Below are positions 1 to 64,000 of a stretch of DNA of 64,000 bases, piece after piece. The notes under the pieces were generated by a model, which saw nothing but the letters and a program-made list of their open reading frames with translations, was not told the DNA's origin and searched no databases. The stretch is from an uncultured Chryseobacterium sp. GTDB taxonomy: Bacteria > Bacteroidota > Bacteroidia > Flavobacteriales_F > PHOS-HE28. The stretch spans positions 6,495 through 70,494 of the forward strand of contig CAYMXP010000001.1 in assembly GCA_964394425.1 (NCBI GenBank), given 5' to 3'. Numbering within the stretch: position 1 is the stretch's first letter; the number at the start of each line of letters is the position of its first letter. Both the position numbers and the translations under genes were made by a program.

Positions 1-146
1 AACTCCTGCGGTTGCTGGTCCGCATGCGTGCCGATGCGAAGTCCCGGAAGGATTTCGCCACCGGCGACCGCATCCGCGATGAACTGGCCGCCATCGGCGT
101 GGTACTGAAGGACACCAAGGAAGGCACGACGTGGGAGCTGGACTGA
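1..146 (+). CDS. cysS: cysteine--tRNA ligase, C-terminal fragment (5' end outside window)
   Basis: Frame open from the window edge (codons from nt 3) to TGA 144-146. Translates ...[33 protein letters not shown], the characteristic CysRS C-terminal tail. Confidence 0.6.
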
Positions 147-1177
147 ACCGACGCCAGAGGGGCTGGCACCGGCGGGCGGCAAGCGCGGTCTTGCTGCTGT
201 CCGGCATGGTGCTCCTGAGATCCTGCGCGCCGGATGATGATCGCGGGACCCGCCCACCGGTGAAGCCGCCGGTGGAGCTGCCACCCGCGCCGCAATTCGA
301 CCCGGACAGTGCTTTCGCTTTCGTGAAGAAGCAGGTGGACTTCGGCCCGCGCGTGCCGGGCACCGCCGCCCACGAAGCCTGTGCGGACTGGATGGTGATG
401 AAGCTGAAGGCCTTCGGTGCGGACACGGTGATCGAACAGACCGGCACGGTCACCGCGTTCAATGGGAGGAAGCTGCCTTTGCGCAACATCATCGCACGGT
501 TCCACGCCGAGCGAAAGCATCGCGTGTTGCTGGCCGCGCATTACGACACGCGGCCCATGGCCGACAAGGACAAGGATCCCAAGCGGCAGGGTGAGCCGAT
601 CCCCGGCGCCAACGACGGCGGCAGCGGCGTGGGCGTGCTCCTGGAGATCGCCCGACACCTCGCGGCGCTTCCCGCTTCCGAGGTCGGCGTGGACCTCTTC
701 TTCACCGATGCGGAGGACTACGGCGAACCCACCGGCGCCATGACCCAGAACGAGCACAGCGACACCTGGTGCCTGGGCGCGCAGTACTGGGCGAAGAACC
801 CGCGACCGCCCGGTTATTCCGCGCGCTTCGGCATCCTGCTGGACATGGTCGGTGCGCGGGATGCGCGATTCCACAAGGAGGCCTTCAGCATGCAGACCGC
901 CGGCCACGTGGTGAACAAAGTGTGGCGCACCGCCGCCGCCATCGGCCACGGCGACCGCTTCGTGAACGAGGTGAAATACTTCGTCGGCGTGGACGACCAC
1001 GTATACATCCACCGCGGCCGGCAGATCCCCACCATCGACATCATCGGGTACGATGAAGGCACCAAGGCTTTCGATCCGACCTGGCACACGCACGACGATG
1101 ACATGGAGAACATCGACCCGGCCACGTTGAAGGCCGTTGGGCAGACCGTCCTGGAGGTGGCGTGGAAGGAACGCTGA
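131..1177 (+). CDS. M28-family peptidase / glutaminyl-peptide cyclotransferase-like lipoprotein
   Basis: 348-aa ORF with a GTG start overlapping the cysS stop. Signal/lipobox [13 protein letters not shown]28 metal-ligand regions [36 protein letters not shown]. Confidence 0.75.
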
Positions 1178-1276
1178 ACCCTCCTCGCGCATTCGACGTT
1201 CTTCGTTTTCGGTGGGAGCCATCATGGGCCTTCCCGCGCGATGTTGGACGAACAGCGGGCAACGTATTTTTCCCCC

Positions 1277-4069
1277 ATGTCCGAGAACGGCACCGACAAG
1301 CGCCTCTTCCTGCTCGACGCCTACGCGCTGATCTACCGCGCCTACTTCAGCTTCATCCGCACGCCGCGCATCAACAGCAAGCGGCTGAACACCAGCGCGG
1401 CCTTCGGCTTCACCACCACCCTGCTCGACCTGATCAAGCGCGAGAAGCCCACGCACCTGGCCGTGGTGTTCGACATGGGCGCTGATGCGCGTGAGGCGGA
1501 ACACGCCGAGTACAAGGCCAACCGGCAGGAGATGCCCGACGACATCCGCAGCAACGTGCCGTACATCCGCCGCATCATCGAGGCGTTCAACATTCCCGTG
1601 ATCGAGAGCGAGGGCTACGAGGCCGACGACGTGATCGGCACCCTCGCGAAAAAGGCGGAGAAGGAGGGCTACACCACCTACATGGTGACACCCGACAAGG
1701 ATTTCGGCCAGCTCGTCAGCGAGAAGATCAAGATCTACAAGCCCGGCAAGGCGGGTGGAGGGCCCGAGGTGATGGGTGTGAAGGAGGTCTGCGATCGCTG
1801 GGGTGGCTTGACCAGCCCCGAGCAGGTGAAGGACATCCTCGGCCTGATGGGCGATGCGGTGGACAACATCCCCGGCATCCCCGGCATCGGCGAGAAGACC
1901 GCCATGAAGCTCGTTCAGCAGTTCGGCAGCCTGGAAACGGTGATCGAGAAAGCTGATGACCTCAAGGGCAAGCTCCAGGAGAACGTGAAGGCACACGCGA
2001 AGGATGGGATCATGTCCAAGCGCCTGGCGACGATCATGACCGACGCGCCGGTTGACCTGGACCATGATGCATTGCACCTGGATCCGCCCGACAGGAACAA
2101 GGTGAACGAGGTGTTCAGCGAGCTCGAGTTCCGCACGCTGGCGAAGCAGGTGCTTGGCGAGGAAGCCGGACAATTGCAGACCACCGCCGCCCCGGCCGAC
2201 CTCTTCGGCCAGCCACCAGAAGTGGACGGCGATGCACCGGCGCGGCTGATCGACCTGAACACGATCGACACCGTCGCCCACACCTACCACCTCGTCGCTG
2301 CCAGCGAGGGCATGTACATGCTCGCCGCGCAACTGAAGAAGCAGAAGGCCTTCTGCTTCGACACCGAGACCACCGGACTCGACGAGCACACCGCCGACCT
2401 GGTGGGCATGGCCTTCTCCTGGAAGGAGCACACCGGGCACTACGTGGCGGTGCCCGCCGACCGGAAGGAGGCGCAGAAGGTGGTGGACATCTTCAAGCCG
2501 CTGCTGGAAGATCCGGACAAGGAGAAGGTAGCGCAGAACCTCAAGTACGACATGAAGGTGATGCGGCGCTACGGCGTGGAGGTCCGGGGACCCGTGTTCG
2601 ACACCATGGTGGCGCACTACCTGATCCAGCCGGAGCTCAAGCACAACATGGACTACCTGGCCGAGACCCACCTGAAGTACCGCCCGGTCTCCATCGAAAC
2701 GCTCATCGGCCCGAAGAACAAGCCGCTGCGCACCATGCGCGAGGCCGACGTGGAAGCGGTGAAGGAATACAGCGCCGAGGATGCGGACGTCACCTGGCAG
2801 CTCAAGGAGCTCTTCGCACCGCGCCTGAGAATGGACGGCTTGAAGGAGCTCTTCGATGAGGTGGAAATGCCGCTCGTGGCTGTTCTGGCGGACATGGAAT
2901 GGGAGGGGATCGCGCTGGATGTGAAGGCGCTGGAAAGCTTCAGCAGGGAACTGCAGGCCGACCTGGTGAAACTCGATGAGCGGATCACGGAAATGGCCGG
3001 GGTCCGGTTCAACATCGATTCGCCGAGGCAACTCGGGGAGATCCTCTTCGACCGGCTGAAGATCAGCCCCGACGCCAAGAAGACCAGGACCGGCCAGTAC
3101 ACCACCAGCGAGGACGTGCTGAGCGCGCTGGCCCACGCTCATCCGATCGTGCCCGCGATCCTTGACTACCGGTCGCTGAAGAAATTGAAGGGCACCTACG
3201 TGGACGCGCTTCCGCGTGAAGTGAACCCCGCGACCGGACGCGTTCACACCAACTTCCGGCAGGCGGTGGCCGCTACGGGCCGGCTGGCGAGCGACGAGCC
3301 CAACCTGCAGAACATCCCCATCCGCACCGAACGCGGCCGCGAGATCCGCAAGGCCTTCGTGCCGCGGGACAAGCATCACAAGCTGCTCAGTGCCGACTAC
3401 AGCCAGATCGAACTGCGCGTGATCGCGCACATGAGCGGCGACACGAACCTGCGCGAGGCCTTCCACCGCGGCCTCGACATCCACGCCGCCACCGCCGCCA
3501 AGGTCTTCAACGTGGACATCGCCGCGGTGACGCGCGAACAGCGCGGCCGCGCCAAGGCGGTGAACTTCGGTCTCGCCTACGGCCAGGGCGCGTTCGGGCT
3601 GTCGCAGAACCTGGGCATCCCGCGCGCGGAGGCGAAGCAGATCATCGACGACTACTTCGCGCAGTTCCCCGGGGTGCGCAGCTACATGGACGAGCAGATC
3701 AACTTCTGCCGCAAGCATGGCTACGTCAAGACCCTGATGGACCGCCGGCGCTACCTGCCCGACATCACCAGCGCCAACCAGACCGTGCGCGCGCAGGCCG
3801 AGCGCATCGCCATCAACGCGCCCATGCAGGGCACCGCCGCCGACATCATCAAGGTGGCCATGGTGCGCATCCATGAGCGCATCCGCAAGGAGAAGTTGAA
3901 GAGCCGGATGCTCCTCACCGTGCATGACGAACTGGTCTTCGACGTGCATGAAAAGGAGGAGGAGGTGATGCAGGCCCTGGTGAAGGAGCTGATGGAAGGG
4001 GCCATGAAGCTGGACGTGCCGCTGGTTGTTGACATGCATCTGGGGAAAAACTGGCTGGAGGCGCACTGA
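1277..4069 (+). CDS. polA: DNA polymerase I
   Basis: 930 aa from ATG 1277 (track ORF opens at 1241). 5'-nuclease N-terminus LFLLDAYALIYRAYF. Family-A motifs A (LLSADYSQIELRVIAH), B (RGRAKAVNFGLAYGQ) and C (LLTVHDELVF). Confidence 0.97.
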   Translation: MSENGTDKRLFLLDAYALIYRAYFSFIRTPRINSKRLNTSAAFGFTTTLLDLIKREKPTHLAVVFDMGADAREAEHAEYKANRQEMPDDIRSNVPYIRRIIEAFNIPVIESEGYEADDVIGTLAKKAEKEGYTTYMVTPDKDFGQLVSEKIKIYKPGKAGGGPEVMGVKEVCDRWGGLTSPEQVKDILGLMGDAVDNIPGIPGIGEKTAMKLVQQFGSLETVIEKADDLKGKLQENVKAHAKDGIMSKRLATIMTDAPVDLDHDALHLDPPDRNKVNEVFSELEFRTLAKQVLGEEAGQLQTTAAPADLFGQPPEVDGDAPARLIDLNTIDTVAHTYHLVAASEGMYMLAAQLKKQKAFCFDTETTGLDEHTADLVGMAFSWKEHTGHYVAVPADRKEAQKVVDIFKPLLEDPDKEKVAQNLKYDMKVMRRYGVEVRGPVFDTMVAHYLIQPELKHNMDYLAETHLKYRPVSIETLIGPKNKPLRTMREADVEAVKEYSAEDADVTWQLKELFAPRLRMDGLKELFDEVEMPLVAVLADMEWEGIALDVKALESFSRELQADLVKLDERITEMAGVRFNIDSPRQLGEILFDRLKISPDAKKTRTGQYTTSEDVLSALAHAHPIVPAILDYRSLKKLKGTYVDALPREVNPATGRVHTNFRQAVAATGRLASDEPNLQNIPIRTERGREIRKAFVPRDKHHKLLSADYSQIELRVIAHMSGDTNLREAFHRGLDIHAATAAKVFNVDIAAVTREQRGRAKAVNFGLAYGQGAFGLSQNLGIPRAEAKQIIDDYFAQFPGVRSYMDEQINFCRKHGYVKTLMDRRRYLPDITSANQTVRAQAERIAINAPMQGTAADIIKVAMVRIHERIRKEKLKSRMLLTVHDELVFDVHEKEEEVMQALVKELMEGAMKLDVPLVVDMHLGKNWLEAH

Positions 4070-4113
4070 CCCGCGTGCGCGCATGGGGATCTTTACCGGC
4101 GATCCCACGGACC

Positions 4114-5019
4114 ATGCCGATGATCCTTCATCGAACGCATCGCGCGTTCCTGCTCTGCGCCAGTGCGGCCCTGCTCGCGGCTTGCGGCGGTGATGCCCCT
4201 CCCCAGGACCAGCTGACCACCGGCGCTGCCGACAGCGCCCAACTGGCCACGCGCCAGCAGAAGACCAGGAGCATCTTCTACAGCATCCCCTCGCCGATGG
4301 AGACCGCCACCCTGCTCAAGGACGCCGGCGCGGATTACGACAAGGACATCCTGAACGACGTGCTGAACGTGGACAAGTACACCGCCGCCAGCAAGCAGGC
4401 GCTCAACCTGGGGGTGTACGGCGCCGACCTGAGCTACGCCAGCGTCTTCAACAACACGCAGGAGAGCATGTTCTACACCAGCTGCGCCAAGAAGCTGGCC
4501 GACCGGCTGGGCGTGAGCAACGCGTTCAACGACAGCACCATCGAGCGCATGGAAGCCAACCGCAACGAACGGGATTCGCTGCTGGACATCATCAGCGAGA
4601 CCTACTGGATGGTGGATGCCTACCTGAAGGAGAACGGCCGCGACAACATCAGCGCGATGATGATCGCCGGGGGCTGGGTGGAGGGCCTCTACATCGCCAC
4701 GCAGGTGACGAAGACCAACGACACACCGGCCATGCGCCAGCGCATCGCCGAGCAGAAACTGGGCCTGGCCGATCTGATCGCCCTGGTGGGCACCTACGAC
4801 GATGGCGACGCCGCCCTCGGCGCGGTGCTCGCCGACCTGAAGGCGATCCACGCGTTGTACGAGGGCGTGCCCTCCGGCGCCAACGCCACCGGCGAAGTGA
4901 AGCAGGAAGGCGGCGTCGCGGTGATCGGTGGTGGTGGGCCGCCCGCCACGCTCACCGATGAGCAACTGGCCGCCATCCGCGACAAGGCCGCGGCCGTCCG
5001 CGCCAACTACATCAACTGA
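4114..5019 (+). CDS. hypothetical lipoprotein
   Basis: 301 aa from ATG 4114. Lipoprotein signal LLCASAALLAAC|GG. GC3-rich frame, whereas the antisense 4093-5064 ORF has shadow composition. Stop overlaps the next start (TGATG 5017-5021). No family recognised. Confidence 0.7.
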   Translation: MPMILHRTHRAFLLCASAALLAACGGDAPPQDQLTTGAADSAQLATRQQKTRSIFYSIPSPMETATLLKDAGADYDKDILNDVLNVDKYTAASKQALNLGVYGADLSYASVFNNTQESMFYTSCAKKLADRLGVSNAFNDSTIERMEANRNERDSLLDIISETYWMVDAYLKENGRDNISAMMIAGGWVEGLYIATQVTKTNDTPAMRQRIAEQKLGLADLIALVGTYDDGDAALGAVLADLKAIHALYEGVPSGANATGEVKQEGGVAVIGGGGPPATLTDEQLAAIRDKAAAVRANYIN

Positions 5020-5474
5020 TGCCCGCCATGAACCACGCCAAGATCCTGTTGCCGCTGGCCGCACTATCGGGCATGCTCCTGGCCGGCTCCGCCGCCGCGC
5101 AATGCCGCAGCTTCGCGAAGAACAAGTGCATGCCGGAGCTCGCCCCCTACCGCTTCAACGAAACCTACAACGCCGCCCAGCTCGCACCCGGCGAGGAGGC
5201 CGAGGTGGGCCTCACCTTCTACAGCGGCCAGGATTACCGCATCATGGTCTGCGCGCACCCCATCCTCGGTGAGGTGAACTGGAAGCTGGTGGACGGCAGC
5301 AACAAGATCGTCTTCGAGAGCTTCGCCGATGACCCCAAGCACAGCTTCGACCTGCGCGTGGAGAACACCCAGCAGATGAAGGTGCAGGTGTGGGTGCCCA
5401 ACGCCCAGGGCGGCAGCGCCGACATGGTGCATGTGGGCTGCGTGGCGATCATGGTGGGCTTCAAGGAGCAATGA
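5019..5474 (+). CDS. hypothetical secreted protein
   Basis: 151 aa with signal peptide ...LLAGSAAA|Q. Translationally coupled to the upstream lipoprotein gene. No family recognised. Confidence 0.7.
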   Translation: MPAMNHAKILLPLAALSGMLLAGSAAAQCRSFAKNKCMPELAPYRFNETYNAAQLAPGEEAEVGLTFYSGQDYRIMVCAHPILGEVNWKLVDGSNKIVFESFADDPKHSFDLRVENTQQMKVQVWVPNAQGGSADMVHVGCVAIMVGFKEQ

Positions 5475-5550
5475 CAGCGATGTGATCGCGGGGGGATCCC
5501 TCCTGTTAAAGGCTCAGCGAGGAATAGGAGGAGCAGGGGTGATCCGCCAC

Positions 5551-5601
5551 GGTCTGGAAACGTGAAGCCCCGCCATCCGGCGGGGCTTCACGTTCCAGAC
5601 C
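5551..5601. terminator. long GC-rich hairpin between convergent genes (putative bidirectional terminator)
   Basis: Left arm ggtctggaaacgtgaagccccgcc, loop atcc, right arm ggcggggcttcacgttccagacc. This gives a 23-bp stem with one bulged A. No flanking U-tract outside the stem. Confidence 0.6.
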
Positions 5602-5640
5602 ACCAAGGTCCCGATGGCGGGACCACGGTGGGTCGAGGGG

Positions 5641-7734
5641 TCATTTCACCGTGAAGCGGATCGTGCGTTCGATCATGCCCTGTTGCAGCCGCACCAGGTA
5701 GAGGCCGCTTTCCAGCATCGCCACCGGGATCGTCATGCGGTGGTCGCCGGAAGAGAGGTCGCCCGCATGAAGCACCTGGATCCGCCGGCCAAGCACGTCG
5801 AGCAGTTCCACCGTGACCAGGCCACTGTTGGCGAGCGAGAGGTAGAGGTCGGCCTCGTTCTCAGCCGGGTTCGGCACCACCGCCAACCCGGCGCCCAATG
5901 CCAGCACCTCGTCGATGCCCACCGGCGAGCCCAGCACGTTGATGTCGTCGATGTAGAGGTTGTTGCCGCCGGCGCTCTCGAACTCGAACTTGAAGCGGAA
6001 GTGGCCCACGTGGTGGGCGCTGATGAAGTTGTCGATCTCGATGTACCCCCAGTCGCCTGCGTCATCCGGCGTGAAGGGGCTGGTCTGGTCGGGTACGGTG
6101 GGCAGGTCGTTGGTGGAGCGGATCTGCTTGCGCAGGCTCCAGGTCTCGCCGCAGTTGTAACTGCTGTACACGCGCAGGATGTCGTCGTCATCGTCGTGCC
6201 GGCGGGCGAAGGCCCAGCGGAAGGTGAGGGTGATGTCCGAGGCATTGGTCATGTCGATCGTGTTGCTGATCACCTCGTCCACGTCGCCGGCGTCGTTGTA
6301 GTAATTGCGCAGCCACATGCTCTTGGTGCCGCTGAAGCCGGCGGTGGAGAAGAGCTCGAAGGCCTCGTCCTGGTCGGGGTCGTTCACGAACCACTTCGCA
6401 TCGGGCAATGCGGCGGTGGCCTCAAAGTCCTCGATCACCGGGTTGGGCGCTCCGGGATCGGCCAGCACGATGATGTGGTCGTTGCGCGTGAGACTCACGT
6501 TATCAATGCCGTTGCCGGCTGTCAGGGTCACGGCATAGCTACCGGGCGTGTCGTAGGTCACCACCGGGTTCTCATCGGTGCTGCTGGCCGGGTTGCCGCC
6601 GGGGAAACTCCAATCCCAGATCGTGGCGCCGTGGTAGCTCATGTCGTTGAAGGTGACCTGCGAGCCCGCGCAGATCACGGTGTGGTCGCTGGTCCAGTCG
6701 GCCGCGCAAAGGTTGTCCACGCCGGTGGTGCCGGTGGAGGCCAGGTTCGAGGGCTGCCAGAGCTGGTTGCGCTGCGCGGTACCGCTGTTGAGGGCGGCGA
6801 GCATGCGCGTCTTCTGCCCGTTGGTGAACATCTTCGAGCAGTAGGCATACTCCATATAGTTCTCCACGTTGTCCAGGAAGGAGCCGCAGGTGGCGCCGGC
6901 CAGGTTGCAGCCCTGCCAGCCCTCGGTCGGTGGCGTGTCGTTCACCAGGTCGGTCTCGCCGCAGTTGCTGTCGAGGCCCGGGCTGTTGGTGGGGCCCCAG
7001 CAGTGGCGCAGGTTGATCCAATGGCCCACCTCGTGGGTGAGGGTGCGCGAGTGGCTCAACTGGCTGGTGCCGATGCTGCCGGTGTAGGTGTGCAGCAGGA
7101 CGATCCCGTCGGCCGCCGCGTCCCAGGAGTTGGCCACCATGCCGGGGGTGAAGGTGTATCCCGCGGCGCCGTCGGCGCTGGCGGCCACCCACACGTTCAG
7201 GTACTTGTTGCGCGGCCACTGGATCAGATCCTTCATGTCCTGGGTGCCGTCGTTGGTCAGTTCGCTCTGGGTGCGGGTGATGCCGCTGGTGCAGTTGCCG
7301 TCGGGATCCTTCTGCGCCAGGCGGAAGGTGATGCCCACGTCGGCCACGATGGCCAGGAACTCGCTCTGCACGTCGTCCCAGTCGGCGTTCAACTTGTTGA
7401 AGTCGTCGTTCAGGATGCGCACGGCATCCTCCACCTGCTCGTCGCTGATGTTCTCCGGCCCGTTGTCGTGGATGATGTGGAAGACCATCGGGATCACGTA
7501 CTGGGTGCCACCGCGTTCGTCCGCGTCGTAGCTCGCGGTGAAGTCGGCCGTGAACGCCTCCAGGGCCTGTTCGGCCTGCTGCATCTGGTGGATGCGGGCC
7601 GGGTCGTTCTGGTGCAGTTGCGCCAGGTGGTCCGGGTCGTTGTTCTTGCAGCTGATCCCCTCCGTGGAGAGCTGCGCCAGGGTGCTCAGGGGCGCCAGGC
7701 CCAGCAGGACGGGGATGAGGTAGGGATGCTTCAT
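5641..7734 (-). CDS. M43-family (cytophagalysin/pappalysin-like) zinc metalloprotease, T9SS cargo
   Basis: 697 aa from ATG 7734 (ORF opens at 7785). Signal peptide ...LSTLA|Q. Metzincin motif HEVGHWINLRH. PKD-like and MAM-like regions. C-terminal T9SS type-A-like CTD (VVPNPAENEADLYL...GLYLVRLQQG...RFTVK). Confidence 0.88.
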   Translation of the reverse strand: MKHPYLIPVLLGLAPLSTLAQLSTEGISCKNNDPDHLAQLHQNDPARIHQMQQAEQALEAFTADFTASYDADERGGTQYVIPMVFHIIHDNGPENISDEQVEDAVRILNDDFNKLNADWDDVQSEFLAIVADVGITFRLAQKDPDGNCTSGITRTQSELTNDGTQDMKDLIQWPRNKYLNVWVAASADGAAGYTFTPGMVANSWDAAADGIVLLHTYTGSIGTSQLSHSRTLTHEVGHWINLRHCWGPTNSPGLDSNCGETDLVNDTPPTEGWQGCNLAGATCGSFLDNVENYMEYAYCSKMFTNGQKTRMLAALNSGTAQRNQLWQPSNLASTGTTGVDNLCAADWTSDHTVICAGSQVTFNDMSYHGATIWDWSFPGGNPASSTDENPVVTYDTPGSYAVTLTAGNGIDNVSLTRNDHIIVLADPGAPNPVIEDFEATAALPDAKWFVNDPDQDEAFELFSTAGFSGTKSMWLRNYYNDAGDVDEVISNTIDMTNASDITLTFRWAFARRHDDDDDILRVYSSYNCGETWSLRKQIRSTNDLPTVPDQTSPFTPDDAGDWGYIEIDNFISAHHVGHFRFKFEFESAGGNNLYIDDINVLGSPVGIDEVLALGAGLAVVPNPAENEADLYLSLANSGLVTVELLDVLGRRIQVLHAGDLSSGDHRMTIPVAMLESGLYLVRLQQGMIERTIRFTVK

Positions 7735-7889
7735 TGGCCTCGTTGGGTCGTTCGGATCGCGAAGGTACCCCAGCACGCGATCCACCGCTGGTCACCTGCC
7801 CGCCTTGGACCCTGGATCCTTGGGTTTCCAACGGCAAAGCCGGTTGGATCCGTCGGCTGATCCGATGGTTCCATCGAGAGGAACAGCGG

Positions 7890-9029
7890 TTACCCCAGCG
7901 CCCCCTTCAGGTCCTCCACCAGATCCCCCACGTCCTCGATCCCCACGCTGAGGCGGATCAAGGTATCGGCCAGGCCGTTCTTCAGCCGTTCCTCGCGCGG
8001 GATGCTGGCGTGGGTCATGGAGGCTGGGTGGCCGATCAGGCTCTCCACGCCGCCGAGGCTTTCGGCCAGGGAGAAGAGTTTGGTGCCGCTGAGCACGCGC
8101 ATCGCCTCCTCCATCCGATCGCCCTTCAGGGTGAAGCTCACCATGCCGCCGAAGCCGTTCATCTGGCGCGCGGCGATCGCGTGGCCGGTGTGGCCGGGCA
8201 GGCCGGGCCAGTACACGCGGTCCACCTTGGGATGCGATCCGAGGAAGGCCGCGATCTCCTCGCCGTTCTCGCAGTGGCGCTGCATGCGCACGTGCAGGGT
8301 CTTCAGGCCGCGCAGCACCAGGAAGCAATCCATGGGGCCGGGCGTGGCGCCGCTGCTGTTCTGGATGAAAGCCAGGCGCTCGGCCAGCGCGTCGTCGTTG
8401 GTCACCAGCGCACCGAGCACCGTGTCGCTGTGGCCGGCCAGGTACTTGGTGGCCGAGTGCATCACCACGTGCGCGCCCAGGTCCAGCGGCTCCTGCAGGT
8501 AGGGCGTGGCGAAGGTGTTGTCCACGCAGAGCAGGCTGCCGTACTTCTTCGCCAGCGCGGCCATGGCCTCGATGTCGATCACGTTCAGCAGCGGGTTGGT
8601 GGGGGTCTCGACCCAGATCAGCTTCGTGGAGGAGTTCACGTGCTGTTCCACGGCCTTCGCATCGCTCATGGGCACGAAGCGGAATCTGATGCCGTAGTCC
8701 TGGTAGATCTTGGTGAAGAGGCGGTAGGTGCCGCCGTAGAGGTCGTTGGTGCTCACCACCTCATCGCCGGGCTTCAGCAGCTTGATGAGGGTGTCGATCG
8801 CCGCCATGCCGCTGGAGAAGCAAAGGCCGTGCTTCCCGCCCTCCGATCCCGCGAGCGCCTTCTGCAAGGCCGTGCGCGTGGGATTGTGCGTGCGGCTGTA
8901 TTCGTAGCCCTTGTGATCGCCCGGCGCGCGTTGCACATAGGTGGAGGTCTGGTAGATGGGCGTCATGATGGCGCCGGTGGAGGGATCGGGCTCCACGCCG
9001 GCGTGGATGGTGCGAGTGGCGAAACGCAT
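7890..9029 (-). CDS. PLP-dependent trans-sulfuration enzyme (cystathionine gamma-synthase/lyase family)
   Basis: 379 aa. N-terminus MRFATRTIHAG. PLP-lysine motif HSATKYLAGHSD. Full-length similarity to the Cys/Met-metabolism PLP family. Confidence 0.9.
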   Translation of the reverse strand: MRFATRTIHAGVEPDPSTGAIMTPIYQTSTYVQRAPGDHKGYEYSRTHNPTRTALQKALAGSEGGKHGLCFSSGMAAIDTLIKLLKPGDEVVSTNDLYGGTYRLFTKIYQDYGIRFRFVPMSDAKAVEQHVNSSTKLIWVETPTNPLLNVIDIEAMAALAKKYGSLLCVDNTFATPYLQEPLDLGAHVVMHSATKYLAGHSDTVLGALVTNDDALAERLAFIQNSSGATPGPMDCFLVLRGLKTLHVRMQRHCENGEEIAAFLGSHPKVDRVYWPGLPGHTGHAIAARQMNGFGGMVSFTLKGDRMEEAMRVLSGTKLFSLAESLGGVESLIGHPASMTHASIPREERLKNGLADTLIRLSVGIEDVGDLVEDLKGALG

Positions 9030-9075
9030 GGGGTCGTGTTGAGGGCGCGAATTAGGAATTCGGAATTCCCATTTC

Positions 9076-10287
9076 CTAATCCGCCCGAAGCGCCGTCCTG
9101 CGCAGCCACCGCGGCAGGGTGATCACGCCGACGAAGAGGTAGAGGTAGTAGGTGAGCAGCCGCCAGATGATGGCCACCGCCGCCACGAAGCCCGCGGCCG
9201 GCAAAAGGTCACGGAAGAACCCGGAGAACGCCACCTCGGCGATCCCGCTGGCGCCCGGCGTGGGGCTGATCAGGAGGATCACCCACATCACCAGCTGGCG
9301 TGCGAACAGCAGCAGGTGATCGCTCACGCTGAAGAAGGCCGCGGCCAGGCAGTTGATCACCAGGAAGCGCGAAACCCAGCTCAGGCAGGTGGTGACGAAG
9401 GTCTTCGCCCAGAAGCGGAGCGGTTTGCCTTTCAATTCCTCGGAGGTCACCACCAGGTCGTCGCCCACCTTGATCATGTTGGGGCGCCACCGGCGCAGGA
9501 TGCGCAGCCGGAAGACCTGCAGCAGGATGTACTTGATCGCGCGCGGATGGAAGAAGACCGCGTAGAACACGGCGGCCACCATCGCCAGGATCATCGCGTA
9601 ACCGATGACGAAGATGGCCACCACGGAAAGCCCCCAGAAGGCATTGTCCAATTCGCGGGGAAAAAGATCGTGGAAGCCCGCCGCCAGGAAGACCATGACC
9701 ACCGCGAAAACATAGAACAGCTCATCGAGCAGGGCGGTGACCAGCACCACGGCGGTGCTGCGGCCCAGGGGGATGCCTTCGCGGCGCAGGATGAACATGG
9801 CGATCCACGAGCCGCCCACCACCGAGGGGGTCATGGCCGAGGCGAACTCCCAGAGCATGATCACATTGAAGCTGCTGCTCCAGCTCAGGTGCTTGTCGCT
9901 GAGGGTGCGGATGCGGAAGATGTAGCCCAGGTCGCGCAGCGCGCTGAAGATCACCGCGAGCACCAGGAAGAACGCCGTATGCCAGCCCCAGTCCACGCTG
10001 CGCAGCACCTCGCCGGTGGACACGCGGCGGTGGGTCCCCGTTCCAGCAGGCACGGGCTTGAACTCAGCGGGATCGCCCAGGTCGGCCATCCGGTCGGCGT
10101 TCACGTCGATCCACGCGTGATCGCCTTGGCCGTCGGTGGCCAGCTCGAAGCGCGGCTTGCGCAGATCACGGTAAAGCAGCCAGGCGGCGGCCACCATGCC
10201 CAGCAGCACGGGGATCAGGACCCGTCTCCCACCGAGGAAGGCGCGGATACGCTGCTCGCCGCCGTGGGCCGGACCGTCGGGATGCAT
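9076..10287 (-). CDS. UPF0104 / lysylphosphatidylglycerol-synthase-TM-region ('flippase-like') membrane protein
   Basis: Polytopic membrane protein with C-terminal LISPTPGASGIAEVAF (tPGxxGxxE-like signature). Start set at ATG 10287 to avoid overlap with the divergent transporter gene; 10365 and 10398 are alternatives. Confidence 0.6.
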   Translation of the reverse strand: MHPDGPAHGGEQRIRAFLGGRRVLIPVLLGMVAAAWLLYRDLRKPRFELATDGQGDHAWIDVNADRMADLGDPAEFKPVPAGTGTHRRVSTGEVLRSVDWGWHTAFFLVLAVIFSALRDLGYIFRIRTLSDKHLSWSSSFNVIMLWEFASAMTPSVVGGSWIAMFILRREGIPLGRSTAVVLVTALLDELFYVFAVVMVFLAAGFHDLFPRELDNAFWGLSVVAIFVIGYAMILAMVAAVFYAVFFHPRAIKYILLQVFRLRILRRWRPNMIKVGDDLVVTSEELKGKPLRFWAKTFVTTCLSWVSRFLVINCLAAAFFSVSDHLLLFARQLVMWVILLISPTPGASGIAEVAFSGFFRDLLPAAGFVAAVAIIWRLLTYYLYLFVGVITLPRWLRRTALRAD

Positions 10288-10363
10288 GCAGGGATCGCGG
10301 AGCGCCGATCGACCAAAGCAAGGCGCGCCGTGCAATTTGCAATTTGCGATCCACTCCCCGCCC

Positions 10364-11293
10364 ATGTCGACCGCCCGCGCGCACCTGGCTCTCTTCACGG
10401 TGAACGTGATCTACGGCGCGAACTACGTGGTCGCCAAAGGGGTGCTCGGCACCACCATCGGGCCCTCCGGGTTCATGCTGGTGCGGTCGCTTGGCGCGCT
10501 GGTGCTGTTCTGGTCGTTGCGGGCGATCATCCGCGAGCGCGTGGCCATCGGGGATCTGCCGCGCTTGCTGATCTGCGGCATCTTCGGCGTGGCCCTCAAC
10601 GGCACGCTGTTCCTGCACGGGCTCATGCGCACCTCGCCGGTGCATGCGGGCATCCTGATGGTCGCCACGCCGATCCTCGTTCTCGTGCTCTCCGGCGTGC
10701 TGATCGGCGAGCGCATCACCCGCAACAAGCTGGTGGGCATCCTGATGGGCGCGGGCGGGGCGGTGCTGCTGATCACGCCGCGCGACGGGACGGAGGCCCG
10801 CGGCTCCAGTGTCCTTGGCGATGTCTTCATCCTCATCAACGCGATCTCCTATGCGCTCTTCCTGGTGCTGGCCAAGCCGCTGCTGTCGCGCTACTCCGCC
10901 GTCACGCTCATGGCCTGGGTCTTCCTCATCGGCTTCCTCCTCATCCTTCCCTTCGGGTGGAGCGATGTGATCGCCGTGCCCTGGCGATCGCTTTCGGTTT
11001 TCGAATTGGCCTCGATCGCTTTCGTGGTGGTGATGGTCACCTTCGTGGCCTATCTGCTGAACACCTGGGCGCTGCGCATGGTGAACCCCAGCGTGGTGGG
11101 CAGCTACATCTACCTGCAGCCGGTGCTGGCGGTGGTCTTCGGGCTGATCTCCGCGGATCTCCCGCACGGCTGGAGCGGCTCGCGGGTCGCCGATCCACCA
11201 TCGATCGGCTGGACCACCCTTCTGAGCGCGGCCGCGATCTTTTTCGGGGTGCATCTCGTGAGCCGCGGCGACCGGCCGGTGGCGGGGAAATGA
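10364..11293 (+). CDS. DMT-superfamily (EamA-like) transporter
   Basis: 309 aa from ATG 10364. About ten TM segments in two EamA-like halves (LFTVNVIYGANYVVAKGVL..., ...FVAYLLNTWALRMVNPSVVGSYIYLQPVLA). Confidence 0.85.
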   Translation: MSTARAHLALFTVNVIYGANYVVAKGVLGTTIGPSGFMLVRSLGALVLFWSLRAIIRERVAIGDLPRLLICGIFGVALNGTLFLHGLMRTSPVHAGILMVATPILVLVLSGVLIGERITRNKLVGILMGAGGAVLLITPRDGTEARGSSVLGDVFILINAISYALFLVLAKPLLSRYSAVTLMAWVFLIGFLLILPFGWSDVIAVPWRSLSVFELASIAFVVVMVTFVAYLLNTWALRMVNPSVVGSYIYLQPVLAVVFGLISADLPHGWSGSRVADPPSIGWTTLLSAAAIFFGVHLVSRGDRPVAGK

Positions 11294-11463
11294 CGGCGGA
11301 GCTTCCACCATGGAGGCGCGCAGGCGCGCAGAGAACTTGTTCTCGTCGTCCCGATCGATGCCGCGATCGGAAGACCTGCCCATCTCCGCGCCTCGGTGCC
11401 CCTGCGGTGAAATGAATTCACCGGCCCCTCCCCCCGCGGCAGGTATCTTGGCCGCGGCTTCCA

Positions 11464-12333
11464 ATGATCCGATCGCTCACCGGTTTTGGCCGCGCCGAAG
11501 GCGTGGTGAAAGAGAAGAAGGTCTCCGTGGAGGTGCGTTCCCTCAACAGCCGCCAGATGGACCTGCTGCTGAAGCTGCCGTCGAGCTACCGCGAAAAGGA
11601 GGCCGAACTGCGCCAGTGGGCCGGCGAACGCATCGTGCGCGGAAAGTCCGAGCTGGCCGTGTACGCCGAGACGCTGCATGCGCAGAAGCGCACCAGCTTC
11701 GACCCGGAGCTGGTGGCCGGATACTACCAGGAACTGAAGGCCCTCTCCGCGCGCGTTGACCCGAACGCGACCACCGACCTGATGGGCATCGTGCTGCGCC
11801 TGCCGGACGTGGCCCTCACCACGCGCGAGACGCTGGACGAAGCGGAGTGGAGCGGGGTGATGGTGCTGATCGCCCAGGCCATGCACGCCTTCGATGCCTT
11901 CCGCGCCTCGGAGGGCGCGCGCATGCACGACGACCTGCTGCAGCGCACCAAACACATCTCCACCCTGCTGGAGGAGGTGGAACTGCTCGACCGGGACCGC
12001 GCCGTCCGCACGCGCGACAAGCTCGAGGCCCGGTTGAAGGAATTGACCGTGAGCGTGGACCGCGACCGCTTCGAACAGGAGCTGATCTATTACCTGGAGA
12101 AGCTCGACTTCAACGAGGAGAAAGTGCGCCTGCGCTCGCATTGCGAGCTCTTCACCCAGAGCCTCGATGCCGACGAACAGCAGGGACGCAAGCTGGGGTT
12201 CATCGCGCAGGAAATGGGCCGGGAGATCAACACGCTGGGCGGCAAAGCCAACGACGCGGCCATCCAACGCCTGGTGGTGATGATGAAGGACGAACTGGAG
12301 AAGATCAAGGAGCAGCTGCCCAACGTGCTGTGA
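11464..12333 (+). CDS. yicC: YicC-family stress-induced protein
   Basis: 289 aa. N-terminus MIRSLTGFGRAEG. C-terminal DUF1732-like FIAQEMGREINTLGGKAND. Confidence 0.9.
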   Translation: MIRSLTGFGRAEGVVKEKKVSVEVRSLNSRQMDLLLKLPSSYREKEAELRQWAGERIVRGKSELAVYAETLHAQKRTSFDPELVAGYYQELKALSARVDPNATTDLMGIVLRLPDVALTTRETLDEAEWSGVMVLIAQAMHAFDAFRASEGARMHDDLLQRTKHISTLLEEVELLDRDRAVRTRDKLEARLKELTVSVDRDRFEQELIYYLEKLDFNEEKVRLRSHCELFTQSLDADEQQGRKLGFIAQEMGREINTLGGKANDAAIQRLVVMMKDELEKIKEQLPNVL

Positions 12334-12340
12334 TCGCAGG

Positions 12341-12913
12341 ATGGCCGCCGCGGGGAAATGCGTGATCGTTTCGGCGCCCAGCGGGGCGGGCAAGACCACG
12401 ATCGTACACCGGCTGCTGAAGGCGGTGCCGGAACTGGCCTTCTCCGTTTCCGCCACCAACCGCACGCGCCGCGAAGCCGAGGTCCATGGCCGCGACTATT
12501 TCTTCATCAGCACCGCGGAATTCAGGAAGAGGATCGAGGAAGATCGCTTCGTGGAATGGGAGGAGGTGTACGATGGCCGCTATTACGGAACGCTCCGTGA
12601 AGAGGTGGATCGCATCTGGGGCCGCGGCCGCTCGCCGATCTTCGACGTGGACGTGGTGGGTGGGCTCGGGCTCAAGCAGGCCTTCGGCGACCGCGCGCTG
12701 GCGCTCTTCATCGCGCCGCCTTCCATCGAGGTGCTCAGGCAAAGGCTCGTCGCCCGCGCGACGGAAGCGCCGGCCGACCTGCAGGAACGGCTCGACAAGG
12801 CCGCGCGCGAAATGGCCCGCGCGCCGGAATTCGACGCCACCGTGGTGAACGATGACCTGGATCGTGCCGTGGAGCGGGCCATCGCGCTCGTGAAGGAATT
12901 TCTCCGGCGATGA
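12341..12913 (+). CDS. gmk: guanylate kinase
   Basis: 190 aa. P-loop SAPSGAGKTT. NRTRREAEVHGRDYFFIS guanylate-binding region. Confidence 0.93.
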   Translation: MAAAGKCVIVSAPSGAGKTTIVHRLLKAVPELAFSVSATNRTRREAEVHGRDYFFISTAEFRKRIEEDRFVEWEEVYDGRYYGTLREEVDRIWGRGRSPIFDVDVVGGLGLKQAFGDRALALFIAPPSIEVLRQRLVARATEAPADLQERLDKAAREMARAPEFDATVVNDDLDRAVERAIALVKEFLRR

Positions 12914-13500
12914 CCATCGGTTGTCTCTTCGGGACCTTCGACCCCCCGCATCGATCGCACCTGGCCATCGCCCGGTATATGCTGGACCGCGCCGGGCTCG
13001 ACCAAGTATGGTGGGTGATCACTCCCCAGAACCCGTTCAAGCAGGATCAGCACATCAGCGCCGATCACCACCGGGTGGCCATGGCGCGGCTCGCCGTGCG
13101 GGAAGAGCATCGCGTGCGGGTGTGCGAAGAGGAGTTGAAGCTTCCCAGGCCGAGCTATACGGCCGATGCGCTCGCTCATTTCCGCGAACGCTGGCCGGCA
13201 GACACCTTCCTCCTGATCATCGGTGGCGACAACCTGGCCTCCTTCCACCGCTGGAAGGATCCCGAAGGCATCCTGCGGCACCATGAGGTGCTGGTGTATC
13301 CGCGGCCGGGTCATGAACAGGAGGCGCAGGCATCGCCCTTTGCCCGCCACCCGCGTGTGCGTTGGATGGACCACGCGCCGCCGATGGACCTTTCCTCAAC
13401 GGCCGTCCGGAGGGCGCTGAGCAAAGGGGAGCCGGTATCCGGCCGACTGGCTGACGCGGTGCTGGACTACATCCGCCAGGAAGGGCTCTACGCGGGCTGA
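12910..13500 (+). CDS. nadD: nicotinate-nucleotide adenylyltransferase
   Basis: 196 aa. GTFDPPHRSHL (HxGH-type motif) and C-terminal SSTAVRRAL (ISST-type motif). ATGA overlap with gmk. Confidence 0.9.
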   Translation: MTIGCLFGTFDPPHRSHLAIARYMLDRAGLDQVWWVITPQNPFKQDQHISADHHRVAMARLAVREEHRVRVCEEELKLPRPSYTADALAHFRERWPADTFLLIIGGDNLASFHRWKDPEGILRHHEVLVYPRPGHEQEAQASPFARHPRVRWMDHAPPMDLSSTAVRRALSKGEPVSGRLADAVLDYIRQEGLYAG

Positions 13501-14135
13501 GGCGCTTCCTGTTCTTCCGCGAGCAGGGCGCGCAAGTGCGCTTCAAGCGCACCCACGGCCGGCTCGAACGCACCATCGTTGTTCAGGACCACGTCGCACA
13601 TCATCCGGTGGGGAAGGAGATAGGCCCGGTAGGCAGGCAGCACGTGGTGGTGCCACTGGTACAGCACCTCCTCCTCGCCGTATCCGCGTTCACGCGCGTC
13701 GCGAAGCAGGCGACGCTGGAGCTGTTGGTCCTCGCCGGCATGGACGAAGACCTTCACGTCCAGCAGGTCGCGCACCGCGACATGATGGAGGATGAACAGC
13801 CCCTCCACCAGCACGATCCCGCCCGGGAGGGTTTCCACCCAGCCGCCCACGCGGCCTTCCTGGTTGAAGGTGTATTCACGCCTGCGGATGCCGCGACCCG
13901 CATGCAGGTGCAGAAGATCCTCCGCCAGCGCGTCCAGGTCCACCGCACCGGGCACGTCGTAGTTCACCCGGCCATTGGCATCCAGCGCCTGCTCTTCGCG
14001 AAGGCGGTAGTAATTGTCCTGCGAAACCACGCTCACCGCACCCTCGGAAAAGCGCCTTTGGATGGCACGGATGAGGCTGGTCTTGCCCGATCCGCTGCCC
14101 CCGGCGATGCCCACGACGCAGGGCGCTGATGGCAT
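13488..14135 (-). CDS. udk: uridine kinase
   Basis: 215 aa from ATG 14135 (ORF opens at 14243). P-loop GIAGGSGSGKTS. 3' end overlaps the nadD 3' end by 13 nt (convergent). Confidence 0.9.
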   Translation of the reverse strand: MPSAPCVVGIAGGSGSGKTSLIRAIQRRFSEGAVSVVSQDNYYRLREEQALDANGRVNYDVPGAVDLDALAEDLLHLHAGRGIRRREYTFNQEGRVGGWVETLPGGIVLVEGLFILHHVAVRDLLDVKVFVHAGEDQQLQRRLLRDARERGYGEEEVLYQWHHHVLPAYRAYLLPHRMMCDVVLNNDGAFEPAVGALEAHLRALLAEEQEAPQPA

Positions 14136-14257
14136 GCGGCGAATGTAGGCCGGACGCACGGGTGGAGCCCGCGGGTGCTTCGCCCATCCCGGGGCGCCGC
14201 ACAATTTGGCATGGGGGTTGAAAGTTCCTGCTTCAGAACCCATTCATCCCTTCCGCC

Positions 14258-14386
14258 ATGTTGAGCCCCCGCAAGCAGTACCTGAAGCTGAAGCGCCGTG
14301 CCATGCGCCTGATGATGATCGGCGACCTGCACCGCTACATGCATGTGTTGCGCGCCATGCACGATCTGCGCGCGGCGGTGCATTAG
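14258..14386 (+). CDS. small basic hypothetical protein (42 aa)
   Basis: Not in the ORF track (<60 aa). Sequence MLSPRKQYLKLKRRAMRLMMIGDLHRYMHVLRAMHDLRAAVH. Codons strongly GC3-biased like bona fide genes here. Followed 30 nt later by a hairpin plus T-tract. Confidence 0.45.
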   Translation: MLSPRKQYLKLKRRAMRLMMIGDLHRYMHVLRAMHDLRAAVH

Positions 14387-14417
14387 GCGGCCGAAGGGTC
14401 GAGGCCATTGACCGGAC

Positions 14418-14441
14418 CCCGATCGCAAGCGACCGGGTTTT
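14418..14441 (+). terminator. putative intrinsic terminator
   Basis: cccgatcgc / aa / gcgaccggg (8 of 9 bp) followed by tttt. A second strong GC hairpin lies at 14451-14485 (cgcggcggctccccgac tt gtcgggggccgccgcg). Confidence 0.5.
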
Positions 14442-14571
14442 GGTGAGGACCGCGGCGGCTCCCCGACTTGTCGGGGGCCGCCGCGCCGGCTTCCTGGACC
14501 CCTTGTCCGGCGCGGGTTCCAGGTCTTTCGCAAGGCCGATCGCAGCCTTTTTGCCCCATCCCCCGTAGAAG

Positions 14572-14754
14572 GTGACCATGACGAAGAAGGACAAGATCGC
14601 CTTCATCAAGAGCAGCAAGCGCAAGACGCACGTGTACAGCGATCTGCACCGCTTCTCCGATCAGCAGCTCAACGACCTGATCCGCGAGATCGTGCAGGGC
14701 CTGATCCGCGAAAGCGAGATCATCGCCAACGCCTACATCAACGGCTACCGATGA
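14572..14754 (+). CDS. small hypothetical protein (60 aa)
   Basis: MTMTKKDKIAFIKSSKRKTHVYSDLHRFSDQQLNDLIREIVQGLIRESEIIANAYINGYR. GC3-biased codons. No family recognised. Confidence 0.55.
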   Translation: MTMTKKDKIAFIKSSKRKTHVYSDLHRFSDQQLNDLIREIVQGLIRESEIIANAYINGYR

Positions 14755-14925
14755 AGGATCCGAAAAGGCCCTGCTGAACGCAGAACGCTCCCATGACAGG
14801 CTCCGGCGAACACCCGGGGCCTTGTTATTTCCGCATCGGCCATCTGCCCTCCAAGCTTGACCCATTCCGGATGGGCGGGGCGTCCTGCGGGCCATCTACA
14901 TTCACCCGTCCAAAACAACCCACCC

Positions 14926-16998
14926 ATGCGCTCGATCGCTACGATCCTTCTTTCCGCCCCCTTCCTCGCCCTCGGGCAATCCTTGGTGAGCACCCAGCCA
15001 CAGGGCCGCGCCGCCCTGCTGGAGGACTTCACCGGCATCCATTGTGGTTACTGCCCCGAAGGCCACGTCATCGCCGCGGCCATCGAGGCCGAGCATGGAC
15101 CCCGGGTGGTGGTGGTGGGTGTGCATGCCGGGGTCTTCGCCGACCCCAACCCCGGTGAGCCTGATTTCCGGACCACCTGGGGCACGGAGATCGACGCGCA
15201 CTTCACCATTGGCGGCTATCCCGCCGGGGTCATCAGCCGCCACGTTTTCGGCGGGGAGGACGATCTGGGCCGTGGTGCCTGGGCCGGAGCCGTGAACGAG
15301 GTCCTCACCATGCCATCGCCGGTGAACGTGGGCGTTGAAAGCAGCTTCGACGCCGGCACACGCGACCTGACGGTGACCGTGGAACTGCTATACACCAGCG
15401 ACAGCCCGGGAGGCGACGACTACATCAGCGTGCTGCTGAAGGAAAGCCACATCATCGGCTGGCAGACGGACTATGGCCCAAACGGGAACGATCCGGACTA
15501 CGACCATACCAACGTGCTGCGCGCCTACCTCACCGATACCTGGGGCGACGTGGTGACCACCACCACGGCGGGTACGAGCGTGACCCGCACCTACACCTTG
15601 AACGTGCCGGTCGAGTGGGACATCGCCAACTGCGAGGTGGTGGCCTTCGCCAGCGAATACCGAAGTGAAGTGTACCAGGCGCGCGAGGTGAAGGCCGATG
15701 GAGGCACCACCCTGGTGGTCGGCAGCCTCGGCCTGCTGGGTGGCGGAAATGGATACGACGATGGGGCATACTGGTCCAACACGCCTTTCAACAACGAGTT
15801 GACCAACCTGCTGGGGGCCACCAGCGACTTCCTGGTCAGCGTGGAAGCGATCGAGCACCCGGCCGACTGGACGCCCAGCTATGAGGTGGACGGCAACTGG
15901 TACAATGCGCCGGCGACCTTCACCCTGGCCGATGGCGCGACCCAGGCGATCACGGTGAACGTCGCCCCGGGACCCACCGCGGGCATCGGGCATTACCTGC
16001 TCCGCATCGCGTCGCTGGCCTATCCGGATGCGCCCGTGCTTGAGAACGAGTTCCATGTGATCAGCGGGGTGGCCGACCTGCTCATGAGCAATCCGGGCAC
16101 GGAAGCGCACGAGCCGATCTACATGGCGGGACTTGCCACCGCAGGCAACACCGTCCACGCCAAGTGCTCGCTCACCGACTTCAAGCAATTCGCCGAGAGC
16201 AGCGCCTTGGGCGGGGTGACCAACATCTACTACAACGTGAGCTGGACCTTCCCCTGCCTGGACGACGGGACGGTGGCCGTGTTGGAGGACCACCTGGACA
16301 ACGGTGGCGACCTGATGATCTGCGGGCAGGACATCGGCTGGGACAACAGCGGCGCCACCGGGTCGTATGGCACGCCGGCCACCCAATCGTTCTACACCAA
16401 TTACATGCATGCTCATTTCGTCGCCGACGGCGACAACACCAACAACCAGGTGAAGTTCATCGATGGTGACGAGATCTTCGGCGGACTGGCCGATTCTCCC
16501 ATCAACAGCGTGTTCGGGTCCACCAGCAGCTATCCGGAGGAGATCACGGCCCTGCCCCCGGCGGCGCCCATCTTCACCTACAACGTGGCCACCGATTTCG
16601 GCGGGCTGCGTGTGCTGATGCCCAACTACCGCCTGGTGTACAGCGGCATCGGCATGGAGCAGTTCGGCGACGTGAACATCGCCCACCAGATGGTGGCCCT
16701 GAGCCACGACTGGTTCTACGGCCTGGTGAGCGTGGAGGAGTTCGACGCCGGCCTCGCCGGCCTGTTGAGCGGCGCTTATCCTGTTCCCTCCGACGATGTG
16801 CTCACCGTTCCGCTCCAAGGGATGCAGGAGGGAACCGTCGTGCAGTTGATGGATGCCACCGGCCGCATCGCGGTCCAGGAACATGTCGGCGCCGGTCGTC
16901 ATGACCTGAACACGTCCATGCTGCCTTCGGGCGTGTATACCCTGCGGCTGATCAGCGATGGCCGCACCGCGGCCCGGCTCGTCGAGGTGATGCATTGA
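14926..16998 (+). CDS. Omp28-related secreted protein, T9SS cargo
   Basis: 690 aa from ATG 14926. Signal peptide ...FLALG|Q. N-terminal LLEDFTGIHCGYCPEGH (Omp28-related/thioredoxin-like signature). C-terminal T9SS CTD (AYPVPSDDVLTV...GVYTLRLISDG...LVEVMH). Confidence 0.8.
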   Translation: MRSIATILLSAPFLALGQSLVSTQPQGRAALLEDFTGIHCGYCPEGHVIAAAIEAEHGPRVVVVGVHAGVFADPNPGEPDFRTTWGTEIDAHFTIGGYPAGVISRHVFGGEDDLGRGAWAGAVNEVLTMPSPVNVGVESSFDAGTRDLTVTVELLYTSDSPGGDDYISVLLKESHIIGWQTDYGPNGNDPDYDHTNVLRAYLTDTWGDVVTTTTAGTSVTRTYTLNVPVEWDIANCEVVAFASEYRSEVYQAREVKADGGTTLVVGSLGLLGGGNGYDDGAYWSNTPFNNELTNLLGATSDFLVSVEAIEHPADWTPSYEVDGNWYNAPATFTLADGATQAITVNVAPGPTAGIGHYLLRIASLAYPDAPVLENEFHVISGVADLLMSNPGTEAHEPIYMAGLATAGNTVHAKCSLTDFKQFAESSALGGVTNIYYNVSWTFPCLDDGTVAVLEDHLDNGGDLMICGQDIGWDNSGATGSYGTPATQSFYTNYMHAHFVADGDNTNNQVKFIDGDEIFGGLADSPINSVFGSTSSYPEEITALPPAAPIFTYNVATDFGGLRVLMPNYRLVYSGIGMEQFGDVNIAHQMVALSHDWFYGLVSVEEFDAGLAGLLSGAYPVPSDDVLTVPLQGMQEGTVVQLMDATGRIAVQEHVGAGRHDLNTSMLPSGVYTLRLISDGRTAARLVEVMH

Positions 16999-17012
16999 AC
17001 GCAACGCGATCC

Positions 17013-17050
17013 AACGCGAAAGGCCCCTCCGGCGAGGGGTCTTTCGCGTT
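17013..17050 (+). terminator. intrinsic terminator-like hairpin
   Basis: aacgcgaaaggcccctc / cggc / gaggggtctttcgcgtt. 17-bp stem (one G.U), starting 15 nt after the stop codon. Confidence 0.65.
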
Positions 17051-17074
17051 CGTGGTCGGTATGTTCGCGGGGCC

Positions 17075-17941
17075 ATGAAGGTGGACCTGATGATCGTGGG
17101 GGCCATGAAGTGCGGCACCACCACGCTGGCCGATCTGATGAAGGCGCATCCGGGGGTGAGCTTCTGCCGGGAGAAGGAACCGGAGTTCTTCAGCAAGCAC
17201 CCCGACTGGCGCGATGGGATCGAGGCCTATCATGCGCTGTTCGATCAACGCGATGGGGCGCTTTACGTGGAGGCGTCAACGGGTCACACGTTCTATCCGC
17301 ACTTCAACCTGGCGATCTGGGATGATCTCTTCGCCTACAACCCCCGGCTGAGGTTCATCTACCTGGTGCGCGACCCGATCGATCGGATCGTGAGCCACTA
17401 CATGCACATCCACGAACGGGGCTACACCGATCGAACGCTCGAGGATGCCGTGCGCACCATCCCGCTGCTGATCAACAACACGCGCTACCACGCGCAGATC
17501 CTTCCCTTCATCGAACGCTTCGGCCGCGACCGGGTGTTGATCCTGGACCTGGCCGATCTGACGGACCACCCGGCGCGCACCATGGAGCGCCTCGCCGCCT
17601 TCACCGGACTGGCCGCCGGTGGGTTCCCGTCCGTAGCCATCCACGGCAACCCGTCCCTGGGCGGGCACAAGGTGCATCACCGCTTCGACGACCCCTCGCA
17701 TTGGGCCCGCAGGCTTCGCCGCGTGATGCCCGCTGTGTTCCGCGAGAAGGTGTGGCGTGGCATCACGCGCAACACCGGCCGCGGTTTCGATGTGAAACCC
17801 GTGCTCAGTCCGGCATGGAAGCAGGCCGTGATGCGCCTGCTCGAACTCGACGTGCTCGCGTTGGAGAAGCTCATGGCCCGCGATCTCTCCTCTTGGTGGG
17901 AGCATGCCGGTCTGCGGCGCCCCGACCAACGCCTGGGTTGA
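17075..17941 (+). CDS. sulfotransferase-family protein
   Basis: 288 aa. 5'-PSB-like MIVGAMKCGTTTL and 3'-PB-like YLVRDPIDRIVSHY motifs. Confidence 0.85.
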   Translation: MKVDLMIVGAMKCGTTTLADLMKAHPGVSFCREKEPEFFSKHPDWRDGIEAYHALFDQRDGALYVEASTGHTFYPHFNLAIWDDLFAYNPRLRFIYLVRDPIDRIVSHYMHIHERGYTDRTLEDAVRTIPLLINNTRYHAQILPFIERFGRDRVLILDLADLTDHPARTMERLAAFTGLAAGGFPSVAIHGNPSLGGHKVHHRFDDPSHWARRLRRVMPAVFREKVWRGITRNTGRGFDVKPVLSPAWKQAVMRLLELDVLALEKLMARDLSSWWEHAGLRRPDQRLG

Positions 17942-17976
17942 ACCCCCGCCCGCTGGACCGCACCTACATTTATCCC

Positions 17977-19746
17977 ATGGCCTCCCCACTCAAACGCTGG
18001 CGGCTGAAGGCCGCGCCCGATCCCGCGGTGGTGGCCGCGCTGGCCCATGACCGCTGTCCGGAGCCGGCCGCGATCCTGCTGGCCCAGCGCGGGATCTCAT
18101 CGCCCGCCGAGGCCGGCGCGTTTTTCCGCCCGCAAGCCGCCCAATTGCACGACCCCTTCCTGATGCAAGGCATGCAACAGGCCGTGGAACGCATCGAGCG
18201 CGCGCTGGGCGATGGCGAGCGCATCATGGTGTATGGGGATTACGACGTGGATGGCACCACGGCGGTCGCGCTGGTCTATTCCTTTCTCAAGCGGTTCACC
18301 GGCAACCTCACGTTCTATATCCCCGATCGGTATGCTGAAGGCTATGGCATCAGCGATCGCGGCATCGATCACGCGGCGGCGGAGGGCGTGGGGCTGATCA
18401 TCGCGCTGGATTGCGGGATCAAATCGATCGACAAGGCGCGGCGGGCGGCTGGGAAGGGCATCGACCTGATCATCTGCGACCACCATCGCCCCGGGGATGA
18501 ACTGCCCCAGGCCACCGCGGTGCTCGATCCCCTGCGGCCCGATTGCGATTATCCATGCAAGGTGCTCAGCGGCTGCGGCATCGGCTTCAAGCTGGTGCAG
18601 GCCATCGCGCATCGCAACGGCATCGGCTTCTCCGATCTGGAGCCGTTGCTGGACCTGGTGGCGGTGAGCACCGCCTGCGACATCGTGCCCATCACCGGCG
18701 AGAACCGCGTGCTGGCGCACCTGGGCCTCAGGCAACTGAACGAACATCCGCGGCCGGGCATGAAGGCGATGATGAACATGGCCACGCTGCGCCGGCGCAT
18801 GCACGTCAACGACCTGGTCTTCGCCATCGGTCCGCGCATCAACGCGGCCGGCCGGATCGAGCATGGGCGGCAGGCCGTGGAGCTGCTGCTCTCGCACGAC
18901 CTCGCGCAGGCCGAACAGATCGGGCTGCGCATCGACGCGAACAACAGCACCCGGCAGGACCTGGACAAGGAGATCACCCGACAGGCCCTGGAAATGATCG
19001 ACGCCGACGATCGTTCGCGGGATGCATGGAGCACGGTGCTCTTCAACCGAGAATGGCACAAGGGAGTGATCGGCATCGTGGCTTCGCGGCTGGTCGACGT
19101 GCATTACCGGCCGACCATCGTCCTCACCGAAAGCCAGGGAAAGGCGGCCGGTTCGGCGCGATCGGTGAAGGGCTTCGACGTGTACCAGGCCATCAGCGCC
19201 TGCGGCGACCTGCTCGAACAGTTCGGCGGGCACATGTACGCGGCGGGTCTCACCCTGCCGCTGGAGAACGTGGAGGCTTTCCGCGCGCGCTTCGAGGGGA
19301 TCGTTCGCGAGACCCTCGGCGAGGAGCTGCGCACGCCCGAGGAAGAGGTGGACCTTGAGCTGCCGCTGGCCGTGGTGAACGACCGGCTGCTGAACATCGT
19401 GCAGCACATGGCTCCCTTCGGTCCGGGCAACATGCGGCCGGTCTTCCTTTCGCGCGGCCTGAAGGAGGCCGGCGGCGCGCGCATCGTGGGAGAGAACCAC
19501 CTGAAGCTGACCTTGTTCGATCCAGGCGACCCGCGCAGGAGGTTCGATGCCATCGCCTTCCGCCAGGGGCATCACCTGGATCTGGTACGCGGCGGCGGGC
19601 CCTTCAGCGCGCTCTACGTGCTGGAGGAGAACGAATGGCAGGGTCGTAAGAGCCTCCAGCTGAACATCAAGGACATCAAGGTCGGCACGAATGGGATCCT
19701 GGCGAACGAGCCGGCGGTGAGCGAGGGCGAACGGATCACCGCGTGA
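17977..19746 (+). CDS. recJ: single-stranded-DNA-specific exonuclease RecJ
   Basis: 589 aa from ATG 17977 (track ORF opens at 17701). DHH-family motifs VYGDYDVDGTTA, IALDCG, ICDHH, GGHMYAAG. Confidence 0.93.
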   Translation: MASPLKRWRLKAAPDPAVVAALAHDRCPEPAAILLAQRGISSPAEAGAFFRPQAAQLHDPFLMQGMQQAVERIERALGDGERIMVYGDYDVDGTTAVALVYSFLKRFTGNLTFYIPDRYAEGYGISDRGIDHAAAEGVGLIIALDCGIKSIDKARRAAGKGIDLIICDHHRPGDELPQATAVLDPLRPDCDYPCKVLSGCGIGFKLVQAIAHRNGIGFSDLEPLLDLVAVSTACDIVPITGENRVLAHLGLRQLNEHPRPGMKAMMNMATLRRRMHVNDLVFAIGPRINAAGRIEHGRQAVELLLSHDLAQAEQIGLRIDANNSTRQDLDKEITRQALEMIDADDRSRDAWSTVLFNREWHKGVIGIVASRLVDVHYRPTIVLTESQGKAAGSARSVKGFDVYQAISACGDLLEQFGGHMYAAGLTLPLENVEAFRARFEGIVRETLGEELRTPEEEVDLELPLAVVNDRLLNIVQHMAPFGPGNMRPVFLSRGLKEAGGARIVGENHLKLTLFDPGDPRRRFDAIAFRQGHHLDLVRGGGPFSALYVLEENEWQGRKSLQLNIKDIKVGTNGILANEPAVSEGERITA

Positions 19747-19840
19747 ACCCCGGTGCACGCCTCGGGCGAACGATCCCTCGATCGCGATCGAACCCCGGCG
19801 GATCGCACCGGTCCTATTTTGGCTTCCGCAACGGTCGATC

Positions 19841-21418
19841 ATGGAGCTCAAGACCCGCACCCTGTTGATCCTGGCCCTGGCGACCCGCGGGCCATCGCAC
19901 GCGCAAACGCCCACCTGGGCGGATGACGTGGCCTGCATCGTGTACAGCCATTGCACCACCTGCCACCGCGACGGCGGCGCGGGCCCGTTCGCACTGGAAA
20001 CCTACGCCCAGGCCTTCGTCAAGCGCGATGACATCCAGGACGTGACGGGGGTGCGCTACATGCCGCCCTGGCCGCCCGATGAGGGATACGTGAGCATGGC
20101 GCACGAACGCGTGCTCACGCAGGAGGAGATCGACATCATCGCGGCATGGGCCGATGGCGGCGGACCCGAAGGCGATCCCGGCAACGCCCCCGATCCACCG
20201 GTGTTCACCAGCGGCTGGGTGATCAGTGCGCCCGACATCACCGTGAAGATGGCCGACTACACCATCCCAGCCATCAGCGAGGACCTCTACCGCGCCTTCG
20301 TGCTCCCCAGCGGCAACACAACGGACCAGTTCATCACCGGGTTCGAGGTGATCCCAGGCAACAGCGAGGTGGTGCATCACGTGCTGGTGTTCCAGGACAC
20401 CACCGGCCAGGCGCAGGCCCTTGACGATGCCGACCCCGATCCGGGGTACACCGCATTCGGCGGCATCGGCGTGGATGACCCCAAATTGATCGGCTTCTGG
20501 GTGCCGGGCTCACAACCCCATTTCACCCCACCGGGCATGGGCATGCGCCTTTATGCGGGCGCGGACATCGTCATCCAGGTGCATTACCCGGAAGATGCCG
20601 ATGCGGAGCTGGACAGCACGCGGGTGAATTTCCAGCTGGATCCCAACCCCTTCCTGCGCGGCCTCTCGATCGACGCGGTCCTGGAGCACACCTTGACGAT
20701 GACCGACGGTCCGCTGATCATCGCGCCCAACACGGTGCGGACCTTCCACAACCAGTTCACCATACCCATTCCCACCACCATCACCGCCGTCGCTCCACAC
20801 GGCCACCTGATCTGCGTCGCCATGAAGTCGTGGGCCGTGACCCCGACGAACGACACCATCCCGCTCATTGACATCCCTGATTGGGACTTCCACTGGCAGG
20901 GGCTGTACGAGTTCCGGCATCCGATCTACCTGCCCGCGGGATCAACGTTGTACGGCGAAGCCACCTACGACAACACGTCCGCCAATCCGCACAACCCGAA
21001 CGATCCCCCGCAATGGGTCTTTCTCGGCGAAGCGACCACCGATGAGATGATGCTCTTCTTCTTCGCGTGGACCTGGGGCTTTCCGTCCGACACCAACATC
21101 GTGATCGACGTCAGCCCGCATGCTGCGCACCACGAGGGCTGCACCACGAGCTTTCCCATCGGAATGAGTGGAACGATCGATCCGGACGATGTGCGCCTGT
21201 GGCCATCGCCTGCCGGGGATGTGCTGAACGTAGAGCTCCTGTCTGGTCCATCGGACATGCTTCTGCATGATGCATCGGGGCGGGTGGCCCTGCGCAAGAG
21301 GCTGGCCAACGGGATGAACAGCGTGGCGGTCGGCGCACTTTCGCGCGGTGCCTACATGGTCGAGATCCGCTCGCGCAGTGGCACCCCGCTCCTTCGATGC
21401 AGCATCGTGTTGGAATGA
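19841..21418 (+). CDS. secreted copper type-II ascorbate-dependent-monooxygenase-like (PHM/DBH-like) protein with N-terminal CXXCH motif, T9SS cargo
   Basis: 525 aa. Signal peptide ...PSHA|Q. CTTCH at nt 19952-19966. PHM-like ligand pattern HHVLVF, VIQVHYP, PHGHLICVAM, TTDEMMLFF. C-terminal T9SS CTD (LWPSPAGDVLNVEL...GAYMVEIRS...SIVLE). Confidence 0.75.
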   Translation: MELKTRTLLILALATRGPSHAQTPTWADDVACIVYSHCTTCHRDGGAGPFALETYAQAFVKRDDIQDVTGVRYMPPWPPDEGYVSMAHERVLTQEEIDIIAAWADGGGPEGDPGNAPDPPVFTSGWVISAPDITVKMADYTIPAISEDLYRAFVLPSGNTTDQFITGFEVIPGNSEVVHHVLVFQDTTGQAQALDDADPDPGYTAFGGIGVDDPKLIGFWVPGSQPHFTPPGMGMRLYAGADIVIQVHYPEDADAELDSTRVNFQLDPNPFLRGLSIDAVLEHTLTMTDGPLIIAPNTVRTFHNQFTIPIPTTITAVAPHGHLICVAMKSWAVTPTNDTIPLIDIPDWDFHWQGLYEFRHPIYLPAGSTLYGEATYDNTSANPHNPNDPPQWVFLGEATTDEMMLFFFAWTWGFPSDTNIVIDVSPHAAHHEGCTTSFPIGMSGTIDPDDVRLWPSPAGDVLNVELLSGPSDMLLHDASGRVALRKRLANGMNSVAVGALSRGAYMVEIRSRSGTPLLRCSIVLE

Positions 21419-21864
21419 TCGAGCCCTTCGGCGACGAGCACTGGATGCGGCATGCGCTGCGTGAAGCGGAACAGGCCTTCGCGCAGGATGAAGTACCCAT
21501 CGGCGCGGTGGTCGTGTGCCGCGACCGCATCATCGGCCGGGGGCACAACCTGACGGAACGATTGAACGACGTGACCGCTCACGCGGAGATGCAGGCGATC
21601 ACCGCTGCGGCTGAGTTCCTCGGAGGCAAATACCTGCACGAATGCACGCTTTACGTGACCGTGGAGCCCTGCCCGATGTGCGCGGGCGCCACGCACTGGG
21701 CGCACCTGGGCCGGCTGGTCTTCGGCGCCTTCGATGAGAAGATGGGTTACCGCCGCATCGGCAACCTGCTGCTGCACGTGAAGACGAAGGTCACCGGCGG
21801 CATTCTGGAGCCGGAGTGCGCGGACCTGATGAAGGCTTTTTTCAGGAAGAAGCGGACGCTATAG
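21415..21864 (+). CDS. tadA: tRNA adenosine(34) deaminase
   Basis: 149 aa from ATG 21415 (ATGA overlap with the upstream stop). Zinc motifs HAEMQAI and PCPMCAGA. Confidence 0.92.
   Translation: MIEPFGDEHWMRHALREAEQAFAQDEVPIGAVVVCRDRIIGRGHNLTERLNDVTAHAEMQAITAAAEFLGGKYLHECTLYVTVEPCPMCAGATHWAHLGRLVFGAFDEKMGYRRIGNLLLHVKTKVTGGILEPECADLMKAFFRKKRTL
21835..21864 (+). repeat. direct-repeat copy 1 (functional tadA 3' end)
   Basis: gcttttttcaggaagaagcggacgctatag (AFFRKKRTL*). 23/30 identical to 22869-22898. Confidence 0.6.
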
Positions 21865-21906
21865 GCAGCGTTTGTCAAGGTTGAAGCATCACGGAATTGG
21901 AACCAC

Positions 21907-22836
21907 ATGAAGAAGATTCTCAACCTACTTCTGACTTTGAGCACATCGATGAGCCTTCATGCGCAAAGCACTGACCATTACTTGTACTTTGAACCATTCG
22001 CTGGTGGAGCGGATATCAGTTTGGACTCGATTTATCCCGGGGGTATCTGGCAAGTAGGCGCACCCGACAAACCGGCCTTCAACATTGCACCATCCCCACC
22101 GAATGCCCTTGTCACCGATACCGCAGCCCCATATGCGATCGACACGACGGCATATGCAGAGTTCCATGTTCCGGTTTTCTTTTTCGGCGAATGGATAACA
22201 GTAGAGTACAATCACCGGATGGATGCCGATAGCGGCGCGGCATATGGCTGGATCGAGTATTTCGAGCCCTACCTGGGCGAGTGGAAGATCGTGAAGGATG
22301 ATGATCCCCTGCCTCAAGGGTTCATCACCGCATCATGCCCTCAAGCAATGCCTACTGACAGTGGCTGGATCTATACTGGAGGCGATGCCACAATGCAGTT
22401 CGATAGTGTGACATTTTGGTGTATTGGAGTGCTACAAGGTGACTTGTATCGCGCCGGTGGTAATGACACGCTTCGATTACGATTTGCCTTCAAGGGGATG
22501 GCCAACACAACTGGTCGCGATGGCTGGATGATCGATAACGTGCTCATCAAGAACTATGGATGCGGAGGCGGGATTGGAGAGAACATAACTGGAGTACTGG
22601 AAGTATCGCCAAATCCAGCTGATCAGGTCATCTTCGTCACAGCCAATGTTCCTATCGGCGAAGAAGCATCCGTCGAGATCTTTCGCTCGGATGGAGCGTC
22701 CATTTATGGTTACAAGACGCAGTATCTCGGGTCATTCCAGCTCGACCTGAGGCAGTACTTGTCTGGCCCTTACATGTTACGCATCACCACCGACGACGCC
22801 CAAATCAGCCAGCGGATCATCATTCAGCATTGGTAG
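21907..22836 (+). CDS. hypothetical T9SS cargo protein on a low-GC cassette
   Basis: 309 aa. Signal peptide ...MSLHA|Q. C-terminal T9SS CTD (LEVSPNPADQVIFV...GPYMLRITTDD...IIIQHW). Sampled 60-nt lines are about 42-47% GC, against about 65% in the flanks. Confidence 0.8.
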   Translation: MKKILNLLLTLSTSMSLHAQSTDHYLYFEPFAGGADISLDSIYPGGIWQVGAPDKPAFNIAPSPPNALVTDTAAPYAIDTTAYAEFHVPVFFFGEWITVEYNHRMDADSGAAYGWIEYFEPYLGEWKIVKDDDPLPQGFITASCPQAMPTDSGWIYTGGDATMQFDSVTFWCIGVLQGDLYRAGGNDTLRLRFAFKGMANTTGRDGWMIDNVLIKNYGCGGGIGENITGVLEVSPNPADQVIFVTANVPIGEEASVEIFRSDGASIYGYKTQYLGSFQLDLRQYLSGPYMLRITTDDAQISQRIIIQHW

Positions 22837-22868
22837 ACGAACAGATCATGGTGGTCATCTGGTCTTCG

Positions 22869-22898
22869 GTGTTCTTCAAGAAGAAACGGGCGCTTTAG
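22869..22898 (+). repeat. direct-repeat copy 2 (orphan tadA-3'-end-like remnant)
   Basis: gtgttcttcaagaagaaacgggcgctttag reads VFFKKKRAL*. Overlaps the stop codon of the convergent gene 22895-23299. Confidence 0.55.
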
Positions 22899-23299
22899 GC
22901 CTTCCTCCTTTTTCCCCCGGCCTTGCGGACTTTCCGTTCCTCCTCGAGCGCCTTGTTCACCCGCACCGCTTCATCGATCAGGCGCCGCAAGGCTCCTTCG
23001 TCCAGACGCGCCGGTGGCAACGGCGGCAGGTAGTGCCTGACCTGGGTATGATCGGTACGCGCGAAGAGCCCTTCAGCATCGGTCATATGAACCCCGTTGC
23101 AAAAGCCGACCACGAGCCCCACCTTCTGCATCGCGAGGTAGATCAGCCAGCCGTGGTGCAGGTAGAAGATCGCACTGTCGAACATCCACTGCTCATGCAT
23201 GCCCGGCGCGGCTTCCAAGATCAACTCGCGGATCCGCAACGCCCGATCGCGCCATACGTCCGGCAGCGCATCGAACCACGCGTCCACCTTCTTCGCCAT
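22895..23299 (-). CDS. DUF1801-like (YdhG-like) domain protein
   Basis: 134 aa. MAKKVDAWFDALPDVWRDRALRIRELILEAAPGMHEQW... resembles the DUF1801 family. Assignment is from memory only. Confidence 0.6.
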   Translation of the reverse strand: MAKKVDAWFDALPDVWRDRALRIRELILEAAPGMHEQWMFDSAIFYLHHGWLIYLAMQKVGLVVGFCNGVHMTDAEGLFARTDHTQVRHYLPPLPPARLDEGALRRLIDEAVRVNKALEEERKVRKAGGKRRKA

Positions 23300-23339
23300 C
23301 GGGCTTAATGTAGCTGAACGCTCCGCCCTCGCCGCCCGC

Positions 23340-23347
23340 TACCTTTG
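23340..23347 (+). promoter_or_regulatory. Bacteroidetes-type -7 promoter box
   Basis: TACCTTTG is a perfect match to the TAnnTTTG consensus, 53 nt upstream of ATG 23400. Confidence 0.45.
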
Positions 23348-23361
23348 CGGCCGAACGGCAC

Positions 23362-23396
23362 ACTGCCAACTGCCAACTACCAACTGCAAACTCTCC
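23362..23396 (+). repeat. tandem heptamer repeat in the 5' leader
   Basis: actgcca actgcca actacca actgcaa actctcc: five head-to-tail 7-mers ending 4 nt before the start codon. Confidence 0.8.
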
Positions 23397-23399
23397 CTC

Positions 23400-23813
23400 A
23401 TGTACCCTCCCGAATTCGTCGCCCCGATGAAGGCGGACCTCACCACCGCCGGATTCGAGGAACTCAAGACCCCCGAACAGGTCGACCAGGCCCTGTCCTC
23501 CACCGGTACCGTGCTCTGCATGGTGAACAGCGTTTGCGGCTGTGCCGCCGGTGCCGCCCGCCCCGGTGTGAAATTGTCGCTGCAAGGAACCGCCAAACGT
23601 CCTGGGAAACTGGTGACGGTGTTCGCCGGGGTGGACTTCGAGGCCGTGACCCAGGCCCGGCAGCATTTCCTGCCCTATCCGCCCAGCAGCCCCAGCATCG
23701 CCCTGCTCAAGGACGGCAAGCTGGTCCACTTCGTGGAGCGCCACCACATCGAAGGGAGGACGGCCGAGATGATCGCCGACCACCTGAAGATGGCGTACGA
23801 GGAGTACTGCTGA
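23400..23813 (+). CDS. BrxA/BrxB-family bacilliredoxin (DUF1094)
   Basis: 137 aa from ATG 23400 (track ORF opens at 23199). MYPPEFVAPMKADLTTAGFEEL... and redox motif VNSVCGCAAG. Confidence 0.85.
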   Translation: MYPPEFVAPMKADLTTAGFEELKTPEQVDQALSSTGTVLCMVNSVCGCAAGAARPGVKLSLQGTAKRPGKLVTVFAGVDFEAVTQARQHFLPYPPSSPSIALLKDGKLVHFVERHHIEGRTAEMIADHLKMAYEEYC

Positions 23814-23828
23814 TCATTCTCTTGTCGC

Positions 23829-23962
23829 CGTCATCGCGAGGCTTCGCGCGCATTTGGCGCGAGCCGAAGCGATCTCATGCGCTCTTGGGATCTTGACGAA
23901 GCTCAAAGCAACAGGGATCGCTTCGGACTTCCTCGAAGACCCGGAAGATCCTCGCGATGACG
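23829..23962. repeat. nested inverted-repeat element between convergent genes
   Basis: Outer 13-bp perfect inverted repeat cgtcatcgcgagg (23829-23841) / cctcgcgatgacg (23950-23962). Inner 11-bp inverted repeat ccgaagcgatc (23864-23874) / gatcgcttcgg (23916-23926). Confidence 0.8.
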
Positions 23963-23963
23963 A

Positions 23964-24938
23964 TCACTTGTACCCGACCCGCTTCCGCACCCGGTCCAGC
24001 GTGCGCGTGGCCACCTGCCTTGCCTTGCCGGCACCCACCTTCAGTTGCCGGTCCAGTTCGGCCTTGTCGTTCATCAGGCGGGCGAACTCCGCGCGCTCCC
24101 GGGCGAAGCCATCGAGCAGGGCCGCGAGCAGTTCCTTCTTGGCGTGGCCGTAACCGTAACCGCCCTTGCGGTAGTTCCGTCGCATGGCCTCCACGGCATC
24201 AGCGGCGCCCACGAGTGAGAACAGCCTGAAGGTGTTGTCGCTCTGCGGATCCTTGGGCGCCTCCAACGGCGTGCTGTCGCTCACGATGCCCATCACCTGC
24301 TTCTTCAGCGACGCCTCGGGGGCGAACAGGTCGATCGTGTTGTTGTAGCTCTTGCTCATCTTCTGGCCGTCGGTGCCCGGCACCACCATCACCGCTTCGC
24401 TGATCACGGCCTCCGGCACCACGAAGGTGTCCTCCCCGTACTGCCGGTTGAAGGCCTCGGCGATGTCGCGCGCGATCTCCAGATGCTGCTTCTGGTCCCT
24501 GCCCACGGGGACCACGTGCGCATCGTACAGCACGATGTCGGCCGTCATCAGCACGGGATAATAGAACAGGCCCGCGTTCACCTCGCTCAACCGGTCGCTC
24601 TTGTCCTTGAAGCTGTGCGCGTTGGCCAGCATGGGGTAGGGTGTGAGGCAGCCCAGGTACCAGGTGAGCTCGGTCACTTCAGGCACGTCGCTCTGGCGGT
24701 AGAAGGTGGTCTTGTGCAGGTCCAGGCCGCAGGCCAGCCATGCCGCCGCCACCGCGTAGGTGTTCTCCCGCAAGGCCTTGGGATCGCGCACGGCGGTGAA
24801 GCTGTGCAGGTCGGCGATGAAGAGGAAGGAGTCGTTGGCCGGATCGGCGCTCATGGCGATGGCCGGGCGGATGGCGCCCAGCACGTTGCCCAGGTGCGGC
24901 ACGCCGGTGCTCTGTATGCCGGTAAGGATGCGGGCCAT
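23964..24938 (-). CDS. trpS: tryptophan--tRNA ligase
   Basis: 324 aa. GIQSTGVPHLGN (HIGH-type motif) and GQKMSKS (KMSKS motif). Confidence 0.95.
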   Translation of the reverse strand: MARILTGIQSTGVPHLGNVLGAIRPAIAMSADPANDSFLFIADLHSFTAVRDPKALRENTYAVAAAWLACGLDLHKTTFYRQSDVPEVTELTWYLGCLTPYPMLANAHSFKDKSDRLSEVNAGLFYYPVLMTADIVLYDAHVVPVGRDQKQHLEIARDIAEAFNRQYGEDTFVVPEAVISEAVMVVPGTDGQKMSKSYNNTIDLFAPEASLKKQVMGIVSDSTPLEAPKDPQSDNTFRLFSLVGAADAVEAMRRNYRKGGYGYGHAKKELLAALLDGFARERAEFARLMNDKAELDRQLKVGAGKARQVATRTLDRVRKRVGYK

Positions 24939-25006
24939 GGCGGAAGCGCGGCGAAAGTAGCCGCCCCGCCCGCTTGGACCGGACTACATTCGCGCCTCTT
25001 TTTCGG

Positions 25007-25843
25007 ATGCGTAGTCAGGAACGAACAGCCCATGTGCATCGCGACGCGCCGCTGATCCCCGACGGGGAGAGCGCACGCCTACCGCTGTTCCGATGGCTCT
25101 TCGCGCCCCTGCGCTTCGCCTTCAAGTTGTGGTTCGGGCTGGTCTTCTTTCTCACGCTCGCCATCCTGTATCTGCCCTTCAAGCTGATGCTCAAAAGGCC
25201 CGGTCGCTATCGCCGGGCCTTCCGCCTGAAGCGGGCCATGGGCTGGGCCCTGCTCCGCTTCGGCTGGATGCCGCCGCGCGTCGAGCGCCGGTCGCCCCTG
25301 CCCAGGCCGCCTTACATCGCCTGCAGCAATCACGGCAGCTACATCGACATCCCGCAGATGTACAACGTGCTGCCCGACTACTTCCTCTTCATGGGCAAGT
25401 ACGAGCTGTTGAAGTGGCCGCTGCTGAAGATCTTCTTCAAGGGCATGGACATCGCCGTGAACCGGGGCAGCCACGTGGAAGCGGCGAAGGCCTTCCGACG
25501 TGCCGCGCAGGCGATCGACGAGGGCGCCTGCATCGCGATCTTCCCCGAGGGCACCATCCCGCATTTCGCACCGCGGATGAAGAACTTCAAGGACGGCGCG
25601 TTCAAGCTGGCCATCGAGAAGCAGGTGCCCATCGTGCCCATCACCTTCGTGAACCACTGGAAGGTTTTCGGCGATCCGCAGGACCTGCTCAGCCGCGGCC
25701 GGCCCGGCGTGACGCGCGTGATCGTGCATGCGCCCGTGGATACGCGCGGCCTCGGCGATGCCGATCTGGTAGGTTTGCGCCACAAGGTCTTCGACGCCAT
25801 CCAGGCCCCGCTGCTGGAGGCCTACGCCACCGATCGCCGATGA
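25007..25843 (+). CDS. 1-acyl-sn-glycerol-3-phosphate acyltransferase-family protein
   Basis: Acyltransferase motifs NHGSYIDI (HX4D) and FPEGT. Start set at ATG 25007, which has a TACATTCG -7-like box at 24984-24991. The track ORF opens at TTG 24974. Confidence 0.82.
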   Translation: MRSQERTAHVHRDAPLIPDGESARLPLFRWLFAPLRFAFKLWFGLVFFLTLAILYLPFKLMLKRPGRYRRAFRLKRAMGWALLRFGWMPPRVERRSPLPRPPYIACSNHGSYIDIPQMYNVLPDYFLFMGKYELLKWPLLKIFFKGMDIAVNRGSHVEAAKAFRRAAQAIDEGACIAIFPEGTIPHFAPRMKNFKDGAFKLAIEKQVPIVPITFVNHWKVFGDPQDLLSRGRPGVTRVIVHAPVDTRGLGDADLVGLRHKVFDAIQAPLLEAYATDRR

Positions 25844-26142
25844 AGCTCGACGAGGCCACCCTGGACCGCATCGCCGAACTGGCGCGGCTCGACGTGAGCG
25901 ACCCCGCCGCGCGCGCCCAACTGCTCAAGGACATGCAGCGGGTGATCGACTTCGTGGAGAAGCTCAACGAGATCGACACCACCGGCGTGGAGCCGCTGAT
26001 CTTCATGACCGACGAGGAGAACGTGCTGCGCGAGGATGTCGTGCGACCCGAGGAGATCATTCCCAAGAAGGAAGCCCTGATGAACGCTCCGGTGAAGGAC
26101 AGCGACTACTTCAAGGTGCCGAAGGTGGTGGAGAAGGGGTGA
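25840..26142 (+). CDS. gatC: Asp/Glu-tRNA amidotransferase subunit C
   Basis: 100 aa from ATG 25840 (ATGA overlap with the upstream stop). MKLDEATLDRIAELARLDV...VIDFVEKLNEIDT is a typical GatC. Confidence 0.88.
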   Translation: MKLDEATLDRIAELARLDVSDPAARAQLLKDMQRVIDFVEKLNEIDTTGVEPLIFMTDEENVLREDVVRPEEIIPKKEALMNAPVKDSDYFKVPKVVEKG

Positions 26143-26192
26143 TCCAGGAGCGCATATGCCGCGATGGATCCGAATGCGTTCCGGTGCGCAGC

Positions 26193-27113
26193 TCAGCGCA
26201 GGCGTACTTCCAAGGGGTGGCCATGGCGCAGCAGCCACGATGCCGGTGAGGCATGCACATGGGCGAGCACCGGACCGCGGCTGAACAGCTCATCCCGATC
26301 GATCCGGCACTGGAAGATCCTGTGGATGCCGGCATCGTGATGGGTTTCGATGCTCAACCGGCGCGCGGTGTGCGCTCCCGCTGGTCGCGGCGCGCCGTTC
26401 CATGAACCATCGATCGCGGCGATCGTCGATGCGTCCGTCAGTTCTCCCATGTGGCGTGGAGCCAGGGCGTAAACGTCCCTGTAGCGGTCCGGTGCCATTT
26501 GGAACAGGGCGAACGACCCATGCTCCATCACTTGTGCGCACGCTTTCCCGGCGTGCCGCAGGGAGATCAGGTACCGCCCACCGATCGTGCCATGCAGATC
26601 GGTCGGGAAGATGTTGCAGCGATCGGGGGGTCCCACGACCGCCAGGTGGATCTCACGCGGCTGGGCATACATGATCCGCGTCATGTCGATCTCGGCCGGG
26701 ACCGTGGCCACGTTGTTGCTTTTTCGTGCGTTGCGCCGGCGGCGCAAGCGATCCTGCGGCCATTGTGGCCAGGGCAGGAAGCGCGACCAGGCCCGTTCGC
26801 CGGTGAAGAAGCTGAAGCCTGATCCGACCCCCGGAAGATCGATCCTCTTCAGCAGGATCCCCGCGACCGGTCGCCGTTGGTGCGTTGAACGGAGGAGCAA
26901 TTCACCGGCAGAAGGACGGTCCCCCTCAACGGCGACCACCAGTGGTCGATAGCCGAGAAAGAGGTGGCGGCCGCTGATGTCCTCACCGTCCAACTCGAAA
27001 CGCCACAGGTCGTCGCGGGCGCCTTGCCCGAGGCAGAGGTATTCCTGCGGATAAGGTGAGCGGAGGAAGGCCGGCAGCCACACCCGGCAAAGCAACGCTG
27101 AACACCGTTCCAT
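26193..27113 (-). CDS. hypothetical protein (weak flavin-reductase-like split-barrel resemblance)
   Basis: 306-aa ORF, GC3-rich. Segments such as PREIHLAVVGPPDRCNIFPTDLHG...YLISLRH loosely resemble flavin reductase domains. Not confidently assigned. Confidence 0.5.
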   Translation of the reverse strand: MERCSALLCRVWLPAFLRSPYPQEYLCLGQGARDDLWRFELDGEDISGRHLFLGYRPLVVAVEGDRPSAGELLLRSTHQRRPVAGILLKRIDLPGVGSGFSFFTGERAWSRFLPWPQWPQDRLRRRRNARKSNNVATVPAEIDMTRIMYAQPREIHLAVVGPPDRCNIFPTDLHGTIGGRYLISLRHAGKACAQVMEHGSFALFQMAPDRYRDVYALAPRHMGELTDASTIAAIDGSWNGAPRPAGAHTARRLSIETHHDAGIHRIFQCRIDRDELFSRGPVLAHVHASPASWLLRHGHPLEVRLR

Positions 27114-27175
27114 TCAGGGTGTACGGCACGTACCGATCCCGACCGGACATTCGTTCACACCAAAACCCGCACACC

Positions 27176-27979
27176 ATGCGTCGCCCCACTCCCGTCCTCG
27201 TGGCCTTCCTGTTGCTCCTCGTCGTCGGATGCGGTGCCGGAGGCGATGCACCCCTCGCGAAGGAGGCGAGCACACCCACCGATGCTTCGGGAGAAGCCAT
27301 GGTCGCAAGGCAGGATAACATCCCCGCCCAGTCGGTGGACCGCAAGATCATCCGCACCGGCGAGCTGCGCTTCGAGGTGAAGGACCTGGATGAGGCGCGT
27401 GCGACGATCCTCGCGCAGGTGCGGGCCGGGGGCGGCTACGTGGAAGGCGACGACCACAGCGACTGGGGCAACACCCTGGCGATGACCCTGCGCGTGCGCA
27501 TCCCCGCGGAGAAGTTCGACGCCTTCGTGTCGGGGTTGAAGGATCTGGGCGAACTGCAGAACCAGAGCATCAACGCGCAGGATGTGACCGCGCAATGGGT
27601 CGACGTGGAAGCCCGCCTGGGGGCCAAGCGCGAAGTGGAGGCCCGTTACCTGGAGATCGTGAAGCAGGCGAAGACGGTGACCGAGGTACTGGAGGTGGAA
27701 CGCGAACTGGGTAACGTGCGCGCCGAGATCGAAAGCATGGAGGCGCAGATGAAGAGCCTGCGCGACCAGGTGGCCATGAGCACGCTCACCATCACATGCA
27801 CCAAACCCCAGGCGCGCACCGACAGCTTCACGCCGCACGTGGGCGTGGCGTTGAACGAGGGCTGGAACAACCTGCTGCGCTTCTTCGTCGGCGTGCTGCA
27901 CATCTGGCCGTTCGTGCTTCTGTCCGGTGCGCTGGCCTGGTGGTGGGCAAGGCGGCGGCGCCGTGCGGCGAAGCCTTGA
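27176..27979 (+). CDS. DUF4349-family lipoprotein
   Basis: 267 aa from ATG 27176. Lipobox LLLVVGC. RKIIRTGELRFEVKDLDEARATIL..., a coiled-coil middle and a C-terminal TM are typical of DUF4349. Confidence 0.75.
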   Translation: MRRPTPVLVAFLLLLVVGCGAGGDAPLAKEASTPTDASGEAMVARQDNIPAQSVDRKIIRTGELRFEVKDLDEARATILAQVRAGGGYVEGDDHSDWGNTLAMTLRVRIPAEKFDAFVSGLKDLGELQNQSINAQDVTAQWVDVEARLGAKREVEARYLEIVKQAKTVTEVLEVERELGNVRAEIESMEAQMKSLRDQVAMSTLTITCTKPQARTDSFTPHVGVALNEGWNNLLRFFVGVLHIWPFVLLSGALAWWWARRRRRAAKP

Positions 27980-28067
27980 ATAGGAGCCCGATCGCGGGCG
28001 CTTTCGGGCGGAGGCAACGCGGCCAAACGCGGAAGGGATGCCGATCTTCGCGGCGCAACCAGCCCCC

Positions 28068-31000
28068 ATGTTCCGCACCACGCTCAGCACCTGTTTTCTA
28101 GTCCTGTTCTCGGCCGCCTTCGCCCAGCTTGAAGAGCACAAATACACCGAGCAAGCCGCGCTGCCCGATTGGGTTCAGCTCATGTACGCTCCCGATCCCG
28201 ACCCCGGCGCGGTGCAGGCGGCGTACGAGGCCTACTACGCCACGCATCCCTTCGTGAAGAACGGCCACACCCAGTACTACAAGCGCTGGCGCAGGGTGAT
28301 CGGTCACGAGCAGGTGCCGATGGATCCCGCGCAACGGGCCACCTACACGCAGGACCTTCGGGACTACCTGGATGCCTGCGAGGCGGCCCGCGGCGCGCGC
28401 AGCACCCCCTGGACCTGCATCGGCCCCTTCGACTGGGACCACGGCGCGGCCAGCAAGAGCTACGCCTGCGGGGCGGCCCATGTGTACACCGTGGAGCAGA
28501 GCGCGAGCAACACCAACCTGATCTACGCCGGCACCGCCAACGGCGGCGTGTGGAAGAGCACGGACAAGGGCCTGAACTGGAGCAACACGACCAAGAGCAT
28601 GATGGTCGGCACCGTGCTCAGCGTGGAGATCGACTGGAGCAACGAGAACATCGTCTACTTCGGCGCGGAAGGCGACCTGTGGAAGACCACCAACGGCGGC
28701 ACGAACTGGAATGCGATCGGCGATGCCGCCTTCCAGGGGCTCTCGCATTCCATCCGCGACCTGGTGCTGCACCCCACCAACAGCCAGAAGCTCTTCGTAT
28801 GCAGCAACCAGGGCCTCTACCGCAGCGACGACGGCGGCGCGAACCTCACGCAGGTGCAAACGGGCACGTGGCAGGAACTGGAGTTCAAGCCCGGTGACCC
28901 GAACACCATCTACGCGATCAAGCAGACCGGCAACCGCACCGAGTTCTGGCGCAGCACCAACGGGGGCACCTCATTCACCCAGGTGGGCACCAACTGGCCC
29001 AACCCGACCAGTCCCGACGAGAACGAGCGCACGGAGATCGCCGTGAGCGCCGCGGCGCCCAATACCGTGTACGCGCTCTGCACCGGCGCGGCCGATGGCG
29101 GGAGCGGCCTCTACGGCGTGTACCGCAGCACCGACAGCGGCTCCACCTGGTCTTTCCAATGCTGCGGCACCGGTCCGGGCGGGGTGCCTTCGCCCACCAA
29201 CCTGAACCTGATGGGCTGGGACGACCAGGGACAGGACGACGGCGGGCAGTACTACTACGACCTGGCCTTCGCCGTGGATCCCGCCAACGCGAGCAAGGTG
29301 CATGTGTGCGGCGTGCAGCGCTGGGTGAGCACCGATGCCGGTGTCACCTTCACCTGCCCGGCCAAGTGGAGCCACAGCAGCGATCCGGATTACATCCATG
29401 CGGACATCCACGACATGCGGTTCTATGGAAGCGAGATCTGGGTGGCCTGCGACGGCGGCATCTTCTACAGCAGCGATGCCGGCGCCACCTTCAACCGCCG
29501 CATGTTCGGGATCGCGGGCACCGATTTCTGGGGCTTCGGCGCCGGCGGATGGACCGGCAGCCAGGTGATGCTCGGCGGCACCTACCACAACGGCACGCTG
29601 CTCAAGGACAACAACGTGTACATCAACGGCTGGATCAGCACCGACGGCGGCGACAACTTCCGCGGCTTCGTGCATCCGCAGTACGACCGGCGTGCGTTGA
29701 GCGACTACGGGTACAAGATCCTCAGCGGCGACCGCACCGTGGCCAACGGCAACGCCTCGTGGAGCCGCGAGCCCAACGCCAGCTACATCACCGGAGAAAG
29801 CAGCGAGGTGGCCTGGCACCCCAACCTCGTGAACACCGCCTACGTGGGCGAGGGCAATTCGCTCTGGCGCACCGACGACAACGGGGCCTCCTTCGCGCAG
29901 GTGCATGACTTCGGCGAGAAGGTGACCAGCATCGAAGTGGCCTTCAGCGATCCGAACACCCTCTACGTCTGCACCTACCTGGGCTGGTGGGACACCAAGC
30001 GCGTGTGGCGCAGCACCAACGCCGGCGCCGGATGGACGGACATCACGCCATCGAGCGCCACGCTGAACGGCAACACCTGGGTGCCCTACGACATCGCCGT
30101 GAGCGGCACCGACCCGCAGACGATCTGGCTCGTGCGCACCTCGCAGTACGGCAACAGCCCCAACCTGAACGGCTACGTGGTCTTCAAGAGCATCAATGGC
30201 GGCACCGCCTGGACCAACATCACCGATGCGAACCTGAACGGGGAGTGGCCCACCAACATCGCGCACCAACTGGGCGGCAACGGCGCGCTCTATATCGGCA
30301 CGCGGCGGGCGGTGTACTTCCGCAGCGACGCGGCGCCCGGCTGGACCCTGTGGAACGCGGGCCTTCCCTCGCGGATCTTCAGCACGCGGCTGCTGATCAA
30401 CTACAAGGAGGGCAAGATCCGCAACGGCACCGATCGCAGCGTGTGGGAGACCAACCTGGAGACCGCTTCGCCCCCGCTGGCCAACTTCTCCGCCGACCGG
30501 CAACTGACCACCTGCCTCTCGCCCACCGTGCAGTTCTGGGACAACAGCGCGCTGAACGGTGCCTCGGCCACCTGGTCCTGGGCCTTCCCCGGCGGAAGCC
30601 CGGCCACCAGCACCATCCGCAACCCGGTGGTGACCTACACCACGCCTGGATCGCACGACGTGAGCCTTACGGTGACCGACGTGAACGGCACCAGCAGCCG
30701 GACGATCGCCGGCTTCATCACCATGAGCAACACCGGCACGGGCACGGACTTCATCGAGGGCGTGGACGCCGGGCTGGCCGCGCCACCGGGATGGACCCTG
30801 CAGAACCCCGACGGCAGCGACACCTGGAGCACGGTGAACCTGGCCAATGGTCCGGATTGCTCGGCCACCAACGCCTGGCGCATGGACCACTACTACTACA
30901 ACGCCTCCGGCCAGGAGGATCGCCTGATCACGCCGCTGATCACGCTGGGCGGATCGACCGGAACGCGCCTGCGCTTCGATCATGCATACGTTCAATACGG

Positions 31001-32015
31001 CGGCGGCTACGACGATGCCTTCCGCGTGGAGATCAGCACCAACTGCGGCGGCGCATGGACCCAGCTCTACTACGCCGCCGGTGCCGGCCTCGCCACCGCG
31101 CCCAGCAACGGCAACCCATGGGAGCCCACGAACTGCAGCCAATGGCAGGCGCACGACATCGACCTGAGCGCATACGATGGAATGAGCGTGCTGCTGCGCT
31201 TCACCGCGATCAACGACTACGGCAACCGCTTCTACATGGACAACGTGGAGGTGGTGAACACCGGCATGCGCCTCGCCCTGAAGCTGATGCTCGAGGGGGC
31301 CTACGACAGCGGCACGCTGAAGATGCGCGACGACCTGCGCGTCGCCGGCATCCTGCCCTCGACGGAGCCCTACTCCGCCCTGGGCTTCACACAGGCCGGT
31401 GATGGAGGCGGCGAGGTGATGCAGGCCGGTGCGACCTCCGCCACGGGTGACAACGCGATCGTGGACTGGGTGCTGGTCGAGTTGCGCAACGCGGTCACCC
31501 CGGCGACGATCACCGCCACGCGCGGCGCGCTGGTGCAGCGCGACGGCGACGTGGTGGCCGAGGATGGCTACTCTCCGGTTTCGCTGCTCGCCACCGCCGG
31601 TAGCTATCATGTCGCGGTGCGGCACCGGAACCATCTGGGGGCGATGACGAACGCACCGGCGGCTCTTTCAACCACGGCGACGGCCATCGACTTCACCAAC
31701 ACCGGCTTCGCCACCTACGGCACGCAGGCCCAAAAGACCATCGGTAGCGTGAACGTGCTCTGGATGGGCAACGCGAAGAAGGACACTCCCCCTCCCAGCC
31801 TGCTGAAATACACCGGCATCAACAACGATCGCGATCACATCCTCGACCTCCTGGGCGGTTCCGTTCCCACGGCGACCCTCCCGTGTTACTGCACCGGGGA
31901 CTGCACCATGGACGGGGTGGTGAAGTACACCGGCCTGTTCAACGACCGCGATCCGATCCTGGTGAACATCGGGGGCACGGTGCCCACGAACACGAGGACG
32001 GAGCAGTTGCCGTGA
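28068..32015 (+). CDS. giant secreted BNR/Asp-box (sortilin/VPS10-like) repeat protein with PKD-like, MAM-like and novel C-terminal module
   Basis: 1315 aa from ATG 28068. Signal peptide ...SAAFA|Q. About 11 Asp-box motifs (STDKGLNW, TTNGGTNW, STNGGTSF, STDSGSTW, STDAGVTF, SINGGTAW...). A PKD-like segment and a MAM-like segment. The C-terminal ~245 aa are shared with 36145-38346. No T9SS type-A CTD. Confidence 0.85.
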   Translation: MFRTTLSTCFLVLFSAAFAQLEEHKYTEQAALPDWVQLMYAPDPDPGAVQAAYEAYYATHPFVKNGHTQYYKRWRRVIGHEQVPMDPAQRATYTQDLRDYLDACEAARGARSTPWTCIGPFDWDHGAASKSYACGAAHVYTVEQSASNTNLIYAGTANGGVWKSTDKGLNWSNTTKSMMVGTVLSVEIDWSNENIVYFGAEGDLWKTTNGGTNWNAIGDAAFQGLSHSIRDLVLHPTNSQKLFVCSNQGLYRSDDGGANLTQVQTGTWQELEFKPGDPNTIYAIKQTGNRTEFWRSTNGGTSFTQVGTNWPNPTSPDENERTEIAVSAAAPNTVYALCTGAADGGSGLYGVYRSTDSGSTWSFQCCGTGPGGVPSPTNLNLMGWDDQGQDDGGQYYYDLAFAVDPANASKVHVCGVQRWVSTDAGVTFTCPAKWSHSSDPDYIHADIHDMRFYGSEIWVACDGGIFYSSDAGATFNRRMFGIAGTDFWGFGAGGWTGSQVMLGGTYHNGTLLKDNNVYINGWISTDGGDNFRGFVHPQYDRRALSDYGYKILSGDRTVANGNASWSREPNASYITGESSEVAWHPNLVNTAYVGEGNSLWRTDDNGASFAQVHDFGEKVTSIEVAFSDPNTLYVCTYLGWWDTKRVWRSTNAGAGWTDITPSSATLNGNTWVPYDIAVSGTDPQTIWLVRTSQYGNSPNLNGYVVFKSINGGTAWTNITDANLNGEWPTNIAHQLGGNGALYIGTRRAVYFRSDAAPGWTLWNAGLPSRIFSTRLLINYKEGKIRNGTDRSVWETNLETASPPLANFSADRQLTTCLSPTVQFWDNSALNGASATWSWAFPGGSPATSTIRNPVVTYTTPGSHDVSLTVTDVNGTSSRTIAGFITMSNTGTGTDFIEGVDAGLAAPPGWTLQNPDGSDTWSTVNLANGPDCSATNAWRMDHYYYNASGQEDRLITPLITLGGSTGTRLRFDHAYVQYGGGYDDAFRVEISTNCGGAWTQLYYAAGAGLATAPSNGNPWEPTNCSQWQAHDIDLSAYDGMSVLLRFTAINDYGNRFYMDNVEVVNTGMRLALKLMLEGAYDSGTLKMRDDLRVAGILPSTEPYSALGFTQAGDGGGEVMQAGATSATGDNAIVDWVLVELRNAVTPATITATRGALVQRDGDVVAEDGYSPVSLLATAGSYHVAVRHRNHLGAMTNAPAALSTTATAIDFTNTGFATYGTQAQKTIGSVNVLWMGNAKKDTPPPSLLKYTGINNDRDHILDLLGGSVPTATLPCYCTGDCTMDGVVKYTGLFNDRDPILVNIGGTVPTNTRTEQLP

Positions 32016-32016
32016 T

Positions 32017-34509
32017 CTATCGCACGATCACGAACCGGCCTGAACAGATCCCGGATCGTCCTGTGGTGCGGATCAAATAGATGCCTTGGGCAAGTTGACC
32101 GGTCTGGATAACCGCCGACCGATCCGATCTGATCGTCGTTCGCACCGGGGCCATTCTGCCATCAAGATCGATTACTTCCAGTGCGCCCTTGGTCAGGTCG
32201 CAGGCGCATTCGATCCTCACCTGATCAACCGCTGGAGATGGGAAGACGTGGATCAACGACTTCGTGAATTCGGATATCGGATCGATCACGCCGACCGGAA
32301 GCTCATTCCAGCAAACCTTCGGGATGTTATCGTCTACAAGGAGGATGTCGAGCGAACCGTTCTGGTCAAGGTCCGCCAGTTCCAATTGCAGCAACCCCCA
32401 GGATTGATATGAAATGTCGCCTTGGATGTAGTGCTCGGTCCAGGGGTCATGCGGATCCCCCGCGTTCTTCATCCAGAACAGCCGAGCCTCATATTCGGGG
32501 TAGAACCCCGATCCATAATCCAGTAGTACAAGATCGTCATGACCATCCAGATCAATGTCTCCAGCGGAAATTCGGAACAGGCCATCCTCTTCGAATAGTT
32601 GCACTGGAGCGCCCAGAGACCCACCCGTATTCGGATACCACCACGCATGTTCGGCGGCCAGGGTCAGCAGATCGACCCATCCATTTTGGTCAAGATCATG
32701 AAGGGCGATGTCGCGAGGTGGGAATGGAAGAGTATCGATATCGGGAAGCCATTGGAAATAGGGTGCGGCTCCGAGATTCTCAATGCGCTTTATCGCATGG
32801 CCATCATCCGCATCAAGGTCGAACGCGAGGATATCAGGGTCACCATCATGGTCTGGATCCCAAGGTCCGGCAGCCAGCGCGGCCGCCCCCAGCAACGAAT
32901 CAGTGAATTCGAAATGCCCATCGCCATCGGTATCCAAGGACCAGCGAAAACGATCTCCAGTTCGATCAAGGATATCCAAGTATCCGTCACCATCAATATC
33001 GACCAGGTCACATGAGGCGCCATAGTCGAATGTCGCGATGGTATCAAGGGTAAAGCTTTGGAACAGACTGTCCGCGCTGCTCAGGAGACCGATCTGTTCC
33101 CATGGCCCAGTGAGATGCGAGACAAGCAGATCCTGATCACCGTCGCTCGCCACATCGCCTATCGCGAACGACCGGACGATCTCGAACCGGTCAGTAAGAA
33201 CTCGATCGATGGTGAACGTCCGGTCAGGTTCTGTGTGAAGGAGCGAGATCCGTTGATCGTCCTGAGAAACGAGCAATAATGTCAGCGGTGCGCCTGGCCA
33301 TAAGCTCATTGTGTCCACCCTTACTGGTCCCCCGGCGTTCCCCTGACCGAATGGATTGAGCATATGCTGGCTTGGGAGCTGTGCGAAGGCAATGTCTACC
33401 CTCTCGTACCATTCAACCCTGTCGGATCCACCCCCCCTCGTGAAGATGAGGTCATCCAGCCCGTCCGCATTGAGGTCCCGCATCAAGGCGTGGCGGTAGT
33501 CATGCGAGTAGATCGGGATGTAGACAACTTGATCGAAGTTGCCGGCGCCATCGTTCATCAGGCGGTCCATGTAGAAGGACGAGGTGCGCTGAATGAGCAT
33601 ATCATGGTCGCCATCGCCATTCAAGTCGCCTACTAAGATCACTTCCCGCGCCGAGCTGTTCATGTAAATGGTTTCGGCATTGGAGAAGCCCCCAAGGCTG
33701 TCCTGTAGATGAAGGAACTGCCCCGAGGAAGGATCACTTGTGTTCACCACCAGGTCTTCCCGGTCATCTCCATTGAGGTCCGCATGGAAAACCCGGTCCA
33801 ATGTTGCCAGATCATCAAGGAGCAATGCCGGGCTTGAAAGATCCGCGCTCCCGGTCGTATCCTTACAACTATAAAGGGCGGTGCTTCCGATCGGGTTGAA
33901 CAGTACCTCCATTGTGTCGTTGAGATCGAGATCCACGATCTCCATCCACGCGTTGGACGTCGGTAGCATGATGAGCGTATCGATCATGGGAGTTCCTGAA
34001 ATCTCGACCCAAAGCAGCTCCCCGTTCGGGTGTGCCGAAACGAGCAGATCCGGAAACGCATCGTGGTCAAGGTCTCCCACTGCCATGGACTTGACGGACC
34101 AGGAAACACCCTGCGATTCAAGGAGGAAACCCGGATCGAACTGGCCGGTACCTCCGATGTTCAAAAACGCGGCAACACCGCCATTTCCATGTAACAGCAC
34201 ATCGTTATCACCATCGGCATCGATGTCCGCGATCGCAAGTGCGCGGAGGAAATAGATCGTGTCGCAGATGAGGTGAGGTATGAGCAGATCTTCGCTCCCT
34301 TTGTACAACACAAGATCGCTGGACCCTTCGAACGTTGTCATCACGTCCGTTATCGCATCTCCATCCAGGTCGCCAATGGCGGTCATGAATGGATCCGTGT
34401 AGACCGGAACGATCGGCTGGGGATAACTGAATTGTGCGGTGGCGATCACCGGGAATGCCAGCAATGGCGCTACCCCAGCAATGTGCTTGACAATTCTTTC
34501 GATCAGCAT
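32017..34509 (-). CDS. FG-GAP/VCBS-repeat protein, T9SS cargo
   Basis: 830 aa. Signal peptide ...VIATA|Q. Many D-x-D/N-x-D-G-x-x-D loops (DLDGDAITD, DIDADGDNDV, DLNGDDREDL, DIDGDGYLDI...). C-terminal T9SS CTD (IHVFPSPAVDQVRIE...GIYLIRTTG...FVIVR). Sampled lines are 50-60% GC, below the flanks. Confidence 0.85.
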   Translation of the reverse strand: MLIERIVKHIAGVAPLLAFPVIATAQFSYPQPIVPVYTDPFMTAIGDLDGDAITDVMTTFEGSSDLVLYKGSEDLLIPHLICDTIYFLRALAIADIDADGDNDVLLHGNGGVAAFLNIGGTGQFDPGFLLESQGVSWSVKSMAVGDLDHDAFPDLLVSAHPNGELLWVEISGTPMIDTLIMLPTSNAWMEIVDLDLNDTMEVLFNPIGSTALYSCKDTTGSADLSSPALLLDDLATLDRVFHADLNGDDREDLVVNTSDPSSGQFLHLQDSLGGFSNAETIYMNSSAREVILVGDLNGDGDHDMLIQRTSSFYMDRLMNDGAGNFDQVVYIPIYSHDYRHALMRDLNADGLDDLIFTRGGGSDRVEWYERVDIAFAQLPSQHMLNPFGQGNAGGPVRVDTMSLWPGAPLTLLLVSQDDQRISLLHTEPDRTFTIDRVLTDRFEIVRSFAIGDVASDGDQDLLVSHLTGPWEQIGLLSSADSLFQSFTLDTIATFDYGASCDLVDIDGDGYLDILDRTGDRFRWSLDTDGDGHFEFTDSLLGAAALAAGPWDPDHDGDPDILAFDLDADDGHAIKRIENLGAAPYFQWLPDIDTLPFPPRDIALHDLDQNGWVDLLTLAAEHAWWYPNTGGSLGAPVQLFEEDGLFRISAGDIDLDGHDDLVLLDYGSGFYPEYEARLFWMKNAGDPHDPWTEHYIQGDISYQSWGLLQLELADLDQNGSLDILLVDDNIPKVCWNELPVGVIDPISEFTKSLIHVFPSPAVDQVRIECACDLTKGALEVIDLDGRMAPVRTTIRSDRSAVIQTGQLAQGIYLIRTTGRSGICSGRFVIVR

Positions 34510-34613
34510 ACTCCGCCAAGGTAGAAGGATCTGTCACAGGCCCCCCGGCCAGATCCCTGACCCGGATATCTTCGCCTTCCATGCTAACAGCAGGCATCGG
34601 GTGCGGGCTATTT

Positions 34614-34637
34614 TCTGATCATCTGATCATCTGATTC
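34614..34637 (+). repeat. tandem octamer repeat upstream of kbl
   Basis: tctgatca tctgatca tctgattc, ending 12 nt before ATG 34650. Confidence 0.75.
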
Positions 34638-34649
34638 TTCCGATCGATC

Positions 34650-35861
<1,212 letters not shown>

Positions 35862-36144
35862 GCCCTCCACGGAGGCTCGAAGGACCCATCAAGGCTGGAT
35901 CGATCCGGATCGCGGTCCGGGGGCTTCACTTGGTTCTGCCGCCGATCCGCCCCGGCCCGACCATGTGATCCGCTGCCCCGTGTGCGGCACCATCGTCCAG
36001 TCCTCGGACCACGACCTCTCCCGCTGGTACCGGGTATGCGTCATTGACGCTCGAACGGCCTTTCCCTTAGCTTGGGCGCGCTCCAGGCAAGTCAGGGATC
36101 GGCGCGATCGGGGAAGACCCTGTTTGATCAAATTCACATTGACC

Positions 36145-38346
36145 ATGGGATACCGCCCGTATTGGACCGCTTGTGTCGCGGCCACGGCCTTCTGCCTGCG
36201 CATCGAGGCGCAGACCTACACGCTCAACACCACGCCGCTCACCAATGAGGCGGCCCGCTCCGGGGGTTGCGTGGGCATCACCGACATGGACGGCGATGGC
36301 TACGACGACCTGGTCCTGCTGAACCAGAGCAAGGACCTCTACGTCGACTACCAGAACGCGAACGGCACCTACACCTCGCACTCCTATGGCACGGTGTCCG
36401 GCTCAAGCCAGTGGGGCATGGCCGTGGGCGACGTGGACAACGACGGTCACAAGGATCTCGTGAGCGGGGGCAACGGCGATGGCGTGCATTTCGTGGAGAT
36501 CAGCGGCCGGGGCGTGTACACGCCCGTGACCAACCTGAACAACGGCACCATGTTCATGCAGTGCATGAACATGGCTGACATCAACAACGATGGCAGCCTG
36601 GACGTGTTCGGCTGCCACGACAATGCCGCTCCGCGGATCTGGCTGAACAACGGCAGCGGGGCGTTGAGCTACAACAACTACGTCAACTTCGCCACCACCC
36701 CGTACAGCGACATGAGCGGCAACTACGGCAGCACCTTCACCGATTTCGACAACGATGGTGACCTGGACTTTTATATCTCAAAATGCCGCCAGGGCGTGAA
36801 CGACCCGAACGACCCACGACGGTGGAACCGGCTCTTCGTGAACGACGGCAACAACAACTACACCGACCAGGCCGCGGCTTACGGCGTGGAGAACCACGAG
36901 CAGTCCTGGTCGAGCGACTTCGCCGACATCGACAACGACGGCGATCTGGACCTGATCACCGCGAACCACAGCACCACCATCCAGTTGTTCCTGAACGACG
37001 GCACCGGCCATTACACCAATGCCACCTCGGGCAGCGGGCTGCAGTTCTCCGGGTTCTTCCTTCAGAGCAAGTGTGAAGACCTGGACAACGACGGCTTCAT
37101 CGACCTGCTGGTCACCGAGGGCAATTACTACTTCCACAACAACGGCAACGGCACCTTCACGCGGATCACCAACCTGCTGCCCCACCCGACCGGCTCTCAC
37201 GTGCTGCACTCCTTCGCCATGGGCGACATGGACCACGACGGCGACATCGACATCTACGCCAGTTACGGCACGGGCTATGTGAACCCGAGCACCTCCCGCG
37301 ATGATGAGCTCTACCTGAACAACGGAAACAGCAACCACTGGCTCAACTTCCAGCTCACGGGCAACGCCAGCAACCGCGACGCGGTCGGGGCGCGGGTCAC
37401 GATCCATGGTCCGTGGGGCAGGCAGATCCGCGAGGTGCGTGCTGGTGAGAGCTATGGCATCGTGTGCTCCTTCACCTGCCACTTCGGGCTCGGCACACAA
37501 GTGGAGGCCGACTCCGCGATCGTGCAGTGGCCCAGCGGTACGGTGGACAAGTTCTTCAACGTGGCGGCCGACCAATGGATCAAGGTGGTGGAAGGCCAGA
37601 CCAGCCGCTCGGTGGTGGCGGTGAAGGCCTTCCTGGAAGGGCCGTACGTGCAGTTGAACGGCGACATGAGCGATGCCCTGCGCACGGGCGGTTTCGTGCC
37701 ATTGCAGATGCCCTACACCGCACCGTCGTTCGTGATCACCGGAGCCCCCTGCATCGAAAAGATCCCCCAATCCGTGCTGACCCCCTCGGGCGCCGATGCG
37801 ATCGTCGACTGGGTATGGCTCGAACTGCGCGATGGCTCAACGCCCACCACCGTGGTGGCGGCGAGACCGGCCTTGTTGCAACGCGATGGCGACGTGGTGG
37901 AACTGGACGGCTTCCGTCCGGTGGCCATGGGCGTGGCCAACGGACCGTATCGCCCGGTGGTCAGGCATAGGAACCACCTGGGCGTGATGACCGCTGGCAC
38001 GTTGGTGCTCGGATCCCCGCCCACCGCGGTGAACTTCACCCTGCCGGCCACGATCACCTATGGCACCGACGCCAGGAAGAACATATCCGGCGTCATGGTC
38101 CTTTGGGCCGGCAACGTCATTGGAGATGCGGCGGTCAAGTACACCGGCCTGTTCAACGACCGTGACCAGATCCTCAACAAGATCGGTGGGTCGGTGCCCA
38201 CGATCACGGTCAGCGGCTACTGGCCCGAGGACGTGAACCTGAACGGGGTGGTCAAGTACACCGGCCTGTTCAACGACCGCGATCCGATCCTGGTGAACAT
38301 CGGAGGGGCGGTGCCCACCAACGTGCGGGTGGAACAGCTGCCGTAG
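36145..38346 (+). CDS. secreted FG-GAP + ASPIC/UnbV (CRTAC1-like) protein with the same novel C-terminal module
   Basis: 733 aa from ATG 36145 (track ORF opens at 35965). Signal peptide ...LRIEA|Q. FG-GAP loops (DMDGDGYDDL, DVDNDGHKDL, DFDNDGDLDF, DIDNDGDLDL...). UnbV_ASPIC-like RDAVGARVTIHGPWGRQIREVRAGESYG. C-terminal ~243 aa shared with 28068-32015. Confidence 0.85.
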   Translation: MGYRPYWTACVAATAFCLRIEAQTYTLNTTPLTNEAARSGGCVGITDMDGDGYDDLVLLNQSKDLYVDYQNANGTYTSHSYGTVSGSSQWGMAVGDVDNDGHKDLVSGGNGDGVHFVEISGRGVYTPVTNLNNGTMFMQCMNMADINNDGSLDVFGCHDNAAPRIWLNNGSGALSYNNYVNFATTPYSDMSGNYGSTFTDFDNDGDLDFYISKCRQGVNDPNDPRRWNRLFVNDGNNNYTDQAAAYGVENHEQSWSSDFADIDNDGDLDLITANHSTTIQLFLNDGTGHYTNATSGSGLQFSGFFLQSKCEDLDNDGFIDLLVTEGNYYFHNNGNGTFTRITNLLPHPTGSHVLHSFAMGDMDHDGDIDIYASYGTGYVNPSTSRDDELYLNNGNSNHWLNFQLTGNASNRDAVGARVTIHGPWGRQIREVRAGESYGIVCSFTCHFGLGTQVEADSAIVQWPSGTVDKFFNVAADQWIKVVEGQTSRSVVAVKAFLEGPYVQLNGDMSDALRTGGFVPLQMPYTAPSFVITGAPCIEKIPQSVLTPSGADAIVDWVWLELRDGSTPTTVVAARPALLQRDGDVVELDGFRPVAMGVANGPYRPVVRHRNHLGVMTAGTLVLGSPPTAVNFTLPATITYGTDARKNISGVMVLWAGNVIGDAAVKYTGLFNDRDQILNKIGGSVPTITVSGYWPEDVNLNGVVKYTGLFNDRDPILVNIGGAVPTNVRVEQLP

Positions 38347-38352
38347 TCGCGC

Positions 38353-38604
38353 TCAGGAGGCCTTGCGCAAGTGGAAGGGCTTCACGGTGCTCAGATCGCC
38401 GTCGAGCACCATGAGGTAATACTCCTCGCCCTCCAGATCGGTGATGCGCACGCGCGTTTCGCTGCCATTCACCGCGCCGGTCTTCACGATGTGGCCCTGG
38501 CGGTCGCAGATGTCGAACAGCGCGCCTTCGGTGGCGGGATCGTAGTCGAACATCAGCAGGCGCTCGATCTGGTCGATGCGGATGCGGATCTCGTGCTGGG
38601 ACAT
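38353..38604 (-). CDS. small cytoplasmic hypothetical protein (83 aa) with CTD-like beta-sandwich pattern
   Basis: Starts at ATG 38604; the rest of the 405-aa track ORF is antisense to the response regulator. MSQHEIRIRIDQIERLLMFDYDPATEGALFDICDRQGHIVKTGAVNGSETRVRITDLEGEEYYLMVLDGDLSTVKPFHLRKAS. Strongly GC3-biased. No signal peptide. Confidence 0.6.
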   Translation of the reverse strand: MSQHEIRIRIDQIERLLMFDYDPATEGALFDICDRQGHIVKTGAVNGSETRVRITDLEGEEYYLMVLDGDLSTVKPFHLRKAS

Positions 38605-38745
38605 GGCGGATGGGAATGCGGCCCTTCGTACGGCACGCCGCCGCCCGGGTTGCGGGGGGGCGACCGGCTCGCCGCCTTGACCGCTGAAGCGCAGGTTGGA
38701 TCCGAAGGCCGCGGGCGCTTGCATTTGCCCATCTTCACCTCCGGA

Positions 38746-39525
38746 ATGAGCACCCGGCCACTGCGCACCCTGATCGTGGACGATGAGGAACCCGCCCGCG
38801 AGAACCTGCGCCTGATGATGGCCCATGAGTGCCCGCAGGTGGAGGTGGTGGGCACGGCCGATGGCGTGGCGCACGCCCGGGGGCTCATCGCCGAACTGGA
38901 TCCCGATCTGCTCATGCTCGACATACGCATGCCCAGCGGGGCCGAGGGACTGGACCTGCTGGAGCAACTGCCGGACCTGCGGGCGATGGTGGTCTTTGTC
39001 ACCGCCTTCAAGGACTACGCCGTGCAGGCCTTCCATGCCAACGCGGTTGACTACATCCTCAAGCCGATCGATGCGGACGAGCTGAAGGCCGCGGTGGAAA
39101 AGGCGGAAGCGCGGCTCGCGCGCATGCGCGGCGATGGAGACGAGCGGCAGCGGTACCGCGACGACCTCCACGCGCTGGTGGGGCAGATCCGCGAGCATGG
39201 GCCGGAACGCATCGCCGTGGACCATGCGCGAGGTTTCAAGCTCTTCGACCCGCGCACCATCGCGCACCTGGAAGCCGACGGCAACTGCACCCTGCTGCAC
39301 TTCACCGACGGCAGCCGCTACCTGGATACGCGCACCATGAAGGTGTACGAGGACATGCTCGATCCCCTGCGGTTCCTCAAGGTCCACCGCTCGCACCTGA
39401 TCAATCTGGACCAGTTGAAGGAGTACCTCCGCGAGGAGGGCCACTGGGCGGTGATGAAGACCGGAGAACGCGTGCCCATCGCGCGCAACCGCATCGACCT
39501 CTTCCTGGAGGCGGTGCGCGGCTGA
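38746..39525 (+). CDS. LytTR-family response regulator (paralog 1)
   Basis: 259 aa from ATG 38746. Receiver LRTLIVDDE...LLMLDIRMP. LytTR DNA-binding domain ...FLKVHRSHLINLDQL. Confidence 0.9.
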   Translation: MSTRPLRTLIVDDEEPARENLRLMMAHECPQVEVVGTADGVAHARGLIAELDPDLLMLDIRMPSGAEGLDLLEQLPDLRAMVVFVTAFKDYAVQAFHANAVDYILKPIDADELKAAVEKAEARLARMRGDGDERQRYRDDLHALVGQIREHGPERIAVDHARGFKLFDPRTIAHLEADGNCTLLHFTDGSRYLDTRTMKVYEDMLDPLRFLKVHRSHLINLDQLKEYLREEGHWAVMKTGERVPIARNRIDLFLEAVRG

Positions 39526-39636
39526 CCGTTCGCTCCCCGATCCGCACCGTTCGCTCGATCGGACCGGCACCCGGCCACATGCCCGTGTCGCGGCATCGCG
39601 GCGCGGCTATTTTTTCACGCACAAACCCCCGTTGCC

Positions 39637-40392
39637 ATGTTGCGCACCTTGATCGTGGACGATGAGCCCGATGCGCGGGATAACCTGCGCCTCCTGCTCG
39701 AAGAGCATTGCCCCGAAGTGGAGGTGGTCGGCCTGGCCGGAAATGTCCCGGATGCACGCGCGATGATCGACCGCCTGGACGTGCAGGCGCTCTTCCTGGA
39801 CATCAAGATGCCCGGCGAGGATGGGTTCGACCTGCTCCGGTCGCTGAACGGTCGTGAGCTGGGCGTGGTCTTCACCACCGCGCACGACGGCTTCGCCTTG
39901 CGGGCCTTCAAGGAGAACGCCGTCGATTACCTGGAGAAGCCGGTGGATGTGGACCTGCTCAAGCGCGCGGTGGACAAGTTGTGCCGGCTCGCCACCGGCG
40001 CAGGGCTGGCCGGCCAGCGTCATGGGGCCGTCGGAGCACTGATGAACGATCCGACCTTGCCGATGAGTTCGCGCCTCGCCGTGCCAGGCCGCGACGGGCT
40101 CATGCTGCACCGCTACGACGAGATCCTTTACCTGGAGGGGAACGACAGCTATACCACGATCCACTTCACCGACGGACGGCACAGCCTCAGCAGCCGGCAC
40201 ATCCGCCTGTTCGAATCGGGGCTCGATCCCCGGCGGTTCTTCCGCATCCACAAGAGCTACATCATCAACCTGCAGCACCTCGTGGGCTTCAACCGGGCCG
40301 AGGGCAACATGGCGTTGATGAGCGGAGGGAAGATGCTGCCCGTTGGCCGCCGCCGCATCCCGGAATTCCTGGCCATGATCCACAGCTATTGA
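39637..40392 (+). CDS. LytTR-family response regulator (paralog 2)
   Basis: 251 aa. Receiver LRTLIVDDE...ALFLDIKMP. LytTR domain ...FFRIHKSYIINLQHL. Possible own -7-like box TATTTTTT at 39607-39614. Confidence 0.9.
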   Translation: MLRTLIVDDEPDARDNLRLLLEEHCPEVEVVGLAGNVPDARAMIDRLDVQALFLDIKMPGEDGFDLLRSLNGRELGVVFTTAHDGFALRAFKENAVDYLEKPVDVDLLKRAVDKLCRLATGAGLAGQRHGAVGALMNDPTLPMSSRLAVPGRDGLMLHRYDEILYLEGNDSYTTIHFTDGRHSLSSRHIRLFESGLDPRRFFRIHKSYIINLQHLVGFNRAEGNMALMSGGKMLPVGRRRIPEFLAMIHSY

Positions 40393-43300
40393 TGCACCCG
40401 GTCCACCCCTTCGTCCGGTCGATCATCACGGCCGCGGGAACGGCCGCGGGATGCCTATGTGCCGCCCAGCAGCATGCGTTCATTCAGTACACCACGCGCG
40501 ACGGGCTTTCCCAATCGCAGGTGCGCTGCATGACGCAGGATCCGCGCGGTTACCTCTGGTTCGGGACGCTCGGCGGACTGAGCCGGTTCGATGGCCTGGT
40601 GTTCTCCAACCATGCGTTGCAGGAAGGATTGCCCGATCCGCAGGTGAACGCCCTGTGGACCGATACCGCCGGGCTCTGGCTGGGGGCCGGCGATCATCTG
40701 GTCCGATACGATGGGAACCGGTTCGTGGCGGTCGTGCTGCCGGGTGCGGACCATGCACGCGTGATGGCGGTGACGGGCGATGGCATGGGGCGCTACATCG
40801 CCACCGATGGGGCCGGCGTGTACCGGATGAAGGGGAATGGGATCTCACGGCTGGCCGGCTATCCTTCCGATACCGCCGAAGGAGCTCGCGCGCTGTTGCT
40901 CGATCGGGAAGGACGCCTGTATGTCGGACTGCGGAACGGCCTGCTCCAATGTGCCGATGGGACCTGTCGCGCGGTGGATCTGGGCGATGCGCGACCCAAG
41001 AGCGTGAGCGCGCTCGCACTGGATGGTCGGGGCACGCTCTGGGTGGGGACCTTCGGCGATGGACTGTTCGAGGTCAGCGGGGGGCGCACCGTGCGCAACA
41101 TCACCGAGGAGGACGGGCTGTTGCAGAACAACATCCGCTGCCTGTTGCTGGACGATCTGGGCCGGCTTTGGGTGGGCTCCAAGTTCGGGCTGAACCGCAT
41201 CGAAGGCACGCGGATCCGGGCCTTCACCGTTCACCAGGGCCTGCCCAACGACAACATCTGGTGCGGCATGACCGATCGCGATGGCCAGCTCTGGTTCGGC
41301 ACCGACGGCGCCGGCGTGTTGCGTTACACCGGCGACCGCTTCGTGACCTTCACGACCGCCGATGGCCTGTGCAGCGACCAGGTGATGAGCATCACCGCCG
41401 ACGCGGCCGGTGACCTGTGGCTTGGCACGTACGGGAACGGTGTCTGCCGGTTGGACGCCATGGCCATGGTCACGACGCTCGACGGCCTTCCGAACAACAC
41501 CATCTGGTGCGGCCTTCGTGACACCGGTGGCGGCATGTGGTTCGGCACCAGCGATGGTCTCTGCCGCATCGAGAACGGCGTGGTGATGCCCCTGCCCCAT
41601 GGCGTCCCGCTGAAGGACGAGCGCGTGCTTTCGCTCCATCGGGCATCCGATGGCACGCTTTGGTGCGGCACGCGCGAGGGTTTGCATGCGCGCACGACCG
41701 CCGGCGCGATCATCACCCACGCGGCGGGACCCGGTGGCCCGGGCCGGTCGATCCGCAGCATCGTTCCGGACGATCAAGGTGGGCTATGGCTCGCCACGGA
41801 TGAAGGCATCGCCCACTTCGAGGGCGGACGTTTCTCGCGGATCGACATCGCCGAAGGATTGTCCGATAACACGGTGTTCTGCCTGCTGCGCGATGAACGG
41901 GGACGGCTTTGGGCGGGAACGGCCAACGGGCTGTCGTGCTTGGCGAACGGCCGGCCCCGCATCCTGCGGCTGGGGCAGGATTTCGGCTCCAACTACATCG
42001 ATCTGCTCCTTGCCGGCGACGATGGCCGCATCTGGGCGGGCACCAACAACGGGCTCTTCGCCTTCTACCCCGACAGCCTGCTGGTCGACCCATCCAACGC
42101 ACACCACTACGATCTGGCCGACGGCTTGCGCGACCTTGAGTTCAATCTGAACGCCGCATGGAAGGATCCGTCGGGACGGCTGTATTTCGGGACCGCGGGG
42201 GGCCTGCTCGTTCATGATCCCGCGCGCTCGGCCGAAGCGCGGCCGGAACGGCCGCCGGTCGTTCACATCACCGGGTTGCGCTCCTTTCTCCGACCGATGG
42301 ACTGGAGCGCGGTGAGCGACAGCCTGCAACCGGGCACCGGATCGCCGATCGGCCTGCGGCTGCCCTTCCGCCGCAACCACCTGACCTTTGATTACGCCGC
42401 CATCCAGACCACGCATCCGGAACGCGTGCGCTACCGCTACCGGCTGGTGGGCTCCGATCAGGATCCGATGCCGCCCACCACCGACCGTTCCGCCACCTAC
42501 GGCAACCTGGTGCAGGGCGCATACACCTTCGAAGTGATGGCCAGCGACGATGGCCGCCACTGGAGCCCTCCGGCCACCTTCAGCTTCACCATCGAGAAGC
42601 CTTTCTGGGCGCGCACCTGGTTCCATCTGTCCACGGTGCTGGCGCTGGCCGGTACCGCGCTGGCCGTTCACCGCTTCCGCCGGCAGCGGCGCGCGCGGCG
42701 GGAAAAGACCCGGCAGCTCATGCTCCGTTCGCGCATGCTGCAACTGGAACAGCAGGCCCTGAACGCGAACATGAACCGGCACTTCGTGTTCAACGCCCTC
42801 AACAGCATCCAGTATTACATCAATCGACAGGACCGCGACGCGGCCAACCGCTACCTCACCAGTTTCGCGCGGCTCATCCGCAGGAACCTGGATGCCAGCC
42901 AGGGCGATACCACCACGCTGGCCGAGGAGATCGAGCGCCTGGAGATCTACCTCGAACTGGAACACATGCGGTTCAAGGACCGGTTCCAATACCACATCGC
43001 GGTGGATCCCTCGGTGCAGGCCGCCAGGGTGCGCATTCCGGCCATGATGTTGCAGCCCTACGTGGAGAACAGCATCTGGCACGGCATCCTGCCCATGGAC
43101 CGGCCGGGCACGGTGCGGATCGACATCCGCATGGAGGGCGACCGCATCCGCGTGCTGATCGAGGACGATGGGATCGGCATCGAGGCCAGCCGACAAGGCA
43201 AGATCGGCACCTCCGGCGACCATATCTCCCGGGGCATCGAGATCACCAAGGGCCGGACCGACGTGCTGCGCCGCCTGCACCTGGCCGATATCCGGATCGA

Positions 43301-43442
43301 CGGCCCCGAACCCGCCACCGCCGCGGATGGCACCCGGCGCGGCACACGCGTGGTGGTGGACCTTCCCGGGGGGAACGGGTCGGAACGTGACGAAGGGGCG
43401 TTGCGAACGGCCACCCCGGACACTACTTTTGGGGGGTCATGA
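40392..43442 (+). CDS. sensor histidine kinase: periplasmic two-component-regulator beta-propeller/Y_Y_Y repeats + LytS-type His_kinase/HATPase
   Basis: 1016 aa from ATG 40392 (TGATG overlap with RR2; track ORF opens at 39981). Repeated ...GLSQSQVRCMTQDPRGYLWFGT.GGLSRFDG... propeller units. One TM (WFHLSTVLALAGTALAV). H-box NRHFVFNALNSIQYYI, N-box ENSIWHG, G-box IEDDGIGI. Confidence 0.88.
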   Translation: MHPVHPFVRSIITAAGTAAGCLCAAQQHAFIQYTTRDGLSQSQVRCMTQDPRGYLWFGTLGGLSRFDGLVFSNHALQEGLPDPQVNALWTDTAGLWLGAGDHLVRYDGNRFVAVVLPGADHARVMAVTGDGMGRYIATDGAGVYRMKGNGISRLAGYPSDTAEGARALLLDREGRLYVGLRNGLLQCADGTCRAVDLGDARPKSVSALALDGRGTLWVGTFGDGLFEVSGGRTVRNITEEDGLLQNNIRCLLLDDLGRLWVGSKFGLNRIEGTRIRAFTVHQGLPNDNIWCGMTDRDGQLWFGTDGAGVLRYTGDRFVTFTTADGLCSDQVMSITADAAGDLWLGTYGNGVCRLDAMAMVTTLDGLPNNTIWCGLRDTGGGMWFGTSDGLCRIENGVVMPLPHGVPLKDERVLSLHRASDGTLWCGTREGLHARTTAGAIITHAAGPGGPGRSIRSIVPDDQGGLWLATDEGIAHFEGGRFSRIDIAEGLSDNTVFCLLRDERGRLWAGTANGLSCLANGRPRILRLGQDFGSNYIDLLLAGDDGRIWAGTNNGLFAFYPDSLLVDPSNAHHYDLADGLRDLEFNLNAAWKDPSGRLYFGTAGGLLVHDPARSAEARPERPPVVHITGLRSFLRPMDWSAVSDSLQPGTGSPIGLRLPFRRNHLTFDYAAIQTTHPERVRYRYRLVGSDQDPMPPTTDRSATYGNLVQGAYTFEVMASDDGRHWSPPATFSFTIEKPFWARTWFHLSTVLALAGTALAVHRFRRQRRARREKTRQLMLRSRMLQLEQQALNANMNRHFVFNALNSIQYYINRQDRDAANRYLTSFARLIRRNLDASQGDTTTLAEEIERLEIYLELEHMRFKDRFQYHIAVDPSVQAARVRIPAMMLQPYVENSIWHGILPMDRPGTVRIDIRMEGDRIRVLIEDDGIGIEASRQGKIGTSGDHISRGIEITKGRTDVLRRLHLADIRIDGPEPATAADGTRRGTRVVVDLPGGNGSERDEGALRTATPDTTFGGS

Positions 43443-43741
43443 AACGCGCGGAACCGTTCTCGTTCCTGCCCGCGATCGCCCTGGTCGCCCTGCTGGCATC
43501 CTGCGCCAAGGAGGAAGCCATCGCGCCCGCATCATGCGGCGGGAGCGAGGAGGTGCCGACCAAGGCGCTGATGAACGACGATCCCGATCCAGCGGACCGA
43601 CCGATCGGCATCGAAGCCGTAAAAGGCGATGGATCACCGACCCTGCGCGGAGGTGGCGTGGAAGAAGGTGGCGACGGAGGCATCTCGGACGATGGCGATG
43701 ATGAAGCCGATGGTGAGCGCAACAAGAAGGACGAGCATTGA
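43439..43741 (+). CDS. small acidic lipoprotein (100 aa)
   Basis: ATGA overlap with the kinase stop. Lipobox LVALLAS|C followed by AKEE. C-terminal half is Gly/Asp/Glu-rich (GGGVEEGGDGGISDDGDDEADGERNKKDEH). Confidence 0.65.
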   Translation: MKRAEPFSFLPAIALVALLASCAKEEAIAPASCGGSEEVPTKALMNDDPDPADRPIGIEAVKGDGSPTLRGGGVEEGGDGGISDDGDDEADGERNKKDEH

Positions 43742-43760
43742 ACGATCGATGACGTGGTGA

Positions 43761-43792
43761 GCCCCCGGTCCGTTCCGGGGGTTTTTCTTTTC
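43761..43792 (+). terminator. intrinsic terminator closing the RR-RR-HK-lipoprotein operon
   Basis: (g)cccccgg / tccgtt / ccggggg followed by tttttcttttc. Confidence 0.8.
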
Positions 43793-44013
43793 GCGCATCA
43801 CCGGCAGGCCGGGAAGGAATGCAGGCCCCCGGCGACGGCCGCCCTTGCCCGGTGGCCATGCCGGAGGCGATGGTGTGGAGTTCCTTTGGTGAGCAGAACG
43901 ATCCGGCCGCGTGGATCGAAAGCCGCGGGTGCGCATGCCTGCTCACGCTGGTGCCGGATGATCGTGTATACCGCGTGGTGCATGCCGCGCGAACTCCCGC
44001 CTATTTTCGGTCC

Positions 44014-44901
44014 GTGGGGCATGACCATCGGCATGACGCGCGGATCTCCGCGGGCGAGCGATCGCTGAGGGCCGCCTTTTTCCTGAACCTGGCCTTCACG
44101 GGGGTGGAGATCGCCGGGGGGGCGTTCACTTCAAGCCTCGCGGTGCTGAGCGATGCGGTGCATGACCTGGGCGATTGCCTGGTGCTGGGTGCCGCGTGGT
44201 ACCTGCAGGGGATCGCCCTGCGCGGTCGCACGGACCGCTACAGCTATGGCTACGCGCGCTTCAGCATGCTGGGCGGCTGGATGGCGTCGATCGTGCTCAT
44301 CGGCGGATCGGCGTGGATGCTCGCGAACGCCGTTCCGAGGCTGAACACGCCGGGCTCGCCGTACACACCGGGCATGATCGCCCTGGCGATCTTCGGCGTG
44401 CTGATGAACGGCCTGGCAGCCTGGCGCCTGAGGGGCGGGTCCGGGCTCAGTGCGCGCGGGGTCCGGTTGCACCTCCTGGAGGATGTACTGGGCTGGGCGG
44501 CTGTTCTGGTGGGCGGTGTGCTGATCCATTACACGGGCTGGACGATCATCGATCCACTGCTTTCCATCGCCATCAGTCTCTACATCGTGTGGAACGCCGT
44601 CCACCTGTTGCGCGCCGGCACGGGCATTCTGATGCAGGCGCGTCCCGATGGTGCGGGTGAAGAGCGCATCGCGGAGGCCCTGCGCACCCTCCCCAACGTG
44701 CGGGGCGTGCATGACCAGCACGTCTGGTCATTGGATGGGTCCTACACGGTGCTCACCGTGCATCTGGTGGTGGACGACCTGGCGGCGCATGCGATCACCG
44801 TCAAACGGCAGGCACGCGCCCGCCTATCCGAACTGGGCATCGATCACGCCACCATCGAGATGGAAGAGGAGAACGAACCCTGCGAATTGCTGGACCACTG
44901 A
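44014..44901 (+). CDS. cation diffusion facilitator (CzcD/ZitB-like) metal efflux transporter
   Basis: CDF signatures SLAVLSDAVHDLGD (TM2) and HLLEDVLGW (TM5). Start placed at in-frame GTG 44014 (VGHDHRHD..., His-rich N-terminus typical of CDFs). In-frame ATG 43819 is an alternative. Confidence 0.8.
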   Translation: MGHDHRHDARISAGERSLRAAFFLNLAFTGVEIAGGAFTSSLAVLSDAVHDLGDCLVLGAAWYLQGIALRGRTDRYSYGYARFSMLGGWMASIVLIGGSAWMLANAVPRLNTPGSPYTPGMIALAIFGVLMNGLAAWRLRGGSGLSARGVRLHLLEDVLGWAAVLVGGVLIHYTGWTIIDPLLSIAISLYIVWNAVHLLRAGTGILMQARPDGAGEERIAEALRTLPNVRGVHDQHVWSLDGSYTVLTVHLVVDDLAAHAITVKRQARARLSELGIDHATIEMEEENEPCELLDH

Positions 44902-44904
44902 CCC

Positions 44905-45048
44905 ATGCGCAAGGTGGTGTTCCGTCTGCTGGCGCGGGTCAACAAGCTGGTGTTGCCCAGCTTGTGGCGCAAGGACCCGCGCAGGCTCAACACGATGCAG
45001 CGGGCGCTGGTCGCCTGGCGCTATTGGGTGACGCGCAATGCCCTCTAG
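44905..45048 (+). CDS. small basic hypothetical protein (47 aa)
   Basis: Not in the track. MRKVVFRLLARVNKLVLPSLWRKDPRRLNTMQRALVAWRYWVTRNAL. GC3-biased. Starts 4 nt after the CDF stop. Confidence 0.4.
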   Translation: MRKVVFRLLARVNKLVLPSLWRKDPRRLNTMQRALVAWRYWVTRNAL

Positions 45049-45049
45049 G

Positions 45050-46915
45050 TCAATGCAGCATGAAGCGCCGCACTGCTGTCCCGTCGGGTGACCGCATCCG
45101 CAGCAGGTAGGCGCCGGCCGGCAACGCGCCCAGGTCCAGATCCATTTGCTGTTCACCAGCGGCGATCCGGAGCGGTTCGTGCCAGAGCGTTCTTCCGTTC
45201 ATGTCCAGCACCTCCAGGCTTTGAGGGCCGCGTGCGGGACCCGAACGGATCACCACCGTGATGGATCCCTCGGAGGGGTTCGGCTGCACGGACAGCATGA
45301 CGGGAAGAAGAACATCCTCCTCCGCCAAGCCCACCTGGCATGGCGTGGGCAGCACGCTCACCACCACGATCGCCGTATCGGGCGCGCACGGCGCATTGTT
45401 CACCACGTAGAGGTAAGATCCCGGATCGCTCATCATGGCATTGATCGTCGCGAAATAGTCGCCGATCGTGTCGCCAACGGGCGAGAACCAATAGCCCGTG
45501 GTCTGCGCACCGGAAAGGTGATAGTACAGTTCCGCCATCGTGTCCAGGATGCAGATGAACGCCGAATCGCCCACGCCGGCCTCGCTCAATGGCTGCTCCA
45601 CCACCGTGAGGACCGCGGACGGGTCGGGACAGGGGGGGATCCCGTCGACGTTGTAAGTGTAGTCTCCGGGAGGATCCACATCGGGATCATAGGTCCCATC
45701 GAACGGCCCACCGCCGGGGCCGGTCCAGGTGCCTCCCGGCGTGGGGAAGCCCCCCAGCAGACCGAAGAGATCCACCAGGACATCGGTGACGCACACGCCG
45801 GCGGTCCCGCCGATGCCCGCGGTGTTGTTGGCGATCAACGACATGGTGACGAACGCGGTGTCGGCCGGGCAGGTGCCGTTGTTCACGATGTACAGGTACG
45901 TGCCCACGAAATCCTCCTGGGCATTGAAGGTGGCGTTGTATCCTCCGAACGGAAAGCCGAGCGGGTCGACCCAGCTGCCGGTGGTCTGCGGGCCGCCGCT
46001 CAGGTAGGTGTTCAGCAGCACGTTCGTCACGTCGGCGCACACCTGTCCGTCGGACCCCGTGCCGGCGTTGTTCGGGGTCATCTCGGAAACGGTGACCGTC
46101 GCCGATGGCCCGCTGCACGGAGGTATCCCTGGCACCGTGTACGTGTAGACCCCCGGGGTCATGGTCGCCGGATCGTAGTTCCCGGTGGTGGGGCTCGGAC
46201 CGGTCCAGGTGCCCCCGGGGGTCGGCGTACCAAAGAGGTGGTCGATCAGGGCGATCGGCGGATCGGTGGAACAAACCGATGCGACCCCGTCGAACCCGGC
46301 GCTGTTGTTGGGCAGGTAGGCCAGGAACAACTGCGCGATCGTGTCGGTATGGCAGGGCAGCGGCGCCAGGAATTGGTAGATCCATACGCCGGCGGGATCA
46401 AGACCCGGGGTGAGGTTCGGGCCGTGGGGAAGCCCGTTGGGATCCAGCCATTGCCCCCCCGGTTGCGGCGTGCCATCCAGCAGGGTGACCAGTGGATAGG
46501 GCGATCCGGTGTTGCACACTTCGGCGAAGGTGTCGATGCCGGGATCATGCTGCACCTGGGGAAGCACCGTCAGGTTGGTGGTCCAGGTATCCACGACGGT
46601 GCCATTGAGGTTCAATTGGGCGGTGAAGAGGTAGGTGCCGGGTTCCCAAGGCCCCAGCGGCGGAATGGGTTCGCTGAAGTTGGTTTGCGGAGAGTTGCCA
46701 ACACCGGTCGCATAGAACACGAACGTGAAGGTGCCCGGATCGAAGGAGTAGAAATCGAAGGTGTAGTTGGGCGAGGGATAGTTGCCGAGCACGGTGAGGT
46801 TCACGAATTCGCACTCGTGGATCGGATTGGGGTTGAACAGCACGTTGTTCAGGTTCTGGGCCTGCGAGGCAAGGGCCAGGCAGATCGCGGGTGCGGTGGC
46901 GTAGCGGATGATCAT
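45050..46915 (-). CDS. T9SS cargo protein built from alternating A/B ~80-aa Cys-containing modules
   Basis: 621 aa from ATG 46915; the remaining ~400 N-terminal codons of the 1015-aa track ORF are antisense to the CotH gene. Signal peptide ...LASQA|Q. Five modules. C-terminal T9SS CTD (LSVQPNPSEGSITVV...GAYLLRMRSPDG...RFMLH). Confidence 0.82.
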   Translation of the reverse strand: MIIRYATAPAICLALASQAQNLNNVLFNPNPIHECEFVNLTVLGNYPSPNYTFDFYSFDPGTFTFVFYATGVGNSPQTNFSEPIPPLGPWEPGTYLFTAQLNLNGTVVDTWTTNLTVLPQVQHDPGIDTFAEVCNTGSPYPLVTLLDGTPQPGGQWLDPNGLPHGPNLTPGLDPAGVWIYQFLAPLPCHTDTIAQLFLAYLPNNSAGFDGVASVCSTDPPIALIDHLFGTPTPGGTWTGPSPTTGNYDPATMTPGVYTYTVPGIPPCSGPSATVTVSEMTPNNAGTGSDGQVCADVTNVLLNTYLSGGPQTTGSWVDPLGFPFGGYNATFNAQEDFVGTYLYIVNNGTCPADTAFVTMSLIANNTAGIGGTAGVCVTDVLVDLFGLLGGFPTPGGTWTGPGGGPFDGTYDPDVDPPGDYTYNVDGIPPCPDPSAVLTVVEQPLSEAGVGDSAFICILDTMAELYYHLSGAQTTGYWFSPVGDTIGDYFATINAMMSDPGSYLYVVNNAPCAPDTAIVVVSVLPTPCQVGLAEEDVLLPVMLSVQPNPSEGSITVVIRSGPARGPQSLEVLDMNGRTLWHEPLRIAAGEQQMDLDLGALPAGAYLLRMRSPDGTAVRRFMLH

Positions 46916-46942
46916 GGGTTGTGAGGGAAGGATGAACGGCAC

Positions 46943-46950
46943 CAAAAATA
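46943..46950 (-). promoter_or_regulatory. Bacteroidetes-type -7 promoter box
   Basis: The minus strand reads TATTTTTG, a perfect TAnnTTTG match, 28 nt upstream of start 46915. It sits within CCCGCCTATTTTTGG, a motif shared with 60798-60816. Confidence 0.45.
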
Positions 46951-46963
46951 GGCGGGACCGCCG

Positions 46964-49036
46964 ATGGAGGAAGGCTCCTACATTGGCCTGGTGCGGGACT
47001 TTTCCACGGCCATCCTGATCCTCGCGGCCCCGGTGCTTGGCGCCCAGTCGCTGTTGATCAATGAGTTGCAGAGCAGTGGCCCGCCCGGCGATCGGGTGGA
47101 GGTCTTCAATGCCTCGGACCACACCATCGACCTTCAGGGATATGTGTTCGCCCTCGGTGCGCATCAGGACAGTGTGGTAGGCTCCCTGCCGATCGCGCCG
47201 GGGGGGCATGCCGTGCTCATGCTCGATCGGTGGCCGGAGCCTGGAACGGATCATCTGCGGATCAGGCTGCCGCGCGAAGGAGGCACGCTGCTGCTGATCG
47301 CCCCGGACCGGAGCACGGTGGTCGATGCGTTCGCCTATGGGGCCTTGCCGGAGGGGTGCAGCATGGGCCGCGCGCCCGATGGCGGAAGGCGGGTCGGGTA
47401 TTTCATGGATCCCACGTTCGGCACCAGCACCGGACCGTCGCCGGTCGTGCGGCGCTGGTTGGATCCACCACTGATCGAGAGCGCGTCCATGGCATCGGGG
47501 TGCGAGGTGAGCATGCATGCGGCCCCGGGTGTGCTGATCCGTTACACCATCGATGGAGGCCCGCCGGAAGCACCTCATGCGGCGGTCTATACGGGTCCGA
47601 TCACGTTCGCGTGGGGCACGTGCATCAAGGCACGGGCCTTCGCCGAGGATGCCCTTCCAAGCCCGGTAGCCTGCCAGGTTCTTCTCGGCCCCGGCGACGA
47701 TCAACAGGTGGCGTTGGTGATGGATCCCTGGGACCTCGATGATCCATGGACGGGCATCAACGTGAACGGGGTCCATGCGAACCATGCTCGCCGCGGGAAG
47801 GACTGGCGGCGCGATGCGTTCTTTCGATCGGGCGACGGTACGACGACCGCTGCGGCGAAGGTCTCCATTGCCGGCAGCGGGTCGCGCGGCCTGCCCAAGC
47901 GGTCGTTCAAGGTGCGCGCCGATGGCGGGGGGCCGCTCCTCCCCGGGATGCCCTCGGCGATCACGCTGCGCGCGGATGCCACCCCACATGCCTTCCTCAG
48001 GAACCTGTTCATGGAGCACATCGCACGGGAGGCCGGTGCGCGCGTGGACGTCCAGCCATCGCGCCCCGTACGGCTGCGACTGAACGGCAAGGACCACGGC
48101 CTCTACCGCCTGATGCCGGCCAAGAGCGCTGAATGGGTGCGGTCGCTGACGGGCGCCGAGGCGGTGGACCTGGTCGAGGGGCCGGGTGCGCGCGTGGTGT
48201 GCGGCGACCGGGTGGACTACGAGCGCAGCATGCGGGCGCTGGCGGAAGGTGGATCAGCCGCCGGCCTGGACGCACTGATCGACCTTCAAAGCCTGATCGA
48301 CCTGGCGTGCTTCGACCTCTATACCGGCCGCGCGGACCATGACCTGAACGTGCGCTGCTGGCGGCCGAAGGTGGAGGGTGGCCGCTGGCGCTGGATCATG
48401 TACGACATGGACCTGTGGCCCCCCGTGGAGGAGAACGCGGTGGAGCGCATGATGGCCGGCGAGCCGGCGGCATGCCCGTACCTCCCGCGCCTGCTTTCCG
48501 ACCCCGTGTTGCGCGACCGGCTGCTGACGCGCCTGGTGGCCCTGTTGAATTCGGTGCTCGCGCCCGAGGTCGCCGCGGCGAAGGTCGATGCCCTTTTCAA
48601 CGACCATGCGCACCTGATGGTGGCCGACCACGCGCGCTGGTCCGGCGAAATGGAAGTGCCCCGGCCCGAAGCCAGTCATGCCTTGCTGCTGGACCATGTC
48701 CGGCGCAGACCCTCCCTGTTGATGGCGCATCTGGCCCGGCAGCTGCGCCTGGATCCGTGTTCGCTCGAGGTTTCGGTGCTGCCCCGTGGTGGTGGGGAGG
48801 TGTGGATCGACGGGCTCCGGATCACCGGCGATCATGCGCGCCTGGCCGCGTTCAAGGGTTCGATGCTGGCGCTTTCGGCCAGGGCGGCCGAAGGGATGGA
48901 ATTCGATGGATGGGTGGGCGAGGAGGCGGAAGGACCGGACGTGTCGATCGATCCGGGAAAGATCCACGTGCTTCGGGCGGTGTTCAGGCCGGCGGCCGTT
49001 TCACGCCGGTACGGCCTGAAGCAGGCTGGCGAATAG
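46964..49036 (+). CDS. CotH-family (atypical kinase fold) protein with N-terminal lamin-tail domain
   Basis: 690 aa. Signal-like [12 protein letters not shown]|Q. LTD-like [33 protein letters not shown]. Chitobiase-C/Fn3-like [11 protein letters not shown]...VYTGPITF. CotH-like core [24 protein letters not shown]...[16 protein letters not shown]. No T9SS CTD. Confidence 0.75.
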
Positions 49037-49690
49037 CAGCCGCCCATCGGTGTTGCCCAGGCGCTCATCGGCCGCCCGCTCCGGGTGCGGCATCATGCCG
49101 AACACGTTGCGGCCTGCGTTGCAGATGCCCGCGATGTTCTCCACGCTGCCATTGGGATTGGCATCCTCGGTCATCCTTCCGGTGCTGTCGCAGTACCGGA
49201 AGAGCACCTGGTCGCCATCGTCCAACTGCTTCAGTGTGCCGGCATCGGCATGATAGCGCCCCTCGCCATGGGCGATGGGGATCTTCAACGCGCCATCCCG
49301 CAGGCCGGCGGTGAGCAGCGTGTTGCGCGTCTGCGGGCGGATATGCACGTTGCGGCACTCGAACCGCTGCCCCGCATTGTGCAGCAGCGCACCCGGCAGC
49401 AACCGGGCCTCGCAAAGCACCTGGAACCCGTTGCAGATCCCCAGCACCAGCCCGCCCTTGGCGGCATGCATGGCCACTTCCTGCATGATCGGCGAGAAGC
49501 GCGCGATGGCTCCTGAACGCAGGTAATCGCCGTAGGAAAAGCCGCCCGGCAGCACGATCAGATCGCAACCCTTCAGGTCATGGTCCTTGTGCCAGAGCCG
49601 CTCCACGCGCCGGCCCATGACCTCGCCCAGCACGTAGCGCACATCCTCATCGCAATTGGAACCGGGAAAGGTGACCACGCCGCATTTCAT
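49001..49690 (-). CDS. purQ: phosphoribosylformylglycinamidine synthase, glutaminase subunit
   Basis: 229 aa from ATG 49690 (track ORF extends to 50707). Catalytic [10 protein letters not shown] and GMMPHPER motifs. Confidence 0.92.
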
Positions 49691-50679
49691 GCGGGCGAAG
49701 ATAGCGGGCTCCATTGCGCCCACAGGGCCATCGCGGCGATCCCCCACACGGCCAGTTCCGCCAGCCAGCCCACGCGGGGCGCCAGCAAGGGATAGGCGAA
49801 GAGCACCGCCAGCGGCGCGGCGTGCAGCACCGGTGGCGCCGTGCCGTGCAGCAACGCGGCGAACCCGGCGAGCAACCCGGAGGCGGTGGTGAACGCGAGG
49901 AAGACCGCCCGCATGTTCTTGCCATGGATCACGCTGCGCCGGTAGCTGCGGGCGAACGCCGCGATGGTGAAGGGAAGGGCGGCGAGCCCGGCCCCCGCGA
50001 GCGCGGCGGAGTAACCACGCGGCACCCAGGTCCATGCCGCTGAAGGTGGGGTGGCGATGGTGTCGAACCCATGCCACGACCTCGCTCCCGCCACGTGCCA
50101 CACCCCCCAGCACAGGTAAAAGGACACGGCCGCGCCGGCCGCCGGGATCACGTGGTCGCGCCATTGGAAGGGCCGCATCACGGCGGACGATGCGCTGACG
50201 ACCACCAGCATGAAGACGTAAGGAAGGTGGAACAGCGACGCCAGTCCGATGAGCAGCCCCGCATCGAACAGCGCGCCGGGCACCCGCGACCGGGGTTGAT
50301 GCACCCAGGCCCGGCGAAGCCCCCACAGCAGGAAGGGCATCCCGGCAAGCGCCGGGTCCAGATGCAGCCCAAGGGGCGAAAGGCCCAGCAACAGCGGGAA
50401 GAGCAGGGCGGGAAGGTTGTTGCGGCGATCGAGCAGTTCGGCATCCTGGGCCAGGCGTGCGAGCTGGATGGCGATGCCCAGGGTGAGGGCCGAGCCAAGG
50501 ACCGCATCGGCCCATGGGATCCGGCGCACCATCCAGGCGAGCGGCTCCATGAGGGGCATGAGCGGTGCCGGTGCATGCGCCGCTGCGCCGATCGCTCCGG
50601 GCAGCCACAGGATGGCCACGATCACCAGCAAGCCCAGCAGCACGGCGGGCTGGTCGCGGCGGAAGGCACCGGTGAGCAT
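49687..50679 (-). CDS. polytopic membrane protein of unknown function
   Basis: 330 aa with about 9-10 hydrophobic segments. ATGA overlap with the purQ start. No family confidently recognised. Confidence 0.65.
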   Translation of the reverse strand: MLTGAFRRDQPAVLLGLLVIVAILWLPGAIGAAAHAPAPLMPLMEPLAWMVRRIPWADAVLGSALTLGIAIQLARLAQDAELLDRRNNLPALLFPLLLGLSPLGLHLDPALAGMPFLLWGLRRAWVHQPRSRVPGALFDAGLLIGLASLFHLPYVFMLVVVSASSAVMRPFQWRDHVIPAAGAAVSFYLCWGVWHVAGARSWHGFDTIATPPSAAWTWVPRGYSAALAGAGLAALPFTIAAFARSYRRSVIHGKNMRAVFLAFTTASGLLAGFAALLHGTAPPVLHAAPLAVLFAYPLLAPRVGWLAELAVWGIAAMALWAQWSPLSSPA

Positions 50680-50719
50680 GGCGCGAATGTGCGCAGAGAA
50701 CGCGCATGGTGCGGTCCTG

Positions 50720-50881
50720 TCAGCGCGGCTTCGATCTGGCCGCGCCGCAGGCGCCGGCCATCTTCAATGCATCGCTCCGGCTCACGCCGTGCAGGTCGCT
50801 CCCGCGCTGCTTGATCACCTGCACGCTGCCGCGCCCGTTCGGTCCCTTCAGCAGGCACGGGTCAGCGTCCGCGATCGGCAA
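50720..50881 (-). CDS. possible small ORF (53 aa, TTG start) or gene remnant
   Basis: The minus frame is open from 50914 to TGA 50720 with about 90% GC3. No ATG near its 5' end; the first canonical start is TTG 50881. Peptide (M)PIADADPCLLKGPNGRGSVQVIKQRGSDLHGVSRSDALKMAGACGAARSKPR. Confidence 0.3.
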   Translation of the reverse strand: MPIADADPCLLKGPNGRGSVQVIKQRGSDLHGVSRSDALKMAGACGAARSKPR

Positions 50882-50949
50882 CGTTCCGGTGTTCGGAGTG
50901 GCCTCGCCCCTGGCTCACATCGCTTCGGATGCCGTTCGGGCCGGGAGGG

Positions 50950-51609
50950 TCACGCTCCCTCGGCCAGTTTTTCCTCGTCGCGTTCCACCTCCATGGGTCT
51001 GGGCACCATGTACAGCGCGATGGTGACGATGAAGCAGCCGATGGAGATCCAGGTGGACACGTAGCCCAGACCGATGGCCGCCAGCGTCAGCAGCAGGTTG
51101 GCGCCATTGAGGCGCCCGTAGTAGCGCCGCATGGCGGGGGAGAGGCTGCCATGCACCAGACCCTGTCCGTACAGGTAGGCGACCATGGCCATGGAGGCGA
51201 GCAGGATCATCAGTTGCACGCCGCCATAGAACAGGATGGCTTCCGGCAGCATGTAGTGTTCGCCGAGGAAAGCGGTGACCAGCGGCACCAGGCTGGCCCA
51301 GAACAGCACGTGGCTGTTGTGCCAGAGCAGGCCGGTCTTCACCTCGCGTACGATGAGGAAGAGCTGGTGGTGGTTGATCCAGAAGATCACCAGCACGGTG
51401 AAGCTCAACGCGTAGGCCAGCAGGTGCGGCAGCGTCTTGAGGAAGGCGGCGAACACTTGTGACGGGGTGGCGTCGTGGGCCACGTAGGGCAATTTGATCT
51501 CCAGGATCATCAACGTGATGATGATCGCCAGCACGCCATCGCTGAAAGCCAGCAGCCGTTCCGGTCGGATCTTCATGCGTTGGGTGGTCTTCGCTTCGTT
51601 CATGGCCAT
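50950..51609 (-). CDS. TMEM175/DUF1211-family potassium channel-like membrane protein
   Basis: 219 aa from ATG 51609 (track ORF extends to 52419). Signature RLLAFSDGVLAIIITLMILE. Six TM segments. Confidence 0.82.
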   Translation of the reverse strand: MAMNEAKTTQRMKIRPERLLAFSDGVLAIIITLMILEIKLPYVAHDATPSQVFAAFLKTLPHLLAYALSFTVLVIFWINHHQLFLIVREVKTGLLWHNSHVLFWASLVPLVTAFLGEHYMLPEAILFYGGVQLMILLASMAMVAYLYGQGLVHGSLSPAMRRYYGRLNGANLLLTLAAIGLGYVSTWISIGCFIVTIALYMVPRPMEVERDEEKLAEGA

Positions 51610-51698
51610 GGGTTTGGCCCCGATGATAGCGGACGTTCCCATCCGCCGCAAGACCGTACGGATGGTGCGGGGTCCGATCGCGCTGCCCGTATGCCGGC

Positions 51699-52352
51699 CT
51701 ACTGGGCCGCTGGAGCGGGATGGGTGTGCTGCACCCGCTTGATGCCGCACCCCATGTTGCGCGTGATCTTGGGATCGATGGCCTTGCCCGCCACTTGTGC
51801 GGCCATGGCGTCCTTCAGCCAGTGTTGCGTCACCGCGCCGGCGTTCTCCACGTTGTCGTCGATGGCGCCCTTGTACGAGAGCTTCAGGTCCTTGTCGAAA
51901 AGGAACACATGCGGCGTGGTGCGCGCCCCGAAGGCATCGGCCACCGCGTGGTCCTTGTCCAGCACGTAGGGGCTGGTGTAGCCCATCAGCTTGTGCCGGT
52001 TCTGCATGTCGGTGTAGCCATCGCCCTGTTCGCGCTTCGCCTCGTTGCTGTTCACCAGCACCATCCCGATCTTGTTCGCCTGGCAGTATTCGCCCAGCGC
52101 CGGGTAGCGTCCCTCCCAGCCTTCGCTGCCCTCGCTGCCCACCACGAAGGGGCAGGTGTTGCAACTGAAGATCACCAGCAGGCCGTTGTCCTGCTTCAGC
52201 CCGGCGAGGGTGATCTCCCGTCCGCCCACGTCCATCAACTTCACGTCGGCGGCCGGCAGCGCATCGCCGATCTTCAGGTCGGGGAGCTGAGGGTCGTGGG
52301 TGGGAGCGTTGAACATCAGCATGGAGAGCAGGAGGGTCGGTTCGATCAGCAT
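51699..52352 (-). CDS. thioredoxin-fold (redoxin/AhpC-TSA-like) protein
   Basis: 217 aa from ATG 52352. CxxC motif FSCNTCPFV. ...ARTTPHVFLFDKD... is typical of a thioredoxin fold. Confidence 0.8.
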   Translation of the reverse strand: MLIEPTLLLSMLMFNAPTHDPQLPDLKIGDALPAADVKLMDVGGREITLAGLKQDNGLLVIFSCNTCPFVVGSEGSEGWEGRYPALGEYCQANKIGMVLVNSNEAKREQGDGYTDMQNRHKLMGYTSPYVLDKDHAVADAFGARTTPHVFLFDKDLKLSYKGAIDDNVENAGAVTQHWLKDAMAAQVAGKAIDPKITRNMGCGIKRVQHTHPAPAAQ

Positions 52353-52511
52353 GGGTTTGACGATGAGGTGGCGAAGGTATTCCGCCCGATACACGCCAAG
52401 ACAGGTCGCCCACGGGCATTGGGATGAAAGGCTGTTCATGCGGTCGCGGGGCGTCGGCAATGATGTGCTCGTTGCCCCGGTGCCTGTCGATGAGATCGGA
52501 TCAGTACACGA

Positions 52512-52548
52512 AAAGGGGCCGCCCCGATGTCGCGGGACGGCCCCTTTG
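52512..52548 (-). terminator. intrinsic terminator
   Basis: The minus strand reads caaaggggccgtcccgcgacatcggggcggccccttttcgtg: an extended GC stem followed by a U-tract, about 20 nt after the stop at 52568. Confidence 0.75.
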
Positions 52549-52567
52549 CAGCCTCGGACCGACCCGA

Positions 52568-53578
52568 TCACTGGATGATCAAGGGGCGGGTCAGGACGGC
52601 TTCATCGGCGCGCAGGCGCACCAGGTACGTTCCCCTGGCCAGGGCATCCAGGTCCAGGCGCCGTTCATGCCGGCCGGCGGGCATGTGTCCCCAGGTCTCC
52701 ACTTTCCAGGACCGTCCCGTGGCATCGAGCACCTCCAGATCGACGGATGCCGCATCGACCAGCTGGAACGAGAGGTCGACCGCATCCGTGGCCGGCTGGG
52801 GATGGAGCTCGGCCAGCAGGAACGATGCCGGCCGTTCCGCCATCCCGTTGCCCACAGGATCGGAATAGACGCTGAAGAGCGTGTGCGTGGAAGCACCCAC
52901 GGACGGTTCGATCAGGAGATCCTGGACGATCAGCAGCGGGTGATGGAACCCGGCCTTGTAGTAAAAGTGGTAGGTGAAGGTGTAGTCGATGGTCATGAAG
53001 CCGCCCACGTTGTCCGTGTAGGTGTCGTACAGGAAGAACCGCGTGACGTCCGTGACCTGGCCGTAAGGCATGATCAGGGTGGTGCTGGTGGCATCGCCCT
53101 GGCCGAACACGCTGCCGGAACGGGTCGTGGTGATGCCCGTGGTGGTGAAGCTGATGGCGTGGTTGTCGGTCCATGTGGTGCCGTACCCGGCCGGGAAGCT
53201 CATCCACGTCTCAGGATCGGAGGCCACCGTCACGCCAGCACCGGCAAGGTCCCATCCGAGATCCTCATAAGCACCGCTGGTGATGCTGTAGAACACGTAG
53301 TTGCCGCCGGCATCCACTTGGGCCACGGTGGCCGTGGGGAAGGAGGCTCCGTTGGGCGCCGACGAAGCGGCCACGAACGAGACCGTGGCCGTGCTGTCGG
53401 TGATCAGCCCGCTGTAATCCTCGGTGGTGCCCACGCCGCCCCCGTTGGGGTACTGGAACTGGCAGTAATGCTGTGTGAAGGATTCACCGGCCTGCGGACA
53501 GATGTCGCCGCTGCTGAATTGCGCGATCGCGCCACTGAACGTGAGCGCGGATGCGAGGAGGGTGTAATGCTTTTTCAT
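52568..53578 (-). CDS. hypothetical T9SS cargo protein
   Basis: 336 aa from ATG 53578. Signal peptide ...SGAIA|Q. C-terminal T9SS CTD (LAELHPQPATDAVDLSF...GTYLVRLRADE...PLIIQ). Confidence 0.8.
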   Translation of the reverse strand: MKKHYTLLASALTFSGAIAQFSSGDICPQAGESFTQHYCQFQYPNGGGVGTTEDYSGLITDSTATVSFVAASSAPNGASFPTATVAQVDAGGNYVFYSITSGAYEDLGWDLAGAGVTVASDPETWMSFPAGYGTTWTDNHAISFTTTGITTTRSGSVFGQGDATSTTLIMPYGQVTDVTRFFLYDTYTDNVGGFMTIDYTFTYHFYYKAGFHHPLLIVQDLLIEPSVGASTHTLFSVYSDPVGNGMAERPASFLLAELHPQPATDAVDLSFQLVDAASVDLEVLDATGRSWKVETWGHMPAGRHERRLDLDALARGTYLVRLRADEAVLTRPLIIQ

Positions 53579-53637
53579 GGATCGCGGATCTTGGTTTTTC
53601 AAGCACCCAAAGCTCCTCCGGCGCATGGGCCTGATGG

Positions 53638-53687
53638 ATAGGCCCGCGACCGTGATCGGCTACGGTGATGACCGTGATCGGGCCTAT
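53638..53687. promoter_or_regulatory. inverted plus direct repeat cluster between the LuxR-type regulator gene and the downstream cargo gene
   Basis: 9-bp inverted repeat ataggcccg (53638-53646) / cgggcctat (53679-53687) encloses two identical 12-mers gaccgtgatcgg (53648-53659, 53670-53681) spaced 22 bp start to start. Confidence 0.5.
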
Positions 53688-54337
53688 TTCACCAGCCCCG
53701 CTGCGATGGCGATCCGCACCAGGCCGGCCACGTTGTGGGTGTCCAGCTTCTTCATCAGGTTGGTGCGGTGGGTGTCCACCGTGCGGGGGCTGATGAAGAG
53801 GCGTTCGCCGATCTGCTTGTTGCTCAGGCCCTCGGCCAGCGCGGCCAGGACCTCCACCTCGCGTTCGCTCAAGCCGCGCAGCAGGCCATCGCCCGGCCCG
53901 GGCAGGGCGTTCTGCTTCATGAAGGACTCGGTGAGCGAGGAGGAGAAATGCTGCCGGCCCGCATGCACGTTGCGGATGGCGAGCAGCAGTTCATCACGGC
54001 CGGCGCTCTTCACCAGGTAGCCGTTGGCCCCTGCCTCCATGGCGCGTTTCACCACCGCGGCCTCCTCGTGCATGGACAGGATCAGCACCCTGGTCGCGTA
54101 TTTCTTTTCCCGGATCCGCTCGGTGCATTGGATGCCGTCCATCTCGGGCATGTCCAGGTCCATCAGCAGCACGTCAGCGGCGATGTGCTCCAAGAGATAA
54201 AGCGCTTCGATCCCGGTAGCGGCCGTCCCGACGCATTCGATGTCCGGCGCATCGGCAAGCAGCTGCCGCAGGCCGTCGGTGATGATGCGATGATCGTCGC
54301 ACAGGGCGACGCGGATCTTCTTCGTGGAGAGGCTCAT
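53684..54337 (-). CDS. NarL/FixJ (LuxR-type HTH) response regulator
   Basis: 217 aa. Receiver VALCDDH...VLLMDLDMP. HTH LSEREVEVLAALAEGLSNKQIGERLFISPRTVDTHRTNLMKKL. Confidence 0.93.
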   Translation of the reverse strand: MSLSTKKIRVALCDDHRIITDGLRQLLADAPDIECVGTAATGIEALYLLEHIAADVLLMDLDMPEMDGIQCTERIREKKYATRVLILSMHEEAAVVKRAMEAGANGYLVKSAGRDELLLAIRNVHAGRQHFSSSLTESFMKQNALPGPGDGLLRGLSEREVEVLAALAEGLSNKQIGERLFISPRTVDTHRTNLMKKLDTHNVAGLVRIAIAAGLVK

Positions 54338-56286
54338 GAAGGACTGCCGTTCTGCAAGGGTACGCGGAGCGTGGCGATCGTGCCCCGTTCCCCGCCGGCT
54401 TCGATCACCACCGTGCCATGCAGCAGGCGCGCACGGTCATGGATGCTCGTCATCCCGAGGCCGTTCCCGCGTGACAGGTCGATGCCCACGCCGTCGTCCT
54501 CCACGATCAGCACGAGGTGGCCCTTGTTCTTCAGCAGCTGCACGTTCACCTGCGTGGCTTGTGCATGCTTGATGATGTTGTTCACCAGTTCCTGCGCGAT
54601 GCGGTACACGCCCACCTCCACCGGCCGCGGCAGGCGCGCGTCGATGCCGAATTGCTCGAAGCTGTGGTGCATGCCCGGCCGGGTGAGCGCCTTCCGGAGC
54701 ATGTCGTTGAGCGCGGGCGCGAGGCCGAGGTCGCCCAGGGCGCGCGGCATCATCTGGTGGGCGATGCTCCGGACCTCCTTCCCCGCGTCGTCGGCGATCG
54801 CGAGCAGGTCCTTCAGTTGGGGGTCCTTCGCCGCGGCGCCTTCCAGCCTGAACTTCAATCCGCTCAGTTGCTGGCCCACGCCGTCGTGCAGCTCCGCGGC
54901 GATGCGCTTTCGCTCGGCCTCGGTGCTTTCCACCATGGCCTTCAACCCCTGTTCGCGCTCGGCGATCACCCCCGCATGGAGGGCCGCCTTCGCGCGCGCC
55001 CGTTGCCGTGAAATGAACAGGAAGGCCACCAGGCCCACCGCGATGATGCCACCGATCAGCAGCGCCTGCAGGATCCGTCGTCGCTCAAGTTCGGCCTGCT
55101 GCTCCGATCCGCGCTCGCGCTCCTGCGCCAGTTCCTTCTCGGTGCGCTCGGTCTCGTATTTCACCTGAAGCTCGCTCAGGGCTTCGAGCCGCTCGGCTTT
55201 GAACACGCTGTCCTTCAATGCGATCATCTCCTTCTGCCGGCGCAGGGCTTCACGCGTGTCGCCCTTTTTCTCCAATGCGGTCACATAGCCATCCAGCGCG
55301 GAGATGTGCGGGTCCAGATAGCCCTCCCGCCGGCAGATGGCCAGGGCATGCTGGTACAGCCGCAACGCCTCGTCCAGTTCGCCGCGCGTGGTGAGCACGT
55401 TGGCCACGTTCATCATGAAGGTGGCCTGGCCCAGGGGGTCATCCACTTCCGTGGCCATCTGCAGCGCCTTGCGGTAGTGGCGAAGCCCGGCCTCGTCATC
55501 GCCGCGTTCGCGGTACACCATGCCGAGGATGTTCGAGATGCTCGCGATGTCCGCCTTCATTCCCTGCTGCTCGAAGAGCGCCAGGGCTTCGAGGCTGACC
55601 TGTTCACATTCCACCCAGTCCTTCGTGTCGGCGAGGATCAATGCCAGCTGGCCGAGGGCATTGGCCATCGCGTAATCGCTGTCGGCACCCTGGAGCATCG
55701 CCACGGTTTCGCGGGCGACCTTCAACGCCTTCGGGATGTCGCCCATCTGCTGATAGAGCCGGGCGATGTTGCCGCGCATCTGGGCGGCGTGCAGCAGGTC
55801 GCCGCGCTGGTCGTAGATGCGTTCGGCGGCGTGGTTGTGCGCCAGCGCGCTGTCGAAGAGCATCAGCTCGATGAAGGCCGCGCCCATCTTGTTGTGCGAG
55901 GCGGCCACGCCCAGGGTGTCCATCGCGGCCATGCGGATGCGCAGCGCGCGGCGGTTCAGGTCGATCGCCTTCTGGAAATGGCCCAGGCGGTACTCGGTGA
56001 TCGACAGATCATTGGCGGCCTGGGCGATCACCGCGCTGTCCTTCATTCCCTCGGCGAGCTTCATCGCCTCGATGCCGTAGGCCAGCGCCTTTTGCGGGTC
56101 GCTGAAGCCCAGTTCCCATTGCACGTCGCCCAGGGCCTTCACGCGCCCGGCTCCGCTTTTGGAGGGAAGGACCTTCAGCAGGCTGTCGAGCGCGGATTGC
56201 CCCGTCAAGACCGAAGAAGCCACGACCGGAAGCAGGACCGTGATCCAGCGCTTGCCCATCCCTGGCAAAGTACGTTCACGCATCAC
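54334..56286 (-). CDS. TPR-repeat sensor histidine kinase (HisKA_3/NarX-DesK type)
   Basis: 650 aa. Signal/TM, then multiple TPR-like repeats and a coiled coil. TM ILQALLIGGIIAVGLVAFLF. H-box AAELHDGVGQQLSGL. HATPase C-terminus. ATGA overlap with the downstream regulator. Confidence 0.88.
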   Translation of the reverse strand: MMRERTLPGMGKRWITVLLPVVASSVLTGQSALDSLLKVLPSKSGAGRVKALGDVQWELGFSDPQKALAYGIEAMKLAEGMKDSAVIAQAANDLSITEYRLGHFQKAIDLNRRALRIRMAAMDTLGVAASHNKMGAAFIELMLFDSALAHNHAAERIYDQRGDLLHAAQMRGNIARLYQQMGDIPKALKVARETVAMLQGADSDYAMANALGQLALILADTKDWVECEQVSLEALALFEQQGMKADIASISNILGMVYRERGDDEAGLRHYRKALQMATEVDDPLGQATFMMNVANVLTTRGELDEALRLYQHALAICRREGYLDPHISALDGYVTALEKKGDTREALRRQKEMIALKDSVFKAERLEALSELQVKYETERTEKELAQERERGSEQQAELERRRILQALLIGGIIAVGLVAFLFISRQRARAKAALHAGVIAEREQGLKAMVESTEAERKRIAAELHDGVGQQLSGLKFRLEGAAAKDPQLKDLLAIADDAGKEVRSIAHQMMPRALGDLGLAPALNDMLRKALTRPGMHHSFEQFGIDARLPRPVEVGVYRIAQELVNNIIKHAQATQVNVQLLKNKGHLVLIVEDDGVGIDLSRGNGLGMTSIHDRARLLHGTVVIEAGGERGTIATLRVPLQNGSPS

Positions 56287-56342
56287 CGCCGATGGCTCGG
56301 CGGATCCACCGGGAACACTGCGGTGCGGACCGTAGGAACGGG

Positions 56343-57905
56343 TCAGAGGGGGATGTTCCCGTGCTTTTTCCTCGGCAGTTTGTCCACCTTGTTCCGCAGC
56401 ATCTCCAGCGCCCGCATCACCTTGATCCGGGTCTCGCTCGGGCGGATCACCTCGTCCACGTAGCCACGCGCCGCGGCCTCATAGGGGTTGGCGAACAGCA
56501 GCTGGTACTCCTGCTCCTTCTCCCTCCACTTCGCGGCCGGGTCTTTCGCCTTCGCGATCTCGTTCTTGAAGATGATCTCCGCCGCGCCCTTCGCGCCCAT
56601 CACGGCGATCTCCGCGCTGGGCCAGGCGAAGTTCATGTCGCAGCCGATGTGCTTGCTGTTCATCACGTCGTACGCGCCGCCGTAGGCCTTGCGCGTGATG
56701 ACGGTGATGCGCGGCACGGTGGCCTCGCTGAAGGCGTAGAGCAGCTTGGCGCCGTGGCCGATGATGCCGCGCCACTCCTGGTCGGTGCCGGGCAGGAAAC
56801 CGGGCACGTCCACGAACACGATCAGCGGGATGTTGAAGGCATCGCAGAAGCGCACGAAGCGCGCGGCCTTGATCGAGGCGTCGATGTCGAGCACACCGGC
56901 CAGCACGGCGGGCTGGTTGGCCACGCAGCCCACGGTGCGCCCGGCCACGCGCGCCAGGCCGATCACCATGTTGCGCGCGAAGTCCGCGTGGACCTCCATG
57001 CTGCTGAAGCCCGAGGGATGTCCGGGGTCGGGGTCGATCACCGCGTTCATCACCTGGCGGATGTCGTAGGGCTTGCTTGGATCGTCGGGGATGATCGCGT
57101 CGAGTTCCGGCCGCGACTCGTCGCCGGGCGTGAAGGCCAGCGCGGGAGGGTCGTCTTCGCAATTGCCGGGGAGGTAGCCCACCAGCCGCCGGAGCTCGCG
57201 CAGGGCCTCCACGCCGTTGGGCGCGGTGAAGTGCGCCACGCCGCTCCGGCCGGCATGCGTGCTTGCGCCCCCGAGCTCCTCGCTCGTCACCTCTTCATGC
57301 GTCACGGTCTTCACCACGTTCGGGCCGGTGACGAACATGTAGCTGGTGCCCTCCACCATCATCACGAAGTCGGTGAGCGCCGGCGAGTACACCGCGCCAC
57401 CCGCGCAGGGCCCCATGATCGCGCTGATCTGCGGGATCACGCCGCTGGCCCGGACGTTCCGGAAAAAGATGTCCGCGTAGCCGCCCAGCGAGTTCACGCC
57501 CTCCTGGATGCGCGCACCGCCGCTGTCGTTCAAGCCGATCACCGGGGCGCCGTTCTGCATGGCCAGGTCCATGATGCGGCAGATCTTCTGCGCGTGCGCC
57601 TCGGCCAGCGAACCGCCCAGCACGGTGAAATCCTGTGAGAACACGTACACCAGCCGCCCGTCGATGGTGCCGTAGCCCGTCACCACCCCGTCGCCTAGGT
57701 ACTTCTGCTCGTCCAGTCCGAAGTTGCTCGAACGGTGGGTCACCAGTTGCCCGATCTCCTGGAAGGACCCTTCATCGAGCAGGACGCCGATGCGCTCGCG
57801 CGCCGTGAGCTTGCCCTTCTTGTGCTGCGCGGCGATGCGTTCCTCGCCTCCGCCCTTCAAGGCCTGCGTGGTCATCGCGTCAAGGCGGTCGAACTTCTCC
57901 TTCAT
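56343..57905 (-). CDS. acyl-CoA carboxylase carboxyltransferase (beta) subunit (propionyl-/methylmalonyl-CoA type)
   Basis: 520 aa from ATG 57905 (track ORF opens at 58028). Full-length carboxyl-transferase family similarity (…[18 protein letters not shown]…, …[11 protein letters not shown]…). Confidence 0.92.
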
Positions 57906-58054
57906 GGGAGGTAAAGGTGCGGATTGTGCCGAAGGTCGAACACGGCGCGGTTGAAAGGTGGACGCCAGGGCGGGCCGGCCTGACGACGGCCTCCACCCCC
58001 CTCCTCGCCTAACTTGCCCCACCGCCACGCCCCGTTGCGCTCCGGCGGTCCATC

Positions 58055-59971
58055 ATGGCCTGGCGTTTTGGCGACCTGCCCATCCGCACCAAGTTCCTGA
58101 TCACCCTGGGCATCCCGGTGATCGGGCTGGTGATGCTCATCGGCAAACAGGTCGATGGCAGCATCAAGCGGCGCAACGTGCTGGGCTACATCAGCATCCA
58201 GAGCCGCAACATCGAACTGCTGAGCAACGCGGTGAACGACCTGCAGATGGAGTCGGCCCTGAACAGCGGCTACCTCACCGGGCTGGACATCACCCCGCAG
58301 CGTCTGGCCTTCCAACAGGCCAGGACCGACGAGGCCATCGCCTCGTTGGCGAACCTTGGCCTCGCCCTGGAGGCGGACATACCCGCCGCGAACACCTTCG
58401 CCGGCCTGGACGTGATGAGGCAGCGCGTGACGCAACGGCGCACCAGCGCCGGCGAGGCACAGCTTTTCTACCGCCGCATGAAGGATTCGCTGCTGGGCGA
58501 CCTGGGGCGTGTGGCCAAGCTGGCGCTGGACCCCGAGACCAAGGACCGCCTGTACTCGCACCTGAGCCTGCTGCACGCCAAGGAGGCATTGGCCAACATC
58601 CGCTCGCTGTTGATGCGGGCCTTTGGCCGCGACGAGTTCACCGAAGTGGACCTCGGCATGCTCAACGAACAGCTTTCCCAGTACGAGACCAACATCCGCC
58701 TCTTCGAACGCGATGCTTCACCGGAGATGATGACGATCTACCGCGAGGTGTTCAAGGGGCCGGACGTGAACCTGATGCGCTCGATCATGGGCATGGTGCA
58801 GGAGAAGCGCACGCTCTCCGGGGTGCGGGTCGTCCAGGACGAATGGTGGGAGATGGGCGCCGGTGCCATGGACAAGCTGAGGACCGTGGAAGGCCGCTCG
58901 ATCGCCGCGATCAACGCCGCCACGCTCTCGAACCTGCGCAGCGCCCAGGTCCGCCTGTTCATCGTGCTGGTCTCGTTGATCGGCGTGGTGGGTGCCGTGG
59001 GGGTGATGGGCGTGATGATCATGCGCGGCATTCGCGACCCGGTGAACGAGGTGACCCGCGCGGCTTCCGCCCTGGCCCTGGGGGACGTGAGCGCGCACGT
59101 GCAGGTGGGCACCAACGACGAGGTGGGCCAGATGGCCCGCTCCTTCAACGGCATGATCGACCACATCCGGTCCCTGGCCGCCAGCGCGGAGAACATCGGC
59201 CGGGGCAATTACGACACCGGCGTGGACGTGCGCGGCGACCAGGACGTGCTGGGCTCGGCCCTCACGCGCATGAAGGAGAACCTGAAGGCCGCGCGCCTGC
59301 GCGACATGGAGCAGAACCGCGCCCTGCAGCAGGAGAAGGAAAAGCTCGAACATGCCCACCGTCGCATCCAGGTGCTGATCCGCGAGATCCACCACCGCGT
59401 GAAGAACAACATGCAGGTGGTGGCCAGCATGCTGCGCCTGCAGAGCGGCAGCATCGACGATGAGCGCCTGCAGCACGTGTTCGACCAGAGCCAGAGCCGG
59501 GTGCAGAGCATGGCGCTGATCCATGAGAAACTCTACAAGGGCGACGAACTGGCGCAACTGGACCTGGCCCTCTACATCGAGGAACTGTTCGCCGCGCTGG
59601 TGCAGATGAACAACGTGGGCGATGAGATCCGCCATCGCACGCGCGTGGACCCCGGTCTGGCCTTCGACCTGAACACGATGGTGCCGCTTGGGCTGGTGCT
59701 GAACGAAATGATCACCAACAGCTTCAAGCATGCCTTCAAGGGGCGGTCGCGGGGGGGCATCGACCTGGACATCCGGCGGGCCGGCCCGGCCGAATACGAC
59801 CTGATGTATTCGGACGACGGGGTGGGCCTTCCGCTGAACAAGCAGCAGGGCGGCGACGCCACGCTGGGCATGTCGCTGATCGAAAGCCTTGTGGAGCAGT
59901 TGAACGGCCACATGACCGTGGAAGGCGGACCACGGGGCACCCGCTACCACATCCGGTTCAAGACCCGCTGA
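58055..59971 (+). CDS. sensor histidine kinase with NIT-like periplasmic domain, HAMP and HisKA_2/HWE-type core
   Basis: 638 aa. TM, then NIT-like LQMESALNSGYL. Second TM plus HAMP (IRDPVNEVTRAASALALGDVS...DEVGQMARSFNGMIDHI). H-box IHHRVKNNMQVVASMLRLQ. Confidence 0.82.
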   Translation: MAWRFGDLPIRTKFLITLGIPVIGLVMLIGKQVDGSIKRRNVLGYISIQSRNIELLSNAVNDLQMESALNSGYLTGLDITPQRLAFQQARTDEAIASLANLGLALEADIPAANTFAGLDVMRQRVTQRRTSAGEAQLFYRRMKDSLLGDLGRVAKLALDPETKDRLYSHLSLLHAKEALANIRSLLMRAFGRDEFTEVDLGMLNEQLSQYETNIRLFERDASPEMMTIYREVFKGPDVNLMRSIMGMVQEKRTLSGVRVVQDEWWEMGAGAMDKLRTVEGRSIAAINAATLSNLRSAQVRLFIVLVSLIGVVGAVGVMGVMIMRGIRDPVNEVTRAASALALGDVSAHVQVGTNDEVGQMARSFNGMIDHIRSLAASAENIGRGNYDTGVDVRGDQDVLGSALTRMKENLKAARLRDMEQNRALQQEKEKLEHAHRRIQVLIREIHHRVKNNMQVVASMLRLQSGSIDDERLQHVFDQSQSRVQSMALIHEKLYKGDELAQLDLALYIEELFAALVQMNNVGDEIRHRTRVDPGLAFDLNTMVPLGLVLNEMITNSFKHAFKGRSRGGIDLDIRRAGPAEYDLMYSDDGVGLPLNKQQGGDATLGMSLIESLVEQLNGHMTVEGGPRGTRYHIRFKTR

Positions 59972-59999
59972 GCGCTCCGTCCGCGGCGGGTGGCACCCG

Positions 60000-60752
60000 C
60001 TACCCTTTCGCCAGATCGGCCTCCACCTCCTCGGTGAGGTCCATGTTGTGGTACACGGCGTTCACGTCATCGTCCTCATCCAGCATGTCCACCAGCCGCA
60101 TCACGTTGCGCGCGGTGGTCAGGTCGGCGGGAACGGTGCTCAGGGCGAACCGCTTGAGCTCCGCGCTCTTCACCTCGATGCCCAGGGCATCCAGCTTCTG
60201 TTGCATCTGCCCGAAACCGGTGAAGGGCACATAGATGTGGAAGCCGTCCTCTTCGCGCACCACGTCGTCGGCTCCGGCATCGATCGCCTCCATTTCGAAC
60301 TCGTCGGCGTCACGGCCTTTCAGGGCGGCGTGTTCCACGACGAATTCGCCCTTGCGCTCGAACACGTGGGCCAGCGACCCGCTGGTGCCCAGGCTCGCCT
60401 CGCATTTGCTGAAGAAGCTGCGCACGTTGCCCACCGTGCGGTTGGGGTTGTTGGTGCTGGCGTCCACGAACACGGCGATCCCGCCCGGGGCATATCCTTC
60501 GTAGGTGGCTTCGCTGTAATCGGCCTCGCCCCCACCGGCGGCTTTCTTGATCGCGCGTTCGATGTTGTCCTTGGGCATGTTGGCCCCGCGCGCGTTCTGG
60601 ATGGCCACCTTCAGGCGGCTGTTCGCCTCGGGGTTGGGTCCGCCGGCCTTTACGGCCATGGCGATCTCCTTGCCGATGCGGGTGAACATCTTGGAGAGCT
60701 TGGCGTTGCGCGCGAAGATCTTGTGCTTGCGTTTTTCGAAGATGCGGCCCAT
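60000..60752 (-). CDS. yebC: YebC/PmpR-family DNA-binding regulator
   Basis: 250 aa. MGRIFEKRKHKIFARNAKLSKMFTRIGKEI... and full-length family similarity. Confidence 0.92.
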   Translation of the reverse strand: MGRIFEKRKHKIFARNAKLSKMFTRIGKEIAMAVKAGGPNPEANSRLKVAIQNARGANMPKDNIERAIKKAAGGGEADYSEATYEGYAPGGIAVFVDASTNNPNRTVGNVRSFFSKCEASLGTSGSLAHVFERKGEFVVEHAALKGRDADEFEMEAIDAGADDVVREEDGFHIYVPFTGFGQMQQKLDALGIEVKSAELKRFALSTVPADLTTARNVMRLVDMLDEDDDVNAVYHNMDLTEEVEADLAKG

Positions 60753-60789
60753 GGCGTGCGCCGAAGCCCGGCGTAGGCGTGTGGTCGGT

Positions 60790-60818
60790 GAAAGGGGCCC
60801 AAAAATAGGGCGGGCCCC
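60790..60818 (-). terminator. hairpin after the beta-barrel gene; its loop carries a -7 box for yebC
   Basis: The minus strand reads ggggccc gccctattttt gggcccc then tttc. The loop contains TATTTTTG (plus-strand 60800-60807), 48 nt upstream of the yebC start. Confidence 0.5.
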
Positions 60819-60862
60819 GACGTGTCGGAGCCCGCTCGGGCTTCAACGATGCCCCTGTCGCG

Positions 60863-61834
60863 TTAGTTGAAGCCGATGAGCGTCAGCCCCACGTTCACCG
60901 GGGTGAGTTCCGGCCCCGTGCCGTCCTCGAAGAGCGGGGTGAGGGCGTATTCGGCGAAGAGGTTCAGGCCGCCGTAGCCGATGCGCACCGACGCGGCCAG
61001 GCGGTAGGGTAGCAGGTTGTAGGAACCACCGCTGCGCTGTTTCACCGTCTCGCCTTCCTGACTGAATTTCTGCTTGTACATGGTGTCGAAATACCATGAG
61101 CCGATCACCCCCACGGCGACATGCACGTTGTGCCTGCGATCGTACGTCATGCTGGTGCCGCCCGCGATCTCGGCGCTGGAAGGGAGCGGCGCGCGCTTGG
61201 TGTTGAACTCGAGCATCAGGGGCATGCGCAGGCCGGTCTGGCGCAACTTGTTCTTCTTGTAGTGCGGATCGTCCACCTGCACGGCGTACGTGGAGTCGCC
61301 GTCGTAACCCAGCGCCACGTTGTTGGTCAGGCGGTAGTTGCACCACTCGAGGCCCAGGCCGGTGAGCAGCCCCGCGTGGTGCGAGCCGAACTCGATCTTC
61401 TGCTCCATGAAGTTGATGGCCACGAAGCGCGAGCCGCCCGTCTCCAGCTCCATGAAGCTTTCGGCGCTGTCCAGTTCGAAGCCGCCCTCGGCGTTCACCC
61501 AGTTGTTCAGTCCCAGATCAAGGCCGCTCCAGTAGGTGAAGGCGTTGCGGCGCTCGCGTCGGAGTTCCTTGAGCTTTTCGCCGACCTGCTCCTCGGTGGA
61601 GATCGTGTCGTGCCTCGGTTCGGTGAGGATCGTGAGGATCTTGTGCTTCAGCTCCAACCGGAGGGTGTCGTAGCCATCGTGGATCCCGGCGCTGTCGCCC
61701 ATCTCGGTGATCGCGATGCCGCTGGTGGAGATCGTCAGGGCATGCTGGTCGTTGTTCTCCCGGGCCGGGATGGTGTCGTTCTGGGCGATGGCCGGCATCG
61801 GGAGCAACAGCACGAGGGTCGTCAGTGGTTTCAT
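60863..61834 (-). CDS. outer-membrane beta-barrel protein (function unknown)
   Basis: 323 aa from ATG 61834. Signal peptide ...PMPAIA|Q. Alternating-hydrophobic beta-strand pattern through to the C-terminus (...LTPVNVGLTLIGFN). Confidence 0.7.
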   Translation of the reverse strand: MKPLTTLVLLLPMPAIAQNDTIPARENNDQHALTISTSGIAITEMGDSAGIHDGYDTLRLELKHKILTILTEPRHDTISTEEQVGEKLKELRRERRNAFTYWSGLDLGLNNWVNAEGGFELDSAESFMELETGGSRFVAINFMEQKIEFGSHHAGLLTGLGLEWCNYRLTNNVALGYDGDSTYAVQVDDPHYKKNKLRQTGLRMPLMLEFNTKRAPLPSSAEIAGGTSMTYDRRHNVHVAVGVIGSWYFDTMYKQKFSQEGETVKQRSGGSYNLLPYRLAASVRIGYGGLNLFAEYALTPLFEDGTGPELTPVNVGLTLIGFN

Positions 61835-61886
61835 GGTCGGTCCGTTCATGGATGTGACGGGCGGGCGACCGGTTTGTTACAAAGCA

Positions 61887-61910
61887 GAACGTCCCGTTCC
61901 CGGGACGTTC
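61887..61910 (-). terminator. hairpin (putative terminator/attenuator)
   Basis: gaacgtcccg / ttcc / cgggacgttc. 10-bp stem, 20 nt after the stop of 61930-62313, with a weak U-tract on the minus strand (tgctttgt). Confidence 0.45.
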
Positions 61911-61929
61911 GTACCGTTCGGTCAATGGC

Positions 61930-62313
61930 TCATGCCTGCGGCCTGAAGACCAGGTGCAGGTGGGTGGTCTTCCACGTGCCCTGGGGGTTCTCGCCCACGT
62001 CGATGCGCGCGAGCTTGCGCAGCACGTAGTCCAGCAACGCCTTGTTCGCGCTCTGGCACTCAAGCACCCGCACGCGCCCTTCGTTGTTGATCACGAAAGC
62101 CACGGTCACCTCGCCGAGCATGGCGGAGGGATCGCGCTCGAGCCAGGGGAAGGTGAGGTATTTGTTGAGCTGCCGGTCCAGCACGCGCTCCAGGTCCGTG
62201 CGCTGATCGGAAGGGCCGGTGCCCGTTCCGGTGAAGGGGGACGCCGCGCGGGCGTAGCCCATGGTGAAGACGGTGCAGAGCATCAGGGCGATGCGGGTGA
62301 TCGTGGTTTTCAT
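61930..62313 (-). CDS. small secreted protein with TonB-C-terminal-like domain
   Basis: 127 aa with a signal peptide. ...FPWLERDPSAMLGEVTVAFVINNEGRVRVLECQSANKALLDYVLRKLARI resembles the TonB_C/energy-transducer fold pattern. Confidence 0.6.
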   Translation of the reverse strand: MKTTITRIALMLCTVFTMGYARAASPFTGTGTGPSDQRTDLERVLDRQLNKYLTFPWLERDPSAMLGEVTVAFVINNEGRVRVLECQSANKALLDYVLRKLARIDVGENPQGTWKTTHLHLVFRPQA

Positions 62314-62418
62314 GGTGATCTCGGTTTTCGATCGTGGGACGGAGGCGGCCGCCCCGCAGTTACAGGATGAGGGGTCGATCGTGATGAGCGGTGGGGTCGC
62401 GATGATGGGCGGTGCGCC

Positions 62419-63501
62419 TCAGCGCCCCGTGCTGGCCGTGAGCGCCAGGTTATCGCCCAGTGCCAGCCTGAACCGGCGGCGCTTTTCGCCGTCATGTTGT
62501 ACGGTGAAGCCGGCTTTGTCGCCGCTGATGGCTCCGAGGCCCTTGTCCACCAATGCCACGGCATCATCGTCACCCAGGGCGGTGAGGTCGTCCGGCCGGT
62601 CGAGCACCCGGGTGCGCAGGGTGGAGGTGAGCAGCTCGCCCATCGACATGGCGGTTCCATGCGCCCGCGGCGGGGCCTCCGCGAATTCCACCGGTGCGCC
62701 GGTGGTCGGTGGAACGGCCTTCACTTCGGCGACCAGGGGTGCATGCCGTGGTTCTTCCGCTCCCGGCCACCGGAGCGCGATGCGATCCACCGGGTGGATC
62801 AGTTCGCGTTGCACGCGATCGGCGACCATGGGCGGGTTGTTCTCCGTGGGGGACACGATGGACCGCGTTGCTTCGGACCGGTCGGGTCGGATCTCTTCCT
62901 GTTCAGGCACCTGCTCTTGGGCCGGACGATCGGGAAGCGTGGGCCTGGTCTGCTCCGTCTTCCGTGTACCGGCCACCCGGGCCTCAGGCGCATCATCACG
63001 GCGCAGGGCCCACCACGCCAGTCCGGCCAGCAGCGCGATGCTCGCGGCGGCGGCGAAGCGGCGCCAGCCGCCCGCGATCGGGATCACGCGTGCCGTCTTC
63101 TTTTTCAACCTCGACCTGTCGGGGTACGACACGGCCGGCACCTCGATGCGCGCGCGCTGCATGAGGCGCCATGCTTGCGCGGCGAACGGATCGCGGTCCA
63201 GAAGGGCTTCCAAGGCCTTCACCTGGCCTGGGTCGAGATCTCCCTCGATCCGGGCCACGAGGAAGTCATCGAGCGTTCGCGCATCCGGTGTTCCCCGTGG
63301 CGGCAGGCTCCTCCTCAATCCGGCCTTTGGAGCGAATTCAACACGCTCGTCGGTGATCCTCGCATTGGGCGCCCGGTCGGGCACCAGGTCGGGGTGGGCT
63401 TGCAGGAAGGCATCGAGCACGCGCTCCTCATCGGGTGAAAGCCGCCCCTCCAGCCGGTCCAGCAGCCAGGCCTCGTAGTTGGTCCGATCGATCCGCCTCA
63501 T
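62419..63501 (-). CDS. putative anti-sigma factor (single-pass membrane protein)
   Basis: 360 aa. ATGA-type overlap with the upstream ECF sigma gene. N-terminal anti-sigma-like helix region (YEAWLLDRLEGRLSPDEERVLDAFLQAHPDL), central TM (FAAAASIALLAGLAWWAL) and an extracytoplasmic C-terminal domain. Confidence 0.65.
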   Translation of the reverse strand: MRRIDRTNYEAWLLDRLEGRLSPDEERVLDAFLQAHPDLVPDRAPNARITDERVEFAPKAGLRRSLPPRGTPDARTLDDFLVARIEGDLDPGQVKALEALLDRDPFAAQAWRLMQRARIEVPAVSYPDRSRLKKKTARVIPIAGGWRRFAAAASIALLAGLAWWALRRDDAPEARVAGTRKTEQTRPTLPDRPAQEQVPEQEEIRPDRSEATRSIVSPTENNPPMVADRVQRELIHPVDRIALRWPGAEEPRHAPLVAEVKAVPPTTGAPVEFAEAPPRAHGTAMSMGELLTSTLRTRVLDRPDDLTALGDDDAVALVDKGLGAISGDKAGFTVQHDGEKRRRFRLALGDNLALTASTGR

Positions 63502-63983
63502 AGCACGCCCTCCAGTTGTCCGATGAAGTTCTTCAGCGCGGTGCGGCCCCGGTAGATGTACACCTTCACCTGGTCGAGGCTCAGCCCGGCGATGCCGGCG
63601 ATCTCCTCGTAGCTGTACCCTTCCAGGTCGCGCAGCAGCACCACGCTGCGCTGCACGGCGGGCAGGGTGGCCAGGGCCTGTTCCAGGATCTTCTGGAGAT
63701 CGGGTTCGCCCTGCGCGGTCCAGCGGAGCTCCTCGTGGTGCTCCTCCATGCGCGTGCTGCGCGCGGCCTTGCGCACCTCGTCCACCATCACGTGATGGGC
63801 GGTGGTGAACAGATAGCTTTTCGCCTTCATGGGATCCACTTCATCCACCTTCATCCACAGCCGCGCGAAGCTCTCCTGCACCACGTCCTTCGCCCGGTCC
63901 ACATCGCGCAGGTGCTTGAGCGCGAAGCGGTACACGCCGTCGCTGTGCGCATCCACGCAGCGGTTGTAGTCGTCAACGGTCAT
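63498..63983 (-). CDS. ECF (sigma-70 family group 4) RNA polymerase sigma factor
   Basis: 161 aa. Region 2 DVVQESFARLW. Region 4 HTH SYEEIAGIAGLSLDQVKVYIYRGRTALK. Confidence 0.92.
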   Translation of the reverse strand: MTVDDYNRCVDAHSDGVYRFALKHLRDVDRAKDVVQESFARLWMKVDEVDPMKAKSYLFTTAHHVMVDEVRKAARSTRMEEHHEELRWTAQGEPDLQKILEQALATLPAVQRSVVLLRDLEGYSYEEIAGIAGLSLDQVKVYIYRGRTALKNFIGQLEGVL

Positions 63984-64000
63984 GCGCGCACTTGGGCCGT

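Follow-up and report, generated by a model that had tools for sequence, protein, structure and literature searches.

We propose that a C-terminal module common to two proteins, A and B, of an uncultured Flavobacteriales bacterium is an X-module-dockerin (XDoc)-like, probably calcium-dependent protein-protein tether that docks onto cohesin-bearing scaffold or anchor proteins, a reading to which we assign a probability of roughly 55%. The module has a two-part architecture, is connected to dockerins by a chain of homology, and belongs to a family with cohesin-bearing members, all three of which we established computationally. Bacteroidota are generally described as having no cohesin-dockerin systems, with surface proteins exported through T9SS C-terminal domains (CTDs) (PMC5831590, PMC10202324); the module points to cellulosome-like cohesin-dockerin tethering in this phylum.

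Architecture of the shared module

Both proteins, encoded in the 64-kb stretch of DNA that we analysed (the window; Table 1), carry Sec signal peptides (MFRTTLSTCFLVLFSAAFA/Q in A and …AFCLRIEA/Q in B). Protein A, whose 1315-aa and 1325-aa start variants are both present in public collections, contains a Sortilin/BNR beta-propeller region (Pfam Sortilin-Vps10, 2e-23), a PKD domain (PKD_4, 1.4e-10) and an InhA-like MAM domain of the choice-of-anchor J type (InhA-like_MAM, 7e-5), with the module last, while protein B consists of five FG-GAP/VCBS repeats (FG-GAP_3, 3e-38) and UnbV_ASPIC (1e-16), again followed by the module. The two genes are separated by 4 kb. BLASTP detected no significant match between the proteins outside the module, and within it aligned residues 1079–1325 of A with residues 491–733 of B at 51% identity over 247 columns (E 2e-68), confirming the claim of an earlier note on this DNA that unrelated N-terminal architectures end in a common unit of about 245 aa. 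The sequence features quoted there could all be located in both proteins, namely the blocks LEG(A/P)Y, AIVDWV.(V/L)ELR, QRDGDVV and RHRNHLG, two KYTG..NDRD.IL copies with the GDCTMDGVV / EDVNLNGVV loop, and the last residues R.EQLP directly before the stop codon. Copies of the module measure 243–247 aa, and a six-frame profile search of the window returned those of A and B only.

Table 1 Features of the window (positions are those of the 64-kb stretch).
Feature	Position	Strand	Details and basis
Gene A	28068..32015	+	1315 aa; alternative upstream ATG 28038 giving 1325 aa; ORF list
Module copy A, part 1, predicted beta-sandwich (module aa 1–147)	31272..31712	+	AF2 model, conservation
Module copy A, part 2, putative diverged double F-hand (dockerin-derived) half	31713..32012	+	hhalign, AF2 model
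Copy A, repeat 1	31761-31880	+	degenerate loop GNAKKDtpppSLLKYTG
Copy A, repeat 2	31890-32000	+	GDCTMDGVVKYTGLFNDRDPILVNIGG
Copy A, tail RTEQLP	31995-32012	+	
Gene B	36145..38346	+	733 aa; ORF list
Module copy B, part 1, predicted beta-sandwich	37615..38055	+	BLASTP vs copy A; module profile 359 bits
Module copy B, part 2, putative diverged dockerin half	38056..38343	+	BLASTP, module profile, hhalign
Copy B, repeat 1	38104-38211	+	GNVIGDAAVKYTGLFNDRDQIL
Copy B, repeat 2	38221-38331	+	EDVNLNGVVKYTGLFNDRDPIL
Copy B, tail RVEQLP	38326-38343	+	
Type A CTD ORF	5644-7791	-	lineage-specific profile
Type A CTD ORF	14797-16995	+	lineage-specific profile
Type A CTD ORF	19721-21415	+	lineage-specific profile
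Type A CTD ORF	21865-22833	+	lineage-specific profile
Type A CTD ORF	32020-34533	-	lineage-specific profile
Type A CTD ORF	45053-48253	-	lineage-specific profile
Type A CTD ORF	52571-53659	-	lineage-specific profile

The AF2 model of the module (pLDDT 90.2) falls into two parts, an all-beta sandwich (residues 1–147, pLDDT 90–98) and two strand-helix-strand repeats whose helices, H186–194 and H226–232, each stand behind a loop; its pTM of 0.89 indicates that the two parts would form one compact unit. When the whole model was compared with the PDB using Foldseek, XDoc chains from type II cohesin complexes came top and made up eight of the 14 best matches, all of them non-significant (E 0.1–0.9, TM 0.26–0.48), and the transthyretin-like domains of carboxypeptidase D/N also matched weakly (TM-target 0.45, E 0.2–0.9). 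Part 1, for which the weak matches were these transthyretin-like domains and the X-modules of XDoc chains, has the near-invariant motifs LEGxY, EPY, DWVxVELR, RDGDVV and HRNHL and is modelled as a prealbumin/transthyretin-like beta-sandwich. The same comparison with a model of the isolated C-terminal half (pLDDT 76) returned no dockerin and nothing relevant.

The C-terminal half is internally duplicated, as had been proposed (repeat 1 against repeat 2, hhalign 99.7%, E 7.5e-26). Across 375 non-redundant modules, the calcium-ligand positions of repeat 2 are conserved (D at position 1 in 99%, N/T/D at position 3 in 97%, D/N/S at position 5 in 99%, and G at position 6 in 95%), with a 4-residue insertion ahead of the acidic residue aligned with loop position 12. 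Position 3 of the repeat 1 loop is unconserved in the same set, and in both A and B this loop is degenerate. Modules of the kind present in the window, hereafter window-type, have the conserved core D-x-N-x-D-G-x-V-K-[Y-T-G-x]-x-N-D-R-D-P-I-L, in which the bracket marks the 4-residue insertion after loop position 9 and the N-D-R-D-P motif is invariant.

Dockerin homology and cohesins in the family

The earlier note had been unable to place the module in a named family, and direct placement indeed proved impossible: searches of Pfam, NCBIfam and PDB sequences, whether run with single sequences or a profile, yielded no match even at E ≤ 10. Direct membership of Dockerin_1 (PF00404) was rejected, with none of 12 window-type C-terminal halves matching at E ≤ 10, and hhalign of a window-type half against the authentic CelD and XynY dockerins aligned the 11–12-residue loop alone, at 2–8% probability. 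The connection runs through a sister branch of Ignavibacteria and Bacteroidota MAGs, reached by way of the outlier P0251; in this branch canonical 12-residue F-hands come after the same sandwich. The window-family profile matches 120 of 120 sister-branch proteins (median 114 bits, with intermediates up to 206 bits), and the sister proteins P0322 (26.7 bits) and P0366 (25.2 bits) exceed the Dockerin_1 gathering score of 22.9. In hhalign comparisons, the sister C-terminal half matched the CelD/XynY dockerins at 86.7% (E 4.4e-6), spanning both loops, and the window-type half at 98% (E 2e-13), the latter alignment locating the 4-residue insertions. Because the sister branch is linked to dockerins at 87% and to the window type at 98%, the window-type half looks like a diverged dockerin whose calcium loops have each taken up a 4-residue insertion.

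The module shares with dockerins the tandem duplication of a calcium-loop and helix (F-hand) segment, together with homology to bona fide dockerins by intermediate sequences. The description 'dockerin-like' in the earlier note holds through these intermediates, in which the sister branch passes the Dockerin_1 threshold and co-occurs with Cohesin, but not directly, as the 12 failed matches illustrate. The module is not a wholly new kind of domain, given the apparent dockerin ancestry of the C-terminal half; the N-terminal 147 aa, which the note had left unseparated, are modelled as a sandwich.

Cohesins accompany modules with and without the loop insertion. Many sister-branch members carry an N-terminal Cohesin, and seven sister proteins run in the order signal peptide, Cohesin domain above the Pfam gathering score, sandwich and dockerin. 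Two proteins, P0293, with Cohesin above that score, and P0377, where Cohesin reaches 21.3 bits and stays below it, pair a cohesin with an extended, window-type repeat. Cohesin-bearing members account for 2 of 270 in the window-type family itself, where P0134 contains three Cohesin stretches (59.9 bits against a cut-off of 24.1), Big_2 and the module, and P0189 combines the module with a cohesin-like domain (23.2 bits). Besides a canonical dockerin, for which 12 of 12 PDB sequence matches were dockerins (best E 1.5e-5), the protein encoded directly upstream of P0134 (locus L080) has a T9SS type A CTD and a stretch resembling a cohesin (hhalign 59%, E 1e-4). Judged by its sequence, this is the architecture that a surface anchor would be expected to have. 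A cohesin partner, for which the earlier note had advised a search, was found neither in the window nor in 79 related loci spanning about 0.85 Mb (about 0.9 Mb of sampled sequence; every ORF of ≥200 aa, by HMM and hhalign). A large protein search for lineage cohesins with a 4-sequence alignment was empty because the profile was too weak, and a metagenome scan with the P0134 cohesin region returned nothing.

In the mechanism that we favour, the module would behave as a single evolutionary and structural unit, a transthyretin-like beta-sandwich followed by two tandem F-hand repeats, in a layout analogous to the XDoc dyad that ends cellulosomal proteins. Varied Sec-exported enzymes and adhesins, here the BNR/PKD/MAM and FG-GAP/ASPIC proteins, would dock through it onto scaffold or anchor proteins from the same lineage that carry cohesins, with window-type modules presumably binding the cohesins and calcium probably being required; the outcome would be a cellulosome-like assembly, presumably at the cell surface. 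Like dockerins, the module stands behind varied Sec-exported cargo. With 4 extra residues in its loops, however, it could have lost the geometry by which dockerins canonically bind calcium and cohesin.

Terminal position and comparison with T9SS C-terminal domains

Of 270 proteins examined, 268 have the module as their extreme C-terminus, as do 108 of 111 locus ORFs, and the tail of the module is near-invariant (P in 143 of 146, Q at -3 in 142 of 146). Since dockerins normally need not end at the last residue, so strict a placement, together with a Q-L-P tail that does not vary, hints at some further constraint, such as sorting. At least 60 Pfam cargo families precede the module, with Sec signal peptides, and the cargo also includes choice-of-anchor J, Q and GloVer domains. 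In P0121, the match to the NCBIfam 'T9SS-dependent M36 metallopeptidase' (779 bits) ends at profile position 777 of 869, ahead of the CTD, and the module therefore occupies the CTD's usual place.

These features are also what would be seen if the module represented a fourth type of C-terminal signal for T9SS secretion, read by the translocon or by a dedicated shuttle protein and taking Sec-exported cargo across the outer membrane, with any dockerin ancestry either incidental or serving a second, post-secretion anchoring role. We consider this alternative, which is compatible with the tether reading, rather unlikely. Beyond the terminal position, the tail and cargo families typical of T9SS substrates, it draws support from the mutual exclusivity of the module and the type A CTD, from the confinement of the module to T9SS-bearing lineages, in which its genes are interspersed with type A CTD genes, and from the dissimilarity of the CTD classes A, B and C that the T9SS already accepts, type B requiring >200 residues (PMC10202324). 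The module shares with these CTDs its position, mutual exclusivity, kinds of cargo, signal peptides and phylum.

On the other hand, no sequence kinship to the A, B or C models was detected, and because direct Pfam, NCBIfam and PDB sequence matches are missing at E ≤ 10, we conclude that the module is not a CTD of any of these types. For type A, neither copy matched Por_Secre_tail (PF18962 / TIGR04183) at E ≤ 10, and hhalign against a 75-sequence, lineage-specific type A profile gave probabilities of 0.9–1.7%. The lineage-specific profile recognised a type A CTD at the end of seven other window ORFs (55–65 bits), in agreement with the earlier observation that these carry it and A and B do not; Pfam Por_Secre_tail also detected four of the seven. 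A type A CTD is a beta-sandwich of about 70–100 aa at the extreme C-terminus of a Sec-exported protein, whereas the module is about three times as long, partly helical and built of repeats, its last 100 aa forming a duplicated strand-helix-strand unit with the sandwich N-terminal to it. The impression that the module is not a type B CTD (TIGR04131 / PF13585 CHU_C) was borne out by Pfam and NCBIfam searches empty at E ≤ 10, and the same databases revealed no type B CTD in 56 full-length relatives. For type C (ChiA-type), the NCBIfam search at E ≤ 10 was empty, the T9SS_Cterm_ChiA model (cl41395) being presumably part of release 20.0.

Gene neighbourhoods and domain placement argue in the same direction. 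Type B cargo genes usually adjoin a gene for a cognate PorP/SprF-like outer-membrane protein; across 79 module loci, surveyed with greedy gene selection to drop the antisense shadow ORFs of high-GC DNA, no conserved neighbour or partner gene, PorP/SprF-like or other, adjoined the module genes, the recurrent neighbours being type A CTD cargo and housekeeping genes. Relatives with other placements, internal in three tandem copies in P0251 and N-terminal in P0208, would be unexpected for a pure secretion signal, and a C-terminal dockerin explains position and cargo equally well.

The tether alone leaves the crossing of the outer membrane by module proteins unexplained. It is doubtful, in our estimation, that the CTD-less module proteins cross by means of the T9SS, either with the module as a fourth signal class or by docking in the periplasm onto a cohesin-bearing type A CTD carrier, like the L080 protein, so that the folded complex is co-exported and surface-anchored. 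If either route were true, thousands of Flavobacteriales surface proteins would follow a secretion and anchoring logic so far undescribed in Bacteroidota.

Possible ligand binding, known tethering systems and extent of the family

Another explanation, which we judge improbable, would make the module a domain without catalytic activity that binds or adheres to something other than protein, for instance a surface glycan, LPS, exopolysaccharide in the flocs of activated sludge or a mineral/calcium surface; it would have kept the dockerin scaffold and lost cohesin binding. Divergence from cohesin-binding dockerins would then be seen in the inserted loop residues and in the degenerate loop of repeat 1. 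The sandwich has many invariant polar residues (DW, ELR, RDGD, HRNH), as would fit a ligand pocket, cohesins are rare among members and not found in the sampled loci, and most sources are floc- or biofilm-rich habitats. However, the cohesin-plus-module architecture is kept across the loop-insertion transition (P0293, P0377, P0189, P0134), binding modules usually vary in position and copy number and do not stand strictly once at the terminus, and Pfam and Foldseek searches gave no likeness to any CBM or lectin family.

Returning to the proposed tether, its closest counterparts are cellulosomal. Like type I dockerins (PF00404; Clostridium thermocellum CelD, XynY), the module has a duplicated D-x-N-x-D-G-x-V calcium-type loop with a short helix, and such dockerins are usually C-terminal on varied signal-peptide-bearing enzymes. 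In contrast to them, its loops contain the Y-T-G-x insertion and the invariant N-D-R-D-P, and its helices are modelled between short beta-strands. The putative dockerin half invariably stands behind a specific 147-aa beta-sandwich and closes with R-x-E-Q-L-P, and it has no direct Pfam, HHalign or Foldseek match. With the XDoc dyads of cellulosomal scaffoldins (PDB 2b59_B, 4u3s_B, 5m0y_B), it would have in common a beta-sandwich that, in the model, packs on the C-terminal dockerin-like half as a presumably rigid unit, as well as scaffoldin-like relatives (e.g. P0134) with cohesins and a C-terminal sandwich-dockerin unit. The modelled sandwich is nearer to the transthyretin/carboxypeptidase-regulatory fold than to the Ig-like X-module, and the module comes from a diderm host. 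Sequence comparison revealed no similarity to these dyads, and the Foldseek matches are non-significant. In the Gram-negative phylum Cloacimonadota, a cellulosome-like system has been proposed for 'Ca. Stygibacter', with dockerin-bearing enzymes and a cohesin scaffoldin whose C-terminal domain attaches it to the surface (PMC8542988), to which the L080 protein, with its dockerin, cohesin-like stretch and type A CTD, is comparable. The dockerins of that system are recognisable by InterPro, whereas the dockerin of the module has apparently diverged too far to be recognised directly, is joined to a sandwich and has expanded to thousands of Flavobacteriales clusters.

Module proteins are annotated as hypothetical, or by their cargo alone, because neither Pfam nor NCBIfam holds a model of the module, and reading it as a diverged X-dockerin type would open a large body of protein dark matter to annotation. 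This reading leads one to expect, in these bacteria, cellulosome-like multi-protein assemblies in which peptidases, adhesins and glycosidases are brought together at the surface, and raises the question of the outer-membrane route taken by CTD-less, dockerin-tagged proteins in a T9SS organism. The insertion-bearing F-hand is also a natural variant of interest for engineering cohesin-dockerin pairs.

The window type is found almost exclusively in uncultured Flavobacteriales, bacteria that are plentiful in activated sludge and comparable habitats. The superfamily comprises 13,131 clusters (50% identity, representative set) at E ≤ 1e-3 and 4,517 at E ≤ 1e-30; a large protein database contained 1,316 module clusters at 90% identity, and GTDB species representatives at least 580 confirmed module loci. 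With these numbers and the BLASTP similarity of A and B, a local duplication (the outcome the earlier note had allowed for), a single-genome domain shuffle or chance, for which the proximity of the two genes alone speaks, has a negligible probability, the module being present in thousands of clusters.

A C-terminal module shared by proteins A and B

Proteins A and B, both genuine ORFs in the ORF list, have N-terminal regions unrelated to each other and, as the earlier note had proposed from the DNA, end in a common module: residues 1079–1325 of A and 491–733 of B align over 247 columns at 51% identity (BLASTP, E = 2e-68), all of the motifs quoted in that note were found, and in each the stop codon directly follows R-x-E-Q-L-P. 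A six-frame profile search of the window (64.7% GC) recovered no copies beyond these two. Public collections hold two start calls for gene A, at 28038 (1325 aa, JGI) and at 28068 (1315 aa, NCBI), the shorter giving a cleaner signal peptide (MFRTTLSTCFLVLFSAAFA, cleaved before Q), and two for gene B (740 and 733 aa).

Features of the window and of the related contig L080
Feature	Sequence	Position	Strand	Description
Protein A	window	28038/28068..32015	+	Sortilin/BNR, PKD, InhA-like MAM domains (Pfam)
Protein B	window	36145..38346	+	five FG-GAP repeats and UnbV_ASPIC (Pfam)
Type A CTD ORF	window	5644-7791	-	lineage-specific profile
Type A CTD ORF	window	14797-16995	+	lineage-specific profile
Type A CTD ORF	window	19721-21415	+	lineage-specific profile
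Type A CTD ORF	window	21865-22833	+	lineage-specific profile
Type A CTD ORF	window	32020-34533	-	lineage-specific profile
Type A CTD ORF	window	45053-48253	-	lineage-specific profile
Type A CTD ORF	window	52571-53659	-	lineage-specific profile
Partial protein	L080	2-2107	+	24 nt upstream of P0134; beta-helix-like repeats, dockerin, cohesin-like stretch, type A CTD

Exactly seven other window ORFs, the number counted in the earlier note, end in a type A T9SS C-terminal domain (CTD), scoring 55–65 bits on a lineage-specific profile seeded with Pfam-positive tails; module-bearing proteins gave no significant match to this profile, their best matches being internal, weak and no higher than 17.5 bits. 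On the four type A CTD ORFs scanned with Pfam Por_Secre_tail, scores were only 20–31 bits, indicating that the type A CTDs of this lineage are divergent and that standard annotation would miss several. The module is not a type A CTD (hhalign below 2%), and membership of any of the three CTD classes recognised in the literature, A, B and C (PMC10202324), is ruled out at the sequence level, since neither copy matched a Pfam-A or NCBIfam model at E ≤ 10; the view that it is neither the CTD of its neighbours nor type B therefore stands. PDB chain sequences likewise gave no match with a single sequence or a 36-sequence profile, leaving the module outside the named families searched. In the module-bearing P0121, a match to NCBIfam 'T9SS-dependent M36 metallopeptidase' that scores 779 bits ends at position 777 of the 869-position profile, short of the CTD.

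The family is large, with 1,316 matching clusters at 90% identity in a large protein database, the named sources among the best 120 all being uncultured Flavobacteriales. An exhaustive search matched 13,131 representatives at 50% identity at E ≤ 1e-3, 10,210 at 1e-10 and 4,517 at 1e-30; these totals take in the whole superfamily, sister branch included, and the loosest may contain a few MAM-only matches, as the search profile had about 65 upstream positions. GTDB species representatives hold at least 580 confirmed module loci, the best 80 of which are all from MAGs labelled Flavobacteriales, Bacteroidetes/Bacteroidota or uncultured Chryseobacterium (the last an automatic label), many from activated sludge and some contributing several loci. 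RecJ and, after it, a copper type II monooxygenase-like protein bearing a type A CTD (17701–21415) are syntenic in at least two related MAG loci (L046, L009), which places the window in the Flavobacteriales lineage of the module-rich MAGs.

Predicted structure and relation to dockerins

The AF2 model of the module, built from a 36-sequence alignment, was compact and confident (pLDDT 90.2, pTM 0.89), with a beta-sandwich in residues 1–147 followed by two strand-helix-strand units (helices 186–194 and 226–232); this C-terminal half is internally duplicated (hhalign 99.7%, E = 7.5e-26). Foldseek against the PDB returned nothing significant, the top groups being X-module-dockerin (XDoc) chains of type II cohesin complexes (4wi0_B, 4u3s_B, 2b59_B, 5m0y_B, 4fl4, 3kcp; E 0.1–0.9) and transthyretin-like domains of carboxypeptidases D and N (TM-target about 0.45, non-significant). 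The C-terminal 100 residues were modelled alone with lower confidence (pLDDT 76) and without a PDB match.

The dockerin-like nature suggested in the earlier note found no direct confirmation, but was upheld through intermediates. As a direct Dockerin_1 member the window-type C-half was rejected (0/12 match at E ≤ 10), and against authentic PDB dockerins (CelD 4fl4_A, XynY 1ohz_B) only its 11–12-residue D-V-N-x-D-G-x-V loop aligned, at 2–8% probability, with 98% for the positive control of one dockerin half against the other. The link is supplied by a sister branch that has the same sandwich (LEGxY … VVDWVLVELR … YYVVIRHRNHLAIMS), a related tail, (S/T)-Q-V-P, and canonical 12-residue F-hands in its C-half (GDANMDGQVTSLDFDQF … TDWNMDGQVTSLDFDLL … SKVPN in P0366). 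The window-family profile matches 120/120 sister proteins (median 114 bits, intermediates 175–206 bits), and sister members P0322 (26.7 bits) and P0366 (25.2 bits) exceed the Dockerin_1 gathering score of 22.9. By hhalign, the sister C-half aligns with authentic dockerins over both loops (86.7%, E = 4e-6) and with the window-type C-half over 69 columns (98%, E = 2e-13), the latter alignment placing four inserted residues (Y-T-G-x) behind loop position 9 of each window-type repeat and loop position 12 opposite the first D of N-D-R-D. Across 375 non-redundant window-type modules the ligand positions of repeat 2 are conserved (p1 D 99%, p3 N/T/D 97%, p5 D/N/S 99%, G6 95%) and position 3 of repeat 1 is not; the first loop is degenerate in both A and B.

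The subtilase-like sister protein P0251 (1083 aa) contains three tandem, divergent, internal copies of the whole unit, which can therefore be iterated and need not be terminal in that branch; a search with one copy yielded 397 clusters, with Ignavibacteriaceae, Ignavibacteria, Ignavibacterium and Bacteroidetes MAGs as named sources.

Cohesin-bearing relatives and a proposed tethering role

Seven sister proteins of about 375–385 aa (P0278, P0293, P0337, P0338, P0344, P0364, P0373) combine a signal peptide, a Cohesin domain above the Pfam gathering score (24.1 bits), the sandwich and the dockerin, a layout that could in principle allow head-to-tail polymerisation, each cohesin binding the dockerin of the following molecule. 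P0284 has the same layout with Cohesin at 22.0 bits, below gathering; its gene neighbours (L082/L083) are a type A CTD gene and genes for giant HYR/PKD adhesins. Cohesin occurs together with the extended window-type repeat in P0293 and, below gathering (21.3 bits), in P0377. Among window-type proteins, P0189 joins the module to a cohesin-like domain just under gathering (23.2 bits), and P0134 (850 aa, tail RVQQLP) has three Cohesin stretches (59.9 bits) behind its signal peptide, together with Big_2 and the module, which is the architecture of a mini-scaffoldin. On the contig of P0134 (L080, ENA ERZ27280354 k141_1595229; 61% GC, Bacteroidota-type), the partial protein encoded upstream has a canonical type I dockerin (GDVSLNGSVQAFDASQVLQY…GDVTGNGGVTALDASHILQHVVG; dockerins account for 12/12 PDB sequence matches, the best at E 1.5e-5), a stretch resembling cohesin (18.7 bits by HMM; 59%, E = 1e-4 by hhalign) and, at 39 bits, a type A CTD, making it a candidate surface anchor of a cohesin-dockerin network. 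No cohesin was found in the 64-kb window or the 79 related loci, and neither a weak 4-sequence cohesin profile nor a metagenome scan with the P0134 cohesin region added further lineage cohesins.

Computation shows the two-part architecture, the transitive dockerin homology and the cohesin-bearing relatives, window-type members included, and the description that fits the module best is that of an XDoc-like unit in which a prealbumin-like sandwich is joined to a diverged dockerin. Its most likely function is tethering, in which it would hold exported proteins of many kinds to scaffolds or anchors that bear cohesins; we infer that F-hands with the insertion bind cohesin, along with calcium dependence and a surface location. 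Rumen Prevotella and Bacteroides are reported to have dockerins (PMC6487960), and for Cloacimonadota a cellulosome-like system has been proposed, made up of dockerin-bearing enzymes and a cohesin scaffoldin that a conserved C-terminal domain attaches to the cell surface (PMC8542988); otherwise, Bacteroidetes genomes are said to have neither cohesins nor dockerins (PMC5831590). In the literature searched we found neither this sandwich-dockerin unit nor F-hands with such an insertion described, nor does any curated model cover the unit. The interest of the module lies in its sheer abundance, its missing annotation and the puzzle of how module proteins lacking a CTD cross the outer membrane.

Terminal position, cargo and gene neighbourhood

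The module's last residue is the protein end in 268/270 family proteins and in 108 of the 111 module ORFs of the 79 loci, and the tail is nearly invariant (P last in 143/146, Q at -3 in 142/146, R at -6 in 122/146). In full-length members the N-terminus is mostly a signal peptidase I signal peptide of Bacteroidota style, cleaved between A and Q. Cargo is highly varied, with 63 Pfam families on 56 representatives, including delta-60/DUF5122 propellers, GEVED, PKD, MAM, M36 and M12 peptidases, subtilase, SprB repeats, beta-helix and Kelch; 'choice-of-anchor' J, Q and GloVer domains are found as well. Given this strict terminal position, invariant tail and T9SS-type cargo, the unit may in addition be a T9SS signal, or the cargo may hitch-hike on CTD-bearing cohesin proteins. 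A rare non-terminal layout occurs in P0208 (341 aa), where the module, directly after the signal peptide and with the tail LDQQVP, precedes a Fibrobacter-succinogenes-major-domain-like region; this may be a read-through or gene-calling artefact.

Two or more module genes lie in 26 of the 79 loci. Across these loci no conserved partner gene adjoins the module genes; those that recur beside them encode ordinary cargo with a type A CTD or are housekeeping genes, and neither a PorP/SprF-like gene nor a cohesin is among them. At about 60–65% GC, long antisense shadow ORFs cover nearly every real gene in the window and the 79 loci (for example 28971–31634, minus strand, 887 aa, within gene A); they swamp naive neighbour clustering and would mislead ORF-based annotation. 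Directly 3' of gene B, at 38371–43442 (plus strand), lie three ORFs read from their translations: we suspect LytTR-type response regulators at 38371–39525 and 39637–40392, and the product of the large ORF that ends at 43442 resembles a two-component-regulator-propeller sensor histidine kinase. The three may form a regulatory cassette beside the secreted-protein genes.
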